From assembly GCA_036004665.1 (NCBI GenBank), contig DASYRG010000008.1, positions 10,240 to 74,239 of the forward strand: a stretch of 64,000 bases of DNA, given 5' to 3'. The position numbers were made by a program, and so were the translations under genes. Position 1 is the stretch's first letter; the number at the start of each line of letters is the position of its first letter. Source of the DNA: a bacterium. Its GTDB lineage: Bacteria > Sysuimicrobiota > Sysuimicrobiia > Sysuimicrobiales > Humicultoraceae. Shown one piece after another: positions 1-64,000 of the stretch. The notes under the pieces are model-generated. The model was not told the origin of the DNA. It saw only the letters and a list, made by a program, of their open reading frames with translations, and did not search any database.

Positions 1-869
1 TCCTGGCGCACCTGCCCGACGTCGACCTGGTCGGTGTCGCCGACACCGACCCGCGGGAGGCCGCCCACCTGGGCCATCGCTACGGCACGCGCTCGCACAG
101 GGACTACCGGGACCTCCTCGGCCAGGTCGAAGCGGCCACGATCGCCGTCCCCACCGTGCTGCACTACGCCATCGCCCGGGATTTCCTGGAGGCGGGTGCG
201 CACGTGCTCGTGGAGAAGCCGATGACCGCTACCGCAGAGGAAGCCGCGGCGCTCTCTGATCTGGCGTCCGAGCGGGGGCGCGTGCTCCTCGTCGGGCACA
301 TCGAGCGGTTCAAGCCGGCGGTGCAGCGTCTCTTCCGCCTGGTCTCCGACCCCCTGGCGATCGAGGCGCGGCGGATGCGGCCCTACGATCCCGGCCGGTC
401 GATGGACACCGGGGTCGTGATGGATCTGATGATCCACGACATCGATATCGTGGACTCGATGGTGCCGGGGCCGTTCGAAGACCCCCAGGCGATCGGGGTG
501 TGCGTGCACAACTCCCACGAGGATCTGGCGATGGCCCGGCTGCGCACCTCCACCGGCTGTCTGGTCACCTTTACCGCCAGCCGCGTGGCGGCCCGCAAGA
601 CCGCGGAGATGGAGGTGACGATGGCCGACCGGGCCATCCACCTGGACCTCCTGCGGCAGAGCATCGCCATCAGCTTCTTCAACGGCGAGACGCAGCGGAT
701 CACGCTGGAGGGCGAAGAGCCCCTGGAGTTGGAGCTACGTCACTTCGTCGAGTGCGTGCGCAGTGGTAGCCGCCCTTTGGTCGGAGGCGAGGATGGGCGC
801 CGGGCCCTGGAGATTACTGAAACCATCCTCAGGCGAATGGTCCGGATTACGCCACCGGTCCGCGTCTGA
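1..869 (+). CDS. Gfo/Idh/MocA family NAD(P)-dependent oxidoreductase (5' end outside window)
   Basis: Frame is open from position 3. Translation ...VGVADTDPREAAHLGHRYG...VLVEKPMTATAEEAAAL...LLVGHIERFKPA... shows the EKP motif and the C-terminal alpha/beta domain of this family. The track ORF 156..869 is only an internal GTG. Confidence 0.8.
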   Translation, partial: LAHLPDVDLVGVADTDPREAAHLGHRYGTRSHRDYRDLLGQVEAATIAVPTVLHYAIARDFLEAGAHVLVEKPMTATAEEAAALSDLASERGRVLLVGHIERFKPAVQRLFRLVSDPLAIEARRMRPYDPGRSMDTGVVMDLMIHDIDIVDSMVPGPFEDPQAIGVCVHNSHEDLAMARLRTSTGCLVTFTASRVAARKTAEMEVTMADRAIHLDLLRQSIAISFFNGETQRITLEGEEPLELELRHFVECVRSGSRPLVGGEDGRRALEITETILRRMVRITPPVRV

Positions 870-956
870 AGTGTCGGTGCCGGAGGAAGGGGCTCACCGG
901 CTCGACTGCGTTTTTACTCGCCGGGTGAGCCCCTCCCTCCGGTATCCTTACAGGCT

Positions 957-1190
957 TCATGGGCGCACGACAACGCACGTCGCCACCTTCGCTACACCTT
1001 CGATCTTCTGGAGCTGATCGGCCAGGCTGGGAAATCCCTTGGTGCCATCCATCTGGCCGAGGGCGATGATGTCCACGTCCCCCATGGTGACGACCGCTTC
1101 GGTGATGCCGGGGACGCGCCGGACGGCTCGCGCGACCTCCGCTGGGGTGTGGCGGTTGAGCGTGATCAGAAAGTAGGCGGTCTCCACCAT
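957..1190 (-). CDS. stand-alone Lrp/AsnC-type ligand-binding (RAM) domain protein, 77 aa
   Basis: C-terminal 77 aa of the minus ORF 957..1643: MVETAYFLITLNRHTPAEVARAVRRVPGITEAVVTMGDVDIIALGQ...KIEGVAKVATCVVV is typical of the AsnC-type RAM domain. ATG codon is revcomp of 1188-1190. The upstream part of the track ORF is antisense to the neighbouring gene. Confidence 0.55.
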   Translation of the reverse strand: MVETAYFLITLNRHTPAEVARAVRRVPGITEAVVTMGDVDIIALGQMDGTKGFPSLADQLQKIEGVAKVATCVVVRP

Positions 1191-1208
1191 GGTGTTATAG
1201 TATCGGCG

Positions 1209-2195
1209 ATGATTCAGGGAAAACTGCTCCCCCCCCTGCTTCGCCGCCTCGTCTACCCTCATCTCCCCAGCCGTCCGGACGTCCTGGTCGCCGCCGCCGT
1301 CGGTGAGGACAGCGCCATCCTCGACTTCGGCTCCTCCGTCTGTGTGGCCACCTCCGATCCCATCACTGGAGCGGTGCAGCATCTCGGCCGTCTGGCGGTC
1401 CACGTCGCCTGCAACGATATCGCGGCAACGGGGGCCGAGCCGGTGGCGCTCTTGCTGACCGTACTGCTCCCCGCCTCGGCCGTAGAAGCTGAGATCGAAG
1501 CGATCATGCGAGAAGCGGGGAAGGCGGCGTCGAGACTGGGCGTCGCCATCGCAGGCGGGCACACCGAGGTGACCGTCCGTGTGACCCACCCCGTGGTTGT
1601 CGTCGCCGGCATCGGCCGCGCCGCCGCACACGGATACGTCCACGCCGGGGGTGCGCGCCCCGGCGAGGCGCTGCTGCTGACCAAGGCGGCGGCGATCGAG
1701 GGCACGGCAATCCTGGCGACTGACCTCGCCGCGGAGTTAGCGGCGCGAGTGCCCGCGGAAGTGCTGGAGCGGGCGCGCCGCTTCATCGAGGACGTCAGCG
1801 TCGTGCCGGAAGGACGCATCGCCCTGGGGGCGGGAGCCACGGCCATGCACGACGTCACCGAGGGAGGGGTCATCACCGCCGTGTGGGAGATGGCCGAGGC
1901 CTCGCGATGCGGGGTCGACCTGTGGGCGGACGCCGTACCCGTTCGCGCCGAGACGGCAGCCCTCTGCGCCGAAGTGGGAGCGGACCCGCTGGTCTTGATC
2001 GGCAGCGGCGCGATGCTGATCGCCACCGCCTCCCCGCAGCGGACGCTGGCGGCGCTCCGCGAGGCGGGGATCGCGGCGGTCCAGATAGGGGAGATGCGGG
2101 ACGACGGCCGGACGCTGCGGCGGGGGGCGAGCACCGAACCGCTGTCTCCACCCGAACGCGATGAACTCTGGAGGATCCTCGAACAGCGCCGCTAG
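1209..2195 (+). CDS. AIR synthase-related protein (PurM/HypE-like fold)
   Basis: GEDSAILDFGSSVCVATSDPIT...GRLAVHVACNDIAATGAEP...GGHTEV match the PurM-like N and C domains (HypE-like pattern). ATG at 1209 is chosen to avoid overlap with the divergent gene. The family call is from motif memory only. Confidence 0.65.
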   Translation: MIQGKLLPPLLRRLVYPHLPSRPDVLVAAAVGEDSAILDFGSSVCVATSDPITGAVQHLGRLAVHVACNDIAATGAEPVALLLTVLLPASAVEAEIEAIMREAGKAASRLGVAIAGGHTEVTVRVTHPVVVVAGIGRAAAHGYVHAGGARPGEALLLTKAAAIEGTAILATDLAAELAARVPAEVLERARRFIEDVSVVPEGRIALGAGATAMHDVTEGGVITAVWEMAEASRCGVDLWADAVPVRAETAALCAEVGADPLVLIGSGAMLIATASPQRTLAALREAGIAAVQIGEMRDDGRTLRRGASTEPLSPPERDELWRILEQRR

Positions 2196-2244
2196 CCTGG
2201 TTTCACTGGCGCGGCGCCATGGTACGATGGGATGAGAACCGCAT

Positions 2245-2350
2245 AGCACGTGCTGGGGGAGCCCGGTCGAGCCGGGCTGAGAGTGCAGCCGGACGCACTG
2301 CTGCAGACCCCTCGGACCCGATCCAGGTCATGCTGGCGTGGGGAAGCGAC
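2245..2350 (+). promoter_or_regulatory. TPP (THI-box) riboswitch
   Basis: CTGGGGGAGCCC...GGCTGAGAG...GACCCCTCGGACCCGATCCAGGTCATGCTGGCGTGGGGA contains the conserved CUGAGA and ACCC..GAACCUGAUCC(A/G)G..AAU.CUGGCGUAGGGA elements of the THI element. It lies directly upstream of thiT. The track ORF 2250..2423 across it is not coding. Confidence 0.8.
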
Positions 2351-2423
2351 AGCCGTTCATCTCGCCGCCGGGTCCTGTCGGGCCGGCGGCGTCTGCGTGT
2401 CCCAGTTGGGAGGAGGAGTCGCG

Positions 2424-2945
2424 ATGCCACGTGAACCGTTGCGCCGGCTCACAGAGACAGGACTGGCCTTGGCCCTGGTGGCGGTACTCAACCTCATTCC
2501 GCCGATCTTCAAGATGCCGCAGGGCGGGTCTGTCACCGCAGGGAGCATGGTGCCGATCTTCTTTGTCGCCCTGCGCTGGGGGGGTGTCTGGGGCATACTC
2601 ACCGGCGCCCTCGGTGGTTTGATCAACTACTGGATCGATCCCCAGTACTATCACCCGCTGCAGTGGGTCCTCGACTACCCGGTCGCCTTCGGAGCCCTCG
2701 GGATCGCCGGATTCCTCCGCAGGCTCCCGGTAGCGGCCATCATCGTAGGCGGCGCGCTGCGGTTTGGGGCGCACGTGCTCTCCGGCGTGGTCTTCTTCGC
2801 GTCCTTCGCGCCCAAGGGCATGAGCCCGCTGCTCTATTCCACCGTGTACAATGGGAGCTTCATGCTGCCGGAGGTCGCGATCAGCGTGGCGCTGACGCTC
2901 CTGCTCCTGCGCGCAATGGCGCGCCTGACCCCCGCGATGCGGTGA
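2424..2945 (+). CDS. thiT: thiamine ECF transporter S component ThiT
   Basis: ATG 2424 has a GGAGGAGG Shine-Dalgarno 8 nt upstream. It encodes a multi-helix membrane protein with WGGVWGILTGALGGLINYW typical of ThiT, downstream of the TPP riboswitch. Confidence 0.8.
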   Translation: MPREPLRRLTETGLALALVAVLNLIPPIFKMPQGGSVTAGSMVPIFFVALRWGGVWGILTGALGGLINYWIDPQYYHPLQWVLDYPVAFGALGIAGFLRRLPVAAIIVGGALRFGAHVLSGVVFFASFAPKGMSPLLYSTVYNGSFMLPEVAISVALTLLLLRAMARLTPAMR

Positions 2946-3589
2946 TCGCCCTCATCGTCACCCAGGGCCCGGCGCGCGCCCGCCGGTCCCTGCGGAGTCT
3001 GGCCGAGCGGGCCGATCTTCTCCTCGCGGCCGACGGCGGCGCCCGCGTGGCGCGTGCCGCCGGCCTCGTGCCCCACCTCATCATCGGGGATTTCGATTCC
3101 CTCGATGCGAAGACCGCCCGCTGGGCACGCCGCCGAAGGATTCCCCGCCGTCGTCTTCCCGTGGTCAAGGATGCCACCGACGCGGAGTTGGCGCTCCGGG
3201 AGGCGCTCCGCCGCGGCGCCCGGGAGATCTTGATCTTCGCCTCGTTGACCGGACGGATGGATCAGGCTCTCGCCAACCTCCTTCTCCTCGTCACCGCGCG
3301 GTCGGCTAGGGCGCGCGCCTGGCTCACCGACGGCCGGGCGACCGCGTGGCTCGCGTCGGGGACGGCGCGCATCGAGGGGCGTTCCGGTGATCTGGTCTCG
3401 CTGCTGCCCCTTACCCCCGCCGTCCGGGGCATCGTCACCACCGGATTGCGCTACCCCCTGCGCGGGGGAACGTTGCGACGGGGCTCCACCCGGGGGATCA
3501 GCAACGAGATCACCACAGCGCCGGCCTCCGTGCGCGTCCGTGGCGGCGACGTGCTGGTGATCCACACGCCGCGGCGTGCGCCGCGCTGA
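2942..3589 (+). CDS. thiN: thiamine pyrophosphokinase
   Basis: GTG 2942 overlaps the thiT stop (GTGA). LIIGDFDSLD is the hallmark TPK motif, and the C-terminal thiamin-binding domain is present. Confidence 0.8.
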   Translation: MIALIVTQGPARARRSLRSLAERADLLLAADGGARVARAAGLVPHLIIGDFDSLDAKTARWARRRRIPRRRLPVVKDATDAELALREALRRGAREILIFASLTGRMDQALANLLLLVTARSARARAWLTDGRATAWLASGTARIEGRSGDLVSLLPLTPAVRGIVTTGLRYPLRGGTLRRGSTRGISNEITTAPASVRVRGGDVLVIHTPRRAPR

Positions 3590-3658
3590 CCGGGGCGGGA
3601 CCGAACCGACCGGCGGCCCACGGCAAGGCACGGCGCAGGGTGATGCTACAATACCCGC

Positions 3659-4534
3659 GTGCCGGACACCTTGATGCGCGCCATTGCCGCCGACGGCGGC
3701 GTTCGTGGCGTGGCGGCCGTCGCCACCACGACCGTGGAGGAGGCGCGCCGCCGCCACGCCACCGCGCCCACCGCCACCGCTGCGCTGGGGCGGACCCTGA
3801 CGGCCACGGCGATGCTGGGGGCGGGATTGAAGGACGATCAGCGCATAACGCTTCGGGTGCTGGGCGATGGCCCGCTAGGAGGCATCATCGCGGACGGCAC
3901 CGGTGGGGGGGAGGTCCGCGGCTACGTCGCCAACCCAGATGTGGACCTGCCGGTGACCGCCCGCCGGAAACTGGACGTCGGAGGCGCCGTGGGGCGGGGC
4001 ACGCTCCACGTCACCAGAGACATGGGTCTCCGCTATCCCTATCACGGCAGTGTGCCGCTGATCTCCGGAGAGATCGGGGAGGACGTGGCCCGGTATCTGG
4101 TTGTGTCCGAACAGGTGCCGTCGGTGGTCGCTCTCGGCGTGCTGGTGAATCCCGACGGCGAGGTGCGCGCCGCGGGCGGGTACATCCTGCAGGTCCTCCC
4201 CGGAGCCGCCGATGACCTGCCGCGCTATCTGGAAGATCGGGTCAGATCGCTCCCCGCGGTGACAGATCTCGTGCGCGAGGGAATGGAGCCGCAGGCCATC
4301 CTGGATCTGGGCCTGGGAGAACTGGCTCCCCGCTCGCTCGGCGGCAGCCCGATCGCCTTCTCCTGCGGGTGTTCGCCAGCCCGTGTGGAGGCGGTCCTGA
4401 TCGCGCTGGGGAAGGATGAGGTGGAGCGCTTGATCGAGGAGCAGGGCCAGGCGGAAGTGACCTGCCGCTTCTGTGGCGACCGCTACGTGCTTGGGGCGGA
4501 GGAGCTGCGGGGGCTCTTCAGCGCGCCCGCGTGA
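3659..4534 (+). CDS. hslO: redox-regulated chaperone Hsp33
   Basis: Near-collinear with B. subtilis HslO from memory (TWPTASAALGRT, VRAYVSNP, SGELG, YLVSSEQVPS). The C-terminal zinc centre CGC...CRFCG is present. Confidence 0.9.
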   Translation: MPDTLMRAIAADGGVRGVAAVATTTVEEARRRHATAPTATAALGRTLTATAMLGAGLKDDQRITLRVLGDGPLGGIIADGTGGGEVRGYVANPDVDLPVTARRKLDVGGAVGRGTLHVTRDMGLRYPYHGSVPLISGEIGEDVARYLVVSEQVPSVVALGVLVNPDGEVRAAGGYILQVLPGAADDLPRYLEDRVRSLPAVTDLVREGMEPQAILDLGLGELAPRSLGGSPIAFSCGCSPARVEAVLIALGKDEVERLIEEQGQAEVTCRFCGDRYVLGAEELRGLFSAPA

Positions 4535-4709
4535 CCCGGCCGGAGCGGAGGCACGTCGTGCAGACGTGCACCCGCCGCACCCGGCCGCCGATGACACCTC
4601 TGATGCGCTGGACGTTGGCGCGGAATTGTCGCTTGCTGCGGATGTGAGAGTGGCTGAGCGAGTAGCCGGTCACCGTCCCCTTTCCGCAGATCTCACACTG
4701 TCGAGCCAT
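4518..4709 (-). CDS. rpmB: 50S ribosomal protein L28
   Basis: 63 aa, MARQCEICGKGTVTGYSLSHSHIRSKRQFRANVQRI... is a canonical L28. Confidence 0.9.
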   Translation of the reverse strand: MARQCEICGKGTVTGYSLSHSHIRSKRQFRANVQRIRGVIGGRVRRVHVCTTCLRSGRVTRAR

Positions 4710-4858
4710 TCCTTCTCTCCTCCCGCGCCGCGCGCGGCGCCGGAACCACCCGCGGCGGCCAAAACGTCAATCATGCTAACACGCGCCGGACGAGCCCGCA
4801 ACGGCGCGGTGTGCTCAGCGATGTGCTCAAAGGAAAGGCGACACACGCAGAGAAGAGG

Positions 4859-6979
4859 ATGCGCGGTTTGAGCGCGCGGTCCCAGACTCCTTCCGCTCCG
4901 CCCCGGCCGGCCGCGGGATCCCCTCTGCTCGCTCCGGTGCAGTACCTCAAGGGCGTCGGCCCCGCGCGTGCCGCCGCCCTCGCCCGGCTTGGCATCGCGA
5001 CGGTGGAAGACCTCCTCCTCCACGTGCCCCGACGGCTCGACGACCGCACCCGTCTCCTTCCACTGCGCGATCTGCCGCACGGCCAGGAGAGCACCGTCGA
5101 GGCGACGGTGGCCGCGGTGAGCGAGTTCCGCCCGCGGCGCGGCCTCACCGTGACCAAAGCGGCTCTGACCGACGGCAGCGGCATCGGGTATGCGATCTGG
5201 TACAACCAGTCCTATCTCAAAGCGCAGCTGCGGCGGGGGATGCGGGCGCTTTTCTTCGGGCGGGTGGAGCGGCGCTACGGGGAGATCCGCCTCACCGCGC
5301 CTGAGTTTGAAGAGATCGAGGACGCGGCGGAGGAAACCTGGCACACCGGGCGCCTGGTCCCCATCTATCCCTCCACGGAAGGCCTCTCCCAACGGATCCT
5401 CCGCAACCTGGTGCGCGGCGCCCTCGCCGCGCATGCCGGCGAGGTGGAGGAGATCCTTCCCGAGGAGCTGCGCCGGAGTCACCGGTTCAGCGGCGAGGCA
5501 GAGGCGCTGTGGGCGCTGCACTTCCCCGAGACCGTCGAGGCGCAGGTGCGTGCGCGGCAGCGCCTGGCCTTTGAGGAATTGCTCGTGCTCCAACTGGGAG
5601 TGCTGCTCCGCCGCCAGCAGGGGCGGGCCGCCGCCAAGCCCCAACGGTACAGGGCCGGTGGGCTGGCGGACCGCTTTCTCGCCTCCTTACCGTTTCCGCT
5701 GACGGGCGCGCAGCGGCGCGCCATCGGCGAGATCGCGGCCGACCTGGGCCATGCGCAGCCGATGAGCCGTCTGCTGCAGGGCGACGTGGGCTCGGGCAAG
5801 ACGGTGGTCGCCGTCGTCGCCCTCCTCACCTGCATCCAGGGCGGGTTTCAGGGTGCGCTGATGGCACCGACGGAGATTCTGGCGGAGCAGCACTACCTCA
5901 CGGTAGGACCGTGGCTCGACGGGCTGGGGGTGCAGGCGGCTCTGCTCACGGGCAGCCGCGGACGCGAGCGGGCGCAGCGGCGCGAGGCGGTGGCGGCCGG
6001 GGAGGCGGACCTTATCGTCGGCACGCACGCGCTGTTGGAGGAGGAGGTCGCGTTCGCCCGGCTCGGTCTGGTCATCGTCGACGAGCAGCACAAGTTCGGC
6101 GTCCTGCAGCGCGCACGACTGCGCCGCAAGGGCTTCGCGCCGGATGTCCTGGTCATGACCGCCACGCCCATCCCGCGCACGCTCGCGCTCACGCTGTACG
6201 GGGATCTGGACGTGACCACCCTGGACGAGGCGCCCCCCGGCCGCGGTCCCATCGCCACCCACTGGCGGCAGGCCTCGGCGCGTCCGAACGTGTACGCGTT
6301 CGTCCGCGAGCAGATCGCGGCCGGCCGGCAAGCGTACGTGGTGTGTCCCCTGATCGAGGATTCGGAAAAGTTGGCGGCCCGGGCGGCGGCGGCCCTCGCC
6401 GAGGAGCTGCGCGCCACCTTCTTCCCCGACCTCACCGTTGCGCTGCTGCACGGCCGGATGGCCAGCCCAGCGAAGGAGCGGACGATGGCGGCGCTGCGGG
6501 CAGGGGAGATCCACGTGCTGGTCGCCACCTCCGTCATCGAGGTGGGGATCGACGTCCCCAACGCGTCGGTGATGGTGATCGAGGACGCGGACCGCTTCGG
6601 GCTGGCGCAGCTGCATCAACTGCGGGGACGCGTCGGACGCGGGGCGCACCGCTCCTACTGCGTCCTCATCGCCTCCCCGTCGACCGAAGAGGGGCGCCGC
6701 CGGATGGAGGTGATGACCGCCACGACCGACGGCTTCCGGATCGCTCAGGAAGATCTGCTCCTGCGCGGCCCGGGGGAGATCCTGGGGACCCGGCAGCACG
6801 GGCTGCCGGACCTGCGCGTCGCCGATCTGAAGACGGACCTGGCGCTGTTGGAGGAGGCGCGCGCCGCCGCCGCGGAGATCCTGCGCGCGGATCCCGCCTT
6901 CGCAGACCACGCTCACCGTGGGCTTGGCGCGGCGGTGAAGCGCCGGTTTGCAGGGGCCAGCCTGACGCTGGTCAGCTAG
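4859..6979 (+). CDS. recG: ATP-dependent DNA helicase RecG
   Basis: Wedge domain followed by an SF2 helicase: GDVGSGKT Walker A, DEQHKFG Walker B, QLRGRVGRG motif VI. ATG 4859 is preceded by AGAAGAGG. An upstream alternative start at 4811 is possible. Confidence 0.9.
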   Translation: MRGLSARSQTPSAPPRPAAGSPLLAPVQYLKGVGPARAAALARLGIATVEDLLLHVPRRLDDRTRLLPLRDLPHGQESTVEATVAAVSEFRPRRGLTVTKAALTDGSGIGYAIWYNQSYLKAQLRRGMRALFFGRVERRYGEIRLTAPEFEEIEDAAEETWHTGRLVPIYPSTEGLSQRILRNLVRGALAAHAGEVEEILPEELRRSHRFSGEAEALWALHFPETVEAQVRARQRLAFEELLVLQLGVLLRRQQGRAAAKPQRYRAGGLADRFLASLPFPLTGAQRRAIGEIAADLGHAQPMSRLLQGDVGSGKTVVAVVALLTCIQGGFQGALMAPTEILAEQHYLTVGPWLDGLGVQAALLTGSRGRERAQRREAVAAGEADLIVGTHALLEEEVAFARLGLVIVDEQHKFGVLQRARLRRKGFAPDVLVMTATPIPRTLALTLYGDLDVTTLDEAPPGRGPIATHWRQASARPNVYAFVREQIAAGRQAYVVCPLIEDSEKLAARAAAALAEELRATFFPDLTVALLHGRMASPAKERTMAALRAGEIHVLVATSVIEVGIDVPNASVMVIEDADRFGLAQLHQLRGRVGRGAHRSYCVLIASPSTEEGRRRMEVMTATTDGFRIAQEDLLLRGPGEILGTRQHGLPDLRVADLKTDLALLEEARAAAAEILRADPAFADHAHRGLGAAVKRRFAGASLTLVS

Positions 6980-7525
6980 GTGGCCGCGGGCCGCGTGCGC
7001 GGCGGGGCCGGCGGACGGGGCGGGGTCCGGCCGACCGCGCGGCGGGTGCGGGATGCGCTCTTCAACAGTCTCGCCGCACGCGTCCAGGAGGCGGCGGTCC
7101 TCGACCTGTTCGCGGGAACCGGCGCGTTGGGGCTGGAGGCGCTGGCGCGGGGAGCACGTGCGGTGGTGTTCGTGGAGCGCGACGCGACGATGGCGCGCCG
7201 GCTCCGAGACCACCTGCGGGCGACGGGCCTGCAGGCGCAGGCGGAGGTCTGGCGGGCGCCTGTGGCGACGGCGCTGCGACGCCTGAGTGAGGAGGGACGG
7301 CGATTCGATCTTATCCTGCTCGATCCACCGTACGGCCGCGGCCTGCTCGACCTGACGCTCGAGGCGCTCGCCGGCGGAGCGATGCTGGCGCCGGGCGGGC
7401 GCATCGTCGCCGAAGGACACTGGCGGGACGCGCCGCGTCTGCCAGAGGGACTGACGCTGGTGCGGGAGACCCGCTACGGCGAGACCGCGCTGTGGGAGTA
7501 CGCACGCAGGGGAGCGGGAGCGTGA
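6980..7525 (+). CDS. rsmD: 16S rRNA (guanine966-N2)-methyltransferase RsmD
   Basis: LDLFAGTGALGLEAL SAM-binding motif and the DPPY catalytic motif. GTG start immediately follows the recG stop. Confidence 0.85.
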   Translation: MAAGRVRGGAGGRGGVRPTARRVRDALFNSLAARVQEAAVLDLFAGTGALGLEALARGARAVVFVERDATMARRLRDHLRATGLQAQAEVWRAPVATALRRLSEEGRRFDLILLDPPYGRGLLDLTLEALAGGAMLAPGGRIVAEGHWRDAPRLPEGLTLVRETRYGETALWEYARRGAGA

Positions 7526-8025
7526 CCACGGCGCTCTATCCAGGAACTTTCGATCCCGCCCACCTCGGGCACCTCGATGTCATCGTGCGCGCCTCCCATC
7601 TCTTTGAGCGCCTCGTCGTGGCCGTCTCGCGGGAAGCGAAGAAGAACGGGCTGTTCTCCGTCGAGGAGCGCGCCGAGATGCTGCGCGAGGCTACCGCCGG
7701 GCTGCGCGGCGTCGAGGTGGTCGCCTACGGCGGGCTCACCGCGGTGTTCGCGCAGTCGGTGGGGGCGGAGGTCATCGTCAAGGGGCTGCGCGGCCCGGAG
7801 GACTTCGCCGCCGAGGCGCGCCAGATGCTGATGAACCGGCACCTCGGCGGCCCAGAGACGCTCTTCCTCCTGCCGTCGCCCCTGCACACGCAGGTGAGCT
7901 CCACCTTGATCCGGGAGGTGACCCGGTTGGGCGGCGACGCTTCCGCGTTTGTCCCCGAGGCGGTAGCGCGGCGGCTCACCGCCCCCGGCGGACGGGGACG
8001 CCGACGGACGGGGCGCGGGCCCTGA
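7522..8025 (+). CDS. coaD: phosphopantetheine adenylyltransferase
   Basis: ALYPGTFDPAHLGHLD (T/HxGH nucleotidyltransferase motif). The protein is about 167 aa. GTG 7522 overlaps the rsmD stop. Confidence 0.9.
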   Translation: MTTALYPGTFDPAHLGHLDVIVRASHLFERLVVAVSREAKKNGLFSVEERAEMLREATAGLRGVEVVAYGGLTAVFAQSVGAEVIVKGLRGPEDFAAEARQMLMNRHLGGPETLFLLPSPLHTQVSSTLIREVTRLGGDASAFVPEAVARRLTAPGGRGRRRTGRGP

Positions 8026-8471
8026 TGGAATCCGTCATCGCGCTGTTGGACCGGTTGGAGGGTCTCCTCGCCCGGGGCCGCGGAGGGGGTGAGCGGCGAG
8101 GGCCGGAGACGGCGGAGGCGCTCGGCGTCCTGCGCATGATCCGCGCTGCGCTCCCCGCCGAACTCCATCACGCCCAGCGGCTTCGGGAGGAGGCAGAGAC
8201 GCTCCACCGCCGCGCCGCGGACGAGGCCCGGCGCATGATTCTGGACGCGGAGGCACTGGTGCGGCGGCAGTACGAGGAGGGGCCAGCGCAGTCCGAGCTC
8301 GCCTTGCGGCGCAGCCAGATGGTCGAAGACGCGCGGGCGGAGGCCGAACAGATCCGCCGCGGTGCGGACGACTACGCGGCCGGCGTGCTCGCCGATCTCG
8401 AGGCGCACGTCGGCAGAATTCTGGGGGCGATCCAACGCGGCAGGACACTGCTGGGATCGGATGGACGGTAG
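8025..8471 (+). CDS. hypothetical coiled-coil protein (occupies the ylbM-like position)
   Basis: 148 aa, Ala/Arg/Glu-rich with predicted coiled-coil character. ATG overlaps the coaD stop (TGATG). No recognisable motif. Confidence 0.45.
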   Translation: MESVIALLDRLEGLLARGRGGGERRGPETAEALGVLRMIRAALPAELHHAQRLREEAETLHRRAADEARRMILDAEALVRRQYEEGPAQSELALRRSQMVEDARAEAEQIRRGADDYAAGVLADLEAHVGRILGAIQRGRTLLGSDGR

Positions 8472-8480
8472 ACAGTGAGA

Positions 8481-8510
8481 TTGTGACCGGGGTCTCTGGG
8501 TCAGTATAAT
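8481..8510 (+). promoter_or_regulatory. sigma-A-type promoter (TTGTGA-18-TATAAT) ahead of yceD-rpmF-plsX-fab operon
   Basis: TTGTGA at 8481-8486 and a perfect TATAAT at 8505-8510, in the gap between the hypothetical gene and the DUF177 gene. Confidence 0.4.
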
Positions 8511-8543
8511 GACAGGAGTTTGTCGCGGGGGATCTGATCCGGC

Positions 8544-9062
8544 GTGATCGTTGATCTGGACCAGCTCGATCTGGATGACCGCGGGGGGACGTCGCTCCCG
8601 TTCACGGAGGTGATTGAGAGCGGCGCGGAGGTGCCGTTCTCGCGGCCGGCGGAAGGGCGCATGCGCTTCATGCGCGCCGGCGACGTCACCTGGGTCCGCG
8701 GCGAGGTCGGCACCGAGGTGACGCTGCTCTGTGCGCGGTGCGCGCGACCCTTTGAGCACCGCCTGGTGGGGACCTTTCGCGAGGGGTACCGGGCGGGCGG
8801 GGCAGAGAATGAGGAGAACGAGGAGGAGGGCAGCGGAGCCCCTGTCATCGTGACGCTGGCCGCCTCCCTCCTCGACGTCACCGAGGTGGTCCGCCAGCAC
8901 CTCATCTTGGCGGTGCCGATGGCGCCGCTGTGCCGGCGGGACTGTCGGGGATTGTGCCCGAGGTGCGGGGCAGATCGCAATGAGGGCGACTGCAACTGCC
9001 CCGCCGACGCGGTGGACCCGCGCCTGGAAGTGCTGCGCGGCTTTCGCCCCGCCGCAGAGTAG
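8544..9062 (+). CDS. YceD/DUF177 family protein (large-subunit rRNA accumulation protein)
   Basis: C-terminal CxxC...CxxC cluster (CRRDCRGLCPRCG...CNC) and the conserved position immediately upstream of rpmF. The GTG start is the first one after an in-frame stop; there is no clear Shine-Dalgarno. Confidence 0.75.
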   Translation: MIVDLDQLDLDDRGGTSLPFTEVIESGAEVPFSRPAEGRMRFMRAGDVTWVRGEVGTEVTLLCARCARPFEHRLVGTFREGYRAGGAENEENEEEGSGAPVIVTLAASLLDVTEVVRQHLILAVPMAPLCRRDCRGLCPRCGADRNEGDCNCPADAVDPRLEVLRGFRPAAE

Positions 9063-9096
9063 TTCGCGCGCGGCGCCATATAGAGGAGGAGAGGCG

Positions 9097-9285
9097 TTGG
9101 GAATTCAGAAGCGGAGGCACTCCCGAGCCCGGACGGCCCGGCGGCGCAGCCAGTGGAAGGCGGCGCCGGTGACGCTGGTGGGCTGTCCGCAGTGCCACCA
9201 GCCCATGCGCCCCCACCGGGTGTGTCCCACCTGCGGCTACTACGCCGGCCGGCGGGTCATCGAGCGTGAGGAAACCAGCACATAG
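9097..9285 (+). CDS. rpmF: 50S ribosomal protein L32
   Basis: TTG 9097 has GGAGGAG 6 nt upstream. (M)GIQKRRHSRARTARRRSQWK...CPQCHQPMRPHRVCPTCGYY is canonical L32 with its zinc ribbon. Confidence 0.85.
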   Translation: MGIQKRRHSRARTARRRSQWKAAPVTLVGCPQCHQPMRPHRVCPTCGYYAGRRVIEREETST

Positions 9286-9329
9286 ACGGCAGAGGATGCG
9301 CGCCTGATCCGGGGAGTCGGTCGGTCCCG

Positions 9330-10406
9330 ATGAAGGTGCGGGTCGCCGTGGATGCCATGGGCGGGGACTACGCGCCCGACGAGGTGGTCGGCGGCGCCGC
9401 CGCCGCCGCCGCGGCCCTCGGCGTCGAGATTACGCTTGTCGGTCCGGCCGAGCGGATCCACCGGGCCCTCGGCGGACGAACCCGCGGCCTCTCCATCGAG
9501 GTCGTCGACGCCCCAGAGGTCATCGGCATGGACGAGGCCCCGGCAATGGCGGTGCGCCGAAAACGCCGCTCCTCGGTGGTTGTCGCGCTGCAGCAGGTAC
9601 GGGACGGTCGGGCCTCCGCCGTCGTGACCGCCGGCAACACCGGGGCGGCCATGGGCGCCGCGCTCCTCACGCTCGGCCGCATCCCCGCGGTGGACCGTCC
9701 GGCGATCGCCGCCATCCTGCCCACCCTCGGCAAGACTCCCGCCATTCTCCTCGACGTCGGGGCCAACGTGGACTGCAAACCCAAGCACCTCCTCCAGTTC
9801 GGGGTGATGGGGGCGGTCTACGCCCACCGCGTCCTCGGCATCGCCTCCCCGCGCGTCGGCATCCTCAGCAACGGGGAGGAGGCCAGCAAGGGCAATGACC
9901 TGACCATCCGCGCCGCGGATCTGCTGCGCGCCTCCGGGCTCAATTTCGTGGGCAACGTGGAGGGGCGGGACTTCTTCTCCGGGCAGACTGACGTGATCGT
10001 CTGCGACGGGTTCGTCGGCAACATCGTGCTCAAGTTCGGAGAGGGACTGGCGCTCTCGCTGCGCCAGATCCTCCGCGACGAGTTGCGCGGCACCCCCGGA
10101 GTCCTGCTCAAGTTGTATCTGGCGCCGCTGAAACGGCGGGGGCTTCGCATCTGGCGCCGGCTCGACTACCGCGAGTACGGCGGCGCCCCGCTGCTGGGGG
10201 TGAACGGCGTCTGTATCATCGCCCACGGGCGCAGCAACGCCTGGGCGATCCGCAACGCCATCCGCGTCGCCGCGGAAGCCGCGCAGCGGCAGATCGTCCA
10301 GCCCATCAGCGACGAGATGGCCGCCATCGAGTCACGCCTCTCCACCGCCGCCGTAGCCGGCGAGCCGCCGCTGGGTGGCCCCGGCGTCGTGGGAGCAGAG
10401 AGTTGA
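9330..10406 (+). CDS. plsX: phosphate acyltransferase PlsX
   Basis: MKVRVAVDAMGGDYAP...NTGA...GFVGNIVLK match the PlsX family. Confidence 0.9.
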   Translation: MKVRVAVDAMGGDYAPDEVVGGAAAAAAALGVEITLVGPAERIHRALGGRTRGLSIEVVDAPEVIGMDEAPAMAVRRKRRSSVVVALQQVRDGRASAVVTAGNTGAAMGAALLTLGRIPAVDRPAIAAILPTLGKTPAILLDVGANVDCKPKHLLQFGVMGAVYAHRVLGIASPRVGILSNGEEASKGNDLTIRAADLLRASGLNFVGNVEGRDFFSGQTDVIVCDGFVGNIVLKFGEGLALSLRQILRDELRGTPGVLLKLYLAPLKRRGLRIWRRLDYREYGGAPLLGVNGVCIIAHGRSNAWAIRNAIRVAAEAAQRQIVQPISDEMAAIESRLSTAAVAGEPPLGGPGVVGAES

Positions 10407-11416
10407 GCGGGCGCGGCTCCACGATCACGGGCCTGGGGCGGTCGATTCCCAGCCGCACCCTCACCAACGCCGACCTGGAGCGCCTGGTGGACACGACCGA
10501 TGAGTGGATCGTCACCCGCACGGGGATCCGGGAGCGCCGCATCGCTCCCGACGGGGTCGCGACCTCGGACCTGGCCTACGAGGCGGCCTGGGAAGCGCTG
10601 GCCGACGCCCGCGTGGAAGCCGAGCAGCTCGACCTGATCATCGTCGGGACGGCCACGCCGGACATGCCGTTTCCGGCGACCGCCTGTTTGCTCCAGGACC
10701 GCCTGGGTGCGAGGCGGGCTGGGGCGTTTGACGCCGCGGCCGCCTGCACCTCATGGATGTACGGCGTCGCCATGGCGCACGGCTACATCGCGGCCGGGCT
10801 GGCCGAGACGGTCTTGGTGGTCGGCGCCGAAACGCTGTCGCGGATCACCAACTTCAAGGACCGCGCGACCTGCGTCCTCTTCGGCGATTCGGCCGCCGCG
10901 GCCGTGCTCCAGCCCGCCCCGGAGGGCAGCGGTTTCCTCTCCTTCGTCCTCGGCTCCGACGGGTCGGGCGGTCCTCTGCTCAGCCTCCCCGGCGGCGGCT
11001 CGCGGGCGCCGGCGTCCTTCGAGACGGTGGAACGGGGACAGCACTTCATCCAGATGAACGGACGGGAGGTCTACAAGTTTGCGGTGCGGATGATCCCGCG
11101 GGCCATCCAGGAGGCGGCCGCCCGCGCCGGCATTCCGCTGGAAGCGGTGGACTTCTTCATCCCTCATCAGGCCAACATCAGGATCATCGACGCCGCGGCG
11201 CAGCGGCTGGGAGCCCCGCGGGAGAAGTTCTTCGTCAACGTGGAACGCTACGGCAACACCTCCTCCGCCTCGGTCCCGGTGGCGCTGTACGAGGCTTGGG
11301 CGGAAGGGCGCATCGCGCCCGGGGATCTGGGTGTGCTGGTCGCCTTCGGCGGGGGCCTGACCTGGGGAGCCTGCGCGCTGCGCTGGACGAAGGCGGCGCC
11401 GGAGGGGGCGGGATGA
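10403..11416 (+). CDS. fabH: 3-oxoacyl-ACP synthase III
   Basis: TGLGRSIPSRTLTNADLERLVDTTDEWIVTRTGIRER. Active-site Cys in AACTSWMYG. His/Asn are in the C-terminal half. TTG start overlaps the plsX stop. Confidence 0.9.
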   Translation: MSGRGSTITGLGRSIPSRTLTNADLERLVDTTDEWIVTRTGIRERRIAPDGVATSDLAYEAAWEALADARVEAEQLDLIIVGTATPDMPFPATACLLQDRLGARRAGAFDAAAACTSWMYGVAMAHGYIAAGLAETVLVVGAETLSRITNFKDRATCVLFGDSAAAAVLQPAPEGSGFLSFVLGSDGSGGPLLSLPGGGSRAPASFETVERGQHFIQMNGREVYKFAVRMIPRAIQEAAARAGIPLEAVDFFIPHQANIRIIDAAAQRLGAPREKFFVNVERYGNTSSASVPVALYEAWAEGRIAPGDLGVLVAFGGGLTWGACALRWTKAAPEGAG

Positions 11417-12351
11417 TCGCCTTCCTCTTTCCAGGCCAGGGGGCGCAGTACCCGGGGATGGGGGCCGGCATCGCGGCGCGGGAGCCCGCGGCCGCCCGGC
11501 TGTTCGCGCGCGCCAGCGCGGTCCTGGGGTTCGACCTGCTCGCCCTGTGCGTGGAAGGGAGCGAGGAGCAGTTGCGGGCGACCGAGAACACGCAGCCGGC
11601 GATTCTCGTCACCTCGCTGGCCTGCGCCGCGGCGCTGGAGGCGCGCGGCATCCGCCCCTCCGCCGCGGCGGGATTGAGTCTCGGCGAATACGCGGCGCTG
11701 GCCGCCGCGGGGTCGCTGGGCTTCGAGGACGCGGTCGCTCTCGTTCGGCGCCGCGGCCTCTTCATGCAGGACGCCACCGCCGGCCTGCAGACCGCGATGG
11801 CCGCGCTGATTGGGCTGGACGACGCCGCCGTCGAGCGCCTCTGCCGCGCCCATCGCCACCTCGGGGTTGTCGAGCCAGCCAACTTCAACGGCGCGGGGCA
11901 AGTCGTGATCGGCGGCGACGCGGCAGCGGTGAAGGCGACCGTCGCCGCCGCGAAACAGGCAGGCGCGCGGCGTGCCGTGCTCCTGTCTGTCTCCGCCCCG
12001 TTCCACACCAGCCTGATGGCGCCCGCGGCGGCCCGTCTGGCGCCGCTGCTGACCGGCGCGACCCTGCGCGACGCCGCCTTTCCGGTTGTCGCCAACGCCA
12101 GCGGAGAGCCCGTCCAGTCCGCCCCCGACATCCGGGATCTCCTCATCCGACAGGTCGCCTCCCCGGTGCAGTGGGAGCGCTCCCTGCGAGCGCTGACCCT
12201 CCTCGGCGCCGACACCTTTGTGGAAGTGGGCCCGGGCACCACGCTCTCCGGCCTGGTCCGCAAGAGCATCCCGGGGGTGGCGGTGCGGCATGTCGAAGAT
12301 GCGCGCACCCTCGACGATACGGTGGAGTCCCTCGGGGCCCGGGTGAGTTGA
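11413..12351 (+). CDS. fabD: malonyl-CoA:ACP transacylase
   Basis: MIAFLFPGQGAQYPGMG and GLSLGEYAALAAAG (GxSxG active site). ATG overlaps the fabH stop (ATGA). Confidence 0.9.
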   Translation: MIAFLFPGQGAQYPGMGAGIAAREPAAARLFARASAVLGFDLLALCVEGSEEQLRATENTQPAILVTSLACAAALEARGIRPSAAAGLSLGEYAALAAAGSLGFEDAVALVRRRGLFMQDATAGLQTAMAALIGLDDAAVERLCRAHRHLGVVEPANFNGAGQVVIGGDAAAVKATVAAAKQAGARRAVLLSVSAPFHTSLMAPAAARLAPLLTGATLRDAAFPVVANASGEPVQSAPDIRDLLIRQVASPVQWERSLRALTLLGADTFVEVGPGTTLSGLVRKSIPGVAVRHVEDARTLDDTVESLGARVS

Positions 12352-12353
12352 GG

Positions 12354-13103
12354 GTGGCCTCCCTGGATGGGAGGGTCGCGCTCGTCACAGGCGCCTCAGG
12401 AGGGTTGGGGCGAGCCATCGCCATGGCCCTAGCGGCGGAAGGGGCGTCGGTGGGCGTGCACTACTCCGTCAACAAGGCGCAGGCGGAGACGGTGGCCGGC
12501 GCGATCAGCGAAGCTGGTGGACGCGCCGCCCTCGTGGGGGGAGATCTCACCGATCCAGCGGCGCCGGGCCGCGTGCTCGACGAGACGGTGGAGGCCCTGG
12601 GCGGTCTGCACATCCTGGTGAATAACGCGGGCGTGGTGCGTGATTCCTTGATCCTGCGGATGAAGGATGCGGAGTGGGACGAGGTCCTCGCCACCAACCT
12701 CACCGCGGCCTTCCGCTGCACGCGCGCGGCGCTGCGCCCGATGATTCGTCAGCGCGCCGGCCGGATTATCAACGTGACCTCCGTGGCGGGGCAGATGGGC
12801 AACGCCGGCCAGGCCAACTACGCGGCGGCCAAGGCCGGGATGATCGGGCTGACCCGCGCCACCGCGCGGGAGGTGGCCTCGCGGGGGATCACCGTCAACG
12901 CCGTCGCGCCGGGGATGATCGAGGTGGGGATGACCGAGCGCCTCAGCCCCGATCAGGTGCAGCGGTTCGTCGAAGCGGTGCCGCTGGGGCGGTTGGGCAC
13001 CGCCGCGGAGGTGGCCGCGGCCGTCGTCTACCTGGCCTCCGACGGAGCGGGGTATGTGACGGGACAGGTGCTGAACGTGGACGGCGGGCTGGTGATGCGC
13101 TAG
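12354..13103 (+). CDS. fabG: 3-oxoacyl-ACP reductase
   Basis: [16 protein letters not shown] Rossmann motif and NNAG...YAAAKAG SDR catalytic motifs. GTG is 3 nt after the fabD stop. Confidence 0.9.
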
Positions 13104-13174
13104 TCTCGGCGGGTCACTCGCCGCGCGGGCCGCGGCGGCGTGACCGGCAGCCAGAGGGAAGGGAGGACGGCTGG

Positions 13175-13429
13175 ATGGCGACGGTGTTCGACCGGGTAAA
13201 AGGCATTGTCACCGAACAACTCGGCGTCGATGAAGCGGAAGTCACTCCCGAGGCCTCGTTCGTCGACGATCTCGGCGCCGACTCGTTGGACGTGGTGGAA
13301 CTGGTGATGGCGCTGGAGGAGGAGTTCGAGATCGAGATTCCCGACGAGGACGCTGAGAAGATCGTGAAGGTGGCGGAAGCGGTGAAGTACATCGAGCAGC
13401 ACATGCCCGAGGCCGCCCCGGGCGGTTAG
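13175..13429 (+). CDS. acpP: acyl carrier protein
   Basis: 84 aa. [20 protein letters not shown] contains the phosphopantetheine-attachment Ser. GGGAGG Shine-Dalgarno upstream. Confidence 0.9.
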
Positions 13430-13446
13430 GTGATCGGTCTCTGACC

Positions 13447-14700
13447 ATGGCCGAACGTCGGGAGAGGCGGCGGGTCGTCGTCACCGGGCTAGGGGTGGTA
13501 AGCCCTGTCGGCATCGGTGCGGACCGGTTCTGGAACAGCCTGATGGAAGGCCGTTCCGGGGTGCGCCGCATCAGCGCCTGGGATCCCTCGGCCCTGCCGA
13601 CCCAGATCGCCGCCGAGGTGCCGGACTTCGACCCCTCGAGATACATGGAGCGCAAAGAGGCGCGGCGGAACGACCGTTTCGTGCAATTTGCTTACGCCGC
13701 CTCCCGGATGGCTCTGGAGGACGCGGCTTTCTCCATCACCCGCGCCAACGCCGAGCGCGTCGGGGTCCTGATCGGCTCGGGCATCGGCGGCGCCATCACG
13801 TGGGAGGAGCAGCACCGCATCCTGGAAACCCGCGGCCCCGATCGGGTCAGCCCCTTCTTCATCCCGATGATCATCATGAACATGGCCTCGGGGGTCGTCA
13901 GCATCCTCACCGGCGCCCGGGGCCCCAACGAGTGCGTGGTCACCGCCTGCGCCACAGGCGGCAACGCCATCGGCGACGCGATGCGCATCATCCAGCGCGG
14001 CGACGCCGACGTCATGATCGCCGGGGGCACGGAGGCGGCGATCACCATCCTCAGCGTCGCCGGTTTCTGCGCGATGAAGGCGATGTCCACGCGCAACGAC
14101 GTCCCGGAGAAGGCGGTGCGGCCGTTCGACGCCGCAAGGGACGGCTTTGTCATGGGGGAGGGGGCCGGGGTGGTGATCCTGGAGGCCCTGGAAGGGGCCG
14201 AGCGGCGGGGCGCGCGCATCTACGCGGAACTCGTCGGCTACGGCATGTCCGCAGACGCCTACCACATCACCCAGCCCGATCCCGAAGCGGAGGGGGCGTC
14301 GCGCAGCATGCGCAACGCGCTGGACGACGCCGGCCTGGCGCCGGAGGCGATCGAGTACATCAATGCCCATGGCACCAGCACACCCTACAACGACCGCACC
14401 GAGACCCAGGCCATCAAGAAGGTCTTCGGCGCCCACGCTCGGCGCCTGGCGATCAGCTCGACGAAGTCGATGATGGGGCACCTGCTCGGGGCCGCGGGCG
14501 GAGTGGAGTTCATCGCCTGCGTCCAGGCGATCGAGCGCGGCGCCCTGCCGCCGACGATTAACTACGAGCATCCCGATCCCGCCTGCGACCTCGACTACGT
14601 CCCCAACGTCCCGCGCGAAGCGACGGTCACTACGGCGATGTCGAACGCCTTCGGCTTCGGTGGGCACAACGCGATCCTGATCGTGCAGCGGATGTCGTGA
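13447..14700 (+). CDS. fabF: 3-oxoacyl-ACP synthase II
   Basis: [15 protein letters not shown]...ACATG active Cys...HGTSTPYND...GHLLGAAG is the KAS II Cys-His-His triad context. Confidence 0.9.
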
Positions 14701-14701
14701 G

Positions 14702-15454
14702 GTGACGGCGCGAGGGCAGGGCGCCGACGGCGCCGCGACCCTGCCGGACCGCGTCGAGCAGCTGGCCGGCTTCGAAGGCGCGCTGGGGGTGCGCTTTCGC
14801 GACCGCAATCTGCTCGATCTCGCCCTGCGCCACGACTCCTTTGCCCACGAGCGCGGCGCGCGGGCCGAACATTACGAACGGCTGGAGTTCCTGGGCGACG
14901 CGGTCCTCAACCTGGTCGTCTCGGACTACCTCTTTCGCCAGTTTCCCGATCACTCCGAAGGCGAGCTGGCCAAGCAGCGCGCTCGACTGGTGAACGAGGG
15001 GGCCCTCGCCCACCTGGGGCGGACGTTGGGGCTAGGCCGCTTCCTGCTGCTCGGTCGGGGCGAGGAGAAAGGCGGGGGGCGTGACCGTCCGGGGCTGCTG
15101 GCCGACGCGGTCGAGGCCGTACTCGGGGCGGTGTACGTGGACGCCGGTTACGGGGTCGCCCACGCGGTGGCCACGCGCTGGCTGTATGCGCTGTTGGAGG
15201 CGCTCCCCGAGAGCGGCACCGACCACAAGAGCCTCCTGCAGGAACGCCTTCAGGAGTCCGGCCGCTTTCCCCGCTACCGCATCATTCAGACGGAAGGTCC
15301 CGACCACGCCCGGGCCTTTCGCGCCCGCGTGGAAGTGGAGGGGCAGGTGGCCGGCGAGGGGCGCGGACGCAGCAAGAAGGAGGCGGAACAGGCCGCGGCG
15401 GAAGAGGCGCTGCGCTGGCTCGACCGCCGCCGCGGCGCCCCCCGCGGGCGGTGA
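14702..15454 (+). CDS. rnc: ribonuclease III
   Basis: ERLEFLGDAVL RNase III signature plus a C-terminal dsRBD (GRSKKEAEQAAA). Confidence 0.9.
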   Translation: MTARGQGADGAATLPDRVEQLAGFEGALGVRFRDRNLLDLALRHDSFAHERGARAEHYERLEFLGDAVLNLVVSDYLFRQFPDHSEGELAKQRARLVNEGALAHLGRTLGLGRFLLLGRGEEKGGGRDRPGLLADAVEAVLGAVYVDAGYGVAHAVATRWLYALLEALPESGTDHKSLLQERLQESGRFPRYRIIQTEGPDHARAFRARVEVEGQVAGEGRGRSKKEAEQAAAEEALRWLDRRRGAPRGR

Positions 15455-15474
15455 ACATCCCTGGGGGGCCTCCG

Positions 15475-15975
15475 ATGCACATCCTGTGGGCCCCCTGGCG
15501 GATTGGGTACGTGACTGGTCCCAAGGACGACGGCTGTTTCCTCTGTGAGGCCCCCGCCGGAGACGACGATCGCACGCGCCTTCTCCTGCACCGCAGCCGC
15601 CGCGTCTACATCGTCCTCAACTCCTTCCCCTACAACACCGGCCACCTCATGGTCGCGCCCTTCCGGCACGTCGCCACCCTGGAAGATCTCGACGCCGAGG
15701 AGCGGCTCGATCTGATGGACACCGCCGCCCTTGCTGTCTCCGTCCTCCAATCCGCCCTCGCCCCCGACGGATTCAATCTTGGCGTCAACCTGGGACGGGC
15801 TGCGGGAGCGGGTCTGGAGGGACACCTGCACCTCCACGTGGTGCCGCGGTGGGTCGGCGACGTCAATTTCATGCCGGTTCTGGGAGATGCCAAGGTGATT
15901 CCCGAGCATCTCGGCGCCACCTATAACAAGCTGGCCACCGCGCTCGCCGCACTCGGGGCCGCCGCAGAATCCTAG
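15475..15975 (+). CDS. HIT family protein (CxxC-containing subgroup)
   Basis: GHLHLHVVPR histidine-triad motif with N-terminal CFLC. ATG 15475 has a G-rich stretch upstream. A GTG at 15451 overlapping the rnc stop is an alternative start. Confidence 0.7.
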   Translation: MHILWAPWRIGYVTGPKDDGCFLCEAPAGDDDRTRLLLHRSRRVYIVLNSFPYNTGHLMVAPFRHVATLEDLDAEERLDLMDTAALAVSVLQSALAPDGFNLGVNLGRAAGAGLEGHLHLHVVPRWVGDVNFMPVLGDAKVIPEHLGATYNKLATALAALGAAAES

Positions 15976-16108
15976 GGGTCGTTTTCCGCAGATCGAAAGA
16001 GCAAATTCCTCCTGATGACAGATGGTAGGTCCCGCGCAGTTCTCTATGATGGGAGGAAGGTTCGGTCCGGGGGGACGGAGTGCGGGAGTGAAGAGCGTTC
16101 GGGAGGTC

Positions 16109-17371
16109 ATGACCTCCGACGTGGTGACGTTGGGGCGGGAGAGCAGCGTCGCGGCGGCGATGCAGGCGATGCTGACTCACGGCATCACCGGCATTCCGGT
16201 GGTGGAGGAACGCCGTGTCGTCGGCATCGTCACCGCGCGTGACCTCCTGGGCCAGGCCCTCTACCGCCTAGTCGGGGACGTCATGACCGGCGAGGTTGCC
16301 ACCATCGCCCCAGAGGCCTCGATCACGGACGCGTATCATCTGATGGAGACCCGCGACGTGGCGCGGCTTCCCGTTGTCGAGGACGGGGAACTGGTGGGTC
16401 TGGTCAGCCGTCCCGACATCCTCCGCGAGCTGGGCAAACTCACCGATCCGCTGACCGGCCTCCCCTGGCCGGGCACGTTGCGGCACCACGCGGCCACCCT
16501 CCTCGCCGCGGGGAGGGAGATCACCGTGCTGTTCATCGATCTCGATCGCTTTCGACAGGTGAACAAACGGTTCGGGCACGTCGCGGGGGATCGCTTGATC
16601 ATCGACGCCGCGAGGGTGCTCAGTCGGCTGGTCGACCCCGCCAAGGACTTGCTCTGCCGGTACGGCGGGGACGAGTTCGCCATCGTCGCAACCCGCAGCC
16701 TCACCGAGGCGGAGGCGTTCGCGGAGACGATCCTCACAGGCCTCCAGGGGCTGCGCGTCCCTGAGCCGGATGGGTTCGTGCTGGGGGCGAGCATCGGGCT
16801 GGCCGGCGGGCGGCGTCTCGAGGAACGCGAGGCGCATCCCGAGGCCACCGTCGATGATCTGATCACCCTGGCCAGCCGCGCCTCCACCGCCGCCAAGACG
16901 CTGGAGCGGTCCATCCTGCAGGCGCATCAGATGGAGGCGATGGAGGCGCTCACTCAGGCCCTTCCCGAAGAGGAGATGCGCCTGCGGCTGGCCGGGGTGC
17001 GCCTTACGGTGGAGGGGGAGCGCTCGTCGGCCGCGGTGGAACTGGAGCACGAAGGCCGGCGTTACACAGGCACAGCGGAGGGGTCGTCGATCGGCCACAG
17101 CCCGGTCCGGGTGCTGGCGGAGGCGGCGGTCTCCGCCGTGGCCCAGTTGCTGCCGCCGGGATGGGGCGCCGAGGTCGAGGAAATCGCCTACACCTCCTTC
17201 CCGCTGGGTGACGCCGTGTCGGTGGCCCTAGCGCTGGCCACCCCGGCAGGGGAGGAATTGCTGATGGGAACAGTGCCCTACGCGCACACCGACGCCTCGG
17301 CCGTCGTCCGTGCGACCCTCAAGGCGGCGAATCGCCGGCTGGGTAGGCTGCTGGTCCTGACGCACGCGTGA
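16109..17371 (+). CDS. CBS-pair/GGDEF diguanylate cyclase with an uncharacterised ~150 aa C-terminal extension
   Basis: ATG 16109 has GGGAGG 3 nt upstream. Two CBS domains, then RYGGDEF (active-type GGDEF) with RxxD-like context. The C-terminus has no recognisable motif. Confidence 0.8.
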   Translation: MTSDVVTLGRESSVAAAMQAMLTHGITGIPVVEERRVVGIVTARDLLGQALYRLVGDVMTGEVATIAPEASITDAYHLMETRDVARLPVVEDGELVGLVSRPDILRELGKLTDPLTGLPWPGTLRHHAATLLAAGREITVLFIDLDRFRQVNKRFGHVAGDRLIIDAARVLSRLVDPAKDLLCRYGGDEFAIVATRSLTEAEAFAETILTGLQGLRVPEPDGFVLGASIGLAGGRRLEEREAHPEATVDDLITLASRASTAAKTLERSILQAHQMEAMEALTQALPEEEMRLRLAGVRLTVEGERSSAAVELEHEGRRYTGTAEGSSIGHSPVRVLAEAAVSAVAQLLPPGWGAEVEEIAYTSFPLGDAVSVALALATPAGEELLMGTVPYAHTDASAVVRATLKAANRRLGRLLVLTHA

Positions 17372-18627
17372 GCGTCTCCCGCCTCTCCCGATCCGGCGGC
17401 CTCGCCGCCGTGGTTCTCCTCATTGCCCTTGCCTTCGCCTCAGCGCCGCTGCGGGCGGCGCCGCCGGCCCTTCCCGCAGCCTCCTCGGACAATGCGCTCC
17501 GCTACGCCGCCGCCCTCAGCCGCCAGATCGGTCCACGTCCTGCGGGGCAACCGTCCTACCTTGCTGCGGTGGAGTACATGGAGGGGCAGCTCCGCGCCAT
17601 GGGCTATGAGGTCGAGCGCCAGCCCTTCACCGTTCTCTACTTCGAAGCGCGCGCTGCAAGGCTGCGGGTCGGCGGCCCGGAGGGGGGAGAATTGCGCCCC
17701 ACCATCCTCCAGTACTCGGCCGCCACCTCCGGCGCCGGCGTCGAAGGGACGCTGGCCCCGGCCGGCCTGGGACGGGCCGAGGAGGTGGCGCGGGCGAGCG
17801 TCGGCGGGAGGATCGCGCTGATCGAGCGAGGAGAACTGACCTTCCGCGAGAAAGTGGACGCCGCCGCGGCCGCCGGGGCGATCGCGGCGGTGATCTACAA
17901 CAATCGGCCCGGCGCCGCTCCCGCAGCGACGCTGGGAGCCCCGTCGCGCATCCCCGCCGTGCTGATCACGCAGGAAGCGGGCGAACGCTTCCTGGCGCAA
18001 CTGCGGCAGGGTCCGGTGCGGGTGCACCTGCGAGTGGAGACCCTGACCGAGCAGCGTCCCACTTGGAACGTGGTGGGCCGACGGGCGGGGCGGGAGGCGC
18101 GCACCATCGTCATCGGCGCCCATCTGGATTCGGTCGAGGTCAGCCCGGGGGCCAACGACAACGCCTCCGGTATCGCCGCCGCTCTCGAGGCAGCGCGTCT
18201 GCTCGCGGGGACGCCGCTGGCGCTCTCCGTCGAGATCGTCGGCTTCGGCGCGGAGGAACTGGGGTTGTACGGCTCTGCCCACTACGTGCGCGTGCGCGGC
18301 AGCCGCGTCGCGGGCATGGTGAACATGGACATGGTGGGACGGGGCGCGCTGGTCATTGGCAACTCGAGCAGCGATGGCCGGCTGGTCGAGGTGGGCGCAC
18401 GGGCCGCGGCGCGGTTGGGGTTGAGTGTCGGCCGCTTCCGCCTGGGGCAGTCGGACCACGTCTCTTTCGAACGCGCCGGCATTCCTACCCTCTTCATCCA
18501 CACGGGTGACGATCCCGCGATCCACACGCCCGGCGACACGTTGGACCGACTGGAGCCGCAGAAGATGGCCGACGCCGCCCGCCTCGCCGCCGCCGTCGCG
18601 CTCGAGGCTGGTGATGCCCTGCGCTAG
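17368..18627 (+). CDS. secreted M28 family aminopeptidase with PA domain
   Basis: Signal peptide LAAVVLLIALAFASAPLRAA. M28 zinc ligands in GAHLDS, GANDNASG, FGAEELGLYGS. GTG overlaps the upstream stop. Confidence 0.8.
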   Translation: MSVSRLSRSGGLAAVVLLIALAFASAPLRAAPPALPAASSDNALRYAAALSRQIGPRPAGQPSYLAAVEYMEGQLRAMGYEVERQPFTVLYFEARAARLRVGGPEGGELRPTILQYSAATSGAGVEGTLAPAGLGRAEEVARASVGGRIALIERGELTFREKVDAAAAAGAIAAVIYNNRPGAAPAATLGAPSRIPAVLITQEAGERFLAQLRQGPVRVHLRVETLTEQRPTWNVVGRRAGREARTIVIGAHLDSVEVSPGANDNASGIAAALEAARLLAGTPLALSVEIVGFGAEELGLYGSAHYVRVRGSRVAGMVNMDMVGRGALVIGNSSSDGRLVEVGARAAARLGLSVGRFRLGQSDHVSFERAGIPTLFIHTGDDPAIHTPGDTLDRLEPQKMADAARLAAAVALEAGDALR

Positions 18628-18628
18628 A

Positions 18629-18647
18629 AGCCTCAGCCTTTGAGGCT
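18629..18647. terminator. short hairpin between convergent genes (possible bidirectional terminator)
   Basis: AGCCTCA-gcctt-TGAGGCT: 7-bp stem with 5-nt loop in the 18-nt gap between the M28 peptidase and the convergent CNNM gene. No U tract follows. Confidence 0.25.
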
Positions 18648-19953
18648 AGGCCTTCAGTCGCCGGATCTGGACAAGCCCGATGTGGGTCCGCGTGGCCGTT
18701 TCGATCTTGAACTCCAATTGATCGACCCGAAAGGTTGCCCCCGGCTCTGGGATGGCGCCGAGATGGTGGAACACAAAGCCACCGAGCGTGTTCGCCTCAT
18801 CAGTGGGGAGGCTGATGCGGAAGGACTCGTTCAAAACGTCCAGGGGGATGGCCGCGTCGACGACGATGCGCTCGGGCTGCTGCAGCACGATCAAGCGTTG
18901 TTCCCGGCGGAACTCTCCGGGGATCTCGCCGACCAGCTCCTCGAGGAGATCCTCAATCGTGACGATGCCGGAGGTCCCCCCGAACTCGTCCAGCACCACC
19001 GCCAGCTGGATGCCCCCGCGCCGCATCTCCTCCAGGAGATCGACCACGGGTTTCATCTCCGGCACGTAGAGCACGGGGCGCATCAACGGCGCGAGGGTGC
19101 CGGCGCCGCGGTCCTCGCTCTGGGCGAGCAGCAAGTCTTTGGCGTGGACCATGCCGACGATGTGGTCGAGGTCCTCGTCGAAGATCGGCAGGCGAGTGTA
19201 GCCGGCTTCGCGGACCACCGCCACCGCGTCCGAAACCCCGGCATCCTTTGGCACTCCCCGCACCTGGACGCGCGGGACCATCACTTCTTCGACCAGTCGG
19301 TCCGCGAACTTGAAGACCCGGTGCATCAACCGCGCCTCCTCCTCCTCGACCACCCCGGCGCGGCGGCTCTCCGTGATCAGCAGGCCGATCTCCTCGGAAG
19401 AGTAGACGTGGCGACCGCTGGGAGCGTGCAGCCCGACGAGAGAGAGCGTGGCGTTGGCCGTGGAGTTGAGGGCCCAGATGAACGGGCGAAAGATTCGATA
19501 GAAGAGGTCGGTGGGCGGGGTGACCACCAGAGCGGTCGCTTCCGGCCGCCAGAGCGCCGCGCTCTTGGCCGCCAGTTCGCCAAAGACGATGTGCAGCCCG
19601 GTGATCAGCGCAAAGGCCAGCACGACGGCGATGGTGTGCGTGGTCGCTTCCAGGAGTCCTCCCGGGAGCCATCGCAGCACGGGCTCCAGCAGCGTGGCGA
19701 CGGCGGGTTCTCCGATCCATCCAAGACCCAGGCTGGCCATCGTGATCCCCAGTTGCGTTGCCGCGAGGAAGGCGTTGGGATCCTCAGCCGCGCGCAGGAC
19801 GAGGCGCGCCGTCCGCGACCCCCGTTCGATCAGGGGGATGAGCCGCGTGCGGCGCACCGCGACGATGGCGAACTCGGCAGCCACGAACATCCCGTTCGCG
19901 GCCACCAGCACTAGCACCGCGGCCAGGCGGATGACGATTGCAGGCACATCCAT
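18646..19953 (-). CDS. CNNM/CorC-type transporter-associated protein (DUF21-CBS pair-CorC_HlyC)
   Basis: MDVPAIVIRLAAVLVLVAANG... DUF21 membrane domain, then a CBS pair and a C-terminal CorC/HlyC domain. ATG is revcomp 19951-19953, preceded by GGAGAG. The N-terminal 140 aa of the track ORF are discarded. Confidence 0.85.
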   Translation of the reverse strand: MDVPAIVIRLAAVLVLVAANGMFVAAEFAIVAVRRTRLIPLIERGSRTARLVLRAAEDPNAFLAATQLGITMASLGLGWIGEPAVATLLEPVLRWLPGGLLEATTHTIAVVLAFALITGLHIVFGELAAKSAALWRPEATALVVTPPTDLFYRIFRPFIWALNSTANATLSLVGLHAPSGRHVYSSEEIGLLITESRRAGVVEEEEARLMHRVFKFADRLVEEVMVPRVQVRGVPKDAGVSDAVAVVREAGYTRLPIFDEDLDHIVGMVHAKDLLLAQSEDRGAGTLAPLMRPVLYVPEMKPVVDLLEEMRRGGIQLAVVLDEFGGTSGIVTIEDLLEELVGEIPGEFRREQRLIVLQQPERIVVDAAIPLDVLNESFRISLPTDEANTLGGFVFHHLGAIPEPGATFRVDQLEFKIETATRTHIGLVQIRRLKA

Positions 19954-20125
19954 CGATGATCTCTCCTTGAGGACGCCGCTGCCCTCCCCTTGAGGCCGCC
20001 GCGACCTTCTGGTGACCGGCGCGAAGGTCCAGGTTGACCCAGGGATGCGCGCAGGGCGTTGTTCGGAGCAGGGAGCGGGGAATCCCCCAATCGGACGCAT
20101 GCAAATCTGGCATACTAGGATCGCC

Positions 20126-21082
20126 ATGGCGGACGAGGGCCAGACCCAGAAGGCTGCCGCGGCCGACGATCCCGAGCGGTTCGCCGCGTTTGAGGAGCGG
20201 CTGGCCGGCGGCGACCGGGTCGAGGCGGGAGAGTGGATGCCCGCCCAGTACCGCTTCGAATGCCTCCGCCTCATCCAGATGCACGCCAACTCGGAGATCA
20301 TGGGCGCGCTGCCGGAACGCGAGTGGATCCCTCGCGCGCCCACCGTGGCCCGCAAGATGCAGCTGGTGGCCAAGGTGCAGGACGAGGTGGGGCACGGCCA
20401 GCTGCTCTACCGCGTGGCCGAGGACCTGGGCAAGCCCCGCGCGCAGATGATCGAGGACCTGCTGGCCGGGCGCAGCAAATTCCATAACGTCTTCCACTAC
20501 CCGGCCGAGACGTGGGCGGACGTGGCGATCATCCAGGTCTTCGTTGATGGGGCGGCCATGCAGACGCAGGGCTCGCTGCGCTCCTGTTCCTACGCGCCGT
20601 ACGCGCGCGTGCTCAAGCGCATCTGCTACGAGGAGGACTTTCACATCCGTCTGGGCATCGATAACTTCAAGGCGCTGGCCGAGGGGACGGCAGGCCAGCG
20701 GGCGATGCTGCAGGACGCCCTCGACCGGTGGTGGACCCCGATCATGCACTTCTTCGGACCCCACGACACGGTCTCGCCTCACCTGGAGACGATGATGCGC
20801 TGGCGGATCAAAGTGAAGAGCAACGACGAACTGCGCCAGCAATTCCTGCGCCAGTTCGTCCCTCTGATCAGCGAATACGGGATGCGGGTGCCCGACCCCG
20901 CCCTGCGCTGGGATGAGGGACAGGGAGCCTACGTCTACACCGAGCCGGACTGGGAGGAGTTCAAGCGCGTCATCCGCGGCGAGGGGCCGAAGTCCGCCGC
21001 CCGTCTGGCGCTGCGCAACGACGTCTGGCGACGGCACGCCTGGGTGCGCGAGGCGGTGCAGCGCTGGGAGGTAGCGGCGTGA
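20126..21082 (+). CDS. paaA: 1,2-phenylacetyl-CoA epoxidase subunit A
   Basis: Ferritin-like di-iron oxygenase: YRFECLRLIQMHANSEIMGAL, EVGHGQLL, EEDFHIRLG are the PaaA iron-ligand motifs (ExxH). Confidence 0.85.
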   Translation: MADEGQTQKAAAADDPERFAAFEERLAGGDRVEAGEWMPAQYRFECLRLIQMHANSEIMGALPEREWIPRAPTVARKMQLVAKVQDEVGHGQLLYRVAEDLGKPRAQMIEDLLAGRSKFHNVFHYPAETWADVAIIQVFVDGAAMQTQGSLRSCSYAPYARVLKRICYEEDFHIRLGIDNFKALAEGTAGQRAMLQDALDRWWTPIMHFFGPHDTVSPHLETMMRWRIKVKSNDELRQQFLRQFVPLISEYGMRVPDPALRWDEGQGAYVYTEPDWEEFKRVIRGEGPKSAARLALRNDVWRRHAWVREAVQRWEVAA

Positions 21083-21624
21083 CCGCGGCGCGGGGAGGGC
21101 TCGATCCCGTCGCGCTCTACGAGTACCTAGTGAAGGCGCGCAGCCCGGTGTTCGAGCGGGCCCGCGGCCTCACGCTCGAGCAGTACACGAGAGAATTCCC
21201 CTTCGGGCTGAGAAGTCTGCGCAATACCCTCGTCGAGCTGCCCCAGGCCGAGTGGTCCTATATGCGGCGCCTGCAGGGGGAGACCCAGCCGCTCCCACCC
21301 TGGAAGGAGCGGCCGTTTGCTCGATTCTACGAGACCGAGTTCGCGCCCCTGGAGGGCGCCTGGCTGGAACAAGGGACCGAAACACGACGCACGCTCGAGG
21401 AAATCGACGATTGGAGTCGGCCGCTGGTCTATGTGGCCCCGGGGGGACCCGGAGAGCCGACCTACCGCGTCCGGGCCACGACCGGCGGCATGGCCGCGCA
21501 GTTCGTTCTGCATGAAGTGCATCACCGTGCGCAGGCGATGGCGATGCTGCGTCACCTGGGCGCGCCGGTGGAAGACCTCGACTACTCCTACCTGACCTTT
21601 GCGTGGGAGGACCTTCCGGCGTAG
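21079..21624 (+). CDS. DinB/YfiT-family metal-dependent protein (possible thiol S-transferase-like)
   Basis: FVLHEVHHRAQAMAMLRHLG matches the DinB_2 HxxxHRGQ-type motif. GTG start overlaps the paaA stop (GTGA), suggesting co-translation with paaA. Confidence 0.6.
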   Translation: MTAARGGLDPVALYEYLVKARSPVFERARGLTLEQYTREFPFGLRSLRNTLVELPQAEWSYMRRLQGETQPLPPWKERPFARFYETEFAPLEGAWLEQGTETRRTLEEIDDWSRPLVYVAPGGPGEPTYRVRATTGGMAAQFVLHEVHHRAQAMAMLRHLGAPVEDLDYSYLTFAWEDLPA

Positions 21625-21637
21625 GGCCCGCCGTGCG

Positions 21638-21946
21638 ATGAAACTCTCCGAGATTACCCCGGGCGCCTCGCACGTCTTCGCCGTCTTCCGGCAGGACACC
21701 AAGGGCGACGCGCACGTGCACGTCGGCGACGTGCACGCGAGTGACGCGGAGATGGCCCTCCTGCTGGCCAAGGAGCAATTCGCCCGCCGCGACCCCTGTG
21801 TCAGTCTCTGGGTGGCGCCCTACGCGGCGATCGACGCGAGCCATCCCGACGACGCCGACATGTTCGATCCAGCCATTGACAAGAGCTACCGCTTCGGCGG
21901 CAGTTACCGCGAGCAGCAGCGCGTCTACCGGCGGCGGGGCGGCTAG
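21638..21946 (+). CDS. paaB: 1,2-phenylacetyl-CoA epoxidase subunit B
   Basis: About 100 aa. HVFAVFRQ...HVHVGDVHA...EMALLLAKEQFARR is the PaaB pattern. Confidence 0.8.
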   Translation: MKLSEITPGASHVFAVFRQDTKGDAHVHVGDVHASDAEMALLLAKEQFARRDPCVSLWVAPYAAIDASHPDDADMFDPAIDKSYRFGGSYREQQRVYRRRGG

Positions 21947-22738
21947 GTGGCGCGGGCCACCGTGTCCATGTCGGACCCGCCGACCCGCCGGGCGCTCGCC
22001 GCGCACCTCCTGGCCGTCGCCGACGACGAGTTTCTGCTGGGGCATCGGCACGCCGAGTGGACCGGTTTCGGCCCCGACATCGAGTCGGACGTTGCGCTCT
22101 CCTCGATTGCGCAGGAAGAGATGGGACACGCCAGGCTGTTCTATCAGCAGACCCTGGCGCTGGCCGGACGCGGGGAGGGAGAGGTGGACGCGCTGGCGTA
22201 CGGTCGGCCCCCCGGGGAGTTCCTCAACGCCGTCCTGGTGGAACGGCCGAACGGCGACTGGGGATTCTCGATCCTCAGGCTGGTCCTCTACGATCTCGCC
22301 GATGAGGTGCGCCTCCAGGTCTGGGCGCGCAGCTCCCTCGACGTGGTCCCCGACCTCGCGCGCACGCTGGGCCGAGAGGAGAAGTACCATCGCCGCTACG
22401 GGGAAGCCTGGCTGGCTCGTCTGGCGGGGGCAACGCCGGAGAGCCACGGACGGGTCCAGGCGGCCCTGGATGCCGTGTGGCCGGAGGCCCGCGGACTGTT
22501 CGAGCCGGTCGAGGGTGAGGAAGGGTTAGCCGAGGCGGGACTCCTGGCGGAGAGGACGACGGCGCAGGCGGCGCAGTGGGAGGAACGGGTCCGGGCGCTG
22601 GTGCATCCTCTCGGCCTTCGGCTGCCCGATGTTTCGCCGACCCTGGGCGGACGCCGCGGCCTGCATTCGCCCGACCTGACGGCGCTGCTCGAGGAGATGA
22701 CGTCGGTGTGGCGGAGCGACCCCGGCGCGACATGGTAG
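21947..22738 (+). CDS. paaC: 1,2-phenylacetyl-CoA epoxidase subunit C
   Basis: Ferritin-like fold (ADDEFLLGHRHAEW, QEEMGHARLFYQ) immediately after paaB. GTG start is at the paaB stop. Confidence 0.75.
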   Translation: MARATVSMSDPPTRRALAAHLLAVADDEFLLGHRHAEWTGFGPDIESDVALSSIAQEEMGHARLFYQQTLALAGRGEGEVDALAYGRPPGEFLNAVLVERPNGDWGFSILRLVLYDLADEVRLQVWARSSLDVVPDLARTLGREEKYHRRYGEAWLARLAGATPESHGRVQAALDAVWPEARGLFEPVEGEEGLAEAGLLAERTTAQAAQWEERVRALVHPLGLRLPDVSPTLGGRRGLHSPDLTALLEEMTSVWRSDPGATW

Positions 22739-23226
22739 AGACCTCGGCGGCCCTCTCTTCACCCCCCTCCCTGGCCGAGATCCGTCAGGCGCTCGAGGAG
22801 GTCCGCGATCCCGAACTGCCCATTGCCGTGACCGACCTGGGCTTGATCCGGGACATTACGGTGGATGGATCGAACGTGCGCGTGGACCTGGTCCCCACCT
22901 TCTCGGCCTGCCCGGCGATCGATGTGATCAGGCGGGACATCCGGACGCGCCTGCTGGCCCTGCCGGGGGTGGAGGAGGTCGCCGTCACCCTGGTCTTCGA
23001 CGACCCCTGGACGATCGGCCGGATGTCCCCGCGTGGGCGCGCGGCGCTCTCGGCCTTCGGGCTGAGTCTCCCCCGAGCGGCCGGCGGCGAGCCGGTGGCC
23101 TGTCCTTACTGTGGATCGACGAACACCACGCTGGAGAACCCCTTCGGGCCGACACTCTGCCGCGCCATCTACTACTGTCGCGACTGCCGCAATCCGATCG
23201 AGCGGTTCCGTCCGCCCGGCGAGTGA
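22732..23226 (+). CDS. paaD: phenylacetate-CoA oxygenase subunit PaaD (DUF59/MIP18-like with C-terminal zinc ribbon)
   Basis: LAEIRQALEEVRDPELPIAVTDLGLIRDI is the DUF59 motif. C-terminal CPYCGS...CRDC. ATG 22732 overlaps the paaC end. Confidence 0.75.
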   Translation: MVETSAALSSPPSLAEIRQALEEVRDPELPIAVTDLGLIRDITVDGSNVRVDLVPTFSACPAIDVIRRDIRTRLLALPGVEEVAVTLVFDDPWTIGRMSPRGRAALSAFGLSLPRAAGGEPVACPYCGSTNTTLENPFGPTLCRAIYYCRDCRNPIERFRPPGE

Positions 23227-23675
23227 GACCCGCGCCCCGCGGCCCGGCACGCCGCCACGTGCAGAAGTCAGGCCCGACGATACGCGCCTCGCGCCCTCCG
23301 CTGCCGGACGACGTCTACCTGAAGCGCCAGCGCGACATGGTCCTGACCACCCGGGGCCGGCAGACCGGCCGGCCACACCGGGTGACCCTCTGGTTCGTGC
23401 ACCAGGCGGGCCGTCTCTACCTGATGGCCTATGCACGCCGGCACGGCCGGGGCACCGACTGGTACCAGAACCTCCGGCGCGCGCGTGACGGCATGGTCGA
23501 GGTGGGGGATCGGCGCTTTGACGTGGAGTGGGAGGCCATTGACGATCCCGCCGCCGAGCTGACGAACATCACCGAGCTCTTCTCCGGTAAGTATGGGCGC
23601 CAGATGGTGGCCTCCTACTATCTCGAGACGAAGCGGTTTCCCGTCATTCTGCGACTCAAACCCGCCGCAGCCTGA
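23223..23675 (+). CDS. DUF385/deazaflavin-dependent nitroreductase-family (split-barrel) protein
   Basis: LTTRGRQTGRPHRVTLWFVHQAGRLYLMA... matches the DUF385/PNPOx-like pattern. GTG overlaps the paaD stop. Start is uncertain. Confidence 0.55.
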   Translation: MRPAPRGPARRHVQKSGPTIRASRPPLPDDVYLKRQRDMVLTTRGRQTGRPHRVTLWFVHQAGRLYLMAYARRHGRGTDWYQNLRRARDGMVEVGDRRFDVEWEAIDDPAAELTNITELFSGKYGRQMVASYYLETKRFPVILRLKPAAA

Positions 23676-23751
23676 GGCGCCGTGCGCGGGGTCTAAGAAG
23701 CCCCCTCTTCGTGGCATAACCTTCCTGAGTCCACCTTCCTGGGGTCGAGAG

Positions 23752-25134
23752 ATGTGGGTCCGCACTGATCGCCCGCCGCGTCCAGCGGGCAGGAAACCAT
23801 ACCACCTGGCACGGGCACAGGCCGGCGAGCAGAGCGCGGCCTGGGTCCGCGTGGCCATCATCGCACTGGGGACCTATCTCTACGTGGTGATGGAGAAGGC
23901 CGGGACGATCCCGCCCCTGGCGTACCTGCTCTTGGCCCTGGCCTGGCTGTACGCCCTGGGTGTGGCTGTGCTGGCGCCCTCGCGTCGCTTTCCCCTGCCG
24001 GTGTCCGTCTATTTCACCGTGGTCACCGACGCCGTCCTGACCATGCTCTGGCTCTACGCCACGGGCGGCTTCGCCTCCCCCTTCTTCGTGGCGCTCTATC
24101 CGGCAGTGGTCTCGGTGCCGTTGCGCTTCGATTTCCGCGAGACGGTGCTCGCCGCCGTGGGGTACGCCGGGAGCTACCTGGCGCTTCTCGCGCTGTTGGG
24201 CCAGCTCGGTGCGCACCAGACCGAGGCCCTGATCCGCGTCGCCTACCTCCTGTTCGTCGCGGGCGTTGCGGGCCTGCTTGTCCGGGAGACCCACCGGCAG
24301 GCGCGCGCGAAGAGTCGGGTGCACCGGCGGCTGACGCGGGAACTGCGCGTGAGGGGGGAGCGATATCGCGCCCTCTTCGAGGGTGTCCCCATCCCGCTCT
24401 ACCGCACCACGCCCGAGGGCCGGATCCTCGATGCCAATGAGGCGTTGGTGCACATGCTCGGCTACGCTAGCCGGGAAGAGCTGGTTGCGGTCAACGCAGC
24501 GGCGCTGCATGCCGACGCCGCGATCCGGGACGCGTGGAGGGCAACCGTGGAGGGACGCGGCGTGGCTCGCGATTTCGTCATGGAACTCCGGCGGCGGGAC
24601 GGATCCACGATCTGGGTCCGCGACTCCGCGCGGGTGGTCCGTGACGAAGGCGGGGCCGTGTTGGCCTACGAAGGGATGCTCGAGGACATCACCGAGCGCC
24701 GGCGCGCCGACGAGGCGCTCCGGAAGAGTGAGGCGCGGCTCCGCGGGCTCGTCGAGGGCATTCCGGCCTTGATCTGGACGACCGATACCGCCCTGCACCT
24801 GACCTCGTTTGTCGGGGCGGGTCTGGCCATCCTCGGGCTGCGCCCGAACCAGTTTGTGGGCACCTCGCTCTACGAGGTCTTCGCCACGAGAGATCCGCAG
24901 TTCCGTCCCATCGCCGCGCATCGGGAGGCCCTTCTGGGGACGGCCGTCGCGTACGAGATGAAGTGGGGCGGACGGACCTACCAGGCGCACGTGGAGCCGG
25001 TACGCGGGGCCGACGGCTCGATCACGGGCCTCACGGCGGTGGCGATCGACGTCAGCGACCGGGTGCGCGCCGAAGAACTGCGCTGGGCCGCGGAAGGCGC
25101 CCGCCGTCCCCTCGGCGGCTCGCTGACCGGATAG
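23752..25134 (+). CDS. membrane-anchored tandem-PAS sensor protein without output domain
   Basis: ATG 23752. About 5 predicted TM helices (IIALGTYLYVV..., LLLALAWLYALGVAVL..., FFVALYPAVV...), then two PAS domains (PIPLYRTTPEGRILDANEALVHMLGY...; IPALIWTTDTALHLTSFVGAGL...). No HisKA, GGDEF, EAL or HTH domain. Confidence 0.7.
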   Translation: MWVRTDRPPRPAGRKPYHLARAQAGEQSAAWVRVAIIALGTYLYVVMEKAGTIPPLAYLLLALAWLYALGVAVLAPSRRFPLPVSVYFTVVTDAVLTMLWLYATGGFASPFFVALYPAVVSVPLRFDFRETVLAAVGYAGSYLALLALLGQLGAHQTEALIRVAYLLFVAGVAGLLVRETHRQARAKSRVHRRLTRELRVRGERYRALFEGVPIPLYRTTPEGRILDANEALVHMLGYASREELVAVNAAALHADAAIRDAWRATVEGRGVARDFVMELRRRDGSTIWVRDSARVVRDEGGAVLAYEGMLEDITERRRADEALRKSEARLRGLVEGIPALIWTTDTALHLTSFVGAGLAILGLRPNQFVGTSLYEVFATRDPQFRPIAAHREALLGTAVAYEMKWGGRTYQAHVEPVRGADGSITGLTAVAIDVSDRVRAEELRWAAEGARRPLGGSLTG

Positions 25135-25294
25135 CGGCACTTCCTCTCCCTCCACGGTCCCGGGGTCTAGCCGTCTGTCCGCATGGGCAAGAAGTCTTGT
25201 GTCACTAAGCTTTCAGTCGAAGGAAAAAGAAATTCCGGCGCCCTTCCTGAGGATCGTTGACGAGGCTCTCGGCAACGTCTAGGAAGCCTTCCTG

Positions 25295-28042
25295 ATGGTG
25301 CATATCCTCAGTGGGCCGCCGGGTCGCCGCAGTGCGCCTTCCCGGCCGCCGATGAGGATGCTCATGCCCCGTCTGCTCTTCACCAGCCTGCGCACGCGGC
25401 TTATCCTGCTCGTCTTGCTGCCGGTGGTGCCGATGCTGGCCCTGTCGCTATACAGCTTCTCTCAGCAGCGGGCCCAGGCACTGATGCACGGCCGGGCGGA
25501 AGCACTTCGTCTGGCGCGTGAGGCCGCCCTCGAGCAGGAGCAGTCGCTGACGGGCACCCAGGACCTGTTGAAGGTCCTGTCCCAACACCCCCAGGTACAA
25601 GCGCGGCAGCGTCCAGGGTGCAACGCGGTCGTGTCCACCCTGATGAGCCCCTTCTTCGTCAACCTGGCCGTGGCCGGTCTGCGGGGAGAGGTCCTCTGCA
25701 GCGCGGTGACGCCCCGCCGGCCGGTGACGCTGGGGGAAAGCCCCGAGTTCAGGGCCGCCCTGGAGAAGCGGGCGTTTGCCGTTGGACGGTACCGGCGCGA
25801 GCCCGTCACCGGCCGCCCGACGCTGCCCGCGGCCTACCCGGTCATCGCGGGAGGGCGCGTCGTGGCCGTGGCGGTCGCAGCGCTTGACCTCGGCTGGCTC
25901 GCGCGCGGCGCCGAGAAGATCGCGCTCCCCCAGGGGGCGACGGTGAGGATCTTCGACGCCGACGGCGTCGTCCTCGCCGGCGTTCCCCAGCCCCTCCCCG
26001 GGATCGGAGAGCGCGTCGAGGATGGTGCGGTGCGACAGGCGATTCTGGCCCGCCGCTCCGATGCGACAGGACAAGGCGTCGACCCAGGGGGAGGCTCCCG
26101 CCTGATCGGAGTCACCGTTGTGACGACCTCCACGGACCCGGGCCGGGTGTACGTGAGCGTGGGGATCCCCACCGCCGTGGCGCTGGCGGAGGTGCGGCGG
26201 ACGCTGGCGCAGGGAATGGCGGCGTTGGCGCTGATCGCGGCCCTGGCCGTCTTCGGCGCGTGGGTCACGGGCAATGCGCTCATCCTCCGGCCGGTCCGGA
26301 CGCTGGCGGCCGCCGTCGAACGGCTGCGCCGAGGGGACCTGACCGCGCGGAGCGGCCTGGCCGGCGCCACCGAGTTGGGCCGGGTGGGACGCGCATTCGA
26401 CGAGATGGCGGCAGCCCTGGACGATCACCTGGCCGAGCGCCGGCGCGCGGAGGAGGCGCTGACGCGGTCCAACCGGGAGCTGGGTCTGATCCTGCGGGCG
26501 GCGGGCGAGGGGATCTTCGGGTTGGATTTGCGAGGGTACGGCACCTTCGTCAACCCCGCGGCGGCCGCGATGTTGGGGTGGGGCACCGAGGACCTCGTTG
26601 GTCAGCCGATCCACAGCATGATCCACCATCAGGGCCCGGACGCGAGCTCCGGTACGGATGGGGACTGTCCCATCTACGCCACACTCTCCGACGGGACCGT
26701 CCACAGCGGAGATGACGAGGTCTTCTGGCGGAAGGACGGGAGCAGTTTCCCCATCGCCTACACGAGCACGCCCATCCGAGAAGGCGGCAAGGTCGTTGGG
26801 GCGGTCATCGTCTTCACCGACGTCACCGAGCGCAGGCGGGCGGAGGTGGCCCGCGTGGGTCAGGAAGCCGCGGAGCAGGCCAACCGCGCGAAATCTGAGT
26901 TCATCTCCCGGATGAGCCACGAACTGCGTACCCCGCTGAACGCGGTGCTGGGGTTCGCCCAGTTGCTGGAGATGGATTCGCTGGCCCCCGACCAGCAGGA
27001 GGCGGTTCAGTACATCCTCAAGGCGGGGCGGCACCTGCTCGACCTGATCACGGAAGTTCTCGACATCGCGCGCATTGAGGCGGGCCGGCTGGCCATATCT
27101 CCGGAGGCGGTTCCGGTGCAGGAGATCGTGAGCGAGAGCCTGGCCCTCATCGCGCCGCTGGCCGCCGCAGAGGGGATCCGGCTGGAGGACGGCCTGGCCG
27201 GCGGGCGTTCCCGCTACGTCCTGGCCGACCGCCAGCGGCTGAAACAGGTGTTGCTCAACCTCCTCAGCAACGCGGTCAAGTACAACCGGCGCGAGGGGCG
27301 GGTGGCCGTCGCCGCCGAGGAGACCCCCGAGGGAGCAATTCGGATCAGCGTCCGCGACACCGGTCCCGGCATCGATCCCGTGCGAGCGGCCCAACTGTTT
27401 GTGCCTTTTGAGCGCCTGGACGCTGACCGCAGCGGCATCGAGGGAACGGGGCTCGGTCTGGCCCTCTCCAAGCGTCTGGTCGAAGCTATGGGCGGTGTGC
27501 TGGGGCTGCAGGCTCCGGAGGGGGAGGGGTCGATCTTCTGGGTGGAGTTCCCGCCGGCGGACCCGCCGGCGCCTCCCGACCGCTCCGGCGACGGCGGTGC
27601 GGCGCCGGCCTCCGTGCAGGCCGGGGAGGCGGGTCGGACCGTTCTCTACATCGACGACGATCTCTCCAACGTCGGCGTCATCCGCGGCCTGCTTGCGCAC
27701 CGGCCCGGCGTGACGCTGCTGCCGGCGATGCAGGGGCGGATCGGCCTCGACCTAGCCCGCGAGCACCAGCCGGACCTCATCCTGCTGGATCTCCACCTAC
27801 CGGATATTCCCGGGGGGGAAGTGCTCGACCGCCTGCGCGCCGATCCGGAGACGCGCCACATCCCTGTGGTGGTGATCAGCGCCGACACCTCCGGGGCACA
27901 GGCCGAACGGGTCCGCGCTGCCGGGGCGCAGACCTATCTGCGCAAGCCGCTGGACATGCAACAGCTGCTGGCGATCCTGGATGAGGCCCTCGCCTCCGCA
28001 GCCGAGAGAACTCTTCCGGCGCGCGCCGTGCCACCTCCATGA
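25295..28042 (+). CDS. hybrid sensor histidine kinase (periplasmic sensor-HAMP-PAS-HisKA-HATPase-REC)
   Basis: TM helix, ~270 aa extracytoplasmic region, second TM, HAMP, PAS, H-box FISRMSHELRTPLNAVLGFAQLL, N/G1/G2 ATPase boxes, C-terminal receiver (LILLDLHLPD). Start may be 25352-25364 rather than 25295. Confidence 0.85.
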   Translation: MVHILSGPPGRRSAPSRPPMRMLMPRLLFTSLRTRLILLVLLPVVPMLALSLYSFSQQRAQALMHGRAEALRLAREAALEQEQSLTGTQDLLKVLSQHPQVQARQRPGCNAVVSTLMSPFFVNLAVAGLRGEVLCSAVTPRRPVTLGESPEFRAALEKRAFAVGRYRREPVTGRPTLPAAYPVIAGGRVVAVAVAALDLGWLARGAEKIALPQGATVRIFDADGVVLAGVPQPLPGIGERVEDGAVRQAILARRSDATGQGVDPGGGSRLIGVTVVTTSTDPGRVYVSVGIPTAVALAEVRRTLAQGMAALALIAALAVFGAWVTGNALILRPVRTLAAAVERLRRGDLTARSGLAGATELGRVGRAFDEMAAALDDHLAERRRAEEALTRSNRELGLILRAAGEGIFGLDLRGYGTFVNPAAAAMLGWGTEDLVGQPIHSMIHHQGPDASSGTDGDCPIYATLSDGTVHSGDDEVFWRKDGSSFPIAYTSTPIREGGKVVGAVIVFTDVTERRRAEVARVGQEAAEQANRAKSEFISRMSHELRTPLNAVLGFAQLLEMDSLAPDQQEAVQYILKAGRHLLDLITEVLDIARIEAGRLAISPEAVPVQEIVSESLALIAPLAAAEGIRLEDGLAGGRSRYVLADRQRLKQVLLNLLSNAVKYNRREGRVAVAAEETPEGAIRISVRDTGPGIDPVRAAQLFVPFERLDADRSGIEGTGLGLALSKRLVEAMGGVLGLQAPEGEGSIFWVEFPPADPPAPPDRSGDGGAAPASVQAGEAGRTVLYIDDDLSNVGVIRGLLAHRPGVTLLPAMQGRIGLDLAREHQPDLILLDLHLPDIPGGEVLDRLRADPETRHIPVVVISADTSGAQAERVRAAGAQTYLRKPLDMQQLLAILDEALASAAERTLPARAVPPP

Positions 28043-30723
28043 GCGACCTTCGCCCGGACGTCAAGGTACGGTCGTGGCGCCGCTGGGCCGAAGGGATCGG
28101 GGTCATGGTGGCCACGGTGGCGGTCCTGCAGGCGCTCTCTGGGACTCCGCTGCGCGTGCCGAATCCCCCCGCGTTCCTGCTGGTGGCGATGGTCTTTGCC
28201 GCGTTCAGGAGTGGGCTTCGAACGGGGCTGATCGCCGCCGCCATCGCCTGCCTCTACATCGCGGTCTATTTCTCCTTGCCCGGACGCCCCTTCACATACA
28301 ACGCGGAGAACCTCCGGCGCGTGGCGGTCTGGGCAGCGGCCGCGCCGGCGATCGCGGCGATGGTCGGGCTGCAGCGCCGGCGGCTCGAGCAGGCGGGCGA
28401 CCTGCGGTACCGCGAGCTCTTCACCAACATCCCCACGGCGCTCTTCCAGGCGACGTCAGACGGCCGCTTTCTCGCGGTCAACCCCGCGTTCGCCTCGCTG
28501 TTCGGCTATCGCACCCCCGAGGAGCTTGCCGCCGCCGATGCTGGAAGCTTGTACGTCGACCCGCGTGACCGCCTGCGCTGGATCGAGATGATGGACCGGG
28601 AGGGGGCGGTGCGCGGCCACGAGATCCGAGTGCGGCGGCGGGACGGGACGATCATCTGGGTGCGCGAAACCGCGCGGGCCATCCGCGGGCCGGGCGGTCG
28701 CCTCCTGTACTACGACGGCAGCATGGAGGACATCACCGAGCACAAACGCGCCGAAGCGCAGGTGCGCAAACTCTCCCGCGCCACCGAGCAGGCCCCCAGC
28801 ATCGTGGTGATCACAGACACGGACGAGCGCATCGAGTACGTCAACCCGCGCTTCACCGAGATTACCGGCTACGATGCGGCGGAGGTGCTGGGACGGCCGG
28901 CGACAAGGCTCGCTGAGGACCTCCCGCCCGAGGACCAGCAGCGGCTGCGGGCCGCCCTGGAGGCGGGGCGGACCTGGCAAGGCGAGTTTCACGCCTACAA
29001 GAAGGACGGCGGCCGCTATTGGGAACGTGCGACCGTCTCCTCGCTGCGTGGCCCCGATGGGACGATCACCCACTTCATCAAGGTGGCGGAGGACGTTACG
29101 GAGCAAAAGGCCGCCCTGGAGTCCCGGCGCCAGACGGAGCAGCGGTTCCGGGCGCTGATTGAGCGGTCGCTCGATCTCATTTCGCTGGTCAGCGCCGAAG
29201 GGGTCCTGGTCTACGAAAGCCCTGCGGCTCAACAGATCTTGGGCTACGCCCCTGGTGAGCGGATTGGCCGCCGGGCTCTTGAGTTCATCCACCCCGATGA
29301 TCTCGATCGCGTTGGCGGCTTCCACCGCGACCTCTTGGCCCGCCCCGGGGGAAGTATCGCGGTTCACGTGAGGGTCCGGCACAAGGATGGGTCCTGGCGA
29401 TGGCTGGAAGGGTCGGCGACCAACCTGCTGCACGAACCCAGCGTGGGGGCGATCGTCGCCAATTACCGCGACGTCACCGAACGGAGGCTGATCGAGGACG
29501 AGATCCGCCGGCTCAACGTGCAGCTGGAGCAGCGGGTGATCGAGCGCACCGCGGAACTGCGCGACGCCAAGGAGGAAGCAGAGCGGGCGAACCGGGCGAA
29601 GTCGGATTTCCTCTCTCGGATGAGCCACGAACTGCGCACGCCGCTCAACGCCATCCTGGGGTTCGCGCAGCTGCTGGAGATGGAACCGCTGGCCGAGGAG
29701 CAGCGAGACTCCGTACGCCAGATCCTCAGGGGAGGGCAGCACCTCCTTCGTCTGGTCAACGAGGTGCTCGACATCACCCGCATCGAGGCCGGGAACACAC
29801 CTCCCTCACTGGAACCGGTCGGCTTGGCGGCCATCGTGGAGGAGAGCCTGGATCTGATCATGCCGCTGGCGGCGCAGCGGCAGATCCAGGTGGTCAATGC
29901 CACCCCCGAGGCCTGGGAGCGTTACGTGCACGCGGACAGCCAGCGGCTCAAGCAGGTGCTGCTGAATGTGCTCAGCAACGCCGTGAAATTCAACCGGGAT
30001 GGGGGCATCGTCCGGCTCTCCTGCGAGGACCGTCCCAACGGCCGGCTGCGCATCGGGGTCGCCGACACGGGCGTGGGCATCCCGCACGACCGGCTGCCCC
30101 GCCTCTTCATCCCCTTCGAGCGCTTGGGGGCCGAGCAGATCGGGGTGGAGGGGACGGGGCTGGGGCTGGCGCACTCACGGGCGCTCGTCGACTCCATGGG
30201 CGGCGAAATCGGCGTGGAGACTGAGCCGGGGAGAGGAAGCCTCTTCTGGGTCGATCTGCTTCCATCCGAGGATCCTTCCCTCCGCCGTGATCTGGACGGG
30301 GCGTCCATGGCGGTCGCCCCGGTGCGCCCGCACTCCACCCGCACCGTCCTCTACATCGACAATAACCTCAGCAACCATACGCTGATGGAACGGTTCCTGG
30401 CGCAGCGGCCTGACGTCCGACTGGTTGCCGCGATGCAGGGGCGGCTGGGTCTGGACCTCGCCAGGCAGCACCATCCGGCGTTGATCCTGCTTGACCTGCA
30501 CCTGGATGACCTCACCGGCGAGGAGGTCCTCCGGCGGCTGCAGAGCGATCCCGCCACGGCGCGCATCCCCGTGGTGATCATCAGCGCCGACACGACGCCG
30601 GGCCAGACCGAGGGACTGCTGGCCTTGGGTGCGCGCGATTTCCTCCCGAAGCCGCTCGATCTCAGGCGCCTGCAGGCGACGCTGGCCGAGGCGCTGACCG
30701 AACGGAGCGGGGTCCGGCCGTGA
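28039..30723 (+). CDS. hybrid sensor histidine kinase with four PAS domains (TM-PAS4-HisKA-HATPase-REC)
   Basis: ATG overlaps the upstream stop (ATGA). Two TM helices, four PAS/PAC repeats, H-box FLSRMSHELRTPLNAILGFAQLLEM, ATPase boxes, receiver domain. Confidence 0.85.
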   Translation: MSDLRPDVKVRSWRRWAEGIGVMVATVAVLQALSGTPLRVPNPPAFLLVAMVFAAFRSGLRTGLIAAAIACLYIAVYFSLPGRPFTYNAENLRRVAVWAAAAPAIAAMVGLQRRRLEQAGDLRYRELFTNIPTALFQATSDGRFLAVNPAFASLFGYRTPEELAAADAGSLYVDPRDRLRWIEMMDREGAVRGHEIRVRRRDGTIIWVRETARAIRGPGGRLLYYDGSMEDITEHKRAEAQVRKLSRATEQAPSIVVITDTDERIEYVNPRFTEITGYDAAEVLGRPATRLAEDLPPEDQQRLRAALEAGRTWQGEFHAYKKDGGRYWERATVSSLRGPDGTITHFIKVAEDVTEQKAALESRRQTEQRFRALIERSLDLISLVSAEGVLVYESPAAQQILGYAPGERIGRRALEFIHPDDLDRVGGFHRDLLARPGGSIAVHVRVRHKDGSWRWLEGSATNLLHEPSVGAIVANYRDVTERRLIEDEIRRLNVQLEQRVIERTAELRDAKEEAERANRAKSDFLSRMSHELRTPLNAILGFAQLLEMEPLAEEQRDSVRQILRGGQHLLRLVNEVLDITRIEAGNTPPSLEPVGLAAIVEESLDLIMPLAAQRQIQVVNATPEAWERYVHADSQRLKQVLLNVLSNAVKFNRDGGIVRLSCEDRPNGRLRIGVADTGVGIPHDRLPRLFIPFERLGAEQIGVEGTGLGLAHSRALVDSMGGEIGVETEPGRGSLFWVDLLPSEDPSLRRDLDGASMAVAPVRPHSTRTVLYIDNNLSNHTLMERFLAQRPDVRLVAAMQGRLGLDLARQHHPALILLDLHLDDLTGEEVLRRLQSDPATARIPVVIISADTTPGQTEGLLALGARDFLPKPLDLRRLQATLAEALTERSGVRP

Positions 30724-31106
30724 CCACCATTCTCTACATCGAGGACAACCGTTCCAATCTCGAGTTGGTGCAGCGCGTCTTGGCTCGGCGGCCGGGGGTG
30801 ACGCTGCTGGTGGCCACCCAGGGACAGCCGGGGCTGGAGATGGCGCGCACGCAGGTGCCGGATCTCATCCTCCTCGACCTGCATCTCCCGGATATGATCG
30901 GGGAGGAGGTGCTGCGCCACCTCCGCGAGACGCCGCAGACCCGGGAGGTCCCCGTGGTCGTGATCAGCGCCGACGCCATCCCCGCGCAGATCGAGCGTTT
31001 GCTGGCCGCGGGCGCGCAAGCCTACTTGACCAAGCCGCTGGACGTCAAACAGTTTCTGTCCCTGCTGGACCAGATCGTCGCGGCCCGGCCCTCTGCGGCG
31101 GGATGA
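30720..31106 (+). CDS. single-domain response regulator (CheY-like)
   Basis: 128 aa receiver only: ILYIEDN...LILLDLHLPD...VVVISAD...YLTKP. GTG overlaps the upstream stop. Confidence 0.85.
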   Translation: MTTILYIEDNRSNLELVQRVLARRPGVTLLVATQGQPGLEMARTQVPDLILLDLHLPDMIGEEVLRHLRETPQTREVPVVVISADAIPAQIERLLAAGAQAYLTKPLDVKQFLSLLDQIVAARPSAAG

Positions 31107-31119
31107 GGGGAACCGACGC

Positions 31120-32229
31120 ATGATTGATGACGCCGCACTGAAGCAGGCCTGCATCCTGATCGTGGACGATCAGGAGGCCAACGTCCGCCTCCTCGAGCGC
31201 ATCCTCCGCCAGGTCGGCTATGCCAACGTGCGCACCACCACCGATCCCCGTGACGTCGCCGGGATGGTGGACGCCGCTCCCCCAGACCTGATCCTGCTCG
31301 ATCTCCTGATGCCCCACCTCGACGGCCACGAGGTGCTGGCCCGACTGCAGCCGCACCTGGAGGCGGAAGGGTATCTCCCCATTCTGGTGCTCACCGCCGA
31401 CATCACAGCCGATGCCAAGCAACGGGCGCTCTCGGGGGGCGCCAAGGACTTTCTCACCAAACCCTTCGACGCGATGGAAGTGCTGCTGCGCATCCGCAAC
31501 CTGCTGGAAGCGCGTTTCCTCTACCAGCAGGTGGCGCGCCAGAACGTGATCCTGGAGGAGAAGGTGAGCGAGCGCACCCTGGACCTGGAGGAGGCCAAGT
31601 TCGAAACGCTGGACCGGTTGGCCCGCGCCGCGGAGTTTCGCGATGACCAGACCGGCCAGCACACCTACAGGGTCGGCCGCCTGGCGGCGGACATCGCTCA
31701 GGCCCTGGGGCTGGAGGCTGCGCGCGTGAAGATAATCCGGCGCGCGGCGCCCCTTCATGACGTCGGCAAGATCGGCATCCCGGACCGGATCTTGCTCAAG
31801 CCCGGCACGCTCACCCGCGAGGAATTCGACGTGATGAAGACTCACACAAACATCGGCGCCGGGATCCTCGGAGGCAGCCGCTTCGCCCTGATGCAGCTGG
31901 CAGCGGAGATCGCGCTCACCCACCACGAGCGCTGGGATGGCGGCGGGTTCCCGCTGGGCCTGGAAGGCGATCGGATCCTACCGGAGGCGCGCATTGTGTC
32001 GGTGGCCGACGCCTTCGACGCGATGACCTCGGATCGTCCTTACCGCCGTGCCCTGCCACAAGAGGACGCATGGGAGATTCTCTGGGGTGGCGCGGGGTCG
32101 CAGTGGGATGAAGAGGTCGTGGAGGCGCTGGCGGACGCGATCGACCGGCCGCCGGAGGAGGTGGTCCACCATGGCGACGGTGCCGCAAGCGGCAGACGTC
32201 CTCAGGTGGCTGCGGACCCGCGCCGCTGA
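31120..32229 (+). CDS. response regulator with HD-GYP phosphodiesterase domain (RpfG-like)
   Basis: REC (ILIVDDQEANVRLL...LILLDLLMP...KDFLTKP) plus HD-GYP: HTYRVG...PLHDVGKIGIPD...HHERWDGGGFP (GFP variant of GYP). Confidence 0.85.
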   Translation: MIDDAALKQACILIVDDQEANVRLLERILRQVGYANVRTTTDPRDVAGMVDAAPPDLILLDLLMPHLDGHEVLARLQPHLEAEGYLPILVLTADITADAKQRALSGGAKDFLTKPFDAMEVLLRIRNLLEARFLYQQVARQNVILEEKVSERTLDLEEAKFETLDRLARAAEFRDDQTGQHTYRVGRLAADIAQALGLEAARVKIIRRAAPLHDVGKIGIPDRILLKPGTLTREEFDVMKTHTNIGAGILGGSRFALMQLAAEIALTHHERWDGGGFPLGLEGDRILPEARIVSVADAFDAMTSDRPYRRALPQEDAWEILWGGAGSQWDEEVVEALADAIDRPPEEVVHHGDGAASGRRPQVAADPRR

Positions 32230-33796
32230 CGGCCTGACCGCGGACGGAGCGCCGTTCCGCCGGCTGCGCCGGTTGCCGCACCGCTACTGGCGCGGGCTTG
32301 TCATCCTGGCGGCCATCTACGCTCACGTGCTGGTGTTTCCGTCCCTCTATCGTATGCTCGGAGGCGGCGCCCCCGCCTTTGCCGTGGTACTGACGATTCT
32401 CTCTGCGGCGTTCTGGGGGATGAGAGGCGGGCTGCTCTGCGCCATCACGATCTCGCTGCTGGTCGTCCTCCAGCTGGACGTCCTGGAACGGCTCTCCGGC
32501 GTTGGGGCGATGTACCGTCAGGGCGCGCCAGGTGCCTTCACCTTGCTGCTCGTCGGTGCGACCATCGGGCGTCTGCGCGATCTCAGCGACAGGGTGCGGC
32601 GCGAGCTGGGCAAACGGCGGGAGGCGGAGGCGGCGGCGGATGCCGCCAACCGGGCCAAGAGCCAGTTCCTCTCCCGGATGAGCCACGAGCTGCGCACGCC
32701 GCTCAACTCCATTCTCGGCTTCGCTCAACTCCTGGACCTGGACCCGCTCTCACCCGACCAGCGCGAGAGTGTGGCCCACATCCTGCGGGGGGGCGAGCAC
32801 CTCCTGGCCTTGGTCAATGAGGTGCTGGACATCTCCCGGATTGAGGCCGGCCACCTGACCATCTCTCGCGAGGTCGTGCCGGTGGCCGCCGTTTTCCGGG
32901 AGGCTGTGGACATGATCCGCCCCCTCGCCGCGGAACGGTCGGTGCACCTCTATGAGACGACGGCGACGACCGCGTGGACCGTACAGGCAGACCGCCAGCG
33001 GGTGAAGCAAATCATGGTCAACCTGCTCAGCAACGCCGTCAAGTTCAACCGGGTCGGCGGGACGGTCACCCTCTCGTGTGAAGAGGTCCCCGGCCGGCGC
33101 CTACGGATTCAGGTGCGGGATACGGGGCGGGGGATTCCGGCCGCGGAGATGAGCCGCGTCTTCGTACCCTTCGCGCGTCCAGGCGCCGAGGCCGCCGGGG
33201 TGGAGGGAGTGGGCATCGGGCTGGCGCTCTCCAAAGCGCTGGTGGGGTTGATGGAAGGGAGCATCGGCGTCGCCAGCGTCGTGGGAGAAGGGAGTACGTT
33301 CTGGGTGGACCTCCCGCTCGCGGATGTCGACGCCAACGCCGCGTCATCTGTGGTACAGGAGGATCCTCCGCCTGGCGCCGCCCGCGCCGAGGACCGTGTG
33401 CCGGTCGTGCTTTACGTAGATGAGAACCCCGCCGATCTCGAGTTACTCAGATCCCTCGTCACCGGCCGCTTCCGGGTGCGCTTCACCACGGCCGCCAGCG
33501 CCGCCGTGGGACTGCAGCTGGCCGCAAGGCAGCGTCCCGATCTCATTCTGCTGGCAATGGACCTCCCCGATCTGACCGGCGAGGAGATGCTCTACCGGCT
33601 CAAGGCCCTTCCCTCTGCAGGGGCTACTCCGGTGGTGATGATCGGAGGGGATGCCACCTCGGGACAGATCGAGCGGCTGCTGGCCCAGGGGGTCAGCGGG
33701 TACATTCCAAAGCCCGTGAACGTGCGCCAGGTCGTCAAGGTCCTTGAGGCCGGGCTCGACGCTCAGGGAGACGGAAGAGGACGTGGAGGCCCATGA
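32171..33796 (+). CDS. hybrid sensor histidine kinase (membrane-HisKA-HATPase-REC)
   Basis: 4-5 TM helices, H-box FLSRMSHELRTPLNSILGFAQLLDL, ATPase boxes, C-terminal receiver. ATG 32171 would overlap the upstream gene by 59 nt; an in-frame TTG at 32273 is an alternative start. Confidence 0.8.
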   Translation: MATVPQAADVLRWLRTRAADGLTADGAPFRRLRRLPHRYWRGLVILAAIYAHVLVFPSLYRMLGGGAPAFAVVLTILSAAFWGMRGGLLCAITISLLVVLQLDVLERLSGVGAMYRQGAPGAFTLLLVGATIGRLRDLSDRVRRELGKRREAEAAADAANRAKSQFLSRMSHELRTPLNSILGFAQLLDLDPLSPDQRESVAHILRGGEHLLALVNEVLDISRIEAGHLTISREVVPVAAVFREAVDMIRPLAAERSVHLYETTATTAWTVQADRQRVKQIMVNLLSNAVKFNRVGGTVTLSCEEVPGRRLRIQVRDTGRGIPAAEMSRVFVPFARPGAEAAGVEGVGIGLALSKALVGLMEGSIGVASVVGEGSTFWVDLPLADVDANAASSVVQEDPPPGAARAEDRVPVVLYVDENPADLELLRSLVTGRFRVRFTTAASAAVGLQLAARQRPDLILLAMDLPDLTGEEMLYRLKALPSAGATPVVMIGGDATSGQIERLLAQGVSGYIPKPVNVRQVVKVLEAGLDAQGDGRGRGGP

Positions 33797-35805
33797 CGAC
33801 GGTGGAACGACCCAACGGGTCGAGACCGCCTCGCATTCTGGCCGTGGACGACCAGCCGGCTAACCTGACGCTGGTGCGGAAGATCCTCACCCCGGCGGGT
33901 TTCGAAGTGGGGGAGGCGCGCTCGGGCGCGGAGGCGCTGGCCACGGCCCGGGAGCGGCCGCCCGACCTCATCCTGCTGGACATGCACCTGCCGGACATGC
34001 ACGGTTTGGAAGTCCTGCGCCGCCTCCGTGAGAGCGCCTGGGGCGCCGGCCTGAAGGTGGTGGCGATGTCTGCCCTGGCCAATCCCGAGGATCAGCGTCT
34101 CTGGCTGCGCGCGGGCTGTCTGGGTGCGATCGAGAAGCCGATTACGGTGGCGACGTTCGTCGAGACCGTCATCGGGTTTCTCACCGCGCCGGAGGACGGG
34201 GCGGAGCAGCCCTTCGCCCTGCCTGGGGATTGGGCCGAACGCGACCGCCTGGGCGACATCCTCGTAGCGGCGGGGCTCACCTCCTCGGAGCAACTGGCCC
34301 GGGCGGTGGCGATCCAGCGGTCCAGCGGCAAACGCCTCGGCCAGATCCTCGTCGAACAGGGCGCCGTCTCCGAAGACGACATCGCCTGGGCTCTGTCTAG
34401 CCAGCTGGGCTACCCCTACATCTTTCTCACGCCGGACATCATCGACGAGGGCGCCGCGCGGGCGCTCCCGGACGACTTCCTGCGGCAGCGGCGCGTGCTG
34501 CCCATCCTGCGGTTTGGCGAGGAGATGACTCTGGCGATGGCCGACCCCACCGATCAGCGCACGGTGGACGAGGTGGCCGGCCGCACGCGGCTCGCCGTGA
34601 AGCGGGCGCTGGCGCTGGGCTCGAACATCGAGGCCATGCTCGACCGTCTCTTCGCGTGGCCGCGCGCCACCCCAGACGCCGAGGTCACCGCGGAGGCGCA
34701 ATACCTCCAGTTCCATCTGGTCCAGGCGCTGCAGCAGGACGCCGTGGAGATCCACTTCGATCCGGCCGACGAAGGGCAGGCCAGAGTGCGGTACCGGCTA
34801 TGGGGCGACCTGGTGGATCGAGCCGCTCAGCCGGCCGAACTGCACGCCGCCGTCCTCCGTCACCTGCGTCGCCTCACGGGCGCCGGAGAGGAGGCGGCCA
34901 CCGTCGCCGGAGCCCCTGTTATCGCGGCCGGCCATGACCTCTACCTTCGGGCGGCCTTCCTGCCCACCACGGCCGGCCCGGCCGCGACCGTGACGCTGTA
35001 TCCCCGCCGTGCGGAGGTCCCCTCTCTCCTGCCACTGGGCGTGCCGGAGCGGACTGTGGGCATCGTCCGCAAAGCCTTGGGGGCCGCGCGGGGGCTGGTC
35101 CTGGTGGGCTGCGCCGATGGCCTCCTGCGGTCCACGCTGCTGCACGCCCTGCTCCCGGAGGTGCAGCGGGGAAAGGTGTGGACGCTGGAGACGCTGCCGG
35201 TCTACCGCCGTCCGACGCTCAACCAGACCACGTTCGTGCGGCCGGAGGAGGCCCCCGCGCACCTGCGCGCTGCCGCGGCGGCGGGGGCGGACCTCCTCGC
35301 GCTCGACGACATCGGAGGGCGCGGGGGGCTAACGGCGGCCTGTGAGATCGGCGCTGCCCGGATGATCCTGGCGGCCCATCCGCACGACGAGACTGCCGGG
35401 CTTCTGGCGCTCCTCGTCGAGGCGGCGGGGGCGGCCTCGGCTGCGGCGGCGCTGCGCGCCGTGGTGACCGCCCGGCCCATCCGGCTGCTCTGCCCCTCCT
35501 GCAAGGAGGCGACGATACCGGAAGCCGCAGTCCCGGAGGCCGGACTCGCCAGAGGCGCCCACACGTTCAGCCCGCGAGGGTGCGAAGCCTGCGGCTTCAC
35601 CGGGTTCCGCGGCCGGCGCCTGCTCACGGCGCTGTGGCTCGTCGACGGGGACGACCGGGGGCTCCTGCGCGCCGGACAGACCGAGGCGCTGTACGACCGC
35701 GTGGCCCGGGAGAGCGCCGAGTCCCTGCGGGAGCAGGGCCGTTCACTGGTGGAGGACGGCCTCACCTCCCCGGCGGAACTGGCGCGGCTGATCGAGGACG
35801 CCTGA
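33793..35805 (+). CDS. REC-(MshEN/T2SSE_N)x2-degenerate GspE/PilB-like ATPase domain protein
   Basis: N-terminal receiver (ILAVDDQPANL...LILLDMHLPD). Two tandem RLGxxLVxxG...Q motifs (RLGDILVAAGLTSSEQLARAVAIQ; RLGQILVEQGAVSEDDIAWALSSQ) of the c-di-GMP-binding MshEN type. C-terminal GspE-like fold retains the CxxC...CxxC tetracysteine, but Walker A (LVGCADGLLRS), Walker B (LLALDDIGG) and His box (ILAAHPHDE) are degenerate. Confidence 0.8.
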   Translation: MTTVERPNGSRPPRILAVDDQPANLTLVRKILTPAGFEVGEARSGAEALATARERPPDLILLDMHLPDMHGLEVLRRLRESAWGAGLKVVAMSALANPEDQRLWLRAGCLGAIEKPITVATFVETVIGFLTAPEDGAEQPFALPGDWAERDRLGDILVAAGLTSSEQLARAVAIQRSSGKRLGQILVEQGAVSEDDIAWALSSQLGYPYIFLTPDIIDEGAARALPDDFLRQRRVLPILRFGEEMTLAMADPTDQRTVDEVAGRTRLAVKRALALGSNIEAMLDRLFAWPRATPDAEVTAEAQYLQFHLVQALQQDAVEIHFDPADEGQARVRYRLWGDLVDRAAQPAELHAAVLRHLRRLTGAGEEAATVAGAPVIAAGHDLYLRAAFLPTTAGPAATVTLYPRRAEVPSLLPLGVPERTVGIVRKALGAARGLVLVGCADGLLRSTLLHALLPEVQRGKVWTLETLPVYRRPTLNQTTFVRPEEAPAHLRAAAAAGADLLALDDIGGRGGLTAACEIGAARMILAAHPHDETAGLLALLVEAAGAASAAAALRAVVTARPIRLLCPSCKEATIPEAAVPEAGLARGAHTFSPRGCEACGFTGFRGRRLLTALWLVDGDDRGLLRAGQTEALYDRVARESAESLREQGRSLVEDGLTSPAELARLIEDA

Positions 35806-35832
35806 CGGGCGTCGGCTGATCGAGGGCGATTC

Positions 35833-36930
35833 ATGGACATCACTGACCTGTTGGTGCTCACTAAAGAACGCGGCGCCTCCGACCTGCACCTCACGGCGGG
35901 CGCCCCGCCGACGCTGCGCGTCCACGGCACCCTGGTGCGTCTCGACGGCGCGCCGCAGAGCCGGGAGCAGATCCACGGCATGCTCTACGACATCCTCACC
36001 GATCAGCAGAAGGCGCGCTTCGAGGCCACGCACGATCTGGACTTCTCGCTGGAACTCGACGGGGTCGGCCGCTTTCGCGTCAACGCCTTCATGCAGCGGT
36101 TGGGGGAGGGGATGGTGATGCGCCTCATTCCCGCCGACATACGCACCCTCGATGCGCTCGGCATGCCGGCGGTGCTGAAGGATCTGGCGCTGCGCGAGCG
36201 CGGGCTCGTCCTGGTCACCGGACCGACCGGGTCGGGGAAATCGACCACGCTGGCGGCGATCGTCCATCACCGCAACGAGGAGCGGGCCGACCATATCATC
36301 ACGATTGAGGATCCGATCGAGTACGTGCACGCCCCACGCAAGTGCAACATCAACCAGCGGGAGGTCGGTCCCCACACCGACTCCTTCGCCGCCGCCCTGC
36401 GTGGCGCGCTGCGCGAGGACCCCGACGTCATCTTGGTCGGGGAGATGCGCGACCTGGAGACGATCTCCCTGGCCCTCACCGCCGCCGAGACCGGCCACCT
36501 GGTCCTGGCCACCCTGCACACGAACAGCGCTCCGCAAACGGTCAGCCGCATCGTCGACGCCTTCCCCGCGTACCAGCAGGAGCAGATCCGCACGCAGCTG
36601 GCCGAGGCGATGCTGGGCGTGATCGCCCAGACGCTCATTCCCACCGCGGATGGCAAAGGGCGCGTGGCCGCCATCGAGGTGATGGTGGCAACCCCCGCGG
36701 TGCGCAACATGATCCGTGAGAACAAGACGCACCAGCTGCCCTCCGCTATCCAGACCGGCGCCCGCGACGGGATGCAGAGCCTCGACCAGCACCTCAAGAC
36801 GCTGGTGAAACTGCGCAAGATCGATCAGGCGGAGGCGCTGAAGAAGGCGGAGCACCCCGACGCCTTGCTGCAGGACCGCGCTCCCCTGGCCGGCGCCGAC
36901 ATCCTCGGACCCGCCCCCCGCCGGCCGTGA
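35833..36930 (+). CDS. pilT: type IV pilus retraction ATPase PilT
   Basis: GLVLVTGPTGSGKSTT Walker A, IITIEDPIEYVH Asp box, ILVGEMRD Walker B, LTAAETGHLVLATLHTNSA His box. Confidence 0.9.
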   Translation: MDITDLLVLTKERGASDLHLTAGAPPTLRVHGTLVRLDGAPQSREQIHGMLYDILTDQQKARFEATHDLDFSLELDGVGRFRVNAFMQRLGEGMVMRLIPADIRTLDALGMPAVLKDLALRERGLVLVTGPTGSGKSTTLAAIVHHRNEERADHIITIEDPIEYVHAPRKCNINQREVGPHTDSFAAALRGALREDPDVILVGEMRDLETISLALTAAETGHLVLATLHTNSAPQTVSRIVDAFPAYQQEQIRTQLAEAMLGVIAQTLIPTADGKGRVAAIEVMVATPAVRNMIRENKTHQLPSAIQTGARDGMQSLDQHLKTLVKLRKIDQAEALKKAEHPDALLQDRAPLAGADILGPAPRRP

Positions 36931-37997
36931 CGCACATCGACGACCTGCTCATCAGCATGGAGGCGCACGACGCCTCCGACCTCTACCTCAAGACCGGATC
37001 GCCGCCTGTCTTGCGCGTGGCGGGGACGCTCCGGCCGGCCGGGGAGACGCCCCTCTCCGACGAGGCGATCCTGCGGCTGGCAGAGGAGATGATGACCGAG
37101 CGCCACCGCCGCGACTTCGAGGAGCGCCGCCGCGCTGACATTGCCTATACCTCTACAACGCTGGGGCGCTTTCGCGCCAACGTCTACGTCCAGCGGGGCT
37201 CGCCCGCGGTGGTGATCCGCCGGGTGCGGAGCCAGATCCCGTCCTTCGAGGAGCTGCGCCTCCCGCCGGTCGTCGCCGACCTGGCCCTCGCCCCGCGCGG
37301 ACTGGTGCTGGTGACCGGGCAGACCGGATCGGGCAAGTCCACGACGCTGGCGGCGATGGTCGCCCACCGCAGCCGCGAGCGGGCCGGGCACATCGTCACG
37401 ATCGAGGATCCCATCGAGTTCGTGCACGCCGACGCCGCCAGCCTGGTCAGCCAGCGCGAGATCGGCACCGACTGCGAATCCTACAGCCTGGCGCTGCGGG
37501 ACGCCCTGCGCCAGGCCCCTGACGTCATCCTGATCGGGGAGATCCGCGACGAGGAGTCTGCGACGGCCGCCGTCCATTTCGCCGAGACCGGCCACCTGGT
37601 GCTCTCCACGCTGCACTCCACCAATGCCAGCCAGACCCTGGAGCGGTTGCTGCACTTCTTTCCTCCGGTCGCCCACGTGGGCGTGGCCCTGCAGCTCTCC
37701 CTCAACCTGATCGGTCTCGTCTCCCAGCGTCTCGTCCCTCTCCCCGACGGGACGGGGCGCGTGGTTGCCGTGGAGGTGTTGCTCTCGACGCCGCGCATCC
37801 GCGAGTTGCTGCGCAACGCCGACCTGGCGGGTATCCGCACGGTGATGCAGTCGGCCGCCGGCATTCAGGAGGGGATGCAGACCTTCGACTACGCCATTTA
37901 CCAGCTGATCCAGCAGGGGCTGGTCGACGTCGAAGCGGCGATGGCGGCCGCGGACAGCCCCAACGATCTCCGGTTGCGGTTGAAGGGGCTGCGCTGA
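36927..37997 (+). CDS. second PilT/PilU-type pilus retraction ATPase
   Basis: GLVLVTGQTGSGKSTT, IVTIEDPIEFVH, ILIGEIRD, ETGHLVLSTLHSTNA. GTG overlaps the pilT stop. Confidence 0.9.
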   Translation: MTHIDDLLISMEAHDASDLYLKTGSPPVLRVAGTLRPAGETPLSDEAILRLAEEMMTERHRRDFEERRRADIAYTSTTLGRFRANVYVQRGSPAVVIRRVRSQIPSFEELRLPPVVADLALAPRGLVLVTGQTGSGKSTTLAAMVAHRSRERAGHIVTIEDPIEFVHADAASLVSQREIGTDCESYSLALRDALRQAPDVILIGEIRDEESATAAVHFAETGHLVLSTLHSTNASQTLERLLHFFPPVAHVGVALQLSLNLIGLVSQRLVPLPDGTGRVVAVEVLLSTPRIRELLRNADLAGIRTVMQSAAGIQEGMQTFDYAIYQLIQQGLVDVEAAMAAADSPNDLRLRLKGLR

Positions 37998-38081
37998 AGA
38001 CGCTCTCTTCCGTCTGATCCGTCGCTACCCAGGCTTGTTTTTCCGGTAGACGTCGCTGAAGCCCCTCTGAACTGTTCGGCA

Positions 38082-38109
38082 TTGACATACGAACATTTGT
38101 TCGTATACT
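38082..38109 (+). promoter_or_regulatory. sigma-A promoter (TTGACA-16-TATACT) with embedded Gram-positive LexA (Cheo) box CGAACATTTGTTCG
   Basis: TTGACA at 38082-38087 and TATACT at 38104-38109. The 16-nt spacer holds the inverted repeat CGAAC-ATTT-GTTCG (38090-38103), matching 12/14 positions of the Cheo consensus CGAACRNRYGTTYC. ATG of the downstream gene is at 38133. Confidence 0.55.
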
Positions 38110-38132
38110 GGGCGTACCGACAGGGCCAAGAG

Positions 38133-38759
38133 ATGAAGGAGTTGCTTCCTCCACCAACCGTCGCGCAGGGACTGGTTGTCCTGACAGGGCCTGATGCCTG
38201 TTTGACGGTGGGACTGCTGTTGGCGCTGCAGGCAGAGATCGAGCGGCGCCCGCTGCTGGTGATCGACGGCGCCAACGCGTTCGACCCCTATCTGATTTCC
38301 ACCATCGCCCGGCGGATCGGCCTCGCGCCGGCGGCGCTCCTCCGGCAGATCCGCATCTCCCGGGTCTTCACCTGCTATCAACTGGAGGCGCTCCTGGACG
38401 AACGGTTGCCGCGCGTGCGTGAGCGGTTCGATCCCTACGGGCTCTTCCTCTCGGGCCCGCTGGAGGCGCTGCTCGACGAGGAGATCCAGCGGGAGGAGGC
38501 GGTGCGCGTCTTTCGCCGGATCCTGACCGCCCTCGACCGCGTGCGGGAGTGGCCCTGGACCGTCGTTGCCGCCTGCCCTGATACAGAACCTCCGCCGCCC
38601 GGGCGGGAGTGGTTCCTCCCTCAGATCCGGCGGCGGGCCGATCAAGTCTTCCGGGTGACGGTAGAAGAGGAAGGGTGGCGGATCAACGAGGAGGCGGGCG
38701 GCGGCAGCTGGCTGTGGCAGCCGCAGGTGGGCGCGCTCGTGGCGAGGAGGTGGTGGTGA
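38133..38759 (+). CDS. SulA/ImuA-like RecA-fold protein with degenerate P-loop
   Basis: GLVVLTGPDACLTVGLLLALQAEIERRPLLVIDGANAFDP...LRQIRISRVFTCYQLEALL follows the SulA/ImuA family pattern (P-loop-like GxxGxxxxT without the Lys; WIDPxxxFxP-like segment). The TTG at 38082 in the track ORF is actually the -35 element. Confidence 0.6.
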   Translation: MKELLPPPTVAQGLVVLTGPDACLTVGLLLALQAEIERRPLLVIDGANAFDPYLISTIARRIGLAPAALLRQIRISRVFTCYQLEALLDERLPRVRERFDPYGLFLSGPLEALLDEEIQREEAVRVFRRILTALDRVREWPWTVVAACPDTEPPPPGREWFLPQIRRRADQVFRVTVEEEGWRINEEAGGGSWLWQPQVGALVARRWW

Positions 38760-38762
38760 CCG

Positions 38763-39143
38763 ATGGGACGGACCGTCGCTACGATGACGCAGGTGGTCGA
38801 CCAGGAGGCGGCCAACTTCGGCCAGTTCCGCCGCGCCCTGCGCAAGGAAGACCAGGAGATCTTCGACCGCCTCTTCGCCGCCGCGCGCCACCACGCCGCG
38901 CCGGCCGCCTACCAGTCGCACGCGTCGCCCTTTGAGACCATCCTGCTGGCGATGCTGCTCGAACTGAGCAAGGCGGTGGTGGGCCTGCAGCGCCGGCTGG
39001 TGGAACAGGAGCCGGGTGCGCCGCTGCCGGAGCGCACCGGGCCCGCGCTGTCGGAGCCTGCCCTGCCCGCCGCCCCACCGCCGGCCTCGCTGCCTCTCGC
39101 CGGAGGGGGGCAGCGGCGGCTGCGCACGCGCAACCCGCGGTGA
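38763..39143 (+). CDS. hypothetical protein, 126 aa, Pro/Ala-rich C-terminus
   Basis: ATG is 4 nt after the upstream stop and 10 nt before the PolB start. Codon usage matches neighbours. No recognisable motif. Confidence 0.5.
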   Translation: MGRTVATMTQVVDQEAANFGQFRRALRKEDQEIFDRLFAAARHHAAPAAYQSHASPFETILLAMLLELSKAVVGLQRRLVEQEPGAPLPERTGPALSEPALPAAPPPASLPLAGGGQRRLRTRNPR

Positions 39144-39152
39144 TGGCGGCTG

Positions 39153-42100
39153 GTGCGCGGCTGGCTCTTCGACGTCTATCCCTCGGGAGAGGGGATGACA
39201 CTGTGGTTTCTGGACGAGGACGGCCACCCCCACCCGCTGCGCACGGAGTACCATCCGGCCTTCTACGCTGCGGGCCCCGCCGCGGCGGTGGAGCGCCTCT
39301 CCCGTGACCTGACTCGCCGGCGCATCGCTGCCGACCTCACGCCGGTCGTCCGGCAGGAACTGTTCAGCGGCGCCGAGCTGCCGGTGATGCGCGTGGCAGT
39401 CCACCGGCCGCTGCTCTTTCCCACTGCGGTCGGGTGCGCCGCGGCGATTCCGGCCCTTACCCTCTATACCTGCGACCTCAGCGCGGCGCAACTCTTCCTC
39501 TATGAGAGCGGGTTCTTTCCGCTGGGCCGGTACGAGGTCGCGGCGGCCGACGGCGTCCTGCGCGAGGCCACACCGCTGACCCACCCCGAAGACATGGAGT
39601 ACGAACCCCCGCCGCTCCTGGTGATGCGGATGCGCCTCGACGGCGACCCGGTCAACCCCAACCACGGGTGGCGTGGGGAGCTGGAGGTGGCGGTGCCGGG
39701 GGAGCACGTCGTCCTCAGCGGAGAGTACCCTGAGGATCTCTGTCGCAGCCTCAACCGCCTGCTCGCCCGCTATGACCCCGACGTCCTGCTGACCGACTGG
39801 GGGGATCCCTTTCTCATCCCCCGGCTCCTGCGGCTGAGCGCGCTGGCGGGCGTCCCCCTCGCCTTCAACCGCGACCCGCGCGCCGGCATCGGCGTGCGCC
39901 GGGGCCGTTCCTACGTCACGTACGGCAAGACAGTCTACCAGGCGGGGGCGCACATCCTGGCTGGCCGCTGGCACCTCGACCTGCGCAATTCCTTCATCTA
40001 TACGGAGTCGGAGATGGCCGGGCTGCTGGAGATCGCCCGACTGGCCCGCCTGCCGGTGCAGCGCCTGGCCCGCACCTCCACGGGCACCGCCATCTCCTCG
40101 ATGCAGCTCGCGCGGGCCGTGCAGACCGGCATCCTCGTGCCCTGGCACAAGAGCGAGCCGGAGGGGTTTAAGACCGCGGCGGAGTTGCTGATCACCGACA
40201 AGGGGGGGTTGACCTACCAGCCGCTGGTGGGCGTCTACGAGGGAGTGGGGGAGCTCGACTTCTCCTCCATGTACCCGACCATCATGGCCCGCTTCAACGT
40301 CTCGCCGGAAACGATCAACTGTTCTTGTTGCGCGATTGCCGAGCCCGTGCCGGAGATCGGCCACGCCATCTGCCAGCGCCGACGTGGCCTGGTCCCGCAG
40401 GTGCTGGATCACTTGCTGGTGCGGCGCGAGTATTACAAGCGGCGCAAGCGGGAGACGGAGGGCGCGCCGCGCGCCGTATACGACCAACGGCAGACGGCGC
40501 TGAAATGGTGTCTCGTTACCTGCCTTACAGGGGAAACGCTCGTACTACATCGCCGGGACGGTCGCTGGAAAGTAGCGCCTATCGGGGAAATCGTTGATTC
40601 GTATCTTCCCGGCGAGCAGTGGGGAACTCAAGCAGTCACAGAACTAACGGTGGGCGGAATTGATTCGGAACTTCGAGTCTGTGCTAAGCCTGTGAAACTG
40701 GTGATGAAGGCGCTAGCTCCCGCGAAGATGCTTCGGGTCAAGATGCGGTGGGGACGGGAATTGCTAGTGACGCCCAACCATCGATGCTACGTTCTCCATG
40801 GCGGTCGGCTTCGAGTAGTGCGCGCCGATGAGTTGCATGTGGGTGATTGGGTTCCTTTGGTAGGGTCGCTGGAAGGCCTTCTTGGGCAACTCGACTCAAA
40901 GATCGATGTCATACGTGCCTTGCAGCAGAGTCTTTCTGCGGAAGATCAGGACCGCTGGCGAGTATTTGGGAGACCAGTGCAAAGAGTTGTCAGAGAGCGC
41001 TATAGAGAGTTCGCAGCCCGGGCCAGAGACAAGTACGCTGCGAAAACGATCTGGAACTGGCGGGAGTACGGTTATTTGCCGCTTTCCTTCGTTCAACCGG
41101 AGGACTTCAGGATCGAAGAGCGGCCCGAGATCCGCCTGGGGCGGGGCAAGTTGTCCGGAGGAGTAATCAGACAGACCCCGTCTGTCGTGGACGTGGATGA
41201 GGACCTGGGGTTTCTCCTTGGTTTCTTCGTGGGAGATGGAAGTGCGACTGGAACGATGATTCGCTTCGATGTTGGGGCGAACGAAAGAGAACACCTGCCG
41301 AGGTTGCGACACATCTTGCTTCGGAAGTTTCGCATCAACGCGCGTGTCTATCGTGAGCGAAGGGCAAGAATGTACGTCCTGCAGGCAAACAGTGTGGCTC
41401 TTGTCGAGGTGTTCAAGCATGCGTGCGGAGTGGCAGGATCGGCGCGAACGGGCAAACTGCGTATCCCCGATGTTATTCTGAACGGCCCGCGCGATGCTCA
41501 GAGGGGCTTTGTCCTGGGGTTAATAGCCAGCGATGGAAATGTCAGCCGAGTTCGGGATTTTGTCAGCATAGCGAGTGCCAGTCGGTCCTTTATAAAAGAA
41601 CTCGGGTTTCTGTTCTCCTTGCTGGGTGTGGATTACCGACTGGGCTTCCATGGACGTCTGCACAGCATTCAGACGCGCAACATGGGCGAAACTCGGAAGA
41701 TTCTGTATGAGGGCGCCCCTGTTTCTCGAAAGCATCTCAGGGCGTTACGCTATCGCGAGTCAGTAACCCCGGTCCCGCGACTTCCGCAGATACCGGTGCA
41801 TCCCAGTGGGATATATGAGTTCAGCCGTGCAGTCCGGGTGACACGAGCGCCTCGGGTGTCCAGTCTCGAAATGATTTCTCAAGCGACGGCGCATGTGAAG
41901 TTGAACCAGGTGGTTCAGCGAAGCGGACGTCTTGGTGAGGAGCTTCGAGGCCGGCTGCCTGATTTCAGGCGGCTACTTGAATCGCCCATGATTTTCGCGC
42001 CCGTGATTTCAATCGAGGAGACGCTCTCGCCAGGGCAGTTTGTGTACTGTTTTCAGCTCAAGGATGAGCCACACGCATTTGTTGTTGAAGGAAATGTGTT

Positions 42101-42983
42101 GACCTCCAACAGTTTTGGCTACCTCGGGTACCGTAACGCCCGCTACGGTCGCATCGAAGCGCACGAGTCGACGACTGCCTATTCGCGCGAGATGCTGCTG
42201 CGCGCGAAGGAAGTTGCTGAGGCGCAAGGCTACCGCATGCTGCACGCCATCGTGGATTCCATGTGGCTGCAGAAGCCGGGAGCGGACCATCACGCGTACG
42301 AGACGCTGGCCCGCGACATCAAGCGCGTCACCAACCTCCCGGTCGCCGTCGAGGGCGTCTACGGCTGGGTCTCCTTTCTTCCTTCTAAAACACATCCCGG
42401 TGTGGGCGTGCCGAACCGCTACCTGGGGGTCTTCCAGGACGGTGAGACGAAAGTGCGTGGGATCGAAGTCCGGCGCTCGGACACCCCTGTGCTCATTGAG
42501 GAGATGCAGGCGCGAATGCTGCAGGAGATGTTTGCCGCGCCCACGATCGAAGCGTTGATCGTCCGCCTCCCCCGGATACTGGCCGTCCTGGAAGAGACGC
42601 TGGTGCGGCTGCGCGAGGGCTCAGTTCGTCCAGGCGAGCTGGCCCTGACGACCACGATCTCGCAAGAGGTCTCGGAGTACCGCAGCAACCACCCCGTCGC
42701 CGTGGCGGCGCGGGCCCTGGCCGCTGCCGGCATCCACCTCCATCCGGGGGAGGCGATTCAGTACGTCATCACGGATGCCGACGCCAAACTGGTGGACGAG
42801 CGGGTGCGGCCGCTGGCGCTGCTGGGGGCCGACTGGGTCTACGATCTGGAACGGTACGCCGAACTCCTCCTCCGCGCCGCCGAGACGGTGCTTGAGCCGT
42901 TCGGGTACACGGCAGATCGCCTCAGGGAGGAAGTCTGGCGGCCCCTGAGTGAGCGGAACGGAGGAGCGATGAGCGGACGATGA
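39153..42983 (+). CDS. archaeal-type family B DNA polymerase with degenerate exonuclease motifs, interrupted by an intein in motif B
   Basis: N-terminus WLFDVYPSGEGMTLWFLDEDGHP...HPAFYAA resembles the archaeal PolB N-domain. Motif A is LDFSSMYPTIM. After intein removal, motif B reads KWCLVT|SFGYLGYRNARYG. Motif-C region is LHAIVDSMW (IVDS in place of DTDS). Exo I (MRMRLDG) and Exo II (GDPFL) have lost their acidic residues. Confidence 0.85.
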   Translation: MRGWLFDVYPSGEGMTLWFLDEDGHPHPLRTEYHPAFYAAGPAAAVERLSRDLTRRRIAADLTPVVRQELFSGAELPVMRVAVHRPLLFPTAVGCAAAIPALTLYTCDLSAAQLFLYESGFFPLGRYEVAAADGVLREATPLTHPEDMEYEPPPLLVMRMRLDGDPVNPNHGWRGELEVAVPGEHVVLSGEYPEDLCRSLNRLLARYDPDVLLTDWGDPFLIPRLLRLSALAGVPLAFNRDPRAGIGVRRGRSYVTYGKTVYQAGAHILAGRWHLDLRNSFIYTESEMAGLLEIARLARLPVQRLARTSTGTAISSMQLARAVQTGILVPWHKSEPEGFKTAAELLITDKGGLTYQPLVGVYEGVGELDFSSMYPTIMARFNVSPETINCSCCAIAEPVPEIGHAICQRRRGLVPQVLDHLLVRREYYKRRKRETEGAPRAVYDQRQTALKWCLVTCLTGETLVLHRRDGRWKVAPIGEIVDSYLPGEQWGTQAVTELTVGGIDSELRVCAKPVKLVMKALAPAKMLRVKMRWGRELLVTPNHRCYVLHGGRLRVVRADELHVGDWVPLVGSLEGLLGQLDSKIDVIRALQQSLSAEDQDRWRVFGRPVQRVVRERYREFAARARDKYAAKTIWNWREYGYLPLSFVQPEDFRIEERPEIRLGRGKLSGGVIRQTPSVVDVDEDLGFLLGFFVGDGSATGTMIRFDVGANEREHLPRLRHILLRKFRINARVYRERRARMYVLQANSVALVEVFKHACGVAGSARTGKLRIPDVILNGPRDAQRGFVLGLIASDGNVSRVRDFVSIASASRSFIKELGFLFSLLGVDYRLGFHGRLHSIQTRNMGETRKILYEGAPVSRKHLRALRYRESVTPVPRLPQIPVHPSGIYEFSRAVRVTRAPRVSSLEMISQATAHVKLNQVVQRSGRLGEELRGRLPDFRRLLESPMIFAPVISIEETLSPGQFVYCFQLKDEPHAFVVEGNVLTSNSFGYLGYRNARYGRIEAHESTTAYSREMLLRAKEVAEAQGYRMLHAIVDSMWLQKPGADHHAYETLARDIKRVTNLPVAVEGVYGWVSFLPSKTHPGVGVPNRYLGVFQDGETKVRGIEVRRSDTPVLIEEMQARMLQEMFAAPTIEALIVRLPRILAVLEETLVRLREGSVRPGELALTTTISQEVSEYRSNHPVAVAARALAAAGIHLHPGEAIQYVITDADAKLVDERVRPLALLGADWVYDLERYAELLLRAAETVLEPFGYTADRLREEVWRPLSERNGGAMSGR
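40521..42110 (+). mobile_element. intein (530 aa) with LAGLIDADG homing-endonuclease domain, inserted at the pol-b site of PolB
   Basis: Begins CLTGETLVL (Cys1) after extein ...KWCLVT and ends ...VVEGNVLTSN followed by Ser+1. Two LAGLIDADG motifs (LGFLLGFFVGDGSA and GFVLGLIASDGNVS). Visibly lower GC than the flanking extein. Confidence 0.8.
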
Positions 42984-43013
42984 AGGAGCGAGCCGGGGAA
43001 GATTCTGCTGAGG

Positions 43014-44012
43014 CTATTCGGTGACGCTCTCCTGAGGTACCGAAGGCTCAGATGAGACGGCGTGGCCGAGCCGTTCGGCCAGCATCGTCTGGATCTCCCG
43101 GGCGTTGCGGCCGGACTGGCCGCGGAAGTGGTTGTTGAACATGAGATAGAGCCGCCGCACGTCCCAGGCCAGACGTTCAGCCGTCTCCGCCCATGGCGCG
43201 AGCTCCTCGGTCGAGTACTCGTAGTCGTAGGCCTGATTGGTGCTGACGCCCCTCTCCGCCAAAGCCGCGTTGCGCCCGTGGAAGCGGACCACGCTAAAGT
43301 CGGTGGTGGTCTCGACGGTCGGGGGTGGCAGGTAGCGGGCCTGGGCCAGGTCGGGGATGACGTAGGCGAACCCGTGCTCGCGCAGATACCCCATCAAGAT
43401 GGAGCGGGCCTTCCCCTGCAGCCAATCTTTATGGCGGATCTCGATCGCCACCGGCCAGTTCTCCAGATAGAGCGCCCAGGCGTCGAGATACTTGAAGAGC
43501 TCCTGCGTGAAGGGCTGTCCTTTCGGAAACTGAAAGAGCACGTAGCCCAGCCGGTCCCGCACCCGGAGGGCGTCGATGAAGGCCGCGAAGTAGTCCCAGG
43601 TCGCTGTGACGATCTCCTCGGGAAGGCGCATCGGAGAGATCGAGCGCTCTGCCTGCATCGTCCTCGGCAGAAGGACGAAGATGTCCCGAGGCAGCCGGTT
43701 GGGAGCGCTCTCGTGCCAGGTCAGCCAGGCAAAGGCCTTGATGGTGAACTGGAAAGGCGGTGCCACCGTCTCTGCCCACTGCACCGCGCGCTCCACCGGC
43801 TGGAGGGCGTGGTAGGTGGCGTCCACTTCGACCGCAGGGAAGAGCTCGGCGTAGTAGCGCAGTCGCGCGCGCGGCTTGGCGCGGACCGATTCAGGATAGA
43901 ATTCGCTGACGAAACTGGGGTCGGCCCAGGAGCAGGTACCCGTGTAGATCTGGCAGTCCCGGTGGAACAGAGGCGCCGCAGGCGCGCCCCCGGCGTCGGG
44001 GAACAGATTCAT
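43014..44012 (-). CDS. DUF72 (YecE-like) family protein
   Basis: GTCSWADPSF...FPAVEVDATYH...FQFTIKAF...YVLFQFP...LENWPVAIEIRHKDWL is the characteristic DUF72 pattern. Confidence 0.8.
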   Translation of the reverse strand: MNLFPDAGGAPAAPLFHRDCQIYTGTCSWADPSFVSEFYPESVRAKPRARLRYYAELFPAVEVDATYHALQPVERAVQWAETVAPPFQFTIKAFAWLTWHESAPNRLPRDIFVLLPRTMQAERSISPMRLPEEIVTATWDYFAAFIDALRVRDRLGYVLFQFPKGQPFTQELFKYLDAWALYLENWPVAIEIRHKDWLQGKARSILMGYLREHGFAYVIPDLAQARYLPPPTVETTTDFSVVRFHGRNAALAERGVSTNQAYDYEYSTEELAPWAETAERLAWDVRRLYLMFNNHFRGQSGRNAREIQTMLAERLGHAVSSEPSVPQESVTE

Positions 44013-44060
44013 CCTGGATTTGATAGTAGGGCAGCCGGAGGCATTTTCAAGCAGGTGCTC

Positions 44061-44708
44061 CTAGCGGGAAGGACTGGGGATGGGAGTGGGGGTGGGGCTC
44101 GTCGCGGGCGCCGGCGCAAGGAGGAGCTCGCTCGGGACAATCGTCGTCTCCCACTGGGTGCACTGCGGAGGATCGGCGCACCGGTACCGGGGGATAAGGG
44201 TCCCCAGCTGGGCCTCGGTAGCCCCGTGCTTCCGATAGAATCCCAGGAAGGCTTTGCCGAAATCCGAGTCAGCCGAAAAGAAGGCGGCTTCTTTCCCCGA
44301 GACGCGCAGCGTCTGTTTGACATCGGCGGTGCAGCCCTGCCCCTCCAGTTGAGGCGCCTCTCGGAACATCAACATGGTGATGGAGAGCTCCACCTCAGCG
44401 TTTCCTGCGGAGGCGGATTGGAACAAGTAGACACCGTCGAGGATCGGGACGGTGCCCCCGGAGGCGGGGAGGAGTACCTGAGACCTCAAGCGGCCTGTCA
44501 CCAGAACCTCCGCTGAGCCGTCCTTGTTGAAATCGGTTCGCACCATTTGAGGCGAGGACCAGTTCCCGAGCACATTCCGCGGTGGAGGCAGCGTACACCA
44601 TTTCAAGAGCGGTGGCGCGGGGGCCTGCGCGTGGGCCGGAGGCGTGGGGAGGAGGAGAACGAGGAACATGGTAAGGAGAAGGTGGGGTGTGCGGGCGGCG
44701 GCGATCAT
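44061..44708 (-). CDS. secreted hypothetical protein (signal peptide, Pro/Thr/Ser-rich C-terminal tail)
   Basis: MIAAARTPHLLLTMFLVLLLPTPPAHAQA signal peptide. C-terminus APAPATSPTPTPIPSPSR. ATG is revcomp 44706-44708. The N-terminal 98 aa of the track ORF are discarded. Confidence 0.5.
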   Translation of the reverse strand: MIAAARTPHLLLTMFLVLLLPTPPAHAQAPAPPLLKWCTLPPPRNVLGNWSSPQMVRTDFNKDGSAEVLVTGRLRSQVLLPASGGTVPILDGVYLFQSASAGNAEVELSITMLMFREAPQLEGQGCTADVKQTLRVSGKEAAFFSADSDFGKAFLGFYRKHGATEAQLGTLIPRYRCADPPQCTQWETTIVPSELLLAPAPATSPTPTPIPSPSR

Positions 44709-44758
44709 GAACAGCGTACGTCCGCTGGTTCCCTTCGGGAGGTGCTCCCGATCTCCTC

Positions 44759-45412
44759 TTACTTCACGAACGCCCGGCAGGAGCGGAGCCCGCTGCCGGC
44801 GGGGAGGGCGATCGTGTAGTTCTCCTCCTGATTTGACGCCACCGCGATGCCGATGACCAGACCCGCGCCGTCCAGCACCGGCGAGCCGCTGGCCCCGTAA
44901 TCCAAGGCCGGATCGATCACCATCATGGGAGCGGCGATGAGCCGTCCGCTGAGCGTGGCGGACTCGAGGAGGTGCATGATGCGGCCGGTGCTCACCTGCC
45001 ACTTCCGTTGCGGATAGCCGGCGATGGTGACCGTCTCGCCGACCGACGGCTCCCTGAAGGTCACCCTGTACTGGGGGGTTCCCGGCGGAAGCTGGGCCTT
45101 CACCACGGCCAGCCCGGCGATCTGCGTGCGGCAGGTGGGCTTGCCCTCTCTGGTCCCATCCGGTAAGAGGACCTGAACGCTCTGCGACAGGAGGTGGTCC
45201 GCGGTGACGATGGTGTCCCGCCCGACGACCACGCCGGTGCCGTATTGCAAGAGGGTTCCGCTCCGGCCGACCAGCGGCACAATGCCGCGCGGATCCGGCT
45301 GACTGAGGACCGCCGTCTGAGACTGGCCACGTGACGGTTTGGCCGCGAGAAGCAAGGTTAGAAGGAGAAGAACCAGCAGAGGTCCAGGAAACAACCGATT
45401 CAAGGCGCGCAT
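44759..45412 (-). CDS. secreted trypsin-like (S1) serine protease
   Basis: Signal peptide, then TADHL (catalytic His) and DYGASGSPV (GDSGGP-like catalytic Ser motif). Confidence 0.7.
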   Translation of the reverse strand: MRALNRLFPGPLLVLLLLTLLLAAKPSRGQSQTAVLSQPDPRGIVPLVGRSGTLLQYGTGVVVGRDTIVTADHLLSQSVQVLLPDGTREGKPTCRTQIAGLAVVKAQLPPGTPQYRVTFREPSVGETVTIAGYPQRKWQVSTGRIMHLLESATLSGRLIAAPMMVIDPALDYGASGSPVLDGAGLVIGIAVASNQEENYTIALPAGSGLRSCRAFVK

Positions 45413-45499
45413 CCGTCGCTCCGGCAGTCGCACGTGATGCCTTGTTCTACCCTTCAGATGCCCGTCTCCAGGGCAGGACAGTCCTGCGCTCGCCGCCTT

Positions 45500-45508
45500 T
45501 GGTATACT
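45500..45508 (+). promoter_or_regulatory. extended -10 element TGGTATACT upstream of secDF
   Basis: TGgTATACT lies 50 nt upstream of the secD ATG. No good -35 element. Confidence 0.3.
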
Positions 45509-45558
45509 GGCGTCGCGTTTGCCATCGAGATTCGTCCAGATCGTGGAGAACGACCGTC

Positions 45559-46902
45559 ATGTCCCGAACCACCTGGAGACTCCTCTTCGTTGTCGTCGTG
45601 GCGCTGCTGGCGGCCCAGCTGGCCACGGCGCCGCTCGGATTCGAGGGGTACCGTCCGCGGCTGCAGGCCCCCCGGCTGCGGGTGAACCTCGGCCTCGACC
45701 TCCAGGGCGGCAGCCACCTCGTCCTGGAAGCGCAGGATACCGCAACCGTCAAGGCCACGCCCGAAGCGGTCGAGGCGGCGATGCGCGTGATCGAGAGCCG
45801 TATCGATCAGCTGGGGGTAGTGGAACCGACGATCCAGCGCGTGGGCGACCGACGGATCATCGTTGAGCTCCCGGGGATCGAAGACCCCGAGCGCGCCCTC
45901 CGGCTGATCGGCAAAACCGCCCTCCTGGAGTTCACCAACACCGGCCGGACCCAACTGCCTGAGGGATCCCGCTGGAACCCCCAGGGAACGGCTGTGACAA
46001 TTCCGGGGCCGCAGACGCGCACGATCAACCTGAAGAAAGACGTGATCCTCACCGGCGCCGATTTGGCGGAAGCGCAGGCGGGGTTCCAGCAGGGCAGCGG
46101 GGTGACGACCGGCACGCCGATTGTGAGTTTTCGGTTCAAGGGGCCGGCGGGGAAGAAGTTCGAGGAGTTCACCGCCAGCCACGTCGGCCAGTACCTCACG
46201 ATCGTGCTGGACAACGAGGTGATTTCCTCTCCTGTGATCCAGGAGAAGATCGGTGGGGGGTCGGGCCAGATCAGCGGTGGCTTCCGCGACATCGCGGAGG
46301 CCCGCGAACTCGCCGTCTTGCTGCGCGCCGGCTCGCTGCCGATTCCCGTCGAGGTGGTCGAGCGCCGCACGGTCGGGCCGTCCCTGGGCCGCGACTCCCT
46401 CGACCTCAGCCTGCGCGCAGGCGCCATCGCGGTGGCGCTCATCGTCGCCTTCATGATCGCGCTCTATCGCCTGCCCGGCGTGCTGGCGGACGCGGCCCTG
46501 CTCCTCTATGCGCTCTTTCTCTTTGCCGCCCTGACCGCCCTCGGGGCCACGATGACCCTGCCGGGGATCGCCGCCTTCATCATCTCGGTGGGCATGGCCA
46601 TCGACGCCAACGTGCTCATCTTCGAGCGGATCAAGGAGGAACTGCGCGCCGGCAAGACGCTGCGCGCGGGCATCCAGTCGGGGTGGAGCCGCGCCTGGTC
46701 GGCCATCCTGGACTCCAACGTCACCACGCTGGTCGGCGCCGCGGTGCTCTTCGCCCTGGGGACCGGTCCGATCAAAGGCTTCGCCACGACGCTCTTCATC
46801 GGGGTCGTGATCAGCATGTTCACGGCGATCCTGGTCACGCGGGTGCTCGTCGACTCCGTGGCCCGCCCGCCCATCGACCGCTTCTTGCGGTTCGGCGCGT
46901 AG
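45559..46902 (+). CDS. secD: protein translocase subunit SecD
   Basis: N-terminal TM helix, periplasmic domain (VNLGLDLQGGSHLVLEA, RIIVELPGIEDPERA), C-terminal 6-TM bundle. GGAGAA Shine-Dalgarno upstream. Confidence 0.9.
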   Translation: MSRTTWRLLFVVVVALLAAQLATAPLGFEGYRPRLQAPRLRVNLGLDLQGGSHLVLEAQDTATVKATPEAVEAAMRVIESRIDQLGVVEPTIQRVGDRRIIVELPGIEDPERALRLIGKTALLEFTNTGRTQLPEGSRWNPQGTAVTIPGPQTRTINLKKDVILTGADLAEAQAGFQQGSGVTTGTPIVSFRFKGPAGKKFEEFTASHVGQYLTIVLDNEVISSPVIQEKIGGGSGQISGGFRDIAEARELAVLLRAGSLPIPVEVVERRTVGPSLGRDSLDLSLRAGAIAVALIVAFMIALYRLPGVLADAALLLYALFLFAALTALGATMTLPGIAAFIISVGMAIDANVLIFERIKEELRAGKTLRAGIQSGWSRAWSAILDSNVTTLVGAAVLFALGTGPIKGFATTLFIGVVISMFTAILVTRVLVDSVARPPIDRFLRFGA

Positions 46903-47907
46903 ATGGCCATGCGCACCTGGGACATCATCGGCAACCGGCGCTGGGGCTACCTCCTCTCGCTGCTGGTCATCATCCCCGGAGCGATCGCCCTGGCCGTCTG
47001 GAGCATCAACCTGGGGATCGACTTCACCGGCGGGACGCTGCTGGATCTACGCCTCGGCCGGGAGGCCAGCCTCCAGGAGGTCCGGGCGGTCCTCGAGCCC
47101 TTCGGCCATGGCGACGCGGTCATCCAGCAGTCGCCGGAACGTCCGCGCCAGGTCCTCATCCGGACGCGGCTGATCGAGGAAGCCGACATGACCCGCCTGC
47201 AGAAGGCCTTCGGCGACCGCTTTAGCGGGGTGGAGGTCCTGCGCGCGGAGCGGGTGGGACCGAAGATCGGCCAGGAACTGCGGGCCCGCGCCATCCAGGC
47301 CGTCGTGATCGGCCTGCTGCTGCAGGTCCTCTACATCTCCTGGCGCTTCCGCTCGTTCCGCTTCGCTATCGCCGCCGACATCGCGCTGATCCACGACCTC
47401 TTGATCGTCGTGGGCATCTACTCGCTGCTGCGCAAGGAGGTCGACTCGTCGTTCGTCGCGGTGCTGCTGACGGTGGTGGGCTATTCGATCAACGATACGG
47501 TGGTCATCCTCGACCGCATCCGTGAGGAACAGAACCTGCGCAGCCGGGAGCCCTTTCCCCGCCTGGTCAACCGATCCATCCTCGAAGTGTTGGTGCGCTC
47601 GCTCACGACCGGGTTCGGGGCGATCATCGCCCTGCTGATCATCTACTTCTTCGGGGGTCCGACGATCAAGGACTTCGTCCTCGGGCTGGGAATCGGCGTC
47701 ATCACCGGAACGTACTCGTCCATCTTCATCGCCAGCCCCGTATTGGTGGAGTGGCACAACTGGAGCGAGCGGCGGCGGGGAAAACCCCAGGCGCCGGCCG
47801 AAGCGGAAGGCCGCCCGGTGCCTGAACTGGCTGCGGTGGGCGGTCCCGACGGGCGAAAGGCGCCTACGCCCGTCCCGCGCCGGCGGCGCAGTCGGAGACG
47901 GAGGTAG
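46903..47907 (+). CDS. secF: protein translocase subunit SecF
   Basis: GIDFTGGT...IHDLLIVVGIYSLL...GYSINDTVVILDRIRE match SecF. ATG immediately follows the secD stop. Confidence 0.9.
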   Translation: MAMRTWDIIGNRRWGYLLSLLVIIPGAIALAVWSINLGIDFTGGTLLDLRLGREASLQEVRAVLEPFGHGDAVIQQSPERPRQVLIRTRLIEEADMTRLQKAFGDRFSGVEVLRAERVGPKIGQELRARAIQAVVIGLLLQVLYISWRFRSFRFAIAADIALIHDLLIVVGIYSLLRKEVDSSFVAVLLTVVGYSINDTVVILDRIREEQNLRSREPFPRLVNRSILEVLVRSLTTGFGAIIALLIIYFFGGPTIKDFVLGLGIGVITGTYSSIFIASPVLVEWHNWSERRRGKPQAPAEAEGRPVPELAAVGGPDGRKAPTPVPRRRRSRRRR

Positions 47908-47917
47908 AATTACCACG

Positions 47918-48205
47918 ATGCGTGTGCTGCTGCTTCTGGCCCTCGTGTTGCTGGCGGCGGTGACCATTTTTGCACTCAATAACCCCACCGCCGTGACCGT
48001 CCGATTTCTGGCCTGGAGATACGGCACCACCCTCGCCCTCGCCATGATCGCGGCGGCGGCCGCCGGGGCGCTGGTCGTCTACATCGCCAGCCTGGCGGCG
48101 CAGCAGGGATTGAAGGCCCGCCTGAGGGCGGCCCAATCCCGTCTGGCCGAACTCGAACGGCAGCGCACCGCGCTTCCCCCCCAGAGCCCTTCATCCGGCG
48201 CCTGA
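47918..48205 (+). CDS. LapA/YciS-like small inner-membrane protein
   Basis: 95 aa with two TM helices (LLLLALVLLAAVTIFALNN...; TLALAMIAAAAAGALVVYIA) and a C-terminal coiled-coil tail, typical of the LapA (DUF1049) family. Confidence 0.6.
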   Translation: MRVLLLLALVLLAAVTIFALNNPTAVTVRFLAWRYGTTLALAMIAAAAAGALVVYIASLAAQQGLKARLRAAQSRLAELERQRTALPPQSPSSGA

Positions 48206-48250
48206 GCACCAGGCGATCCCCGACCGCGGGCCAGCCTCGTTCATCACACT

Positions 48251-48259
48251 TGGTATAAT
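48251..48259 (+). promoter_or_regulatory. extended -10 element TGGTATAAT upstream of recJ
   Basis: TGgTATAAT lies 33 nt upstream of the recJ GTG start. No LexA box nearby. Confidence 0.3.
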
Positions 48260-48291
48260 CGCGGGTAAGGCCTGATCGTGACCGCACGACT

Positions 48292-51200
48292 GTGACGCTC
48301 CTTCCACCCGCCCGCTGGATCATCAAGCCTCCCGATCCCGAGCGCGCCGCCGCCCTCGCGGCGGACCTGTCGATCAGCCCTCTTACCGCCCAAATGCTGC
48401 TGAACCGAGGGCTGGCTGATCCCGCCGCCGCCCGCGTCTTCCTGCGGGCCGCCCTGGAGGATCTCAGTGAGCCCGCCCACCTGCTCGACCTTCCCCGGGC
48501 GGCGGAGGTGCTGCTGGCCGCGCTGGGAGGCGGGACGCGGATCATCATCTACGGCGACTATGACGCCGATGGCGTCACCTCCACGGCGATCCTGGTGCGG
48601 GGACTGCGCGCCCTGGGCGCCCGGCCGGAGGTCTTCATCCCGCGCCGGGACATGGAGGGGTACGGTCTCAACGGCGACGCCATCGCCCGCCTGGGAGGTC
48701 CGGGGTTGCTCGTCGCCGTGGACTGCGGGATCACGGCGGTGGACGAGGTCGCCCAGGCGGCCGCGCAGGGACTGCAGGTCATCATCCTCGATCACCACCT
48801 TCCCGGCTCAGCGCTGCCCCCTGCGGCGGCCGTCGTCGGACCGAAACGAGAAGGGCAGCCTGCGGTCACCCCCGTCGCGGCGTGCGGGCTCGCCTATCAA
48901 ACTGTCCGCGCGCTCTGGCGGCTGGCCGGGCGGGATGATCAGCCGGTCGACCTGCTGGATCTCGTCGCGGTCGGAACGCTGGCCGACGTCGTCCCCCTCG
49001 TCGGGGACAACCGGATCTTCGCCCGGCAGGGGCTGGCCAGGATGGCCGAGGCGCCGTCGGTAGGGATCGCGGCGCTGCTGCGCGTGGCCGACGTCGCGGG
49101 CGCGGTGCGGATCCGCGATGTCACCTTTGGACTGGCGCCGCGGCTGAACGCCGCCGGCCGTCTCGGCGACGCCACGGTGGCGGTGACGCTGCTGACCACC
49201 GACGATCCCGCCGAAGCCGCCGCGCTCGCCCGGACGCTCGACGAAGAGAACCGGAGACGTCAGGAGATCACGGAGGCGGTGCTCGCGTCCGCGTCCGCGC
49301 AGGTGGAGGAGGCTGGGTGGAAGGACGGGCCCGCCCTGGTGGTGGCTGGAGAGGGCTGGCACGCCGGGGTGATTGGCATCGTCGCCTCTCACCTCAAGGA
49401 GCGCTACAATCGTCCCGTCGTGATGATCGCCGTCGCGGACGGCGTCGGGCGGGGATCTGCCCGGTCCATTGAACCGCTGCCCATGGTGGACGCCCTCGGC
49501 GCGGTCGGCGACCTGCTCAGCCGCTTCGGCGGCCACGCCATGGCCGCGGGGCTGACGATCGCCGCGGAACGCATCGAAGACTTTCGCCGCCGCTTCACCC
49601 AGGAGGCGGGGCGCCGGCTCACTCCCGAGGATCTCGCGCCGGCCCTGACCATCGACGCGGAAGTGGACCTGCCCGCCCTCATCCCAGCGCTGGCGAGGGA
49701 GATCGAACAGATGGCGCCCTTCGGTCCCGGCAACCCCGAACCGCTGGTGGTCCTGCGCGGCCTGCGCGCCGCGGCGACGCGCGTCGTAGGCGACGGCCAC
49801 CTGCGAGTGGGCCTCACCGACGGGCGCGCGTTCGTCGACGCCATCGGATTCGCCCGCGGCGACGTCGCCGAACTGCTGGCGTTCACCGGCGCGAGGGTGG
49901 ACGTCGCCGCGGCCGTCGAGCTCGACCGGTGGGGGGAGGGAGAGCGGGTCTCGCTGGTGCTGCGCGATCTGAGCACGCCCGGATTGGATCTGGAAGCGGT
50001 GCTGGCGGACGGGGATCTGCTGCTGGACCGTCTCTTCGCGCGCGCGCAGGAGTATCTGGGGACGGGCTTCCGCGGCATCGAAGGCGCGTGGTCCTTTTAC
50101 ACAAAGGTCGCCGGTGTGACCTTCGAGGGACGGCAGGAGTGGCTGTCCTCGATCCGTCCGGGACAACCGCTGCATCTGGTCCGGCAGCCCTCGAATCCCT
50201 ACGATCCCCACGCCATCGCCATCCTGACCACCGAAGGGCGCCAGCTCGGCTTCCTCAGCGCCAGGATCGCGGGACGGCTGGCGCCTTCCATTGATGCGGG
50301 AACGCGCTACATGGCGACCGCCTCGCAACTGACTGGGGGCGGAGACCGTTCCTATGGGTTGAACGTCTTCATCCAGCGGGAGGAGTCCGCGGTCAGCGCG
50401 GACGGGATGGCCTGGTCCTCCTGGCGCCCCCTGCCGGTGGATGCCCTATTGGAGCGGCTGCGCATCCTCCTGCATGGGGGGCGGCCCCTCCGCCACGCGC
50501 AGTCGGAGACGATCGAACGGCTGCTCATCGAGGGGAAGGTAACGACAGCCTTGAGGCCGGGACGCCGCGGGGCGGTGACCGCGATGATGGCGGCTGCGGC
50601 CCTGGCGGCGCAGCGCGCGCGTCCCGTCGTGATTGCTCTCTCGCTGATCAGCCAGGTGGACCGCTGGTTCGAGACCTTCGGGCCGCTGCTGCGCGAGGTC
50701 GGCTTTCGCGTCTACCGCGCCCACGGCGCGCTCTCGCTGCGCCCCCAACAGCGGCTGGCCCGCGCGCTGGAGGAAGGGCGCGCCGATATCGTCTTGGCCA
50801 GCGCGGCGTGGCTCGCGCGGGGCGGGGTGGAGACGGTGCCGCACGGGCTGCGCTCGGCCGTGATCATCGCCGACGCCGACATGCCGGGCGAGACCGCCGG
50901 TGTTCTGGCGGCTGCCGTCTCCCCGCACCTCCCGCCTGGCGGGGGCCTGGCTCGCTTCCAGTGGAAGAGTGGTGCGTCTCACTCTGACGCGGCCGGTGAT
51001 CCGGATGGAGTCGGGGTCGTTCAGGACGGCTTCGTCAGGGCGAACCTGCGCCTGGTCGACCGGCGTGATGACGCAGACCATGAGAGCCTGCTGGCGGCGC
51101 TGGCCGCCCCCGATGAAAAGACGCTGATCTTCACACCACGCCGCGGCGACGCCGTCACGCTGGCGACGTCGCTGCGCGGCCGGGAGGGAATGGGCGCGGT

Positions 51201-51858
51201 GGCCTATTACCATGGCGGCCTCCCAGCCAGGGTGCGCCGGGTGATCGAGCAACTCTTCCTGGACGGCAAGGTCGGCGTGCTGGTCTCGACGGGCGCCTTT
51301 CCAGAAGCCTTCGCCCCCGGCGACATCGCCCAAGTCATCCTGGGCGGCCTTCCCCAGAGCCGCACGCAGTTGCAGGAGATGGCCGCGCTCGCCGGACTCT
51401 CCGGGAAGCCGGCGACCGTCGTCCTGGCCTATCGCCGCGACGATGCGGCCCGCGTCCTCGCGGACGTCGAAGAACGCTTCCCGTCGCGGGACCGACTGGC
51501 CGCCTTCTACCGACTGCTCCGTACGGTTGTTCAGGCGAGCGGAGGGGAGGCGCTGCTCTGGCCCGGTGAAGCCTTGGGATCGGCGCTGGCCGGCGCTGGA
51601 TGGTCTGCTCAGGGCAGCGAGAGCGCCCTCGATACGCTGGCACAGGCCGGTGTGATTCAGCGTGAGATCCTCGAGGGCCGCTGGCGCATTGAACTGACGG
51701 ACGGTGGCCGGCGGGACCTGACCGATTCCCTGCGCTATGTCGAAGGCGACCGCGAGCGGGGGGCAGTAGACGGGCTCATGCCCATGGCCTTTGGCCCGGC
51801 CTCTGCGATCCTGCACGGGCTGGCGAGCGCCGACGCGAGAGAAACCACCTCCACCTGA
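48292..51858 (+). CDS. recJ: RecJ single-strand DNA exonuclease fused to a HIRAN domain and a catalytically degenerate RecQ-like helicase module
   Basis: aa 1-560: DHH family (IIIYGDYDADGVTST, LDHHLP, DHHA1 GGHAMAAGL). Roughly aa 590-700: HIRAN (VAGVTFEGRQ...PSNPYDPHAIAI...GRQLGFLSARIAGRL). Roughly aa 720-1188: colinear with RecQ helicase lobes but with GGGKS changed to GRRGA and QETGRAGRDG changed to QEMAALAGLSG. Confidence 0.85.
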   Translation: MTLLPPARWIIKPPDPERAAALAADLSISPLTAQMLLNRGLADPAAARVFLRAALEDLSEPAHLLDLPRAAEVLLAALGGGTRIIIYGDYDADGVTSTAILVRGLRALGARPEVFIPRRDMEGYGLNGDAIARLGGPGLLVAVDCGITAVDEVAQAAAQGLQVIILDHHLPGSALPPAAAVVGPKREGQPAVTPVAACGLAYQTVRALWRLAGRDDQPVDLLDLVAVGTLADVVPLVGDNRIFARQGLARMAEAPSVGIAALLRVADVAGAVRIRDVTFGLAPRLNAAGRLGDATVAVTLLTTDDPAEAAALARTLDEENRRRQEITEAVLASASAQVEEAGWKDGPALVVAGEGWHAGVIGIVASHLKERYNRPVVMIAVADGVGRGSARSIEPLPMVDALGAVGDLLSRFGGHAMAAGLTIAAERIEDFRRRFTQEAGRRLTPEDLAPALTIDAEVDLPALIPALAREIEQMAPFGPGNPEPLVVLRGLRAAATRVVGDGHLRVGLTDGRAFVDAIGFARGDVAELLAFTGARVDVAAAVELDRWGEGERVSLVLRDLSTPGLDLEAVLADGDLLLDRLFARAQEYLGTGFRGIEGAWSFYTKVAGVTFEGRQEWLSSIRPGQPLHLVRQPSNPYDPHAIAILTTEGRQLGFLSARIAGRLAPSIDAGTRYMATASQLTGGGDRSYGLNVFIQREESAVSADGMAWSSWRPLPVDALLERLRILLHGGRPLRHAQSETIERLLIEGKVTTALRPGRRGAVTAMMAAAALAAQRARPVVIALSLISQVDRWFETFGPLLREVGFRVYRAHGALSLRPQQRLARALEEGRADIVLASAAWLARGGVETVPHGLRSAVIIADADMPGETAGVLAAAVSPHLPPGGGLARFQWKSGASHSDAAGDPDGVGVVQDGFVRANLRLVDRRDDADHESLLAALAAPDEKTLIFTPRRGDAVTLATSLRGREGMGAVAYYHGGLPARVRRVIEQLFLDGKVGVLVSTGAFPEAFAPGDIAQVILGGLPQSRTQLQEMAALAGLSGKPATVVLAYRRDDAARVLADVEERFPSRDRLAAFYRLLRTVVQASGGEALLWPGEALGSALAGAGWSAQGSESALDTLAQAGVIQREILEGRWRIELTDGGRRDLTDSLRYVEGDRERGAVDGLMPMAFGPASAILHGLASADARETTST

Positions 51859-51935
51859 GATCAACCGAGCCGTACCACACCTTTCAGGTCCCCAGGTCGC
51901 GCCATGGGACAGGCCGTGATAGTCTAAGGAGAAGT

Positions 51936-54164
51936 ATGAAGTGGCTCGAGCAGCGTAGAGCCCAGAGCGCCTTTCAAGACCTCCCCAAAGACGCCCAAGA
52001 GCTTATTGCGAAGGTCCGAGCGCACTTCACTCGTGCCGACCTGGACGTCCTGCGTGAGGCCTATCTCTTCGCGGAAAGCGCCCACGCCGGGCAGACCCGC
52101 GCCTCCGGCGAGGCCTACATCCGCCACTCCTACGCCGTGGCCGACATCCTGGCGGACCTGCGGATGGATCCCGTCACCATCGCCGCCGCCCTGCTGCACG
52201 ACGTGGCTGAAGACACCGGCGTCACGCTGGCCGAAGTGTCGGAACGGTTCGGGGCCGAGATCGCCACCCTGGTCGACGGTGTGACCAAACTGGGCCAGAT
52301 TGAGTGGCAGTCGCGGGAGGAGCGGCAGGCCGAGTCGCTGCGCAAGATGTTCCTGGCGATGGCCAACGACATCCGCATCGTCCTGATCAAGCTGGCCGAC
52401 CGGTTGCACAACATGCGCACGCTGCAGTACCTCCCCGAGTGGAAGCGCAAGCGCACCTCCCAGGAGACCCTGGACATCTACGCGCCGCTGGCCGAGCGCC
52501 TGGGCATCGGGCAGCTGCAGGCGGAGCTGCAGGATCTGGCCTTCCGTGAACTCAACCCGGCGTCGCACCAGGAGATGACGACACAGCTCACCCAGGCGGA
52601 GGCCACCAGCCAGGCCTTTCTAGAGGGCGTCATCACGGTGCTGCACAGGGAACTGAACCGCGCCGGGATCAAGGTCGAGCGATACAACATCACCGCGCGC
52701 CCCAAGCACCTCTACAGCATCTGGCGCAAGATGCAGCGCCCCAAGTACGCCGGCCACTCCGTGGCGCGGATCTACGACCGCCTGGGGGTGCGCATCGTCG
52801 TCGATGACGTCAAGGAGTGCTACGCGGCGTTGGGCGTGGTGCACGCGCTCTGGCGGCCCATCCCCGGCGAGTTCGACGATTACATCGCCAACCCCAAGAC
52901 CACCGGCTACCAGTCGCTGCACACCGCCGTCCTCTACGAGGGCGAGCCCCTGGAGATCCAGATCCGCACCGCGCAGATGCACCACGAGGCGGAGTACGGC
53001 ATCGCCTCGCACTGGAAGTACAGCCAGCGGCCGGACCGCCCCGGAAAGGACGGGGCCGGCGAGCGGGAGTTCGAGCGCAAGCTCTCTTGGCTGCGCCAGC
53101 TGCTCGAGTGGCATCAGGAGGTGCATGACGCGCGCGCCTTCGTCCAGTCGGTCAAACTGGACCTCTTCCAGAACGAGGTCTTCGTCTTCACGCCCAAGGG
53201 GGACGTGGTCGACCTGCCGGCGGGCGCTACGCCGATCGACCTCGCCTACCGCATCCATACCGAGGTCGGCCACCACGCCACCGGCGCCAAGGTGAACGGT
53301 CGGCTGGTGCCGCTCTCCTATCAGATGCATACGGGGGACATCGTCGAGATCACCACGGCCAAGACCAGCGGCGGCCCCAGCCGAGACTGGCTGGCGTTCG
53401 TCGTCACCTCCAACGCCAAGACCAAGATCAAGCAGTGGTTCAAGCGGGAACGACGCGAGGAGAACATCCAGCGCGGGCGGGAGCTGCTGGAACGGGAGCT
53501 GCGCCGGGCGGGCGGGGGCGTGGCGGCGTACATGAAGACCGAGCGACTGCGCGAGGTGGCGCAGGACTTCGGTTTGCCCTCTGATGAAGAACTGCTCGCC
53601 GCCCTGGGCAACGGGGACCTTTCCATGCTGCAGGTCGTCCAGGCCGTCCGCGGCCCCGACGCGCCGCCCCTGCCAGAGACCCTGCCGGTGGAGGGTCTCC
53701 CCGCGCAGGTACCCCGAGGCGGCGTGCGCGTGCGCGGGGTGGACAACGCGCTCCTGCGCTTCTCGCTCTGCTGCACTCCCGTGCCGGGCGACCGCATCGT
53801 CGGCTACATCACGCGCGGGCGGGGGGTGGCGGTGCACCGCGAGGATTGCCCGAACATGGCCTTCCTGCGCCAGCACCCGGAACGGCTGCTCGAGGTGGAG
53901 TGGGAGACGCTCACCGATGGCACCTATCCGGTGGAGGTGGAGGTGGAGGCGATCGACCGGGTGGGCCTCCTCAAGGACATCCTGGCCGCCATCGGCGAGT
54001 CCCGCACCAACGTCGTCTCGGTGAACGCGCGGGTGCGCAAGGACAAGGTCGCCATCGTCAACCTCGTGTTGGACGTCGGCAACGTCGAGCAGCTGCGCGC
54101 GGTGCTCCAGCGGGTGGGCCAGGTCACGGATGTCTACAGCGTCGAACGCGCGCTCCCGTCCTAA
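51936..54164 (+). CDS. relA: bifunctional (p)ppGpp synthetase/hydrolase Rel
   Basis: HD hydrolase (HDVAED, HSYAVA), synthetase (RIYDRLGVRIVV...GYQSLHT), TGS, ACT domains. AGGAGA Shine-Dalgarno upstream. Confidence 0.9.
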   Translation: MKWLEQRRAQSAFQDLPKDAQELIAKVRAHFTRADLDVLREAYLFAESAHAGQTRASGEAYIRHSYAVADILADLRMDPVTIAAALLHDVAEDTGVTLAEVSERFGAEIATLVDGVTKLGQIEWQSREERQAESLRKMFLAMANDIRIVLIKLADRLHNMRTLQYLPEWKRKRTSQETLDIYAPLAERLGIGQLQAELQDLAFRELNPASHQEMTTQLTQAEATSQAFLEGVITVLHRELNRAGIKVERYNITARPKHLYSIWRKMQRPKYAGHSVARIYDRLGVRIVVDDVKECYAALGVVHALWRPIPGEFDDYIANPKTTGYQSLHTAVLYEGEPLEIQIRTAQMHHEAEYGIASHWKYSQRPDRPGKDGAGEREFERKLSWLRQLLEWHQEVHDARAFVQSVKLDLFQNEVFVFTPKGDVVDLPAGATPIDLAYRIHTEVGHHATGAKVNGRLVPLSYQMHTGDIVEITTAKTSGGPSRDWLAFVVTSNAKTKIKQWFKRERREENIQRGRELLERELRRAGGGVAAYMKTERLREVAQDFGLPSDEELLAALGNGDLSMLQVVQAVRGPDAPPLPETLPVEGLPAQVPRGGVRVRGVDNALLRFSLCCTPVPGDRIVGYITRGRGVAVHREDCPNMAFLRQHPERLLEVEWETLTDGTYPVEVEVEAIDRVGLLKDILAAIGESRTNVVSVNARVRKDKVAIVNLVLDVGNVEQLRAVLQRVGQVTDVYSVERALPS

Positions 54165-54201
54165 GCACCGGCCGGTCCGACGCGCCGCCCTCGCCGATCT
54201 G

Positions 54202-54594
54202 GTGGGGCGCCAGGTCGCCGCGCTGAATCGTCAAGCGCTCGATGCGTTGATCGCGCTGTACGCTCCCGACGCGGTATTGGAGTTCCCGGCCAGCCCCGTG
54301 GTGCGCGGGCGGGAGGCGATCCGCGCGGCCTTCGCCCGCTTCTTCGCCGATTGGGAGGAGGAGATCACGCTGTCTCAGCTGGTCTTCGGTGTGCAGGTCG
54401 TCGCGGCGGAAGGGACGGTGCGGGGGCGCCACCGCACTCTGCACCTGAAGATCCCCGGGCGCAAGGCCGTGCCGCAGCGCACCTACGAGCATCCGTTTGC
54501 AGCGTTTCTGGAGGTCCGGCGTGGCCTGATCCGCCGCCACCGCGTCTACTACGATGCACGCGACCTGGTCCGCCAGCTCCTAGGCCGAGTGTAG
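54202..54594 (+). CDS. SnoaL-like/NTF2-fold protein
   Basis: About 130 aa alpha+beta barrel pattern (LIALYAPDAVLEFP...GREAIRAAFARFF...). GTG 54202 is the first start after the rel stop. The upstream part of the track ORF overlaps rel. Confidence 0.5.
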   Translation: MGRQVAALNRQALDALIALYAPDAVLEFPASPVVRGREAIRAAFARFFADWEEEITLSQLVFGVQVVAAEGTVRGRHRTLHLKIPGRKAVPQRTYEHPFAAFLEVRRGLIRRHRVYYDARDLVRQLLGRV

Positions 54595-54604
54595 GCATCA
54601 TTTC

Positions 54605-55786
54605 ATGGGCAAGCCGACCGCCGCACGCGTGGGCCTCTTCACCGAATCGGTCATCCGAGAAATGACACGCCTCAACAACCTGCACGGGGGGATCAACCTG
54701 GCGCAGGGATTCCCCGACTTCGAGCCTCCCGCCGAATTGATCGAAGCGGCCAACCGGGCGATGGCCGAAGGCTACCACCAGTACGCCATTACCTGGGGCT
54801 CGCCGCGGCTGCGGGCGGCCATCGCCGAGAAGTTCGCCGCCTACAACGGCGTCGAGGTCGAGCCGGAACGGCACATCACCGTCACCTGCGGCGCCACCGA
54901 GGCGATGATGGCGGCGCTGCTGGCGGTGGTGGATCCCGGCGACGAGGTGGTGATCTTCGAGCCCTTCTATGAGAACTACGGTCCAGACGCCCTGCTCTCT
55001 GGGGCCATTCCCCGCTACGTGCGTCTCAACCTGGAGGACCCCGACTTCGGTTTTGATCGCGACGAACTCGCCGCCGCCTTCGGCCTGCGGACCAAGGCGG
55101 TGATCATCAACACGCCGCACAATCCGACGGGCAAGGTCTTTGGCCAAGAAGAACTGGAGCACATCGCCGATCTCTGCCGGCGCCACGACGCGCTGGCGAT
55201 TACCGACGAAGTCTACGAGCACATCCTCTTCGACGACACCCGCCACGTCAGCATCGCCGCCCTGGAGGGGATGGCCGACCGCACCATCACGATTAACAGC
55301 ATGTCCAAGACCTACAGCGTCACCGGCTGGCGAGTGGGATGGGCGATCGCGCGTGATCCGGAGATCACGGTGGGGATCCGCCGAGTGCACGACTTCCTCA
55401 CCGTCGGTGCCGCGGCGCCGCTGCAGGAAGCGAGCGTCACGGCGCTCCACTTCCCCGCCCGCTACTACGACGACCTGGCCGCCCTCTACCGCGGCAAACG
55501 AGACCTGATGCTGCGGATTCTCACGGAAGCCGGCTTCCGCGCCTTCGTCCCCCGCGGCGCGTACTACATCATGAGCGACATCAGCGGCTTCGGCGCCACC
55601 GACGACGTCGCCTTCGTCCACGCCCTGGTGGCAGACGGGGGCGTGGCGACGGTGCCGGGGAGTTCCTTCTATCACGAGGCGACCCTGGGCCGGTCCTACG
55701 TGCGCTTCGCCTTTCCCAAACGCCCCGAGACGCTGGCGCAGGTCTCCGGCCGGCTGGCGCGGGTGCGGGAGGTGGCTGGGCGATGA
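54605..55786 (+). CDS. class I/II PLP-dependent aminotransferase (kynurenine/methionine aminotransferase-like)
   Basis: INLAQGFPDF, NTPHNPTGKV, SMSKTY (PLP Lys in SxSK) and RVG motifs. Confidence 0.85.
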   Translation: MGKPTAARVGLFTESVIREMTRLNNLHGGINLAQGFPDFEPPAELIEAANRAMAEGYHQYAITWGSPRLRAAIAEKFAAYNGVEVEPERHITVTCGATEAMMAALLAVVDPGDEVVIFEPFYENYGPDALLSGAIPRYVRLNLEDPDFGFDRDELAAAFGLRTKAVIINTPHNPTGKVFGQEELEHIADLCRRHDALAITDEVYEHILFDDTRHVSIAALEGMADRTITINSMSKTYSVTGWRVGWAIARDPEITVGIRRVHDFLTVGAAAPLQEASVTALHFPARYYDDLAALYRGKRDLMLRILTEAGFRAFVPRGAYYIMSDISGFGATDDVAFVHALVADGGVATVPGSSFYHEATLGRSYVRFAFPKRPETLAQVSGRLARVREVAGR

Positions 55787-56142
55787 TACTGGCTCATCCG
55801 AAAACGCTTCTGCGGCTGGAGGGCGCCGTGGTCGCTGCAGCGGCGATCATCCTGTACGCGCGCACCGATCAGTCCTGGGTACGCTTTGTCCTGCTCCTGC
55901 TGGCCCCCGACCTGGCGATTATCGGTTACCTTGCTGGCGCGGCCGCCGGCGCCGCCACCTACAACCTGGTGCACACGTACGTGCTGCCGGTCCTCCTCGC
56001 GGGCGCGGGATTCATCGCCAACAGCCCCCTGGTGGTGTCGCTGGCACTCATCTGGGCCACCCACATCGGCGCTGACCGTGCCTTGGGCTTCGGTTTGAAA
56101 TACCCGACCGCGTTCCGGGAGACGCACTTGCAGCACGTATGA
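55783..56142 (+). CDS. DUF4260 family small membrane protein
   Basis: 119 aa, 4 TM helices. HTYVLPVLLAG...ATHIGADRALGFGLKYP matches DUF4260. ATG overlaps the upstream stop. Confidence 0.65.
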   Translation: MILAHPKTLLRLEGAVVAAAAIILYARTDQSWVRFVLLLLAPDLAIIGYLAGAAAGAATYNLVHTYVLPVLLAGAGFIANSPLVVSLALIWATHIGADRALGFGLKYPTAFRETHLQHV

Positions 56143-57305
56143 TGAAGACGCGCGACGGCACCGCACTGCGCACGTGGGCCGAGTACCGCGGCGAATTCCC
56201 CATCTTCGAGACGGCCACCTACCTCAGCACCTGTTCCCTGGCGCCGCTGGCCCGGCGCGTCGAGGCCGCCGTGCACGACTACCTGCGGCTCTGGCATGCG
56301 GTGGGTTCCTCGGCCTGGTACGGACCGTGGTGGGAAGAGATCGCCACCCTGCGCGCCCGGGTCGCGCGCGTCGTTGGAGCGACGACCGACGAAGTGGCGC
56401 TCTTTCCCTCGATCACGGCGGCGCTGAGCGCGGTCGCCTCGGCGCTGGACTACCGCGCCCGGCCGCGGGTGGTCATGAGCGCCCTGGAGTTCCCGACGAC
56501 CCGCTATCAGTGGCAGGTGAAGGGCGGCGTCGAGACTGTGGAGATGGCGTCCCCGGACGGAATGCGCGTCTTCCCCGAACAGTACGAAGCGGCCGTCGAC
56601 GGCCGCACCGCGTTGGTGGTCGGTTCGCACGTCTACTTCACCAGTGGGATCATCCAGGACATCGTCGCCCTCGCGGATATCGCCCACGCTCGGGGCGCGC
56701 TCTGTCTGATCGACGCCTACCAGTCGGTCGGCCAGCTCCCTCTCGAGGTGAGGGCCGCCGGGGTGGACTTCCTCGTAGGAGGCGCGCTGAAGTGGCTGCT
56801 GGGCGGATCGGGGCTAGCCTTCCTGTACGTGCGAGGCGACCTGCTGCCTCGTCTCCGGCCGGAGGTGGTGGGCTGGTTCGCCCACCGCGACCAGTTCGCC
56901 TTTGCGCCCGAGTTCGAGTACGCGGAGGACGCTCGCCGTTTTGAGGGCGGGACGCCGTCTGTGGCGGCTGTCTACGCGGCCAGCGCGGGGCTGGCCCTGG
57001 TGGAGGAGATCGGCCCCGAACGCCTCCGCGCCCGGCAGCTGGCATTGACCGCGGATCTGGTCGAGCGGGCACGAGAAGCCGGCCTGGCCCCACGCGTCCC
57101 CGCCGATCTCACGCATCACGCCGGGATCGTGACGATCCCCCGACGCGATCCCCCGGCCGCGGTACAGGGCCTGCGGGAAGCCGGCGTGATCGTCGATGCC
57201 CGTCCCGGCGTCGTGCGCGTGTCCCCGTACTTCTACAACACCCCAGAGGACCATCAGCGCGCGATCGACGCGATGACCGCTCTGTCCCGCCGCGGCGTTG
57301 ACTGA
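56139..57305 (+). CDS. class V aminotransferase-fold PLP enzyme (kynureninase/cysteine desulfurase-like)
   Basis: [15 protein letters not shown]...[13 protein letters not shown] (PLP Lys in ALKWL) and C-terminal small domain. Start overlaps the upstream stop (ATGA). Confidence 0.75.
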
Positions 57306-57310
57306 CCGCC

Positions 57311-57769
57311 GTGCGCCTGCTCATCCAACGGGTCTCCCGCGCCGCCGTCCGCATCGACGGCGCCGTGGTCGGTGAGATCGGTCCCGGGCTGGCCGTCCTG
57401 GTAGGCGTCCGCGCGTCGGATACCACAGCCGAGGCGGAGTGGCTGGCGGAGAAAGTCGCCAACCTACGGATATTTGGCGATGAAGCGGGGAAGATGAATC
57501 GTTCCTTGCTGGATGTGAGCGGGGCGGTTCTCAGCGTCTCGCAGTTCACCCTCTATGCCGATACAAGCGGCGGGCGCCGTCCTTCCTTTATCGAGGCGGC
57601 CACGGGCGCCGAGGCAGAGGGAGTCTATGAGGCCTTCAATGCAGCCCTGCGCGTTCGCGGTCTCAGCGTGACGACCGGCCGGTTCGGCGCGGTCATGGAG
57701 GTGGAGATCCGCAACACAGGCCCAGTGACGATCTTGCTGGAGCGCGAACGGAGCGAGGCCCGGGACTGA
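57311..57769 (+). CDS. dtd: D-aminoacyl-tRNA deacylase
   Basis: [33 protein letters not shown]...[17 protein letters not shown]...[10 protein letters not shown] is canonical Dtd including the SQFTL and NxGPxT motifs. Confidence 0.9.
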
Positions 57770-57782
57770 CCTCTGTCCGCGG

Positions 57783-58481
57783 TCAGCGCGCCACGGCGTC
57801 CGGGCTGAGGACCGCGGCGACCTCTTCCAGGTCCTTCACCGTGTCCACCCCGCGCCAGAAGGCGCGCGAGCGGTAGGCGGCGAGACGTCCTTCGGCGGCG
57901 AGGCGGGGGAAGGTTGTCACCTCGTGATCGCCGCGCTCGGGCAGCAGCGGAAGGATGCTCCGGGAGAGCAGGTAGATCCCCGCGTTGATCCAATACGGGA
58001 GCTCCGGTTTCTCCCGGAACCCCCGTACCCGGTTGGCTTCATCCACGTCGACGATCCCATACGGACTGCGGAAGGGCGTCACCACCACCGTCGCGCTCGC
58101 ACCTTCCTGGCGGTGCTGGTCCAGCACCGGGGCGAGAGGCAAGTCGGTGACGATGTCTCCGTTGGTGGCCACGCAGACCCCGATGGTGGGGCTGAGGGCG
58201 CTGAAGGCCCGGCGCAGCGCTCCGCCGCGTCCCAGCGGCTCCTCTTCAATCGAGTAGCTGATGCCCAGATCCCAGGAGGCGCCGTCGCCAAAGTAGTCAC
58301 GCAGCGCTTCGTGGCGATAGCCGCAGGCGATGACCACCTGGTCGACCCCCTGCTCGCGCAGCCACCGCAGCTGGTAGGCCAGCAGCGGGACGCCGTGAAC
58401 TTCGACCATGGCTTTGGGCCGATCGACCGTGAAAGGACGGAGGCGCTCGCCTTTGCCCCCCGCCAGCACAATCGCCTGCAT
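57783..58481 (-). CDS. sugar-phosphate nucleotidyltransferase (GlmU/RmlA N-domain-like)
   Basis: MQAIVLAGGKGERLRPFTVDRPKAMVEV is the G-x-G-x-R-L nucleotidyltransferase signature. ATG is revcomp 58479-58481; an upstream ATG at 58526 is an alternative. The N-terminal 219 aa of the track ORF are discarded. Confidence 0.7.
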   Translation of the reverse strand: MQAIVLAGGKGERLRPFTVDRPKAMVEVHGVPLLAYQLRWLREQGVDQVVIACGYRHEALRDYFGDGASWDLGISYSIEEEPLGRGGALRRAFSALSPTIGVCVATNGDIVTDLPLAPVLDQHRQEGASATVVVTPFRSPYGIVDVDEANRVRGFREKPELPYWINAGIYLLSRSILPLLPERGDHEVTTFPRLAAEGRLAAYRSRAFWRGVDTVKDLEEVAAVLSPDAVAR

Positions 58482-58640
58482 CTCGGGAGGGGTATTTCCC
58501 GAATCCGCGGGGGTCTCCTTGCCCATGTCCGCGGCCGGTCCTGGGAAGAAGGACCCCGTCGGCAGATCCGCCTGGACCGGCCGTGCTGACCCGACCGAGC
58601 CGAGGGGTGCTAGATTTGGCCACGAGGGGAGGGAGAGGGG

Positions 58641-59441
58641 ATGAGAAAGCGACCGCACCGGCTCGACGCTGTGGTGCTGGCGGGTGGAGTCAACGAGATT
58701 CCTCTCTATGACGGCTACCGTCCTGGATACAAGGCGTTGGTGGAAATTGGCGGTCGGCCATGCATTCGCTACGTGCTCGACGCCCTTCGTGCCTCCTCGT
58801 CCGTCGGCGAGATCTGCGTGGTGGGCGCCGAGGAAGTCCTGGCCCCCGCGGTAGGCGATCGGGCGGTGACCTACCGGCCGGCCGACGACAACCCCCTGGG
58901 GAGCTTCCTGACCGGACTGCGAGTCTTCCAGAGCAGCCAAGAGGTCCTGGTGACGGCGGCCGACCTGCCTCTCCTCACGGGGCCGATCGTCGATGCGTTC
59001 ATCGATGCCTGCGGCGCCGCCCCAACGGGACGTCCGGAGAACCTGTACATCTCGGTGGTCCGCCGAGAGGACTTCATCGGGCCCTTCGCCCGCACACACA
59101 AGGCGATCAACCGCTTCCGCGACGGGGTCTATGGGCACGGTAATCTGGCACTCGCCGATCCACGCATCCTGCGGAACGCGGCAGCGATGGAGCGGATCAA
59201 CGCCATGTACGCTGCGCGTAAGAGTGAGCTACGCTCCGCCCTCGCTCTGGGCCTGTCCGTCGGGCTGGCCTACGTCATCGGCGTGCACTTCCTCCACCTC
59301 TTGACGCTGCGCCAGATGGCGGCCATCGCCTCACGACGCTTCGGGATCGGTCTCGTGCCGGTGACGCTGCCCCATCCCGAGGTGGCCGTCGACGTCGACG
59401 AGCCCGAGGACTTTGAGGTCGCCTCCGAACTGCTGGCTTGA
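58641..59441 (+). CDS. MobA-like NTP-transferase family protein (NTP_transf_3)
   Basis: AVVLAGGVNEIPLYDGYRPGYKALVEIGGRPCIRYVLDAL is a glycosyltransferase-A-like nucleotidyltransferase fold. GGGAGGGAGAGGGG Shine-Dalgarno upstream. Confidence 0.65.
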   Translation: MRKRPHRLDAVVLAGGVNEIPLYDGYRPGYKALVEIGGRPCIRYVLDALRASSSVGEICVVGAEEVLAPAVGDRAVTYRPADDNPLGSFLTGLRVFQSSQEVLVTAADLPLLTGPIVDAFIDACGAAPTGRPENLYISVVRREDFIGPFARTHKAINRFRDGVYGHGNLALADPRILRNAAAMERINAMYAARKSELRSALALGLSVGLAYVIGVHFLHLLTLRQMAAIASRRFGIGLVPVTLPHPEVAVDVDEPEDFEVASELLA

Positions 59442-59467
59442 CCGTCCCCGCGAGCGGCTCCTACAAT
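59438..59467 (+). promoter_or_regulatory. sigma-A promoter TTGACC-18-TACAAT for the T-box leader
   Basis: TTGACC at 59438-59443 overlaps the stop of the upstream gene. TACAAT at 59462-59467. Confidence 0.4.
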
Positions 59468-59469
59468 CA

Positions 59470-59720
59470 GGACAACCTGCGATGACGGGCAGGAGTAGGA
59501 GGCGATCCTCGCAGCGAGGGATGCCGGCCCGGCCGTGGTGGAGAGCATCTCCAGGCCCTCGCCTCCGAAGACAGCCCTGAGCGGTGGGCGTGCTCCCGCC
59601 CGCCGGCCCTCATCCCGTGACGATGAGCAAGCGCCGCCCCCGGTCACCGTGTGACCCCGGGCGGAAGCAGGGTGGTACCACGGGCACGCTCCCGTCCCTG
59701 GAGGACGGGAGCGTTTTCCA
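59470..59720 (+). promoter_or_regulatory. T-box riboswitch leader (presumed tRNA-His responsive) with intrinsic terminator
   Basis: Conserved T-box sequence AGGGTGGTACCACGG at 59668-59682. Terminator CGCTCCCGTCC-ctgga-GGACGGGAGCG at 59687-59713 followed by TTTTCC. Located upstream of hisS. Confidence 0.75.
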
Positions 59721-59761
59721 TTCTCGCCGCGCCCGGCAGGGCGCCCGGGCGGAGGAACCTG

Positions 59762-61093
59762 ATGCAGCGACGGATTGAACCGCGACTCCCCAAGGGGATG
59801 CGCGACCTGCTCCCCGAGGAGATGATCCGGCGCCGTCACGTCGTGGACCGCGTGCGTGAGGTCTTCGAGGCATTCGGCTTCGGTCCGCTGGAGACGCCGG
59901 CGCTGGAGCGCGAGGAGACGCTGCTCGGCAAGTACGGCGCCGAGGCGGAGAGGTTGATGTACTCGGCCCGGCACGCGGAGGGCAAGGACCGCCTGGCGCT
60001 GCGCTACGATCTCTCGGTTCCGCTGGCGCGCGTGGTCGCGGCGCACCAGGATCTGCCGAAACCGTTCAAGCGGTACCAGATCGCGCCGGTCTGGCGCGCG
60101 GAGCGGCCGCAGAAAGGACGCTACCGCGAATTCTACCAGTGCGACGTGGACACCGTGGGCGCTCCCGGCATGCTGGCCGACGCGGAGATCGTCCAGGTCG
60201 TCTACGAGGTGCTGACCCGGTTGGGGTTCTCCGAATTCACCATCCGGCTGAACAACCGGAAGATCCTCAACGGCATTGGGCAGATCGCAGGCGTGCCGGC
60301 CGATCTCCTGCCAGGCCTCTACCGCTCGATCGACAAGCTCGAGCGCATTGGTCTCGAGGGCGTGCAACAGGAACTGGAGAGCAACCGCATCGCTGGCGAC
60401 GCCGTTGGACGGCTGATGACCCTGCTCCAGGTCAGCGGCGAGAGCCATCAGGTCCTCGGGCAACTGCGAGACCATCTGGGCCGGTCGGTCGAGGCGGGGG
60501 AGGGGATCGGTGAGCTCGAGGAGATCCTCAGCCTCCTCGACGCCATGGGGGTGGCGCGGGATCGCGTGCGCGTGGACTTCGCGATGGTGCGGGGGCTGGA
60601 ATACTATACCGGGCCCATTTACGAGACGGTCGTGGAGCGTCCCCGCATCGGCAGTCTCACCGGCGGAGGTCGCTACGACAGACTGATCGGTCTCTTCACG
60701 GGCCGCGACCTGCCCGCCACCGGGACGTCGCTGGGGATCGAGCGGATCATCGACGTGATGGAGGAGAGGAACATGCTCCCCGCCGGCGTAAGACGGACGG
60801 TCACCCAGGCGCTCGTCACCGTCTTTGACGCCGCCCTTCTTCCGGCGTCGCTGGGGCTGGCGGGCCGGCTGCGCCAGGCCGGCGTGAACACCGAGGTCTT
60901 CCTGGAACGTCGGCCCCTCTCCGACCAGATCCGCTATGCGGATAGGACGGGCATCCCCGTGGCGATTTTTCTCGGTCCGGAAGAGGACCGAGCCGGCCAG
61001 GTCACGCTGCGCCACCTGAGAACCGGGCAGGAGCGAGCCGTGCCGGCCGAACAGGCCGCGGCGGCTGTGCGCGCATGGGTCGAGGAGGTCTGA
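59762..61093 (+). CDS. hisS: histidyl-tRNA synthetase
   Basis: PKGMRDLLPEE, class II motif 2 with YQIAPVWRAERPQKGRYREFYQCDVD, GGRYD motif 3. GGAGGAA Shine-Dalgarno upstream. The 5' part of the track ORF lies in the leader. Confidence 0.9.
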   Translation: MQRRIEPRLPKGMRDLLPEEMIRRRHVVDRVREVFEAFGFGPLETPALEREETLLGKYGAEAERLMYSARHAEGKDRLALRYDLSVPLARVVAAHQDLPKPFKRYQIAPVWRAERPQKGRYREFYQCDVDTVGAPGMLADAEIVQVVYEVLTRLGFSEFTIRLNNRKILNGIGQIAGVPADLLPGLYRSIDKLERIGLEGVQQELESNRIAGDAVGRLMTLLQVSGESHQVLGQLRDHLGRSVEAGEGIGELEEILSLLDAMGVARDRVRVDFAMVRGLEYYTGPIYETVVERPRIGSLTGGGRYDRLIGLFTGRDLPATGTSLGIERIIDVMEERNMLPAGVRRTVTQALVTVFDAALLPASLGLAGRLRQAGVNTEVFLERRPLSDQIRYADRTGIPVAIFLGPEEDRAGQVTLRHLRTGQERAVPAEQAAAAVRAWVEEV

Positions 61094-62397
61094 TGGCGCT
61101 CGGCGGCATGCAGCGCCGCCTCTCCGCGCAGCCCCGGACGCTGGCAGCCGCGGTCCGACCGGAGCAGCCGGAGGTACACTTGGCCGGGTCCGTGCACACG
61201 GTCCGCACCCTGGGCGGTGTGGCGTTCCTGATCCTGCGTGATCGCTCCGGCATGATCCAGGTCGTGGCGCCGGGCGACCTCGACGTCCCGCGCGAAGCGG
61301 TCGTCGAGATCACCGGGACCGCGCGGAGCGAGGGGCGGGCGCCCGGAGGCGTGGAAGTGGCAGCGACGGAGATCACGGTGATCTCGCGGCCTGCTGGGCG
61401 ATTGCCGTTCGACGTCAGCAAACCGGTGTTGCATGCCGAGCTGGATACGGCATTGGACCACAGGGCGCTCAGCCTGCGCCACCCCCGGACGGGGGCGATC
61501 TTTCGGGTCGCCTCCGCGCTCACCGGCGGATTTCGCCGTGCGCTCGCTGACGAGGGGTTCATGGAGATTCACACCAGCAAACTGGTCGGGAGCGCCACGG
61601 AGGGTGGCGCCGGGCTTTTTCGCGTGGACTATCCCGACCGCGCCGCCTACCTGGCACAGAGCCCTCAACTGTACAAACAGATCTGCGTCGGCGCCTTCGA
61701 GCGCGTCTTTGAGATCGGTCCCGTCTTCCGCAACGAGCCGCATGCGACCACGCGCCATCTCAACGAGTACACCAGCCTCGACGTGGAAGCCGCCTATCTG
61801 GACCTGGACGGCCTGCTCGATCTGGAGACACGGGTGCTGGCGGCGATGCTGGAGGAGGTGGCCAGATCGGCCGCGCTCGCACTCGATCAGTTGGGAGTCC
61901 GCCCTCCGGCGATCGGCCGCATCCCGCGCCTCCGCCTCGACGAGGCGAAAGCGCGACTCGCCTCCCGGGGAAAGACCTACGCCCCGGAGGAAGATCTCAA
62001 CCCGGCGGGGGAGCGCCTCCTCGGCGAGATGCTGGGGGAGGAAGGCCAGGAGTTCGTCTTCGTCTCCCACTACCCCGCGGCGGCGCGACCGTTCTACGCG
62101 GCGCCCGATCCGGACGATCGGTCGCTCACCCTTTCGTTCGACCTGCTGTTCCGAGGCGTCGAGGTCACCACGGGTGGTATGCGCATTCACGACCTGGCGC
62201 AGCTCCGCGAGAACATGGAGCGCTTCGGGCTCGACCCCACGGCCTTCGCCGGGTATCTGGAGGCGTTTGCCTGCGCGATGCCTCCGCACGGCGGGTTCGC
62301 CATCGGCCTGGAACGGCTGACTGCTCAACTCGTGGGCGCGCCGAACCTGCGGTGGGCCGCTCTCTTCCCGCGAGACCGGCGCCGGCTGGAACCCTGA
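61093..62397 (+). CDS. aspS: archaeal-type aspartyl-tRNA synthetase (AspRS2, likely non-discriminating)
   Basis: 435 aa class IIb enzyme. FRNEPHATTRHLNEYTSLDVEAAY and PPHGGFAIGLERL resemble archaeal-type AspRS rather than AsnRS. ATG overlaps the hisS stop (TGATG) and has GAGGAGG upstream. Confidence 0.75.
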   Translation: MALGGMQRRLSAQPRTLAAAVRPEQPEVHLAGSVHTVRTLGGVAFLILRDRSGMIQVVAPGDLDVPREAVVEITGTARSEGRAPGGVEVAATEITVISRPAGRLPFDVSKPVLHAELDTALDHRALSLRHPRTGAIFRVASALTGGFRRALADEGFMEIHTSKLVGSATEGGAGLFRVDYPDRAAYLAQSPQLYKQICVGAFERVFEIGPVFRNEPHATTRHLNEYTSLDVEAAYLDLDGLLDLETRVLAAMLEEVARSAALALDQLGVRPPAIGRIPRLRLDEAKARLASRGKTYAPEEDLNPAGERLLGEMLGEEGQEFVFVSHYPAAARPFYAAPDPDDRSLTLSFDLLFRGVEVTTGGMRIHDLAQLRENMERFGLDPTAFAGYLEAFACAMPPHGGFAIGLERLTAQLVGAPNLRWAALFPRDRRRLEP

Positions 62398-64000
62398 TGA
62401 GGCCCTTCCGCACCGACGGTTGCGGCGCCCTCCGCCCCGGTGATGCCGGTCGCCAGGTCCGCCTGGCCGGGTGGGTCCACCGCCGCCGGGACCTCGGGGG
62501 CGTGATCTTCATCGATCTCCGCGACCGGGAGGGGATCGTCCAGGTCGTCGTCCAGCCACAGACGGCCGAGGCGTATCGCCAGGCCGAGGGCGTGCGCGGG
62601 GAGTTTGTCCTGGCGGTGGAAGGCGAGGTGCGGGCCCGCCCGGCCGGCACCGAGAATCCCCGCCTGGCCACAGGAGCGGTGGAGGTGCGGGCGGAGCGCG
62701 TCACCGTCCTGGCGAGCGCCGATACGCCACCGTTCCCGCTGACCGAAGAGCAGGCGGTCGACGAGGCGTTACGGTTGCGCTACCGCTACCTCGATCTCCG
62801 CCGCCCCGCGATGACCGCCAATCTCCGCCTGCGCCACCGCCTGGCCATGGCCGTCCGCCGCGCCTTTGACGCGCGCGGGTTCGTGGAGATCGAAACGCCC
62901 ATGCTGATCAAATCGACCCCCGAGGGGGCACGCGACTTCCTCGTGCCGAGCCGCCTCCAGCCGGGGCACTTCTACGTCCTGCCGCAGTCGCCGCAGCTGT
63001 TCAAGCAGATCCTGATGGTGGCAGGCCAAGACCGGTACTTTCAGATCGTCCGGTGCTTTCGCGACGAGGACCTGCGCGCCGACCGCCAACCCGAGTTCAC
63101 GCAGGTTGACGTCGAGCTCTCGTTCACCGACGAAGAGGAAGTCATGGAGATCACCGAGGCCGCGCTCGCCGACGCCGTCGCCGACGCCGCCGGCGTCACG
63201 CTGCCCCGCCCCTTCCCCCGCCTCACCTATGCCCAGGCGATCGCGCGCTACGGCATCGACAAGCCGGACCTGCGGGTGGACCTCCCCATCGGGGACGTCA
63301 CCGACGTCGCGGGTGGGGCCGACGGTCCCGCGCTGTTTCACGAGGCCGTGGTCTCGGGCGGCGTGGTGCGTGGGCTGGCGGTTCCGGATGCGGCGGGCCT
63401 CTCGCGCAAACAGGTCGACCGGCTGACGGACCTCGCCCGCCAGGGTGGCGCGCGGGGCCTGGCCACCCTGGCGATCACGCCGGAGGGACCTGCCGGCACC
63501 CTGGGCCGCCAGGTGGGCGCCGACCTGGCGCGGCGGCTCGCTGAGCGCCTCGGCGGACGGTCCGGCGACCTGCTCCTCTTCTGCTGGGGCCACGAGCCGC
63601 AGGTGGCCTCGGCGCTGGGGCGAGTGCGGACCGCCGTGGCCGAGGAGCTGCGTCTGGTCCCGGCGGACCGCCTGGCGCCTTGCTGGGTTACGGAGTTTCC
63701 CCTCCTCGAAGCCAGTGAAGAGGGTGGGCTCACGGCCGTGCATCATCCGTTCACATCGCCCCAGGATGCCGACCGCCCGCTGTTGCAGACCGAGCCGCTG
63801 GCTGTGCGGGCGCGCGCCTATGATCTCGTGGTGAACGGTGTGGAGGTGGGGGGAGGGAGTATCCGCATCTCCGACCCGCAGCTGCAGCGCGAGGTCTTCA
63901 GGCTGATCGGCCTCTCCGAGGCCCAGGCGCAGGAGCGCTTCGGATTCCTGCTCGAGGCCTTCCGCTACGGCGTACCGCCCCACGGCGGCATCGCCCTCGG
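62397..64000 (+). CDS. aspS: bacterial-type aspartyl-tRNA synthetase (3' end outside window)
   Basis: Translated by hand from ATG 62397: MRPFRTDGCGALRPGDAGRQVRLAGWVHRRRDLGGVIFIDLRDREGIVQVV...FYVLPQSPQLFKQILMVAGQDRYFQIVRCFRDEDLRADRQPEFTQVDVE is canonical bacterial AspRS. Absent from the ORF track because it has no stop in the window. Confidence 0.85.
   Translation, partial: MRPFRTDGCGALRPGDAGRQVRLAGWVHRRRDLGGVIFIDLRDREGIVQVVVQPQTAEAYRQAEGVRGEFVLAVEGEVRARPAGTENPRLATGAVEVRAERVTVLASADTPPFPLTEEQAVDEALRLRYRYLDLRRPAMTANLRLRHRLAMAVRRAFDARGFVEIETPMLIKSTPEGARDFLVPSRLQPGHFYVLPQSPQLFKQILMVAGQDRYFQIVRCFRDEDLRADRQPEFTQVDVELSFTDEEEVMEITEAALADAVADAAGVTLPRPFPRLTYAQAIARYGIDKPDLRVDLPIGDVTDVAGGADGPALFHEAVVSGGVVRGLAVPDAAGLSRKQVDRLTDLARQGGARGLATLAITPEGPAGTLGRQVGADLARRLAERLGGRSGDLLLFCWGHEPQVASALGRVRTAVAEELRLVPADRLAPCWVTEFPLLEASEEGGLTAVHHPFTSPQDADRPLLQTEPLAVRARAYDLVVNGVEVGGGSIRISDPQLQREVFRLIGLSEAQAQERFGFLLEAFRYGVPPHGGIAL

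Follow-up and report, generated by a model that had tools for sequence, protein, structure and literature searches.

The region at positions 38082-42983 of the 64-kb window (the whole stretch of DNA that was analysed) is very likely to be an Armatimonadota-type iRadA-PPB2-PolB2 operon, or ‘PolB2 mutasome', of archaeal origin that is wired into the SOS response of its host. The operon type is already known: Makarova et al. 2014 (PMC4104785) described the operon, with copies in bacteria and an association with lexA, and in Timinskas, Timinskas & Venclovas 2025 (PMC11791011) it was modelled under the name ‘PolB2 mutasome', with an Armatimonadota operon in the supplement. The present copy thus adds a member, not a new system, leaving the published picture unchanged and filling in the regulation; what is new here is a survey of LexA boxes in Armatimonadota-like loci, the differing palindromes found in other phyla and an intein in motif B of PolB2. 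Among prokaryotes, PolB2 mutasomes are, to our knowledge, the only B-family translesion polymerases with several subunits. As the promoter is near consensus, the LexA operator perfect and the partner genes intact, damage induction and complex formation are directly testable at this locus.

The three proteins and their gene order

The three genes are co-oriented and tightly spaced, as the first-pass annotation of this DNA had stated, with gaps of 3 nt between the first and second and 9 nt between the second and third. The trio is also co-conserved: the order iRadA-PPB2-PolB2 is kept in 58 of 80 related loci, and the other 22 have no PolB2 match, 13 of them also lacking PPB2, with a differing order found in none. 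Published work gives this order as fixed in bacteria (PMC4104785, PMC11791011). Directly downstream, in convergent orientation, lies a DUF72 gene (43014..44012, minus strand; PF01904, E 1.1e-49). Among 30 Armatimonadota-like loci, 18 have a DUF72 homologue downstream of PolB2, mostly adjacent and in convergent orientation, a count to be read with the fact that most of the remaining loci end short of that point, and DUF72 genes are reported to be enriched near PolB2 operons (PMC11791011).

The first gene (38133..38759, plus strand) encodes a 208-aa protein consisting of a RadA/Rad51 ATPase core without the N-terminal domain. The position of the Walker A motif is occupied by GPDACLT, with Leu in place of Lys, a feature nearly invariant among 20 homologues, and the C-terminal tail is conserved as well (W-x-W-x-P-x-[IV]-G...RRWW). 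A profile search against PDB retrieves RadA (E 8e-5), the best 50 Foldseek matches of the AF2 model (pLDDT 88) in PDB are all RadA/Rad51/DMC1 cores (TM 0.62-0.73), and the protein is 45% identical to the iRadA MBI2973204.1 catalogued in the table of PMC11791011. Judged by sequence and predicted structure, the gene 1 product is iRadA, an apparently ATPase-dead archaeal-type RadA core, and not SulA or ImuA.

The latter families had been proposed for gene 1 at first, and of that proposal the lysine-less P-loop and the RecA-superfamily fold stand; membership in either family is refuted by the RadA-only relatives and by the lack of any ImuA or SulA match at E<=1 in Pfam or NCBIfam, where only Rad51/RadA/DMC1 are found. 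The associated reading, in which a bacterial ImuA/SulA-type protein is coupled to a B-family polymerase that replaces ImuB/DnaE2 in a new SOS cassette, has a next to negligible probability. It would account for a RecA-superfamily fold without the Walker A lysine, as in ImuA, and for the LexA box in front of the operon, and the imuA-imuB-dnaE2 cassette is indeed similar in being LexA-controlled and in comprising three genes, the first of which encodes an ATPase-dead RecA-fold protein. However, that cassette employs the C-family DnaE2 and the Y-like ImuB, no sequence-family link between it and gene 1 was detected, and the second and third genes here encode PPB2 and PolB2. Apart from PolB2, the one ORF longer than 1000 aa in the window is a RecJ fusion, so DnaE2 is absent from the window, as initially noted. 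The supposedly novel pairing of ImuA with PolB is the iRadA-PPB2-PolB2 trio that is already in the literature (PMC4104785, PMC11791011).

The second gene (38763..39143, plus strand; 126 aa) had been considered an orphan but has 491 homologues at E<=1e-3 and belongs to the PPB2 (arCOG07300) family. A Pfam scan of the protein itself gave no family, and its homologues carry PF26485.1 in precomputed annotation; the protein shares identity with published PPB2, and its match to a SigR-like fold is the same as that in PMC11791011. It consists of an invariant MGRT N-terminal arm, a helical core of ~85 aa and a disordered Pro/Ala-rich tail, and is PPB2, a small helical protein with an MGRT arm. In published models, a PPB2 trimer joins PolB2 and iRadA in a 1:1:3 complex, with a ranking score of 0.84 for the modelled Armatimonadota mutasome (PMC11791011), and the same stoichiometry would be expected here on the strength of those models.

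The third gene (39153-42983, plus strand; GTG start) is a 1276-aa ORF made up of a 746-aa polymerase and a 530-aa intein. The N-extein (39153..40520, plus strand) holds a decayed exonuclease domain, the FxxA and DK motifs and motif A (DFSSMYP, nt 40257-40277), whereas the C-extein (42111..42983, plus strand) holds the rest of motif B, motif C and the thumb domain. The polymerase is 63% identical to MBI2973202.1, the Armatimonadota PolB2 catalogued in PMC11791011, resembles archaeal PolB (E 1e-57) far more closely than E. coli Pol II (E 1e-8), and has NF004416 as its best NCBIfam model. Motif C has IVD instead of DTD (nt 42249-42257; ‘rmlhaIVDsmw' aligned to ‘kvlyiDTDgly' of Pyrococcus PolB), and the published Armatimonadota entry has LVD in the same region (PMC11791011). 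By these comparisons, gene 3 is a PolB2 of the archaeal PolB2/PolB3 lineage in which the first Asp of motif C is replaced. The exonuclease domain is predicted to have no active site: the ExoII Asp is changed to Leu (GDPFLIPRL versus GDNF[D]FPYL of Pyrococcus PolB), the aligned ExoI position lacks DxE, and ExoIII is not alignable, the N-terminal alignment being weak (E 0.004). The original call of an exonuclease-dead B-family polymerase is supported, but it overlooked both the intein and the loss of the first DxD Asp.

The segment EPEGFKTAAELLITDKGG contains F339-A342 (FxxA, nt 40167-40178) and D349-K350 (DK, nt 40197-40202), and the succession of FxxA and D(K/R)GG is kept in 38 of 40 loci. The FxxA motif probably forms a beta-alpha element like that used in Rad51 oligomerisation and is a putative iRadA-binding site. 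No beta-clamp motif is evident at the C-termini of iRadA or PolB2, and none is tabulated for the Armatimonadota entry of PMC11791011. The locus agrees with the published bacterial PolB2 mutasomes in its three protein families and their gene order, in the MGRT arm, in the FxxA and D(K/R) motifs and [IL]xD for DxD, in the decay of the exonuclease domain and in having DUF72 as a neighbour. It differs from them in the intein in motif B and in that no lexA adjoins it; SOS control is indicated here by the operator within the promoter, evidence of a kind that the papers do not contain.

Translesion activity of the PolB2 complex appears probable by analogy with Sulfolobus Dpo2. It is unlikely that PolB2 is catalytically dead and that the trio is structural, serving, for instance, in the restart of stalled forks or in the regulation of replication, a role first suggested by Makarova et al. 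2014 (PMC4104785). Such a role would fit the replaced first catalytic Asp, the decayed exonuclease domain and the missing ATPase site of iRadA, but PolB2 retains the motif A Asp, the motif B Lys and the second motif C Asp, and Dpo2, with IID at the same position, is an active, mismatch-extending polymerase that is needed for damage-induced mutagenesis (PMC7390963, PMC8764526), which by analogy argues for an active enzyme. The Sulfolobales PolB2/Dpo2 operon encodes three homologous proteins and is damage-inducible, and its polymerase, without proofreading, serves as the extender in translesion synthesis; however, the gene order in S. islandicus is PPB2-PolB2-iRadA, the regulator is Orc1-2 rather than LexA, and PCNA takes the place of the beta clamp.

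Other likenesses are more distant. The E. coli Pol V mutasome (UmuD'2C-RecA) is also LexA-repressed and combines its polymerase with a RecA-family subunit, engaged via an oligomerisation-like motif, and with a small subunit that inserts its N-terminal arm, but its catalytic subunit belongs to the Y family, its RecA is active, UmuD' is a dimer, and neither its small subunit nor its polymerase is homologous to PPB2 or PolB2. E. coli Pol II (polB) is B-family and SOS-induced, but is a single-subunit enzyme with an active exonuclease and a distant relative of PolB2. Eukaryotic Pol zeta is a multi-subunit, proofreading-dead B-family extender whose Rev7, Pol31 and Pol32 are unrelated to the subunits here, and the resemblance is one of analogy only. 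The earlier idea that an SOS-type operator drives a B-family translesion polymerase of several subunits, proofreading-dead and Pol zeta-like, is supported, but the module is not ‘uncharacterised': the Pol V/Pol zeta-like ‘mutasome' logic of this operon and its DUF72 link have been published (PMC4104785, PMC11791011).

An intein in motif B of PolB2

The 530-aa LAGLIDADG intein (40521..42110, plus strand) interrupts motif B (KWCLVT/C...N/SFGYLGY). Matches to LAGLIDADG_3 (E 2e-12) and intein_Nterm (E 9.7e-11) are above the cut-offs, and that to Pfam Intein_splicing is below; the recognizable blocks include Cys1 (CLTGE...), TPNH, the two LAGLIDADG motifs LLGFFVGDG and VLGLIASDG, block F and a C-terminal ...TSN followed by Ser at +1. 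The GC content of the intein is 55.8%, compared with 69% for the N-extein. Homing elements are known from archaeal replicative PolBs, and the PolB2 intein indicates that they invade this repair polymerase too. If it is spliced, the intein would make protein splicing an obligatory step in the maturation of an SOS polymerase. Neither PMC11791011 nor its supplements mention inteins.

Splicing competence is assumed here, because the usual penultimate His is missing from the ...TSN end. It is very unlikely, in our estimate, that the intein has inactivated the polymerase gene and left this genome with a decaying remnant of the operon. The 1.6-kb insertion of foreign GC content in an essential motif, together with the missing His, would be in line with such decay, but the reading frame is open over all 1276 codons despite the intein, and the intein retains Cys1, TxxH, block F and the terminal Asn, with Ser at +1. 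Furthermore, two related loci, L015 and L024, have an intein at the same N-junction; in L024, where both junctions are visible, it is 40% identical to the one described here, also lacks the penultimate His and ends in Gly-Asn. These same-site inteins point to a maintained allele that is probably splicing-competent. Three plus-strand terminator-like sites fall inside the intein, but the total of 4 compares with 3.8 in shuffled sequence.

The promoter and its LexA-type operator

A sigma-70-type promoter (38082..38109, plus strand) precedes the operon, with TTGACA at 38082-38087, a 16-nt spacer and TATACT at 38104-38109. It matches the consensus at 11 of 12 positions, is the sole plus-strand promoter-like site that the promoter scan found in 36000-45000, and has TTGACA/TATAAT counterparts at the same place in eight relatives. 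Within the spacer lies a putative LexA (Cheo-type) operator, CGAACATTTGTTCG (38090..38103, no strand assigned), which is the single exact CGAAC-N4-GTTCG across the window, against ~0.06 expected from base composition; both the near-consensus promoter and the palindrome in its spacer had been recognized at the outset. The extended palindrome ATACGAACA-TT-TGTTCGTAT (38087-38106) overlaps the last base of the -35 element and the first three bases of the -10 element. Immediately 5' of the -35 element is a GTTCG half-site, GTTCGGCATTGACA (38074..38078, plus strand), which is kept in 12 of 12 promoters of this layout, unlike the sequence further upstream. No second full box was found near the promoter or upstream of the DUF72 gene, with none of up to two mismatches in 44000-44400; sites with at most one mismatch number 3 in the whole window, compared with 2.8 expected, and the remaining window sites with up to two mismatches look like chance occurrences.

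That LexA would bind CGAACATTTGTTCG rests on the identity of the motif with the Gram-positive LexA consensus, CGAAC-N4-GTTCG of the B. subtilis type. No lexA gene was found in the window by tblastn with approximate B. subtilis and E. coli LexA sequences as queries, the best E being 0.08.

Under the proposed mechanism, a LexA dimer on CGAACATTTGTTCG, between the -35 and -10 elements, would shut out RNA polymerase in undamaged cells, and DNA damage would trigger RecA-stimulated self-cleavage of LexA, freeing the promoter for the synthesis of a single tricistronic mRNA. Splicing of the 530-aa intein from the PolB2 precursor would then rebuild motif B, and the mature polymerase, without proofreading and with IVD for DTD, would bind iRadA via FxxA and receive the MGRT arm of one subunit of the PPB2 trimer. 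The resulting complex is envisaged to extend distorted primer ends past lesions, that is, to carry out error-prone translesion synthesis.

Operators of related loci

Across 375 kb of Armatimonadota-like loci, there are 30 exact LexA boxes, compared with ~0.36 expected; each is located 35-159 nt upstream of iRadA, there is none anywhere else in these 375 kb, and every promoter that could be examined (30 of 30) holds one. In one of the two promoter layouts the box is within the spacer, in the other it follows an extended -10 element by 8-11 nt, and, judging from the layouts, both positions are likely to be repression-competent.

It is improbable that the palindrome is the operator of a non-LexA repressor, or a structural element, and that the operon lies outside the SOS regulon. 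Such a reading could draw on the lack of lexA nearby and on the lack of a further exact box in the related DNA, owing to which no regulon could be shown. However, the motif is an exact match to the Gram-positive LexA consensus, it keeps to operator positions although the proteins diverge by 41-84% and the promoters come in two layouts, and in other phyla the gene upstream is lexA itself, as published. For control by LexA, then, the survey provides cis-regulatory evidence of SOS membership of bacterial copies even where no lexA adjoins the operon. Operator-level regulation is absent from both PolB2 papers (PMC4104785, PMC11791011) and from the Bacteroidetes SOS paper, and no link between a LexA motif and Armatimonadetes was found in the literature.

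The chances seem about even that each bacterial phylum with the archaeal-derived polymerase complex brought it independently under the damage repressor of the host. If so, PolB2 operons are a natural series on the rewiring of a horizontally acquired mutagenic module into SOS networks. In other phyla, a lexA or lexA-like gene lies directly upstream of the operon, and each group has its own conserved palindrome: CCAAAC-N4-GTTTGG at the operon in Methylomirabilota, ACGACA-N4-TGTCGT in Ignavibacteriota and Bacteroidota and, in Nitrospira, TGTAACC-N3-GGTTACA before an adjacent HTH_3-S24 repressor gene.

Identity of the three genes

The operon at 38133-42983 (+ strand) is a further member of an already described and named system, the iRadA-PPB2-PolB2 operon, and its genes carry the hallmarks of that system. 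Makarova et al. (2014, PMC4104785) reported that PolB2 is associated with arCOG07300 and an inactivated RadA, both in archaea and in several bacteria, and that the operon of some bacteria includes lexA. The names iRadA and PPB2 come from Timinskas, Timinskas and Venclovas (2025, PMC11791011), so that the module, suspected in the first-pass annotation to be uncharacterized, is not new. The latter study proposed one archaea-to-bacteria transfer of the operon, found the bacterial gene order to be invariably iRadA-PPB2-PolB2, noted the enrichment of lexA, DUF72 and SRAP nearby, described the MGRT arm, the D(K/R) motif and the Rad51-oligomerization-like PolB2 element, modeled a PolB2:iRadA:PPB2 heteropentamer (1:1:3) with Pol V and Pol zeta as comparisons, and listed in its supplement an operon from Armatimonadota (MBI2973202-204) that has DUF72 downstream. 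Operators, promoters and inteins are mentioned in neither PMC4104785 nor PMC11791011, and polB goes unmentioned in the Bacteroidetes SOS study. The present additions are modest, namely, the phylum-wide conservation of the operator, with lineage-specific replacement, and an intein in motif B of the polymerase.

Gene 1 (38133-38759, +, 208 aa) is iRadA. The initial assignment to a SulA/ImuA-like family, and with it an ImuA cassette, is not favored: searches of Pfam and NCBIfam gave no SulA or ImuA match and only weak matches to Rad51, RadA and DMC1, a PDB profile search with 20 homologs retrieved Pyrococcus RadA (E 8e-5), and the top 50 PDB matches of the AlphaFold model (pLDDT 88, pTM 0.88) are exclusively RadA/Rad51/DMC1 ATPase cores (TM 0.62-0.73 over the whole protein). 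The profile and fold comparison recovered an ATPase core of the RadA/Rad51 type and no SulA/ImuA kinship. The protein is 45% identical to MBI2973204.1 of the published operon. Its C-terminus (38700-38759) carries the motif W-x-W-x-P-x-[IV]-G-x-[LI]-x-x-RRWW, which is strongly conserved in Armatimonadota-type proteins and is unlike the QLxLF beta-clamp motif.

Gene 2 (38763-39143, +, 126 aa), separated from gene 1 by 3 nt, is PPB2; initially considered an orphan, it has 491 homologs, across which the N-terminal MGRT is invariant, and shares 36% identity with published PPB2. Its model has three main helices and a short one and ends in a disordered Pro/Ala tail. In the public JGI call for the identical protein (P0108, 119 aa), the apparent start is Met8, with the loss of the MGRT arm (38763-38783); the correct start is that of the 126-aa version.

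Gene 3 (39153-42983, +, a 1276-aa precursor), after a 9-nt gap, is PolB2, a B-family polymerase interrupted by a 530-aa intein. The spliced protein (746 aa) matches Pyrococcus/Thermococcus PolB with an E-value of 1e-57, compared with 1e-8 for E. coli Pol II, and is 63% identical to MBI2973202.1. The earlier description of this polymerase as exonuclease-dead holds, with the ExoII Asp replaced by Leu and no ExoI DxE at the aligned position. The segment EPEGFKTAAELLITDKGG contains FxxA (F339-A342) and, seven residues on, D349-K350; of 40 related PolB2 genes, 38 keep FxxA and the D(K/R) motif. A DUF72 gene (PF01904, E 1e-49) converges on the operon at 43014-44012. Given the hallmarks, the identities to the published sequences and this neighbor, all sequence-level defining features of the iRadA-PPB2-PolB2 operon are present in the window. 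The initial observation, including the tight spacing of the three genes, is real, and the functional intuition behind it was good.

Promoter and operator

The sole promoter-like site on the + strand between 36000 and 45000 is at 38082-38109, where TTGACA (38082-38087) and TATACT (38104-38109), together matching the consensus at 11 of 12 positions, flank a 16-nt spacer. As the first-pass annotation recognized, this spacer holds an exact LexA-type palindrome, CGAACATTTGTTCG (38090-38103), nested in a longer one, ATACGAACA-TT-TGTTCGTAT (38087-38106). The Gram-positive consensus CGAAC-N4-GTTCG occurs once in the 64-kb window, against about 0.06 occurrences expected from base composition.

The window and 30 Armatimonadota-like loci together span 375,363 bases and contain 30 exact boxes, each of which precedes the iRadA match by 35-159 nt, and none elsewhere, compared with about 0.36 expected; the sole boxless locus of the Armatimonadota-like set has no upstream sequence. 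Because iRadA identity across these loci is just 41-84% and the spacer bases of the box vary, the conservation reflects selection on the palindrome arms and not recent common descent. Two layouts are found. In 12 loci, the operator lies within the spacer, as in the window (TTGACA-ta-box-TATAAT); in the other 18, TTGACA...CCGAACAG-TGGTAnAGT is followed 8-11 nt downstream by the full box, over the likely start site, with a clear TGnTAnnnT in 14 of the 18. Both operator positions are classical for repression. Spacer-type promoters, including that of the window (38074-38078), have a conserved extra LexA half-site, GTTCGGCA, directly 5' of the -35 element, and second-type promoters (loci L005-L028) have CCGAACAG directly 5' of the extended -10; one possibility is that these half-sites beside the full operator form a second weak operator.

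Other phyla have conserved palindromes of different sequence at equivalent locations: CCAAAC-N4-GTTTGG at about -156 in 7 of 9 Methylomirabilota loci, ACGACA-N4-TGTCGT at about -97 in 5 of 14 loci of Ignavibacteriota/Bacteroidota, and TGTAACC-ATT-GGTTACA in 14 of 20 Nitrospira loci, where it precedes an HTH_3-S24 repressor gene, by 19 nt as measured in locus L048. No lexA gene was found in the 64-kb window, and a repressor other than LexA might act at the operator; judging from the match to the consensus, we favor LexA as the probable binding protein.

Intein and proposed mechanism

The LAGLIDADG intein (precursor residues 457-986, nt 40521-42110, +; LAGLIDADG_3, E 2e-12; intein_Nterm, E 9.7e-11) is inserted in motif B, at KWCLVT/SFGYLGY, which aligns with KILAN/SYYGY of Pyrococcus PolB and corresponds to a classical position for inteins in archaeal replicative PolBs. 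The intein has a GC content of 55.8%, compared with 69% and 66% for the N- and C-exteins. Cys1, TPNH, the terminal Asn and the +1 Ser are present, as are two LAGLIDADG motifs that retain their Asp residues and a DEPHAF sequence resembling block F; the penultimate His is absent, here and in the related locus L024. An intein with the same N-junction is found in L015 and L024, with both junctions visible in the latter, where it is 40% identical to the window intein and has a GC content of 50% versus 62% for the extein. We do not favor a pseudogene killed by the intein; the missing His is more plausibly a trait of the intein family than decay, and splicing is putative.

Under the proposed mechanism, LexA would repress the promoter, and damage would lead to LexA cleavage and release of the tricistronic transcript. 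After splicing of the precursor, PolB2 would bind iRadA via the FxxA element, one PPB2 subunit would insert its MGRT arm into the PolB2-iRadA cleft, and the complex would extend damaged or mismatched primer ends. This is the best-supported model; iRadA binding, arm entry and primer extension are taken from published modeling together with the genetics and biochemistry of Sulfolobus Dpo2. PolB2 motif C is IVD in place of DTD, and the complex could have a non-catalytic structural role, but this alternative is not favored.

Related loci and genomic neighborhood

Among 80 loci, one genome per species, from Armatimonadota, Nitrospirota, Methylomirabilota, Ignavibacteriota, Bacteroidota and others, 58 have the order iRadA-PPB2-PolB2 and none has another order; a PolB2 match is missing in the remaining 22, and PPB2 is missing too in 13 of these. 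Of the 30 Armatimonadota-like loci, 18 have a DUF72 homolog downstream of PolB2, mostly adjacent and convergent, and most of the rest end short of this position. A lexA or lexA-like gene is directly upstream in most Nitrospirota loci and in a few loci of other phyla.

Eight Methylomirabilota/NC10 loci (L036, L037, L043, L046, L047, L054, L057 and L065) have iRadA and PPB2 without PolB2 within 8 kb, followed by a PA0069/Rv2578c-like radical-SAM protein (67-84% identity between loci); CCAAAC-N4-GTTTGG precedes seven of them, and L046 retains just the inner AAACA-N2-TGTTT. These loci may represent a polymerase-less variant of the module. Nine Nitrospira loci (L048, L051, L052, L058, L066, L069, L070, L072 and L075) combine iRadA with a phage-CI-like HTH_3 and peptidase S24 gene ('non-canonical LexA'), without PPB2 or PolB2; in L048 (span 6871-8573), PIN, primase-zinc-finger and DUF3631 genes adjoin the pair, which suggests a mobile element.

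Upstream of the operon in the window (33793-37997, +), translations alone indicate a PilB-like ATPase fused to a response regulator, and two PilT-like twitching-motility ATPases in tandem; these genes appear unrelated to it. Downstream (48292-51858, +) lies the gene for an unusual 1188-aa fusion protein, in which a full RecJ exonuclease (TIGR00644, E 1.8e-143) is joined to a HIRAN domain (aa 601-675) and, at aa ~911-1080, to the C-terminal domain of a RecQ-like helicase.

Follow-up and report, generated by a model that had tools for sequence, protein, structure and literature searches.

The 64-kb window (the whole stretch of DNA analysed) contains a long open reading frame that begins with a GTG start codon and encodes a single 1188-amino-acid protein; our ORF call reproduces exactly the coordinates and length that a preliminary description of this DNA had given. 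The gene lies between secDF–lapA and relA in every genome examined. A candidate extended −10 promoter element precedes it, and two orthologous loci carry the same 9-mer, one at −32 and the other at −36. This element is isolated, as no −35 hexamer was found upstream of the gene and a two-hexamer promoter scan was empty. The features of the locus are as follows.

45559–47907, + strand: secD and secF, upstream, in conserved synteny
47918–48205, + strand: small LapA-domain membrane protein between secF and recJ
48251–48259, + strand: candidate extended −10 promoter element TGGTATAAT, 33 nt before the start codon
48292–51858, + strand: whole gene encoding the RecJ–HIRAN–degenerate RecQ-like helicase fusion (1188 aa, stop codon included)
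51936–54164, + strand: relA/spoT, downstream, in conserved synteny

The domains of the fusion protein occur in the order DHH, DHHA1, OB, HIRAN, two RecA-like lobes and winged-helix tail.

48538–48978, + strand: DHH catalytic domain (aa 83–229; Pfam 5e-23), with DxDxDG (aa 89–94), D144, DHH (aa 167–169) and D232 intact
49330–49605, + strand: DHHA1 domain (aa 347–438; Pfam 2.6e-17), with the GGH motif intact
49651–49968, + strand: RecJ OB-fold domain (aa 454–559; Pfam RecJ_OB 1.4e-20; Foldseek 5f56 E=3e-34)
49984–50091, + strand: helical linker (aa 565–600), from alignment and models; also found ahead of HIRAN in free-standing Eremiobacterota helicases
50092–50382, + strand: HIRAN domain (aa 601–697), with NPYD at aa 635–638 corresponding to HLTF N-P-Y93-D94
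50437–51006, + strand: degenerate helicase N-lobe (aa 716–905), with the motif 0 glutamine kept and motifs I, Ia, Ib, II and III lost
50545–50589, + strand: motif I remnant (aa 752–766, TALRPGRRGAVTAMM), which is GTGRGKS in active relatives
50857–50892, + strand: motif II remnant (aa 856–867, AVIIADADMPGE), which is VVDEAHH plus an aromatic-rich loop in active relatives
51016–51432, + strand: degenerate helicase C-lobe (aa 909–1047; Pfam Helicase_C), with AYYHGGLP kept and motifs IV, V and VI lost
51370–51423, + strand: motif VI remnant (aa 1027–1044, LQEMAALAGLSGKPATVV), which is QQSGRAGRDG in active relatives
51436–51825, + strand: tail (aa 1049–1178), modelled as a helical hairpin, a winged-helix-like unit and two C-terminal helices

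The nuclease part is a canonical RecJ, and it scores 478.7 bits against NCBIfam recJ TIGR00644 (cutoff 396.9), spanning profile positions 2–545 of 546. The window protein and every orthologue carry the motifs DYDADG, VDCG, DHH, ADVVPL and GGHAMAAG. Foldseek recovers the three-domain RecJ fold with its OB domain (5f56/5f55, E=3e-34, about 570 columns, 37% identity; also 8y30 and 2zxo). The protein shares the DHH–DHHA1–OB core and all catalytic motifs with bacterial RecJ of D. radiodurans (5f56), T. thermophilus (2zxo) and S. aureus (8y30) at 30–38% identity, but carries about 600 extra residues, containing HIRAN and two RecA-like lobes, between the OB fold and the tail. Judged by these motifs, the RecJ part is predicted to be catalytically competent as a 5′–3′ ssDNA exonuclease. 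No second recJ was found within the 64-kb window.

The HIRAN domain proposed to follow the nuclease is clearly recognizable, both as a β-barrel of the HIRAN fold and as a Pfam match (PF08797, aa 601–675) of 50.4 bits (cutoff 24.7, E=2e-13). In HLTF, residues Y72 and Y93 have a role in the 3′-end pocket (PMC4666394). The NPYD pocket motif is kept in the window protein; its aspartate is invariant across the clade, and the position of the aromatic HLTF Y93 is occupied by Y, H, R or A in different clade members. Between forms of the fusion with active and dead helicases, 18 conserved HIRAN positions are shared and 0 lost, and in the RecJ part 60 are shared and 6 lost. By likeness to HLTF, we infer that HIRAN is a 3′-end-binding domain, the binding of which would depend on the 3′-OH.

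The roughly 470-residue RecQ-like part of the preliminary description resolves into two lobes (about aa 716–1047) and a 130-aa winged-helix tail (aa 1049–1178). The C-lobe is detected directly by Pfam Helicase_C (aa 937–1027, 7.4e-9, 36.3 bits, cutoff 23.5). Single-sequence Pfam and PDB searches return nothing for the N-lobe, and its homology is seen only through an active relative (P0011) and a structure model. The window protein aligns end to end with P0011, a free-standing active HIRAN-helicase (98% coverage, 30% identity, E=3e-55), the N-lobe fold is supported by an AlphaFold model (pLDDT 83, pTM 0.79), and the best ~48 Foldseek matches are all RecQ-family cores, with 370–530 aligned columns. 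Profile and fold searches, which had been set beforehand as the check on HIRAN and on the RecQ-like fold, support both. The claim that both RecA-like lobes resemble RecQ is therefore upheld by the P0011 alignment, AlphaFold and Foldseek, with two RecA-like lobes found that are closest to RecQ cores, although the N-lobe is invisible to single-sequence HMMs. Against the RecQ family itself (TIGR00614/TIGR01389) the window protein scores 29.3 bits, below the cutoff of 219.8; active relatives also fall below it (169–189 bits), with RecQ still their top-scoring family. The HRDC domain, which is optional in the RecQ family, gives no Pfam match at E≤1. Because even the active relatives are under the NCBIfam cutoff and are without the Zn-binding and HRDC parts, the proper label is ‘RecQ-like’ and not ‘RecQ’. 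No recQ was found within the 64-kb window.

Residue-by-residue alignment bears out the proposal that the ATPase and arginine-finger motifs are mutated. None of SF2 motifs I, Ia, Ib, II, III, IV, V and VI survives in the window protein. The Walker A motif GxGK[ST], which is absent from 19/19 clade members, reads PGRRGAV in the window, placing Gly and Ala at the Lys and Ser/Thr positions. Motif II DEAH has become DADM, with no acidic DE pair; after it, the MAFFT alignment opens a 9-column gap at the position of the aromatic-rich loop. The motif III TAT is absent, and the arginine-finger motif VI QxxGRxGR is replaced by QEMAALAGL. Alignment and modelling together identify the helicase module as a predicted two-lobe RecQ-like fold in which the motor motifs are destroyed. 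In some clade members Arg stands in for the Walker A Lys (GPGRGRR), and at one orthologous locus (L022) motif VI keeps GRDGR, as might be expected if the module still bound or hydrolysed nucleotide through non-canonical residues and the protein were an unusual active helicase–nuclease. We regard this as very unlikely given the joint loss of motifs I, II, III, V and VI, the 9-column alignment gap at the aromatic-rich loop, and the Walker A and motif II residues of the window protein.

The tail has 0 cysteines in aa 1051–1188, and the RecQ Cys4 Zn-binding subdomain is absent. A profile of the tail finds weak matches to wHTH proteins, and the model predicts a winged-helix-like unit, making it plausible that the tail retains the winged-helix part of the RQC region. 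PF10141 and the C-terminal domain of S. aureus RecJ are further relatives of the tail.

The single-chain RecJ–HIRAN–helicase is a true fusion. A genome scan for orthologues with a four-sequence profile was carried out, and an uninterrupted frame of 1160–1230 aa is present in at least 13 independent CSP1-3 (Sysuimicrobiota)/ANGP1 genomes at 35–70% identity. Because a single frame is conserved in these independent genomes, a frameshifted two-gene locus, raised at the outset as an alternative, is excluded. Moreover, an identical 1188-aa product was called independently on a Logan contig. The helicase-derived module evolves under purifying selection, with dN/dS values of 0.08–0.30 in close pairs versus 0.11–0.21 for RecJ. 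Its N-lobe is the fastest-evolving part (0.24–0.30 in close pairs, higher in distant pairs), which leaves room for some of it to be no more than a spacer. It has to be considered whether the C-terminal half has lost its function and is decaying, or the long frame is an assembly or frameshift artefact, since related lineages show stepwise loss (HIRAN undetected; C-lobe only) and recJ is split into two ORFs on one contig. This reading is largely refuted by the unbroken frame, the dN/dS values, the confidently folded model and the identical protein on an independent contig, and we give it very little credence.

The genomic context bears on a further possibility, that the protein belongs to an anti-phage defence or mobile system. 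Defence systems can include HIRAN domains as well as the RecQ-like helicases DpdF and PsyrT, and PADLOC reports weak matches to its DpdF, PsyrT and PDC-M03B models. However, these matches reflect generic RecQ-like and HIRAN similarity, and the gene occupies the housekeeping secDF–recJ–relA slot in all genomes examined, scores as a RecJ equivalog without a second recJ in the window, and is vertically conserved across a phylum-level clade. We consider a defence role extremely improbable and dropped it on genomic context and synteny. Our favoured assignment, which we hold to be somewhat better than even, is that this gene serves as the housekeeping recJ in a bacterium of the CSP1-3 (Sysuimicrobiota)/ANGP1 lineage and encodes a targeted 5′–3′ exonuclease with HIRAN and an ATPase-dead RecQ-like module.

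The protein most likely functions as a RecJ 5′–3′ exonuclease that HIRAN and a non-motor helicase scaffold direct to DNA ends or to stalled forks. In the active ancestral form the motor would have unwound duplex 3′–5′ and passed the displaced 5′ strand to RecJ. The motor would then have been lost once, in the clade ancestor, with the fold retained under purifying selection. In the present protein, HIRAN would grip a free 3′-OH end, whether offered by a gap, by fraying of a duplex terminus, or by the newly made leading strand where a fork has stalled or reversed, while the dead lobes and winged helix would hold the adjoining DNA passively. Between them, these elements would keep the RecJ active site anchored in position on the complementary 5′ strand, giving a structure-targeted nuclease that works without ATP-driven unwinding. 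DNA binding by the dead lobes is proposed by analogy, and a DNA-binding or scaffolding role of the module is plausible and in line with purifying selection; we infer likewise the substrate preference and the direction of evolution. The full-length AlphaFold model (pTM 0.56, without PAE) is one from which the packing of RecJ, HIRAN and the lobes is not readable.

A different role for the dead module would be mainly as a protein–protein platform, for SSB, RecA, RecOR, the replisome or another helicase, with DNA targeting left to HIRAN alone. Positions that stay conserved whether the helicase is active or dead fall mostly in the C-lobe and tail, the DNA-contacting motifs Ia, Ib, IV and V are lost, and the tail is common to the S. 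aureus RecJ C-terminal domain. There is also a precedent in D. radiodurans RecJ: PDB entry 5f56, by its title, shows the SSB C terminus bound by the C-terminal domain of that RecJ. Nevertheless, the conserved neighbours are limited to secDF, lapA and relA with no partner identified, and the winged-helix tail resembles DNA-binding wHTH domains; we think a platform role unlikely, though worth weighing. Two observations were counted on opposite sides of the targeting model. The motor motifs are lost specifically, with the conserved positions of HIRAN and RecJ retained, which was counted in its favour, and the polarity was counted against it, as RecJ requires a 5′ tail and HIRAN binds 3′ ends.

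RecJ and RecQ are the textbook nuclease–helicase pair of the bacterial RecF pathway and are known as separate proteins. As in the E. coli pair, the fusion family couples a 5′–3′ ssDNA exonuclease to a RecQ-like SF2 helicase, and this pairing is intact in the active fused relatives. The window protein differs in being one chain with an ATPase-dead helicase, no Zn-binding or HRDC parts, and an added HIRAN domain. The suggestion that a RecJ–RecQ partnership is hard-wired into one polypeptide is best illustrated by the relatives with active helicases. The window version is dead and probably derived, in one clade. Motorless helicase folds that bind and scan ssDNA are found in the end-resection enzymes RecBCD and AddAB, in the RecC and AddB subunits. 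These provide the best functional precedent, in that a helicase fold minus its motor motifs is kept in a resection enzyme, but they are SF1-derived and multi-subunit with an active motor elsewhere, whereas the fold here is SF2/RecQ-like and the polypeptide has no active motor. WRN and S. aureus DinG also combine a nuclease and an SF2 helicase in a single chain, but their nucleases are DnaQ-type 3′–5′ exonucleases and their helicases are active. HLTF and Rad5 carry HIRAN N-terminal to an SF2 two-lobe module and conserve the NPYD 3′-end pocket motif (PMC4666394). By contrast to the dead RecQ-like lobes joined to RecJ in the fusion, the HLTF motor is Snf2-type and active, with a RING domain and no nuclease. 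Association of RecJ-fold proteins with helicases at forks recurs in the archaeal and eukaryotic GAN–CMG, HAN–Hef and Cdc45 systems, but non-covalently, and in Cdc45 it is the RecJ fold and not the helicase that is dead (PMC5717133).

The RecJ–HIRAN–RecQ-like fusion family is defined in the present analysis. A word-indexed search returned 13 proteins and gave the impression of an extremely rare family, which was overturned by an exhaustive HMMER search. Among 148 newly retrieved 50%-identity representatives, the commonest class is RecJ–HIRAN–active helicase (Bacillota and Clostridia MAGs). Other classes are RecJ–active helicase with HIRAN undetected (Slackia), HIRAN–active helicase without RecJ occupying the recJ slot (Eremiobacterota), additional dead forms (Fuchsiella and Natroniella) and C-lobe-only remnants (Pelosinus and Desulfofundulus). 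No RecJ relics were found upstream of the Eremiobacterota HIRAN-helicase. The apparent resemblance of FGKAGTAAG to the GGH motif probably arose by chance in the alignment. One protein, P0013, is from the Planctomycetota. The window protein gives a collinear full-length match to the family profile in one ~1200-aa ORF and groups with P0133–P0137 and loci L004–L023; in a neighbour-joining tree of the RecJ core (no support values) its class forms a single clade. Literature searches found no published description of the RecJ–HIRAN–helicase architecture, and these single-chain RecJ–helicase repair enzymes are apparently a widespread, undescribed family.

Provisionally, sequence comparison places the window’s dead form as a derived branch of this larger family, its motor lost once in the clade ancestor, and most likely descended from a RecJ–HIRAN–RecQ-like fusion whose motor was active; such active forms remain common in Bacillota. 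More tentatively, a single-chain ‘resectosome’ of this kind may have been ancestral in much of the Terrabacteria and pared down repeatedly, with the motor killed but kept in CSP1-3 and Halanaerobiales, HIRAN lost, the N-lobe lost, and in the end the winged-helix tail alone left. PF10141 (S. aureus RecJ residues 652–733) would then be the last vestige of the helicase, and the CSP1-3 dead lobes a passive 3′-strand or fork-recognition module like RecC and AddB. The family thereby hints at where the uncharacterised C-terminal domain of RecJ in well-studied Firmicutes may have come from. Covalent RecJ–helicase fusion in many Bacillota and related phyla provides independent evolutionary evidence for the RecJ–RecQ partnership, and places a bacterial HIRAN domain in an evident DNA-repair setting. 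The window lineage is a natural experiment in which the motor has been genetically removed and the fold kept under selection across a phylum-level clade, making testable both what a helicase fold contributes beyond ATP-driven unwinding and what HIRAN does beside a 5′–3′ nuclease. All named members of the family are annotated as “RecJ”.

The open reading frame of the preliminary description is real and lies at 48292..51858 (+ strand, GTG start, 1188 aa), and an identical 1188-aa product is also called on an independent Logan contig. This product is a member of the RecJ family, as had been claimed: it scores 478.7 bits against the NCBIfam RecJ equivalog model (cutoff 396.9) and retains all of the RecJ catalytic motifs (DYDADG, VDCG, DHH, ADVVPL and GGH). 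The full-length predicted model (pTM 0.56) matches RecJ structures of D. radiodurans, S. aureus and T. thermophilus (E to 3e-34, 30-38% identity). Pfam identifies the following domains in the protein:

aa 83-229, DHH
aa 347-438, DHHA1
aa 454-559, RecJ_OB
aa 601-675, HIRAN (50.4 bits, gathering score 24.7)
aa 937-1027, Helicase_C (36.3, gathering score 23.5)

The HIRAN domain is therefore present, as proposed. Its NPYD pocket motif is intact and aligns with N-P-Y93-D94 of HLTF, in which Y72 and Y93 stack on the 3' dinucleotide (PMC4666394).

Single-sequence searches with the window protein detect the C-lobe of the helicase module alone, through weak matches to RecQ4, RecQ, RECQL5, BLM and DEAD-box proteins, and give no match for the N-lobe. 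A homologue search with aa 580-1188 retrieves P0011, a free-standing 650-aa protein with HIRAN, DEAD and Helicase_C domains whose alignment spans 98% of the query (30% identity, E=3e-55) and which shows textbook motifs (GTGRGKS, VVDEAHH, LTATA and QQSGRAGRDG). AlphaFold models aa 580-1188 with confidence (mean pLDDT 83, pTM 0.79); in the prediction the HIRAN barrel and two RecA-like lobes precede a tail built from a helical hairpin, a winged-helix-like unit and a pair of helices. On RecQ membership the module fails at five tested features.

We set 24 active fusions against 19 sequences from the window's clade, scoring the positions at which the active set is conserved to 90% or more. In the dead set all such positions are changed or unconserved in motifs I (T, K, S), Ia, Ib (TPEF), II (E, H, H), III (TAT), IV, V (T.AFGEG) and VI (Q, R, R, D), and the aromatic-rich loop after motif II is a 9-column alignment gap. 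The two sets have 18 conserved HIRAN positions in common with 0 lost, and 60 conserved RecJ positions in common with 6 lost. Judged from these alignments, loss of the motor motifs is both specific and complete, and residual non-canonical ATPase activity in the module is very improbable. The P0011 alignment, the modelled lobes and this motif-by-motif loss together support the earlier proposal of a RecQ-like module with mutated motifs: the module is a folded but motor-dead RecQ-like pseudo-helicase. The orthologue of Ca. Fervidifonticultor tertius (L022) keeps 'GIAGRDGR' in motif VI, with motifs I and II gone. P0009 has a motif V segment that its near-identical fragmentary counterparts P0004 and P0007 do not have, which points to internal deletions within the dead C-lobe at the level of either strain or assembly.

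Scanning of species-representative genomes yielded 20 loci; the MAGs that carry them are labelled Armatimonadetes bacterium CSP1-3, 'Bacillati bacterium ANGP1', Armatimonadota, Ca. Thermofontivivens and Ca. Fervidifonticultor, the last a genus listed among Sysuimicrobiota (CSP1-3) MAGs (PMC11604079). At 13 of the 20 the contig contains the whole gene as one open frame of 1160-1230 aa. Nei-Gojobori dN/dS values for close orthologue pairs (RecJ 0.11-0.21, HIRAN 0.08-0.22, dead N-lobe 0.24-0.30, dead C-lobe 0.08-0.24, tail 0.11-0.22) indicate purifying selection on all domains, moderately relaxed on the N-lobe. The single frame at 13 loci and this selection bear out a true fusion, and not a frameshifted two-gene locus. 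That the C-terminal half is a neutral relic or an artefact is, alongside these values, highly unlikely. On the contig of P0008 (JGI 3300043331) recJ is split into genes 3049-3750 and 3766-6570, encoding a 233-aa DHH ORF and a 934-aa DHHA1-OB-HIRAN-dead-helicase ORF; the split may be genuine, or it may come from a frameshift or a sequencing error.

In active relatives the helicase would unwind DNA and pass the 5' strand to RecJ. In the window's lineage HIRAN, the passive lobes and the winged helix would most likely serve to tether RecJ, and to position it, where a free 3'-OH lies beside a 5' strand, for example at a frayed end, a gap, or a fork that has stalled or reversed. Precedents exist in RecC and AddB, dead helicase folds that resection machines have kept as modules for handling ssDNA. 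Use of the dead module as a protein-interaction platform is an unlikely alternative to such tethering, though a more plausible one than residual catalysis or neutral decay.

The best PDB match to a profile of the post-helicase tail (window 51436-51825) is the C-terminal domain of S. aureus RecJ (8y30_A residues 652-733, E=0.0024), followed by winged-helix proteins, and Pfam PF10141 'ssDNA-exonuc_C' is matched by 4 of 13 tails (best E 8e-7). The uncharacterised C-terminal domain of Firmicutes RecJ may thus share ancestry with the helicase module or be what remains of it.

We searched 1.84 billion representatives exhaustively with HMMER and assigned classes by domain HMMs and motif tests, with counts covering the 148 newly retrieved representatives among the best 150. 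RecJ-HIRAN-active helicase-tail proteins account for 43/148, RecJ-active helicase-tail proteins with HIRAN undetected for 24/148, the window's RecJ-HIRAN-dead helicase class for ~16/148, and HIRAN-active helicases without RecJ for ~8/148. A further ~41/148 (835-1095 aa, HIRAN undetected) carry a remnant behind RecJ, either two dead lobes or the C-lobe only. The order DHH-DHHA1-OB-HIRAN-DEAD-Helicase_C is independently borne out by Pfam in one rumen MAG and two Peptococcaceae MAGs. By source names, active forms occur in Bacillota and Clostridia MAGs and Slackia; dead HIRAN forms also occur in cultured Fuchsiella alkaliacetigena and in Natroniella sp., and C-lobe remnants in Pelosinus fermentans (P0253) and Desulfofundulus kuznetsovii (P0255). 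Remnant C-termini give profile matches to DEAD-box, RecQ and WRN C-lobes (E 2e-12 to 1e-9). P0240, P0253, P0255 and ~30 other representatives are 'RecJ' proteins of 835-960 aa from cultured Bacillota, with a vestigial SF2 C-lobe after the OB fold.

In a rough neighbour-joining tree of the RecJ core (no support values) the window's class forms one clade and other dead or remnant forms are scattered among active ones, which suggests one inactivation in this clade and repeated independent decay elsewhere. All named members are annotated 'single-stranded-DNA-specific exonuclease RecJ', and we found no description of the RecJ-HIRAN-helicase architecture in full-text searches of a library with few subscription papers. 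The RecJ-helicase fusions are a widespread, unrecognised family, new relative to the preliminary description; the interest of the window protein lies mainly in its membership of this family, within which it exemplifies a conserved form that is naturally motor-dead.

The window recJ lies downstream of secD, secF and a gene for a small LapA-domain protein, and upstream of relA/spoT. PADLOC matches reflect generic RecQ-like and HIRAN similarity and nothing more, and a defence role for the gene is the least probable reading of all. Upstream of recJ is one promoter-like feature, with no accompanying -35 hexamer:

48251-48259, candidate extended -10 element TGGTATAAT, perfect, 33 nt upstream of the recJ start (genome 70% GC)

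The orthologues in L005 and L018 have the identical 9-mer upstream as well, at -32 and -36. In Eremiobacterota, where free-standing HIRAN-helicases of about 650 aa are abundant, an active RecQ-like member fills the recJ slot, immediately behind secDF and ahead of apt-relA (metagenome contig L003, 8001-9974), and no RecJ relic is detectable upstream of it. JGI labels these proteins 'single-stranded-DNA-specific exonuclease', though they lack RecJ domains.

There is no separate recQ within the 64-kb window. A weak tblastn match of the E. coli RecQ C-lobe at 6431-6703 (E=0.005, 23% identity) is probably another SF2 helicase gene, not RecQ. The single candidate separate RecQ for the lineage (P0013) was rejected as planctomycetal. 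Elsewhere in the window, a 1262-aa family-B DNA polymerase ORF (39194-42982, + strand) is broken up by intein and LAGLIDADG homing-endonuclease signatures, and coincides with the sole marked GC dip (0.59 at 40001-42000, ~0.70 elsewhere).
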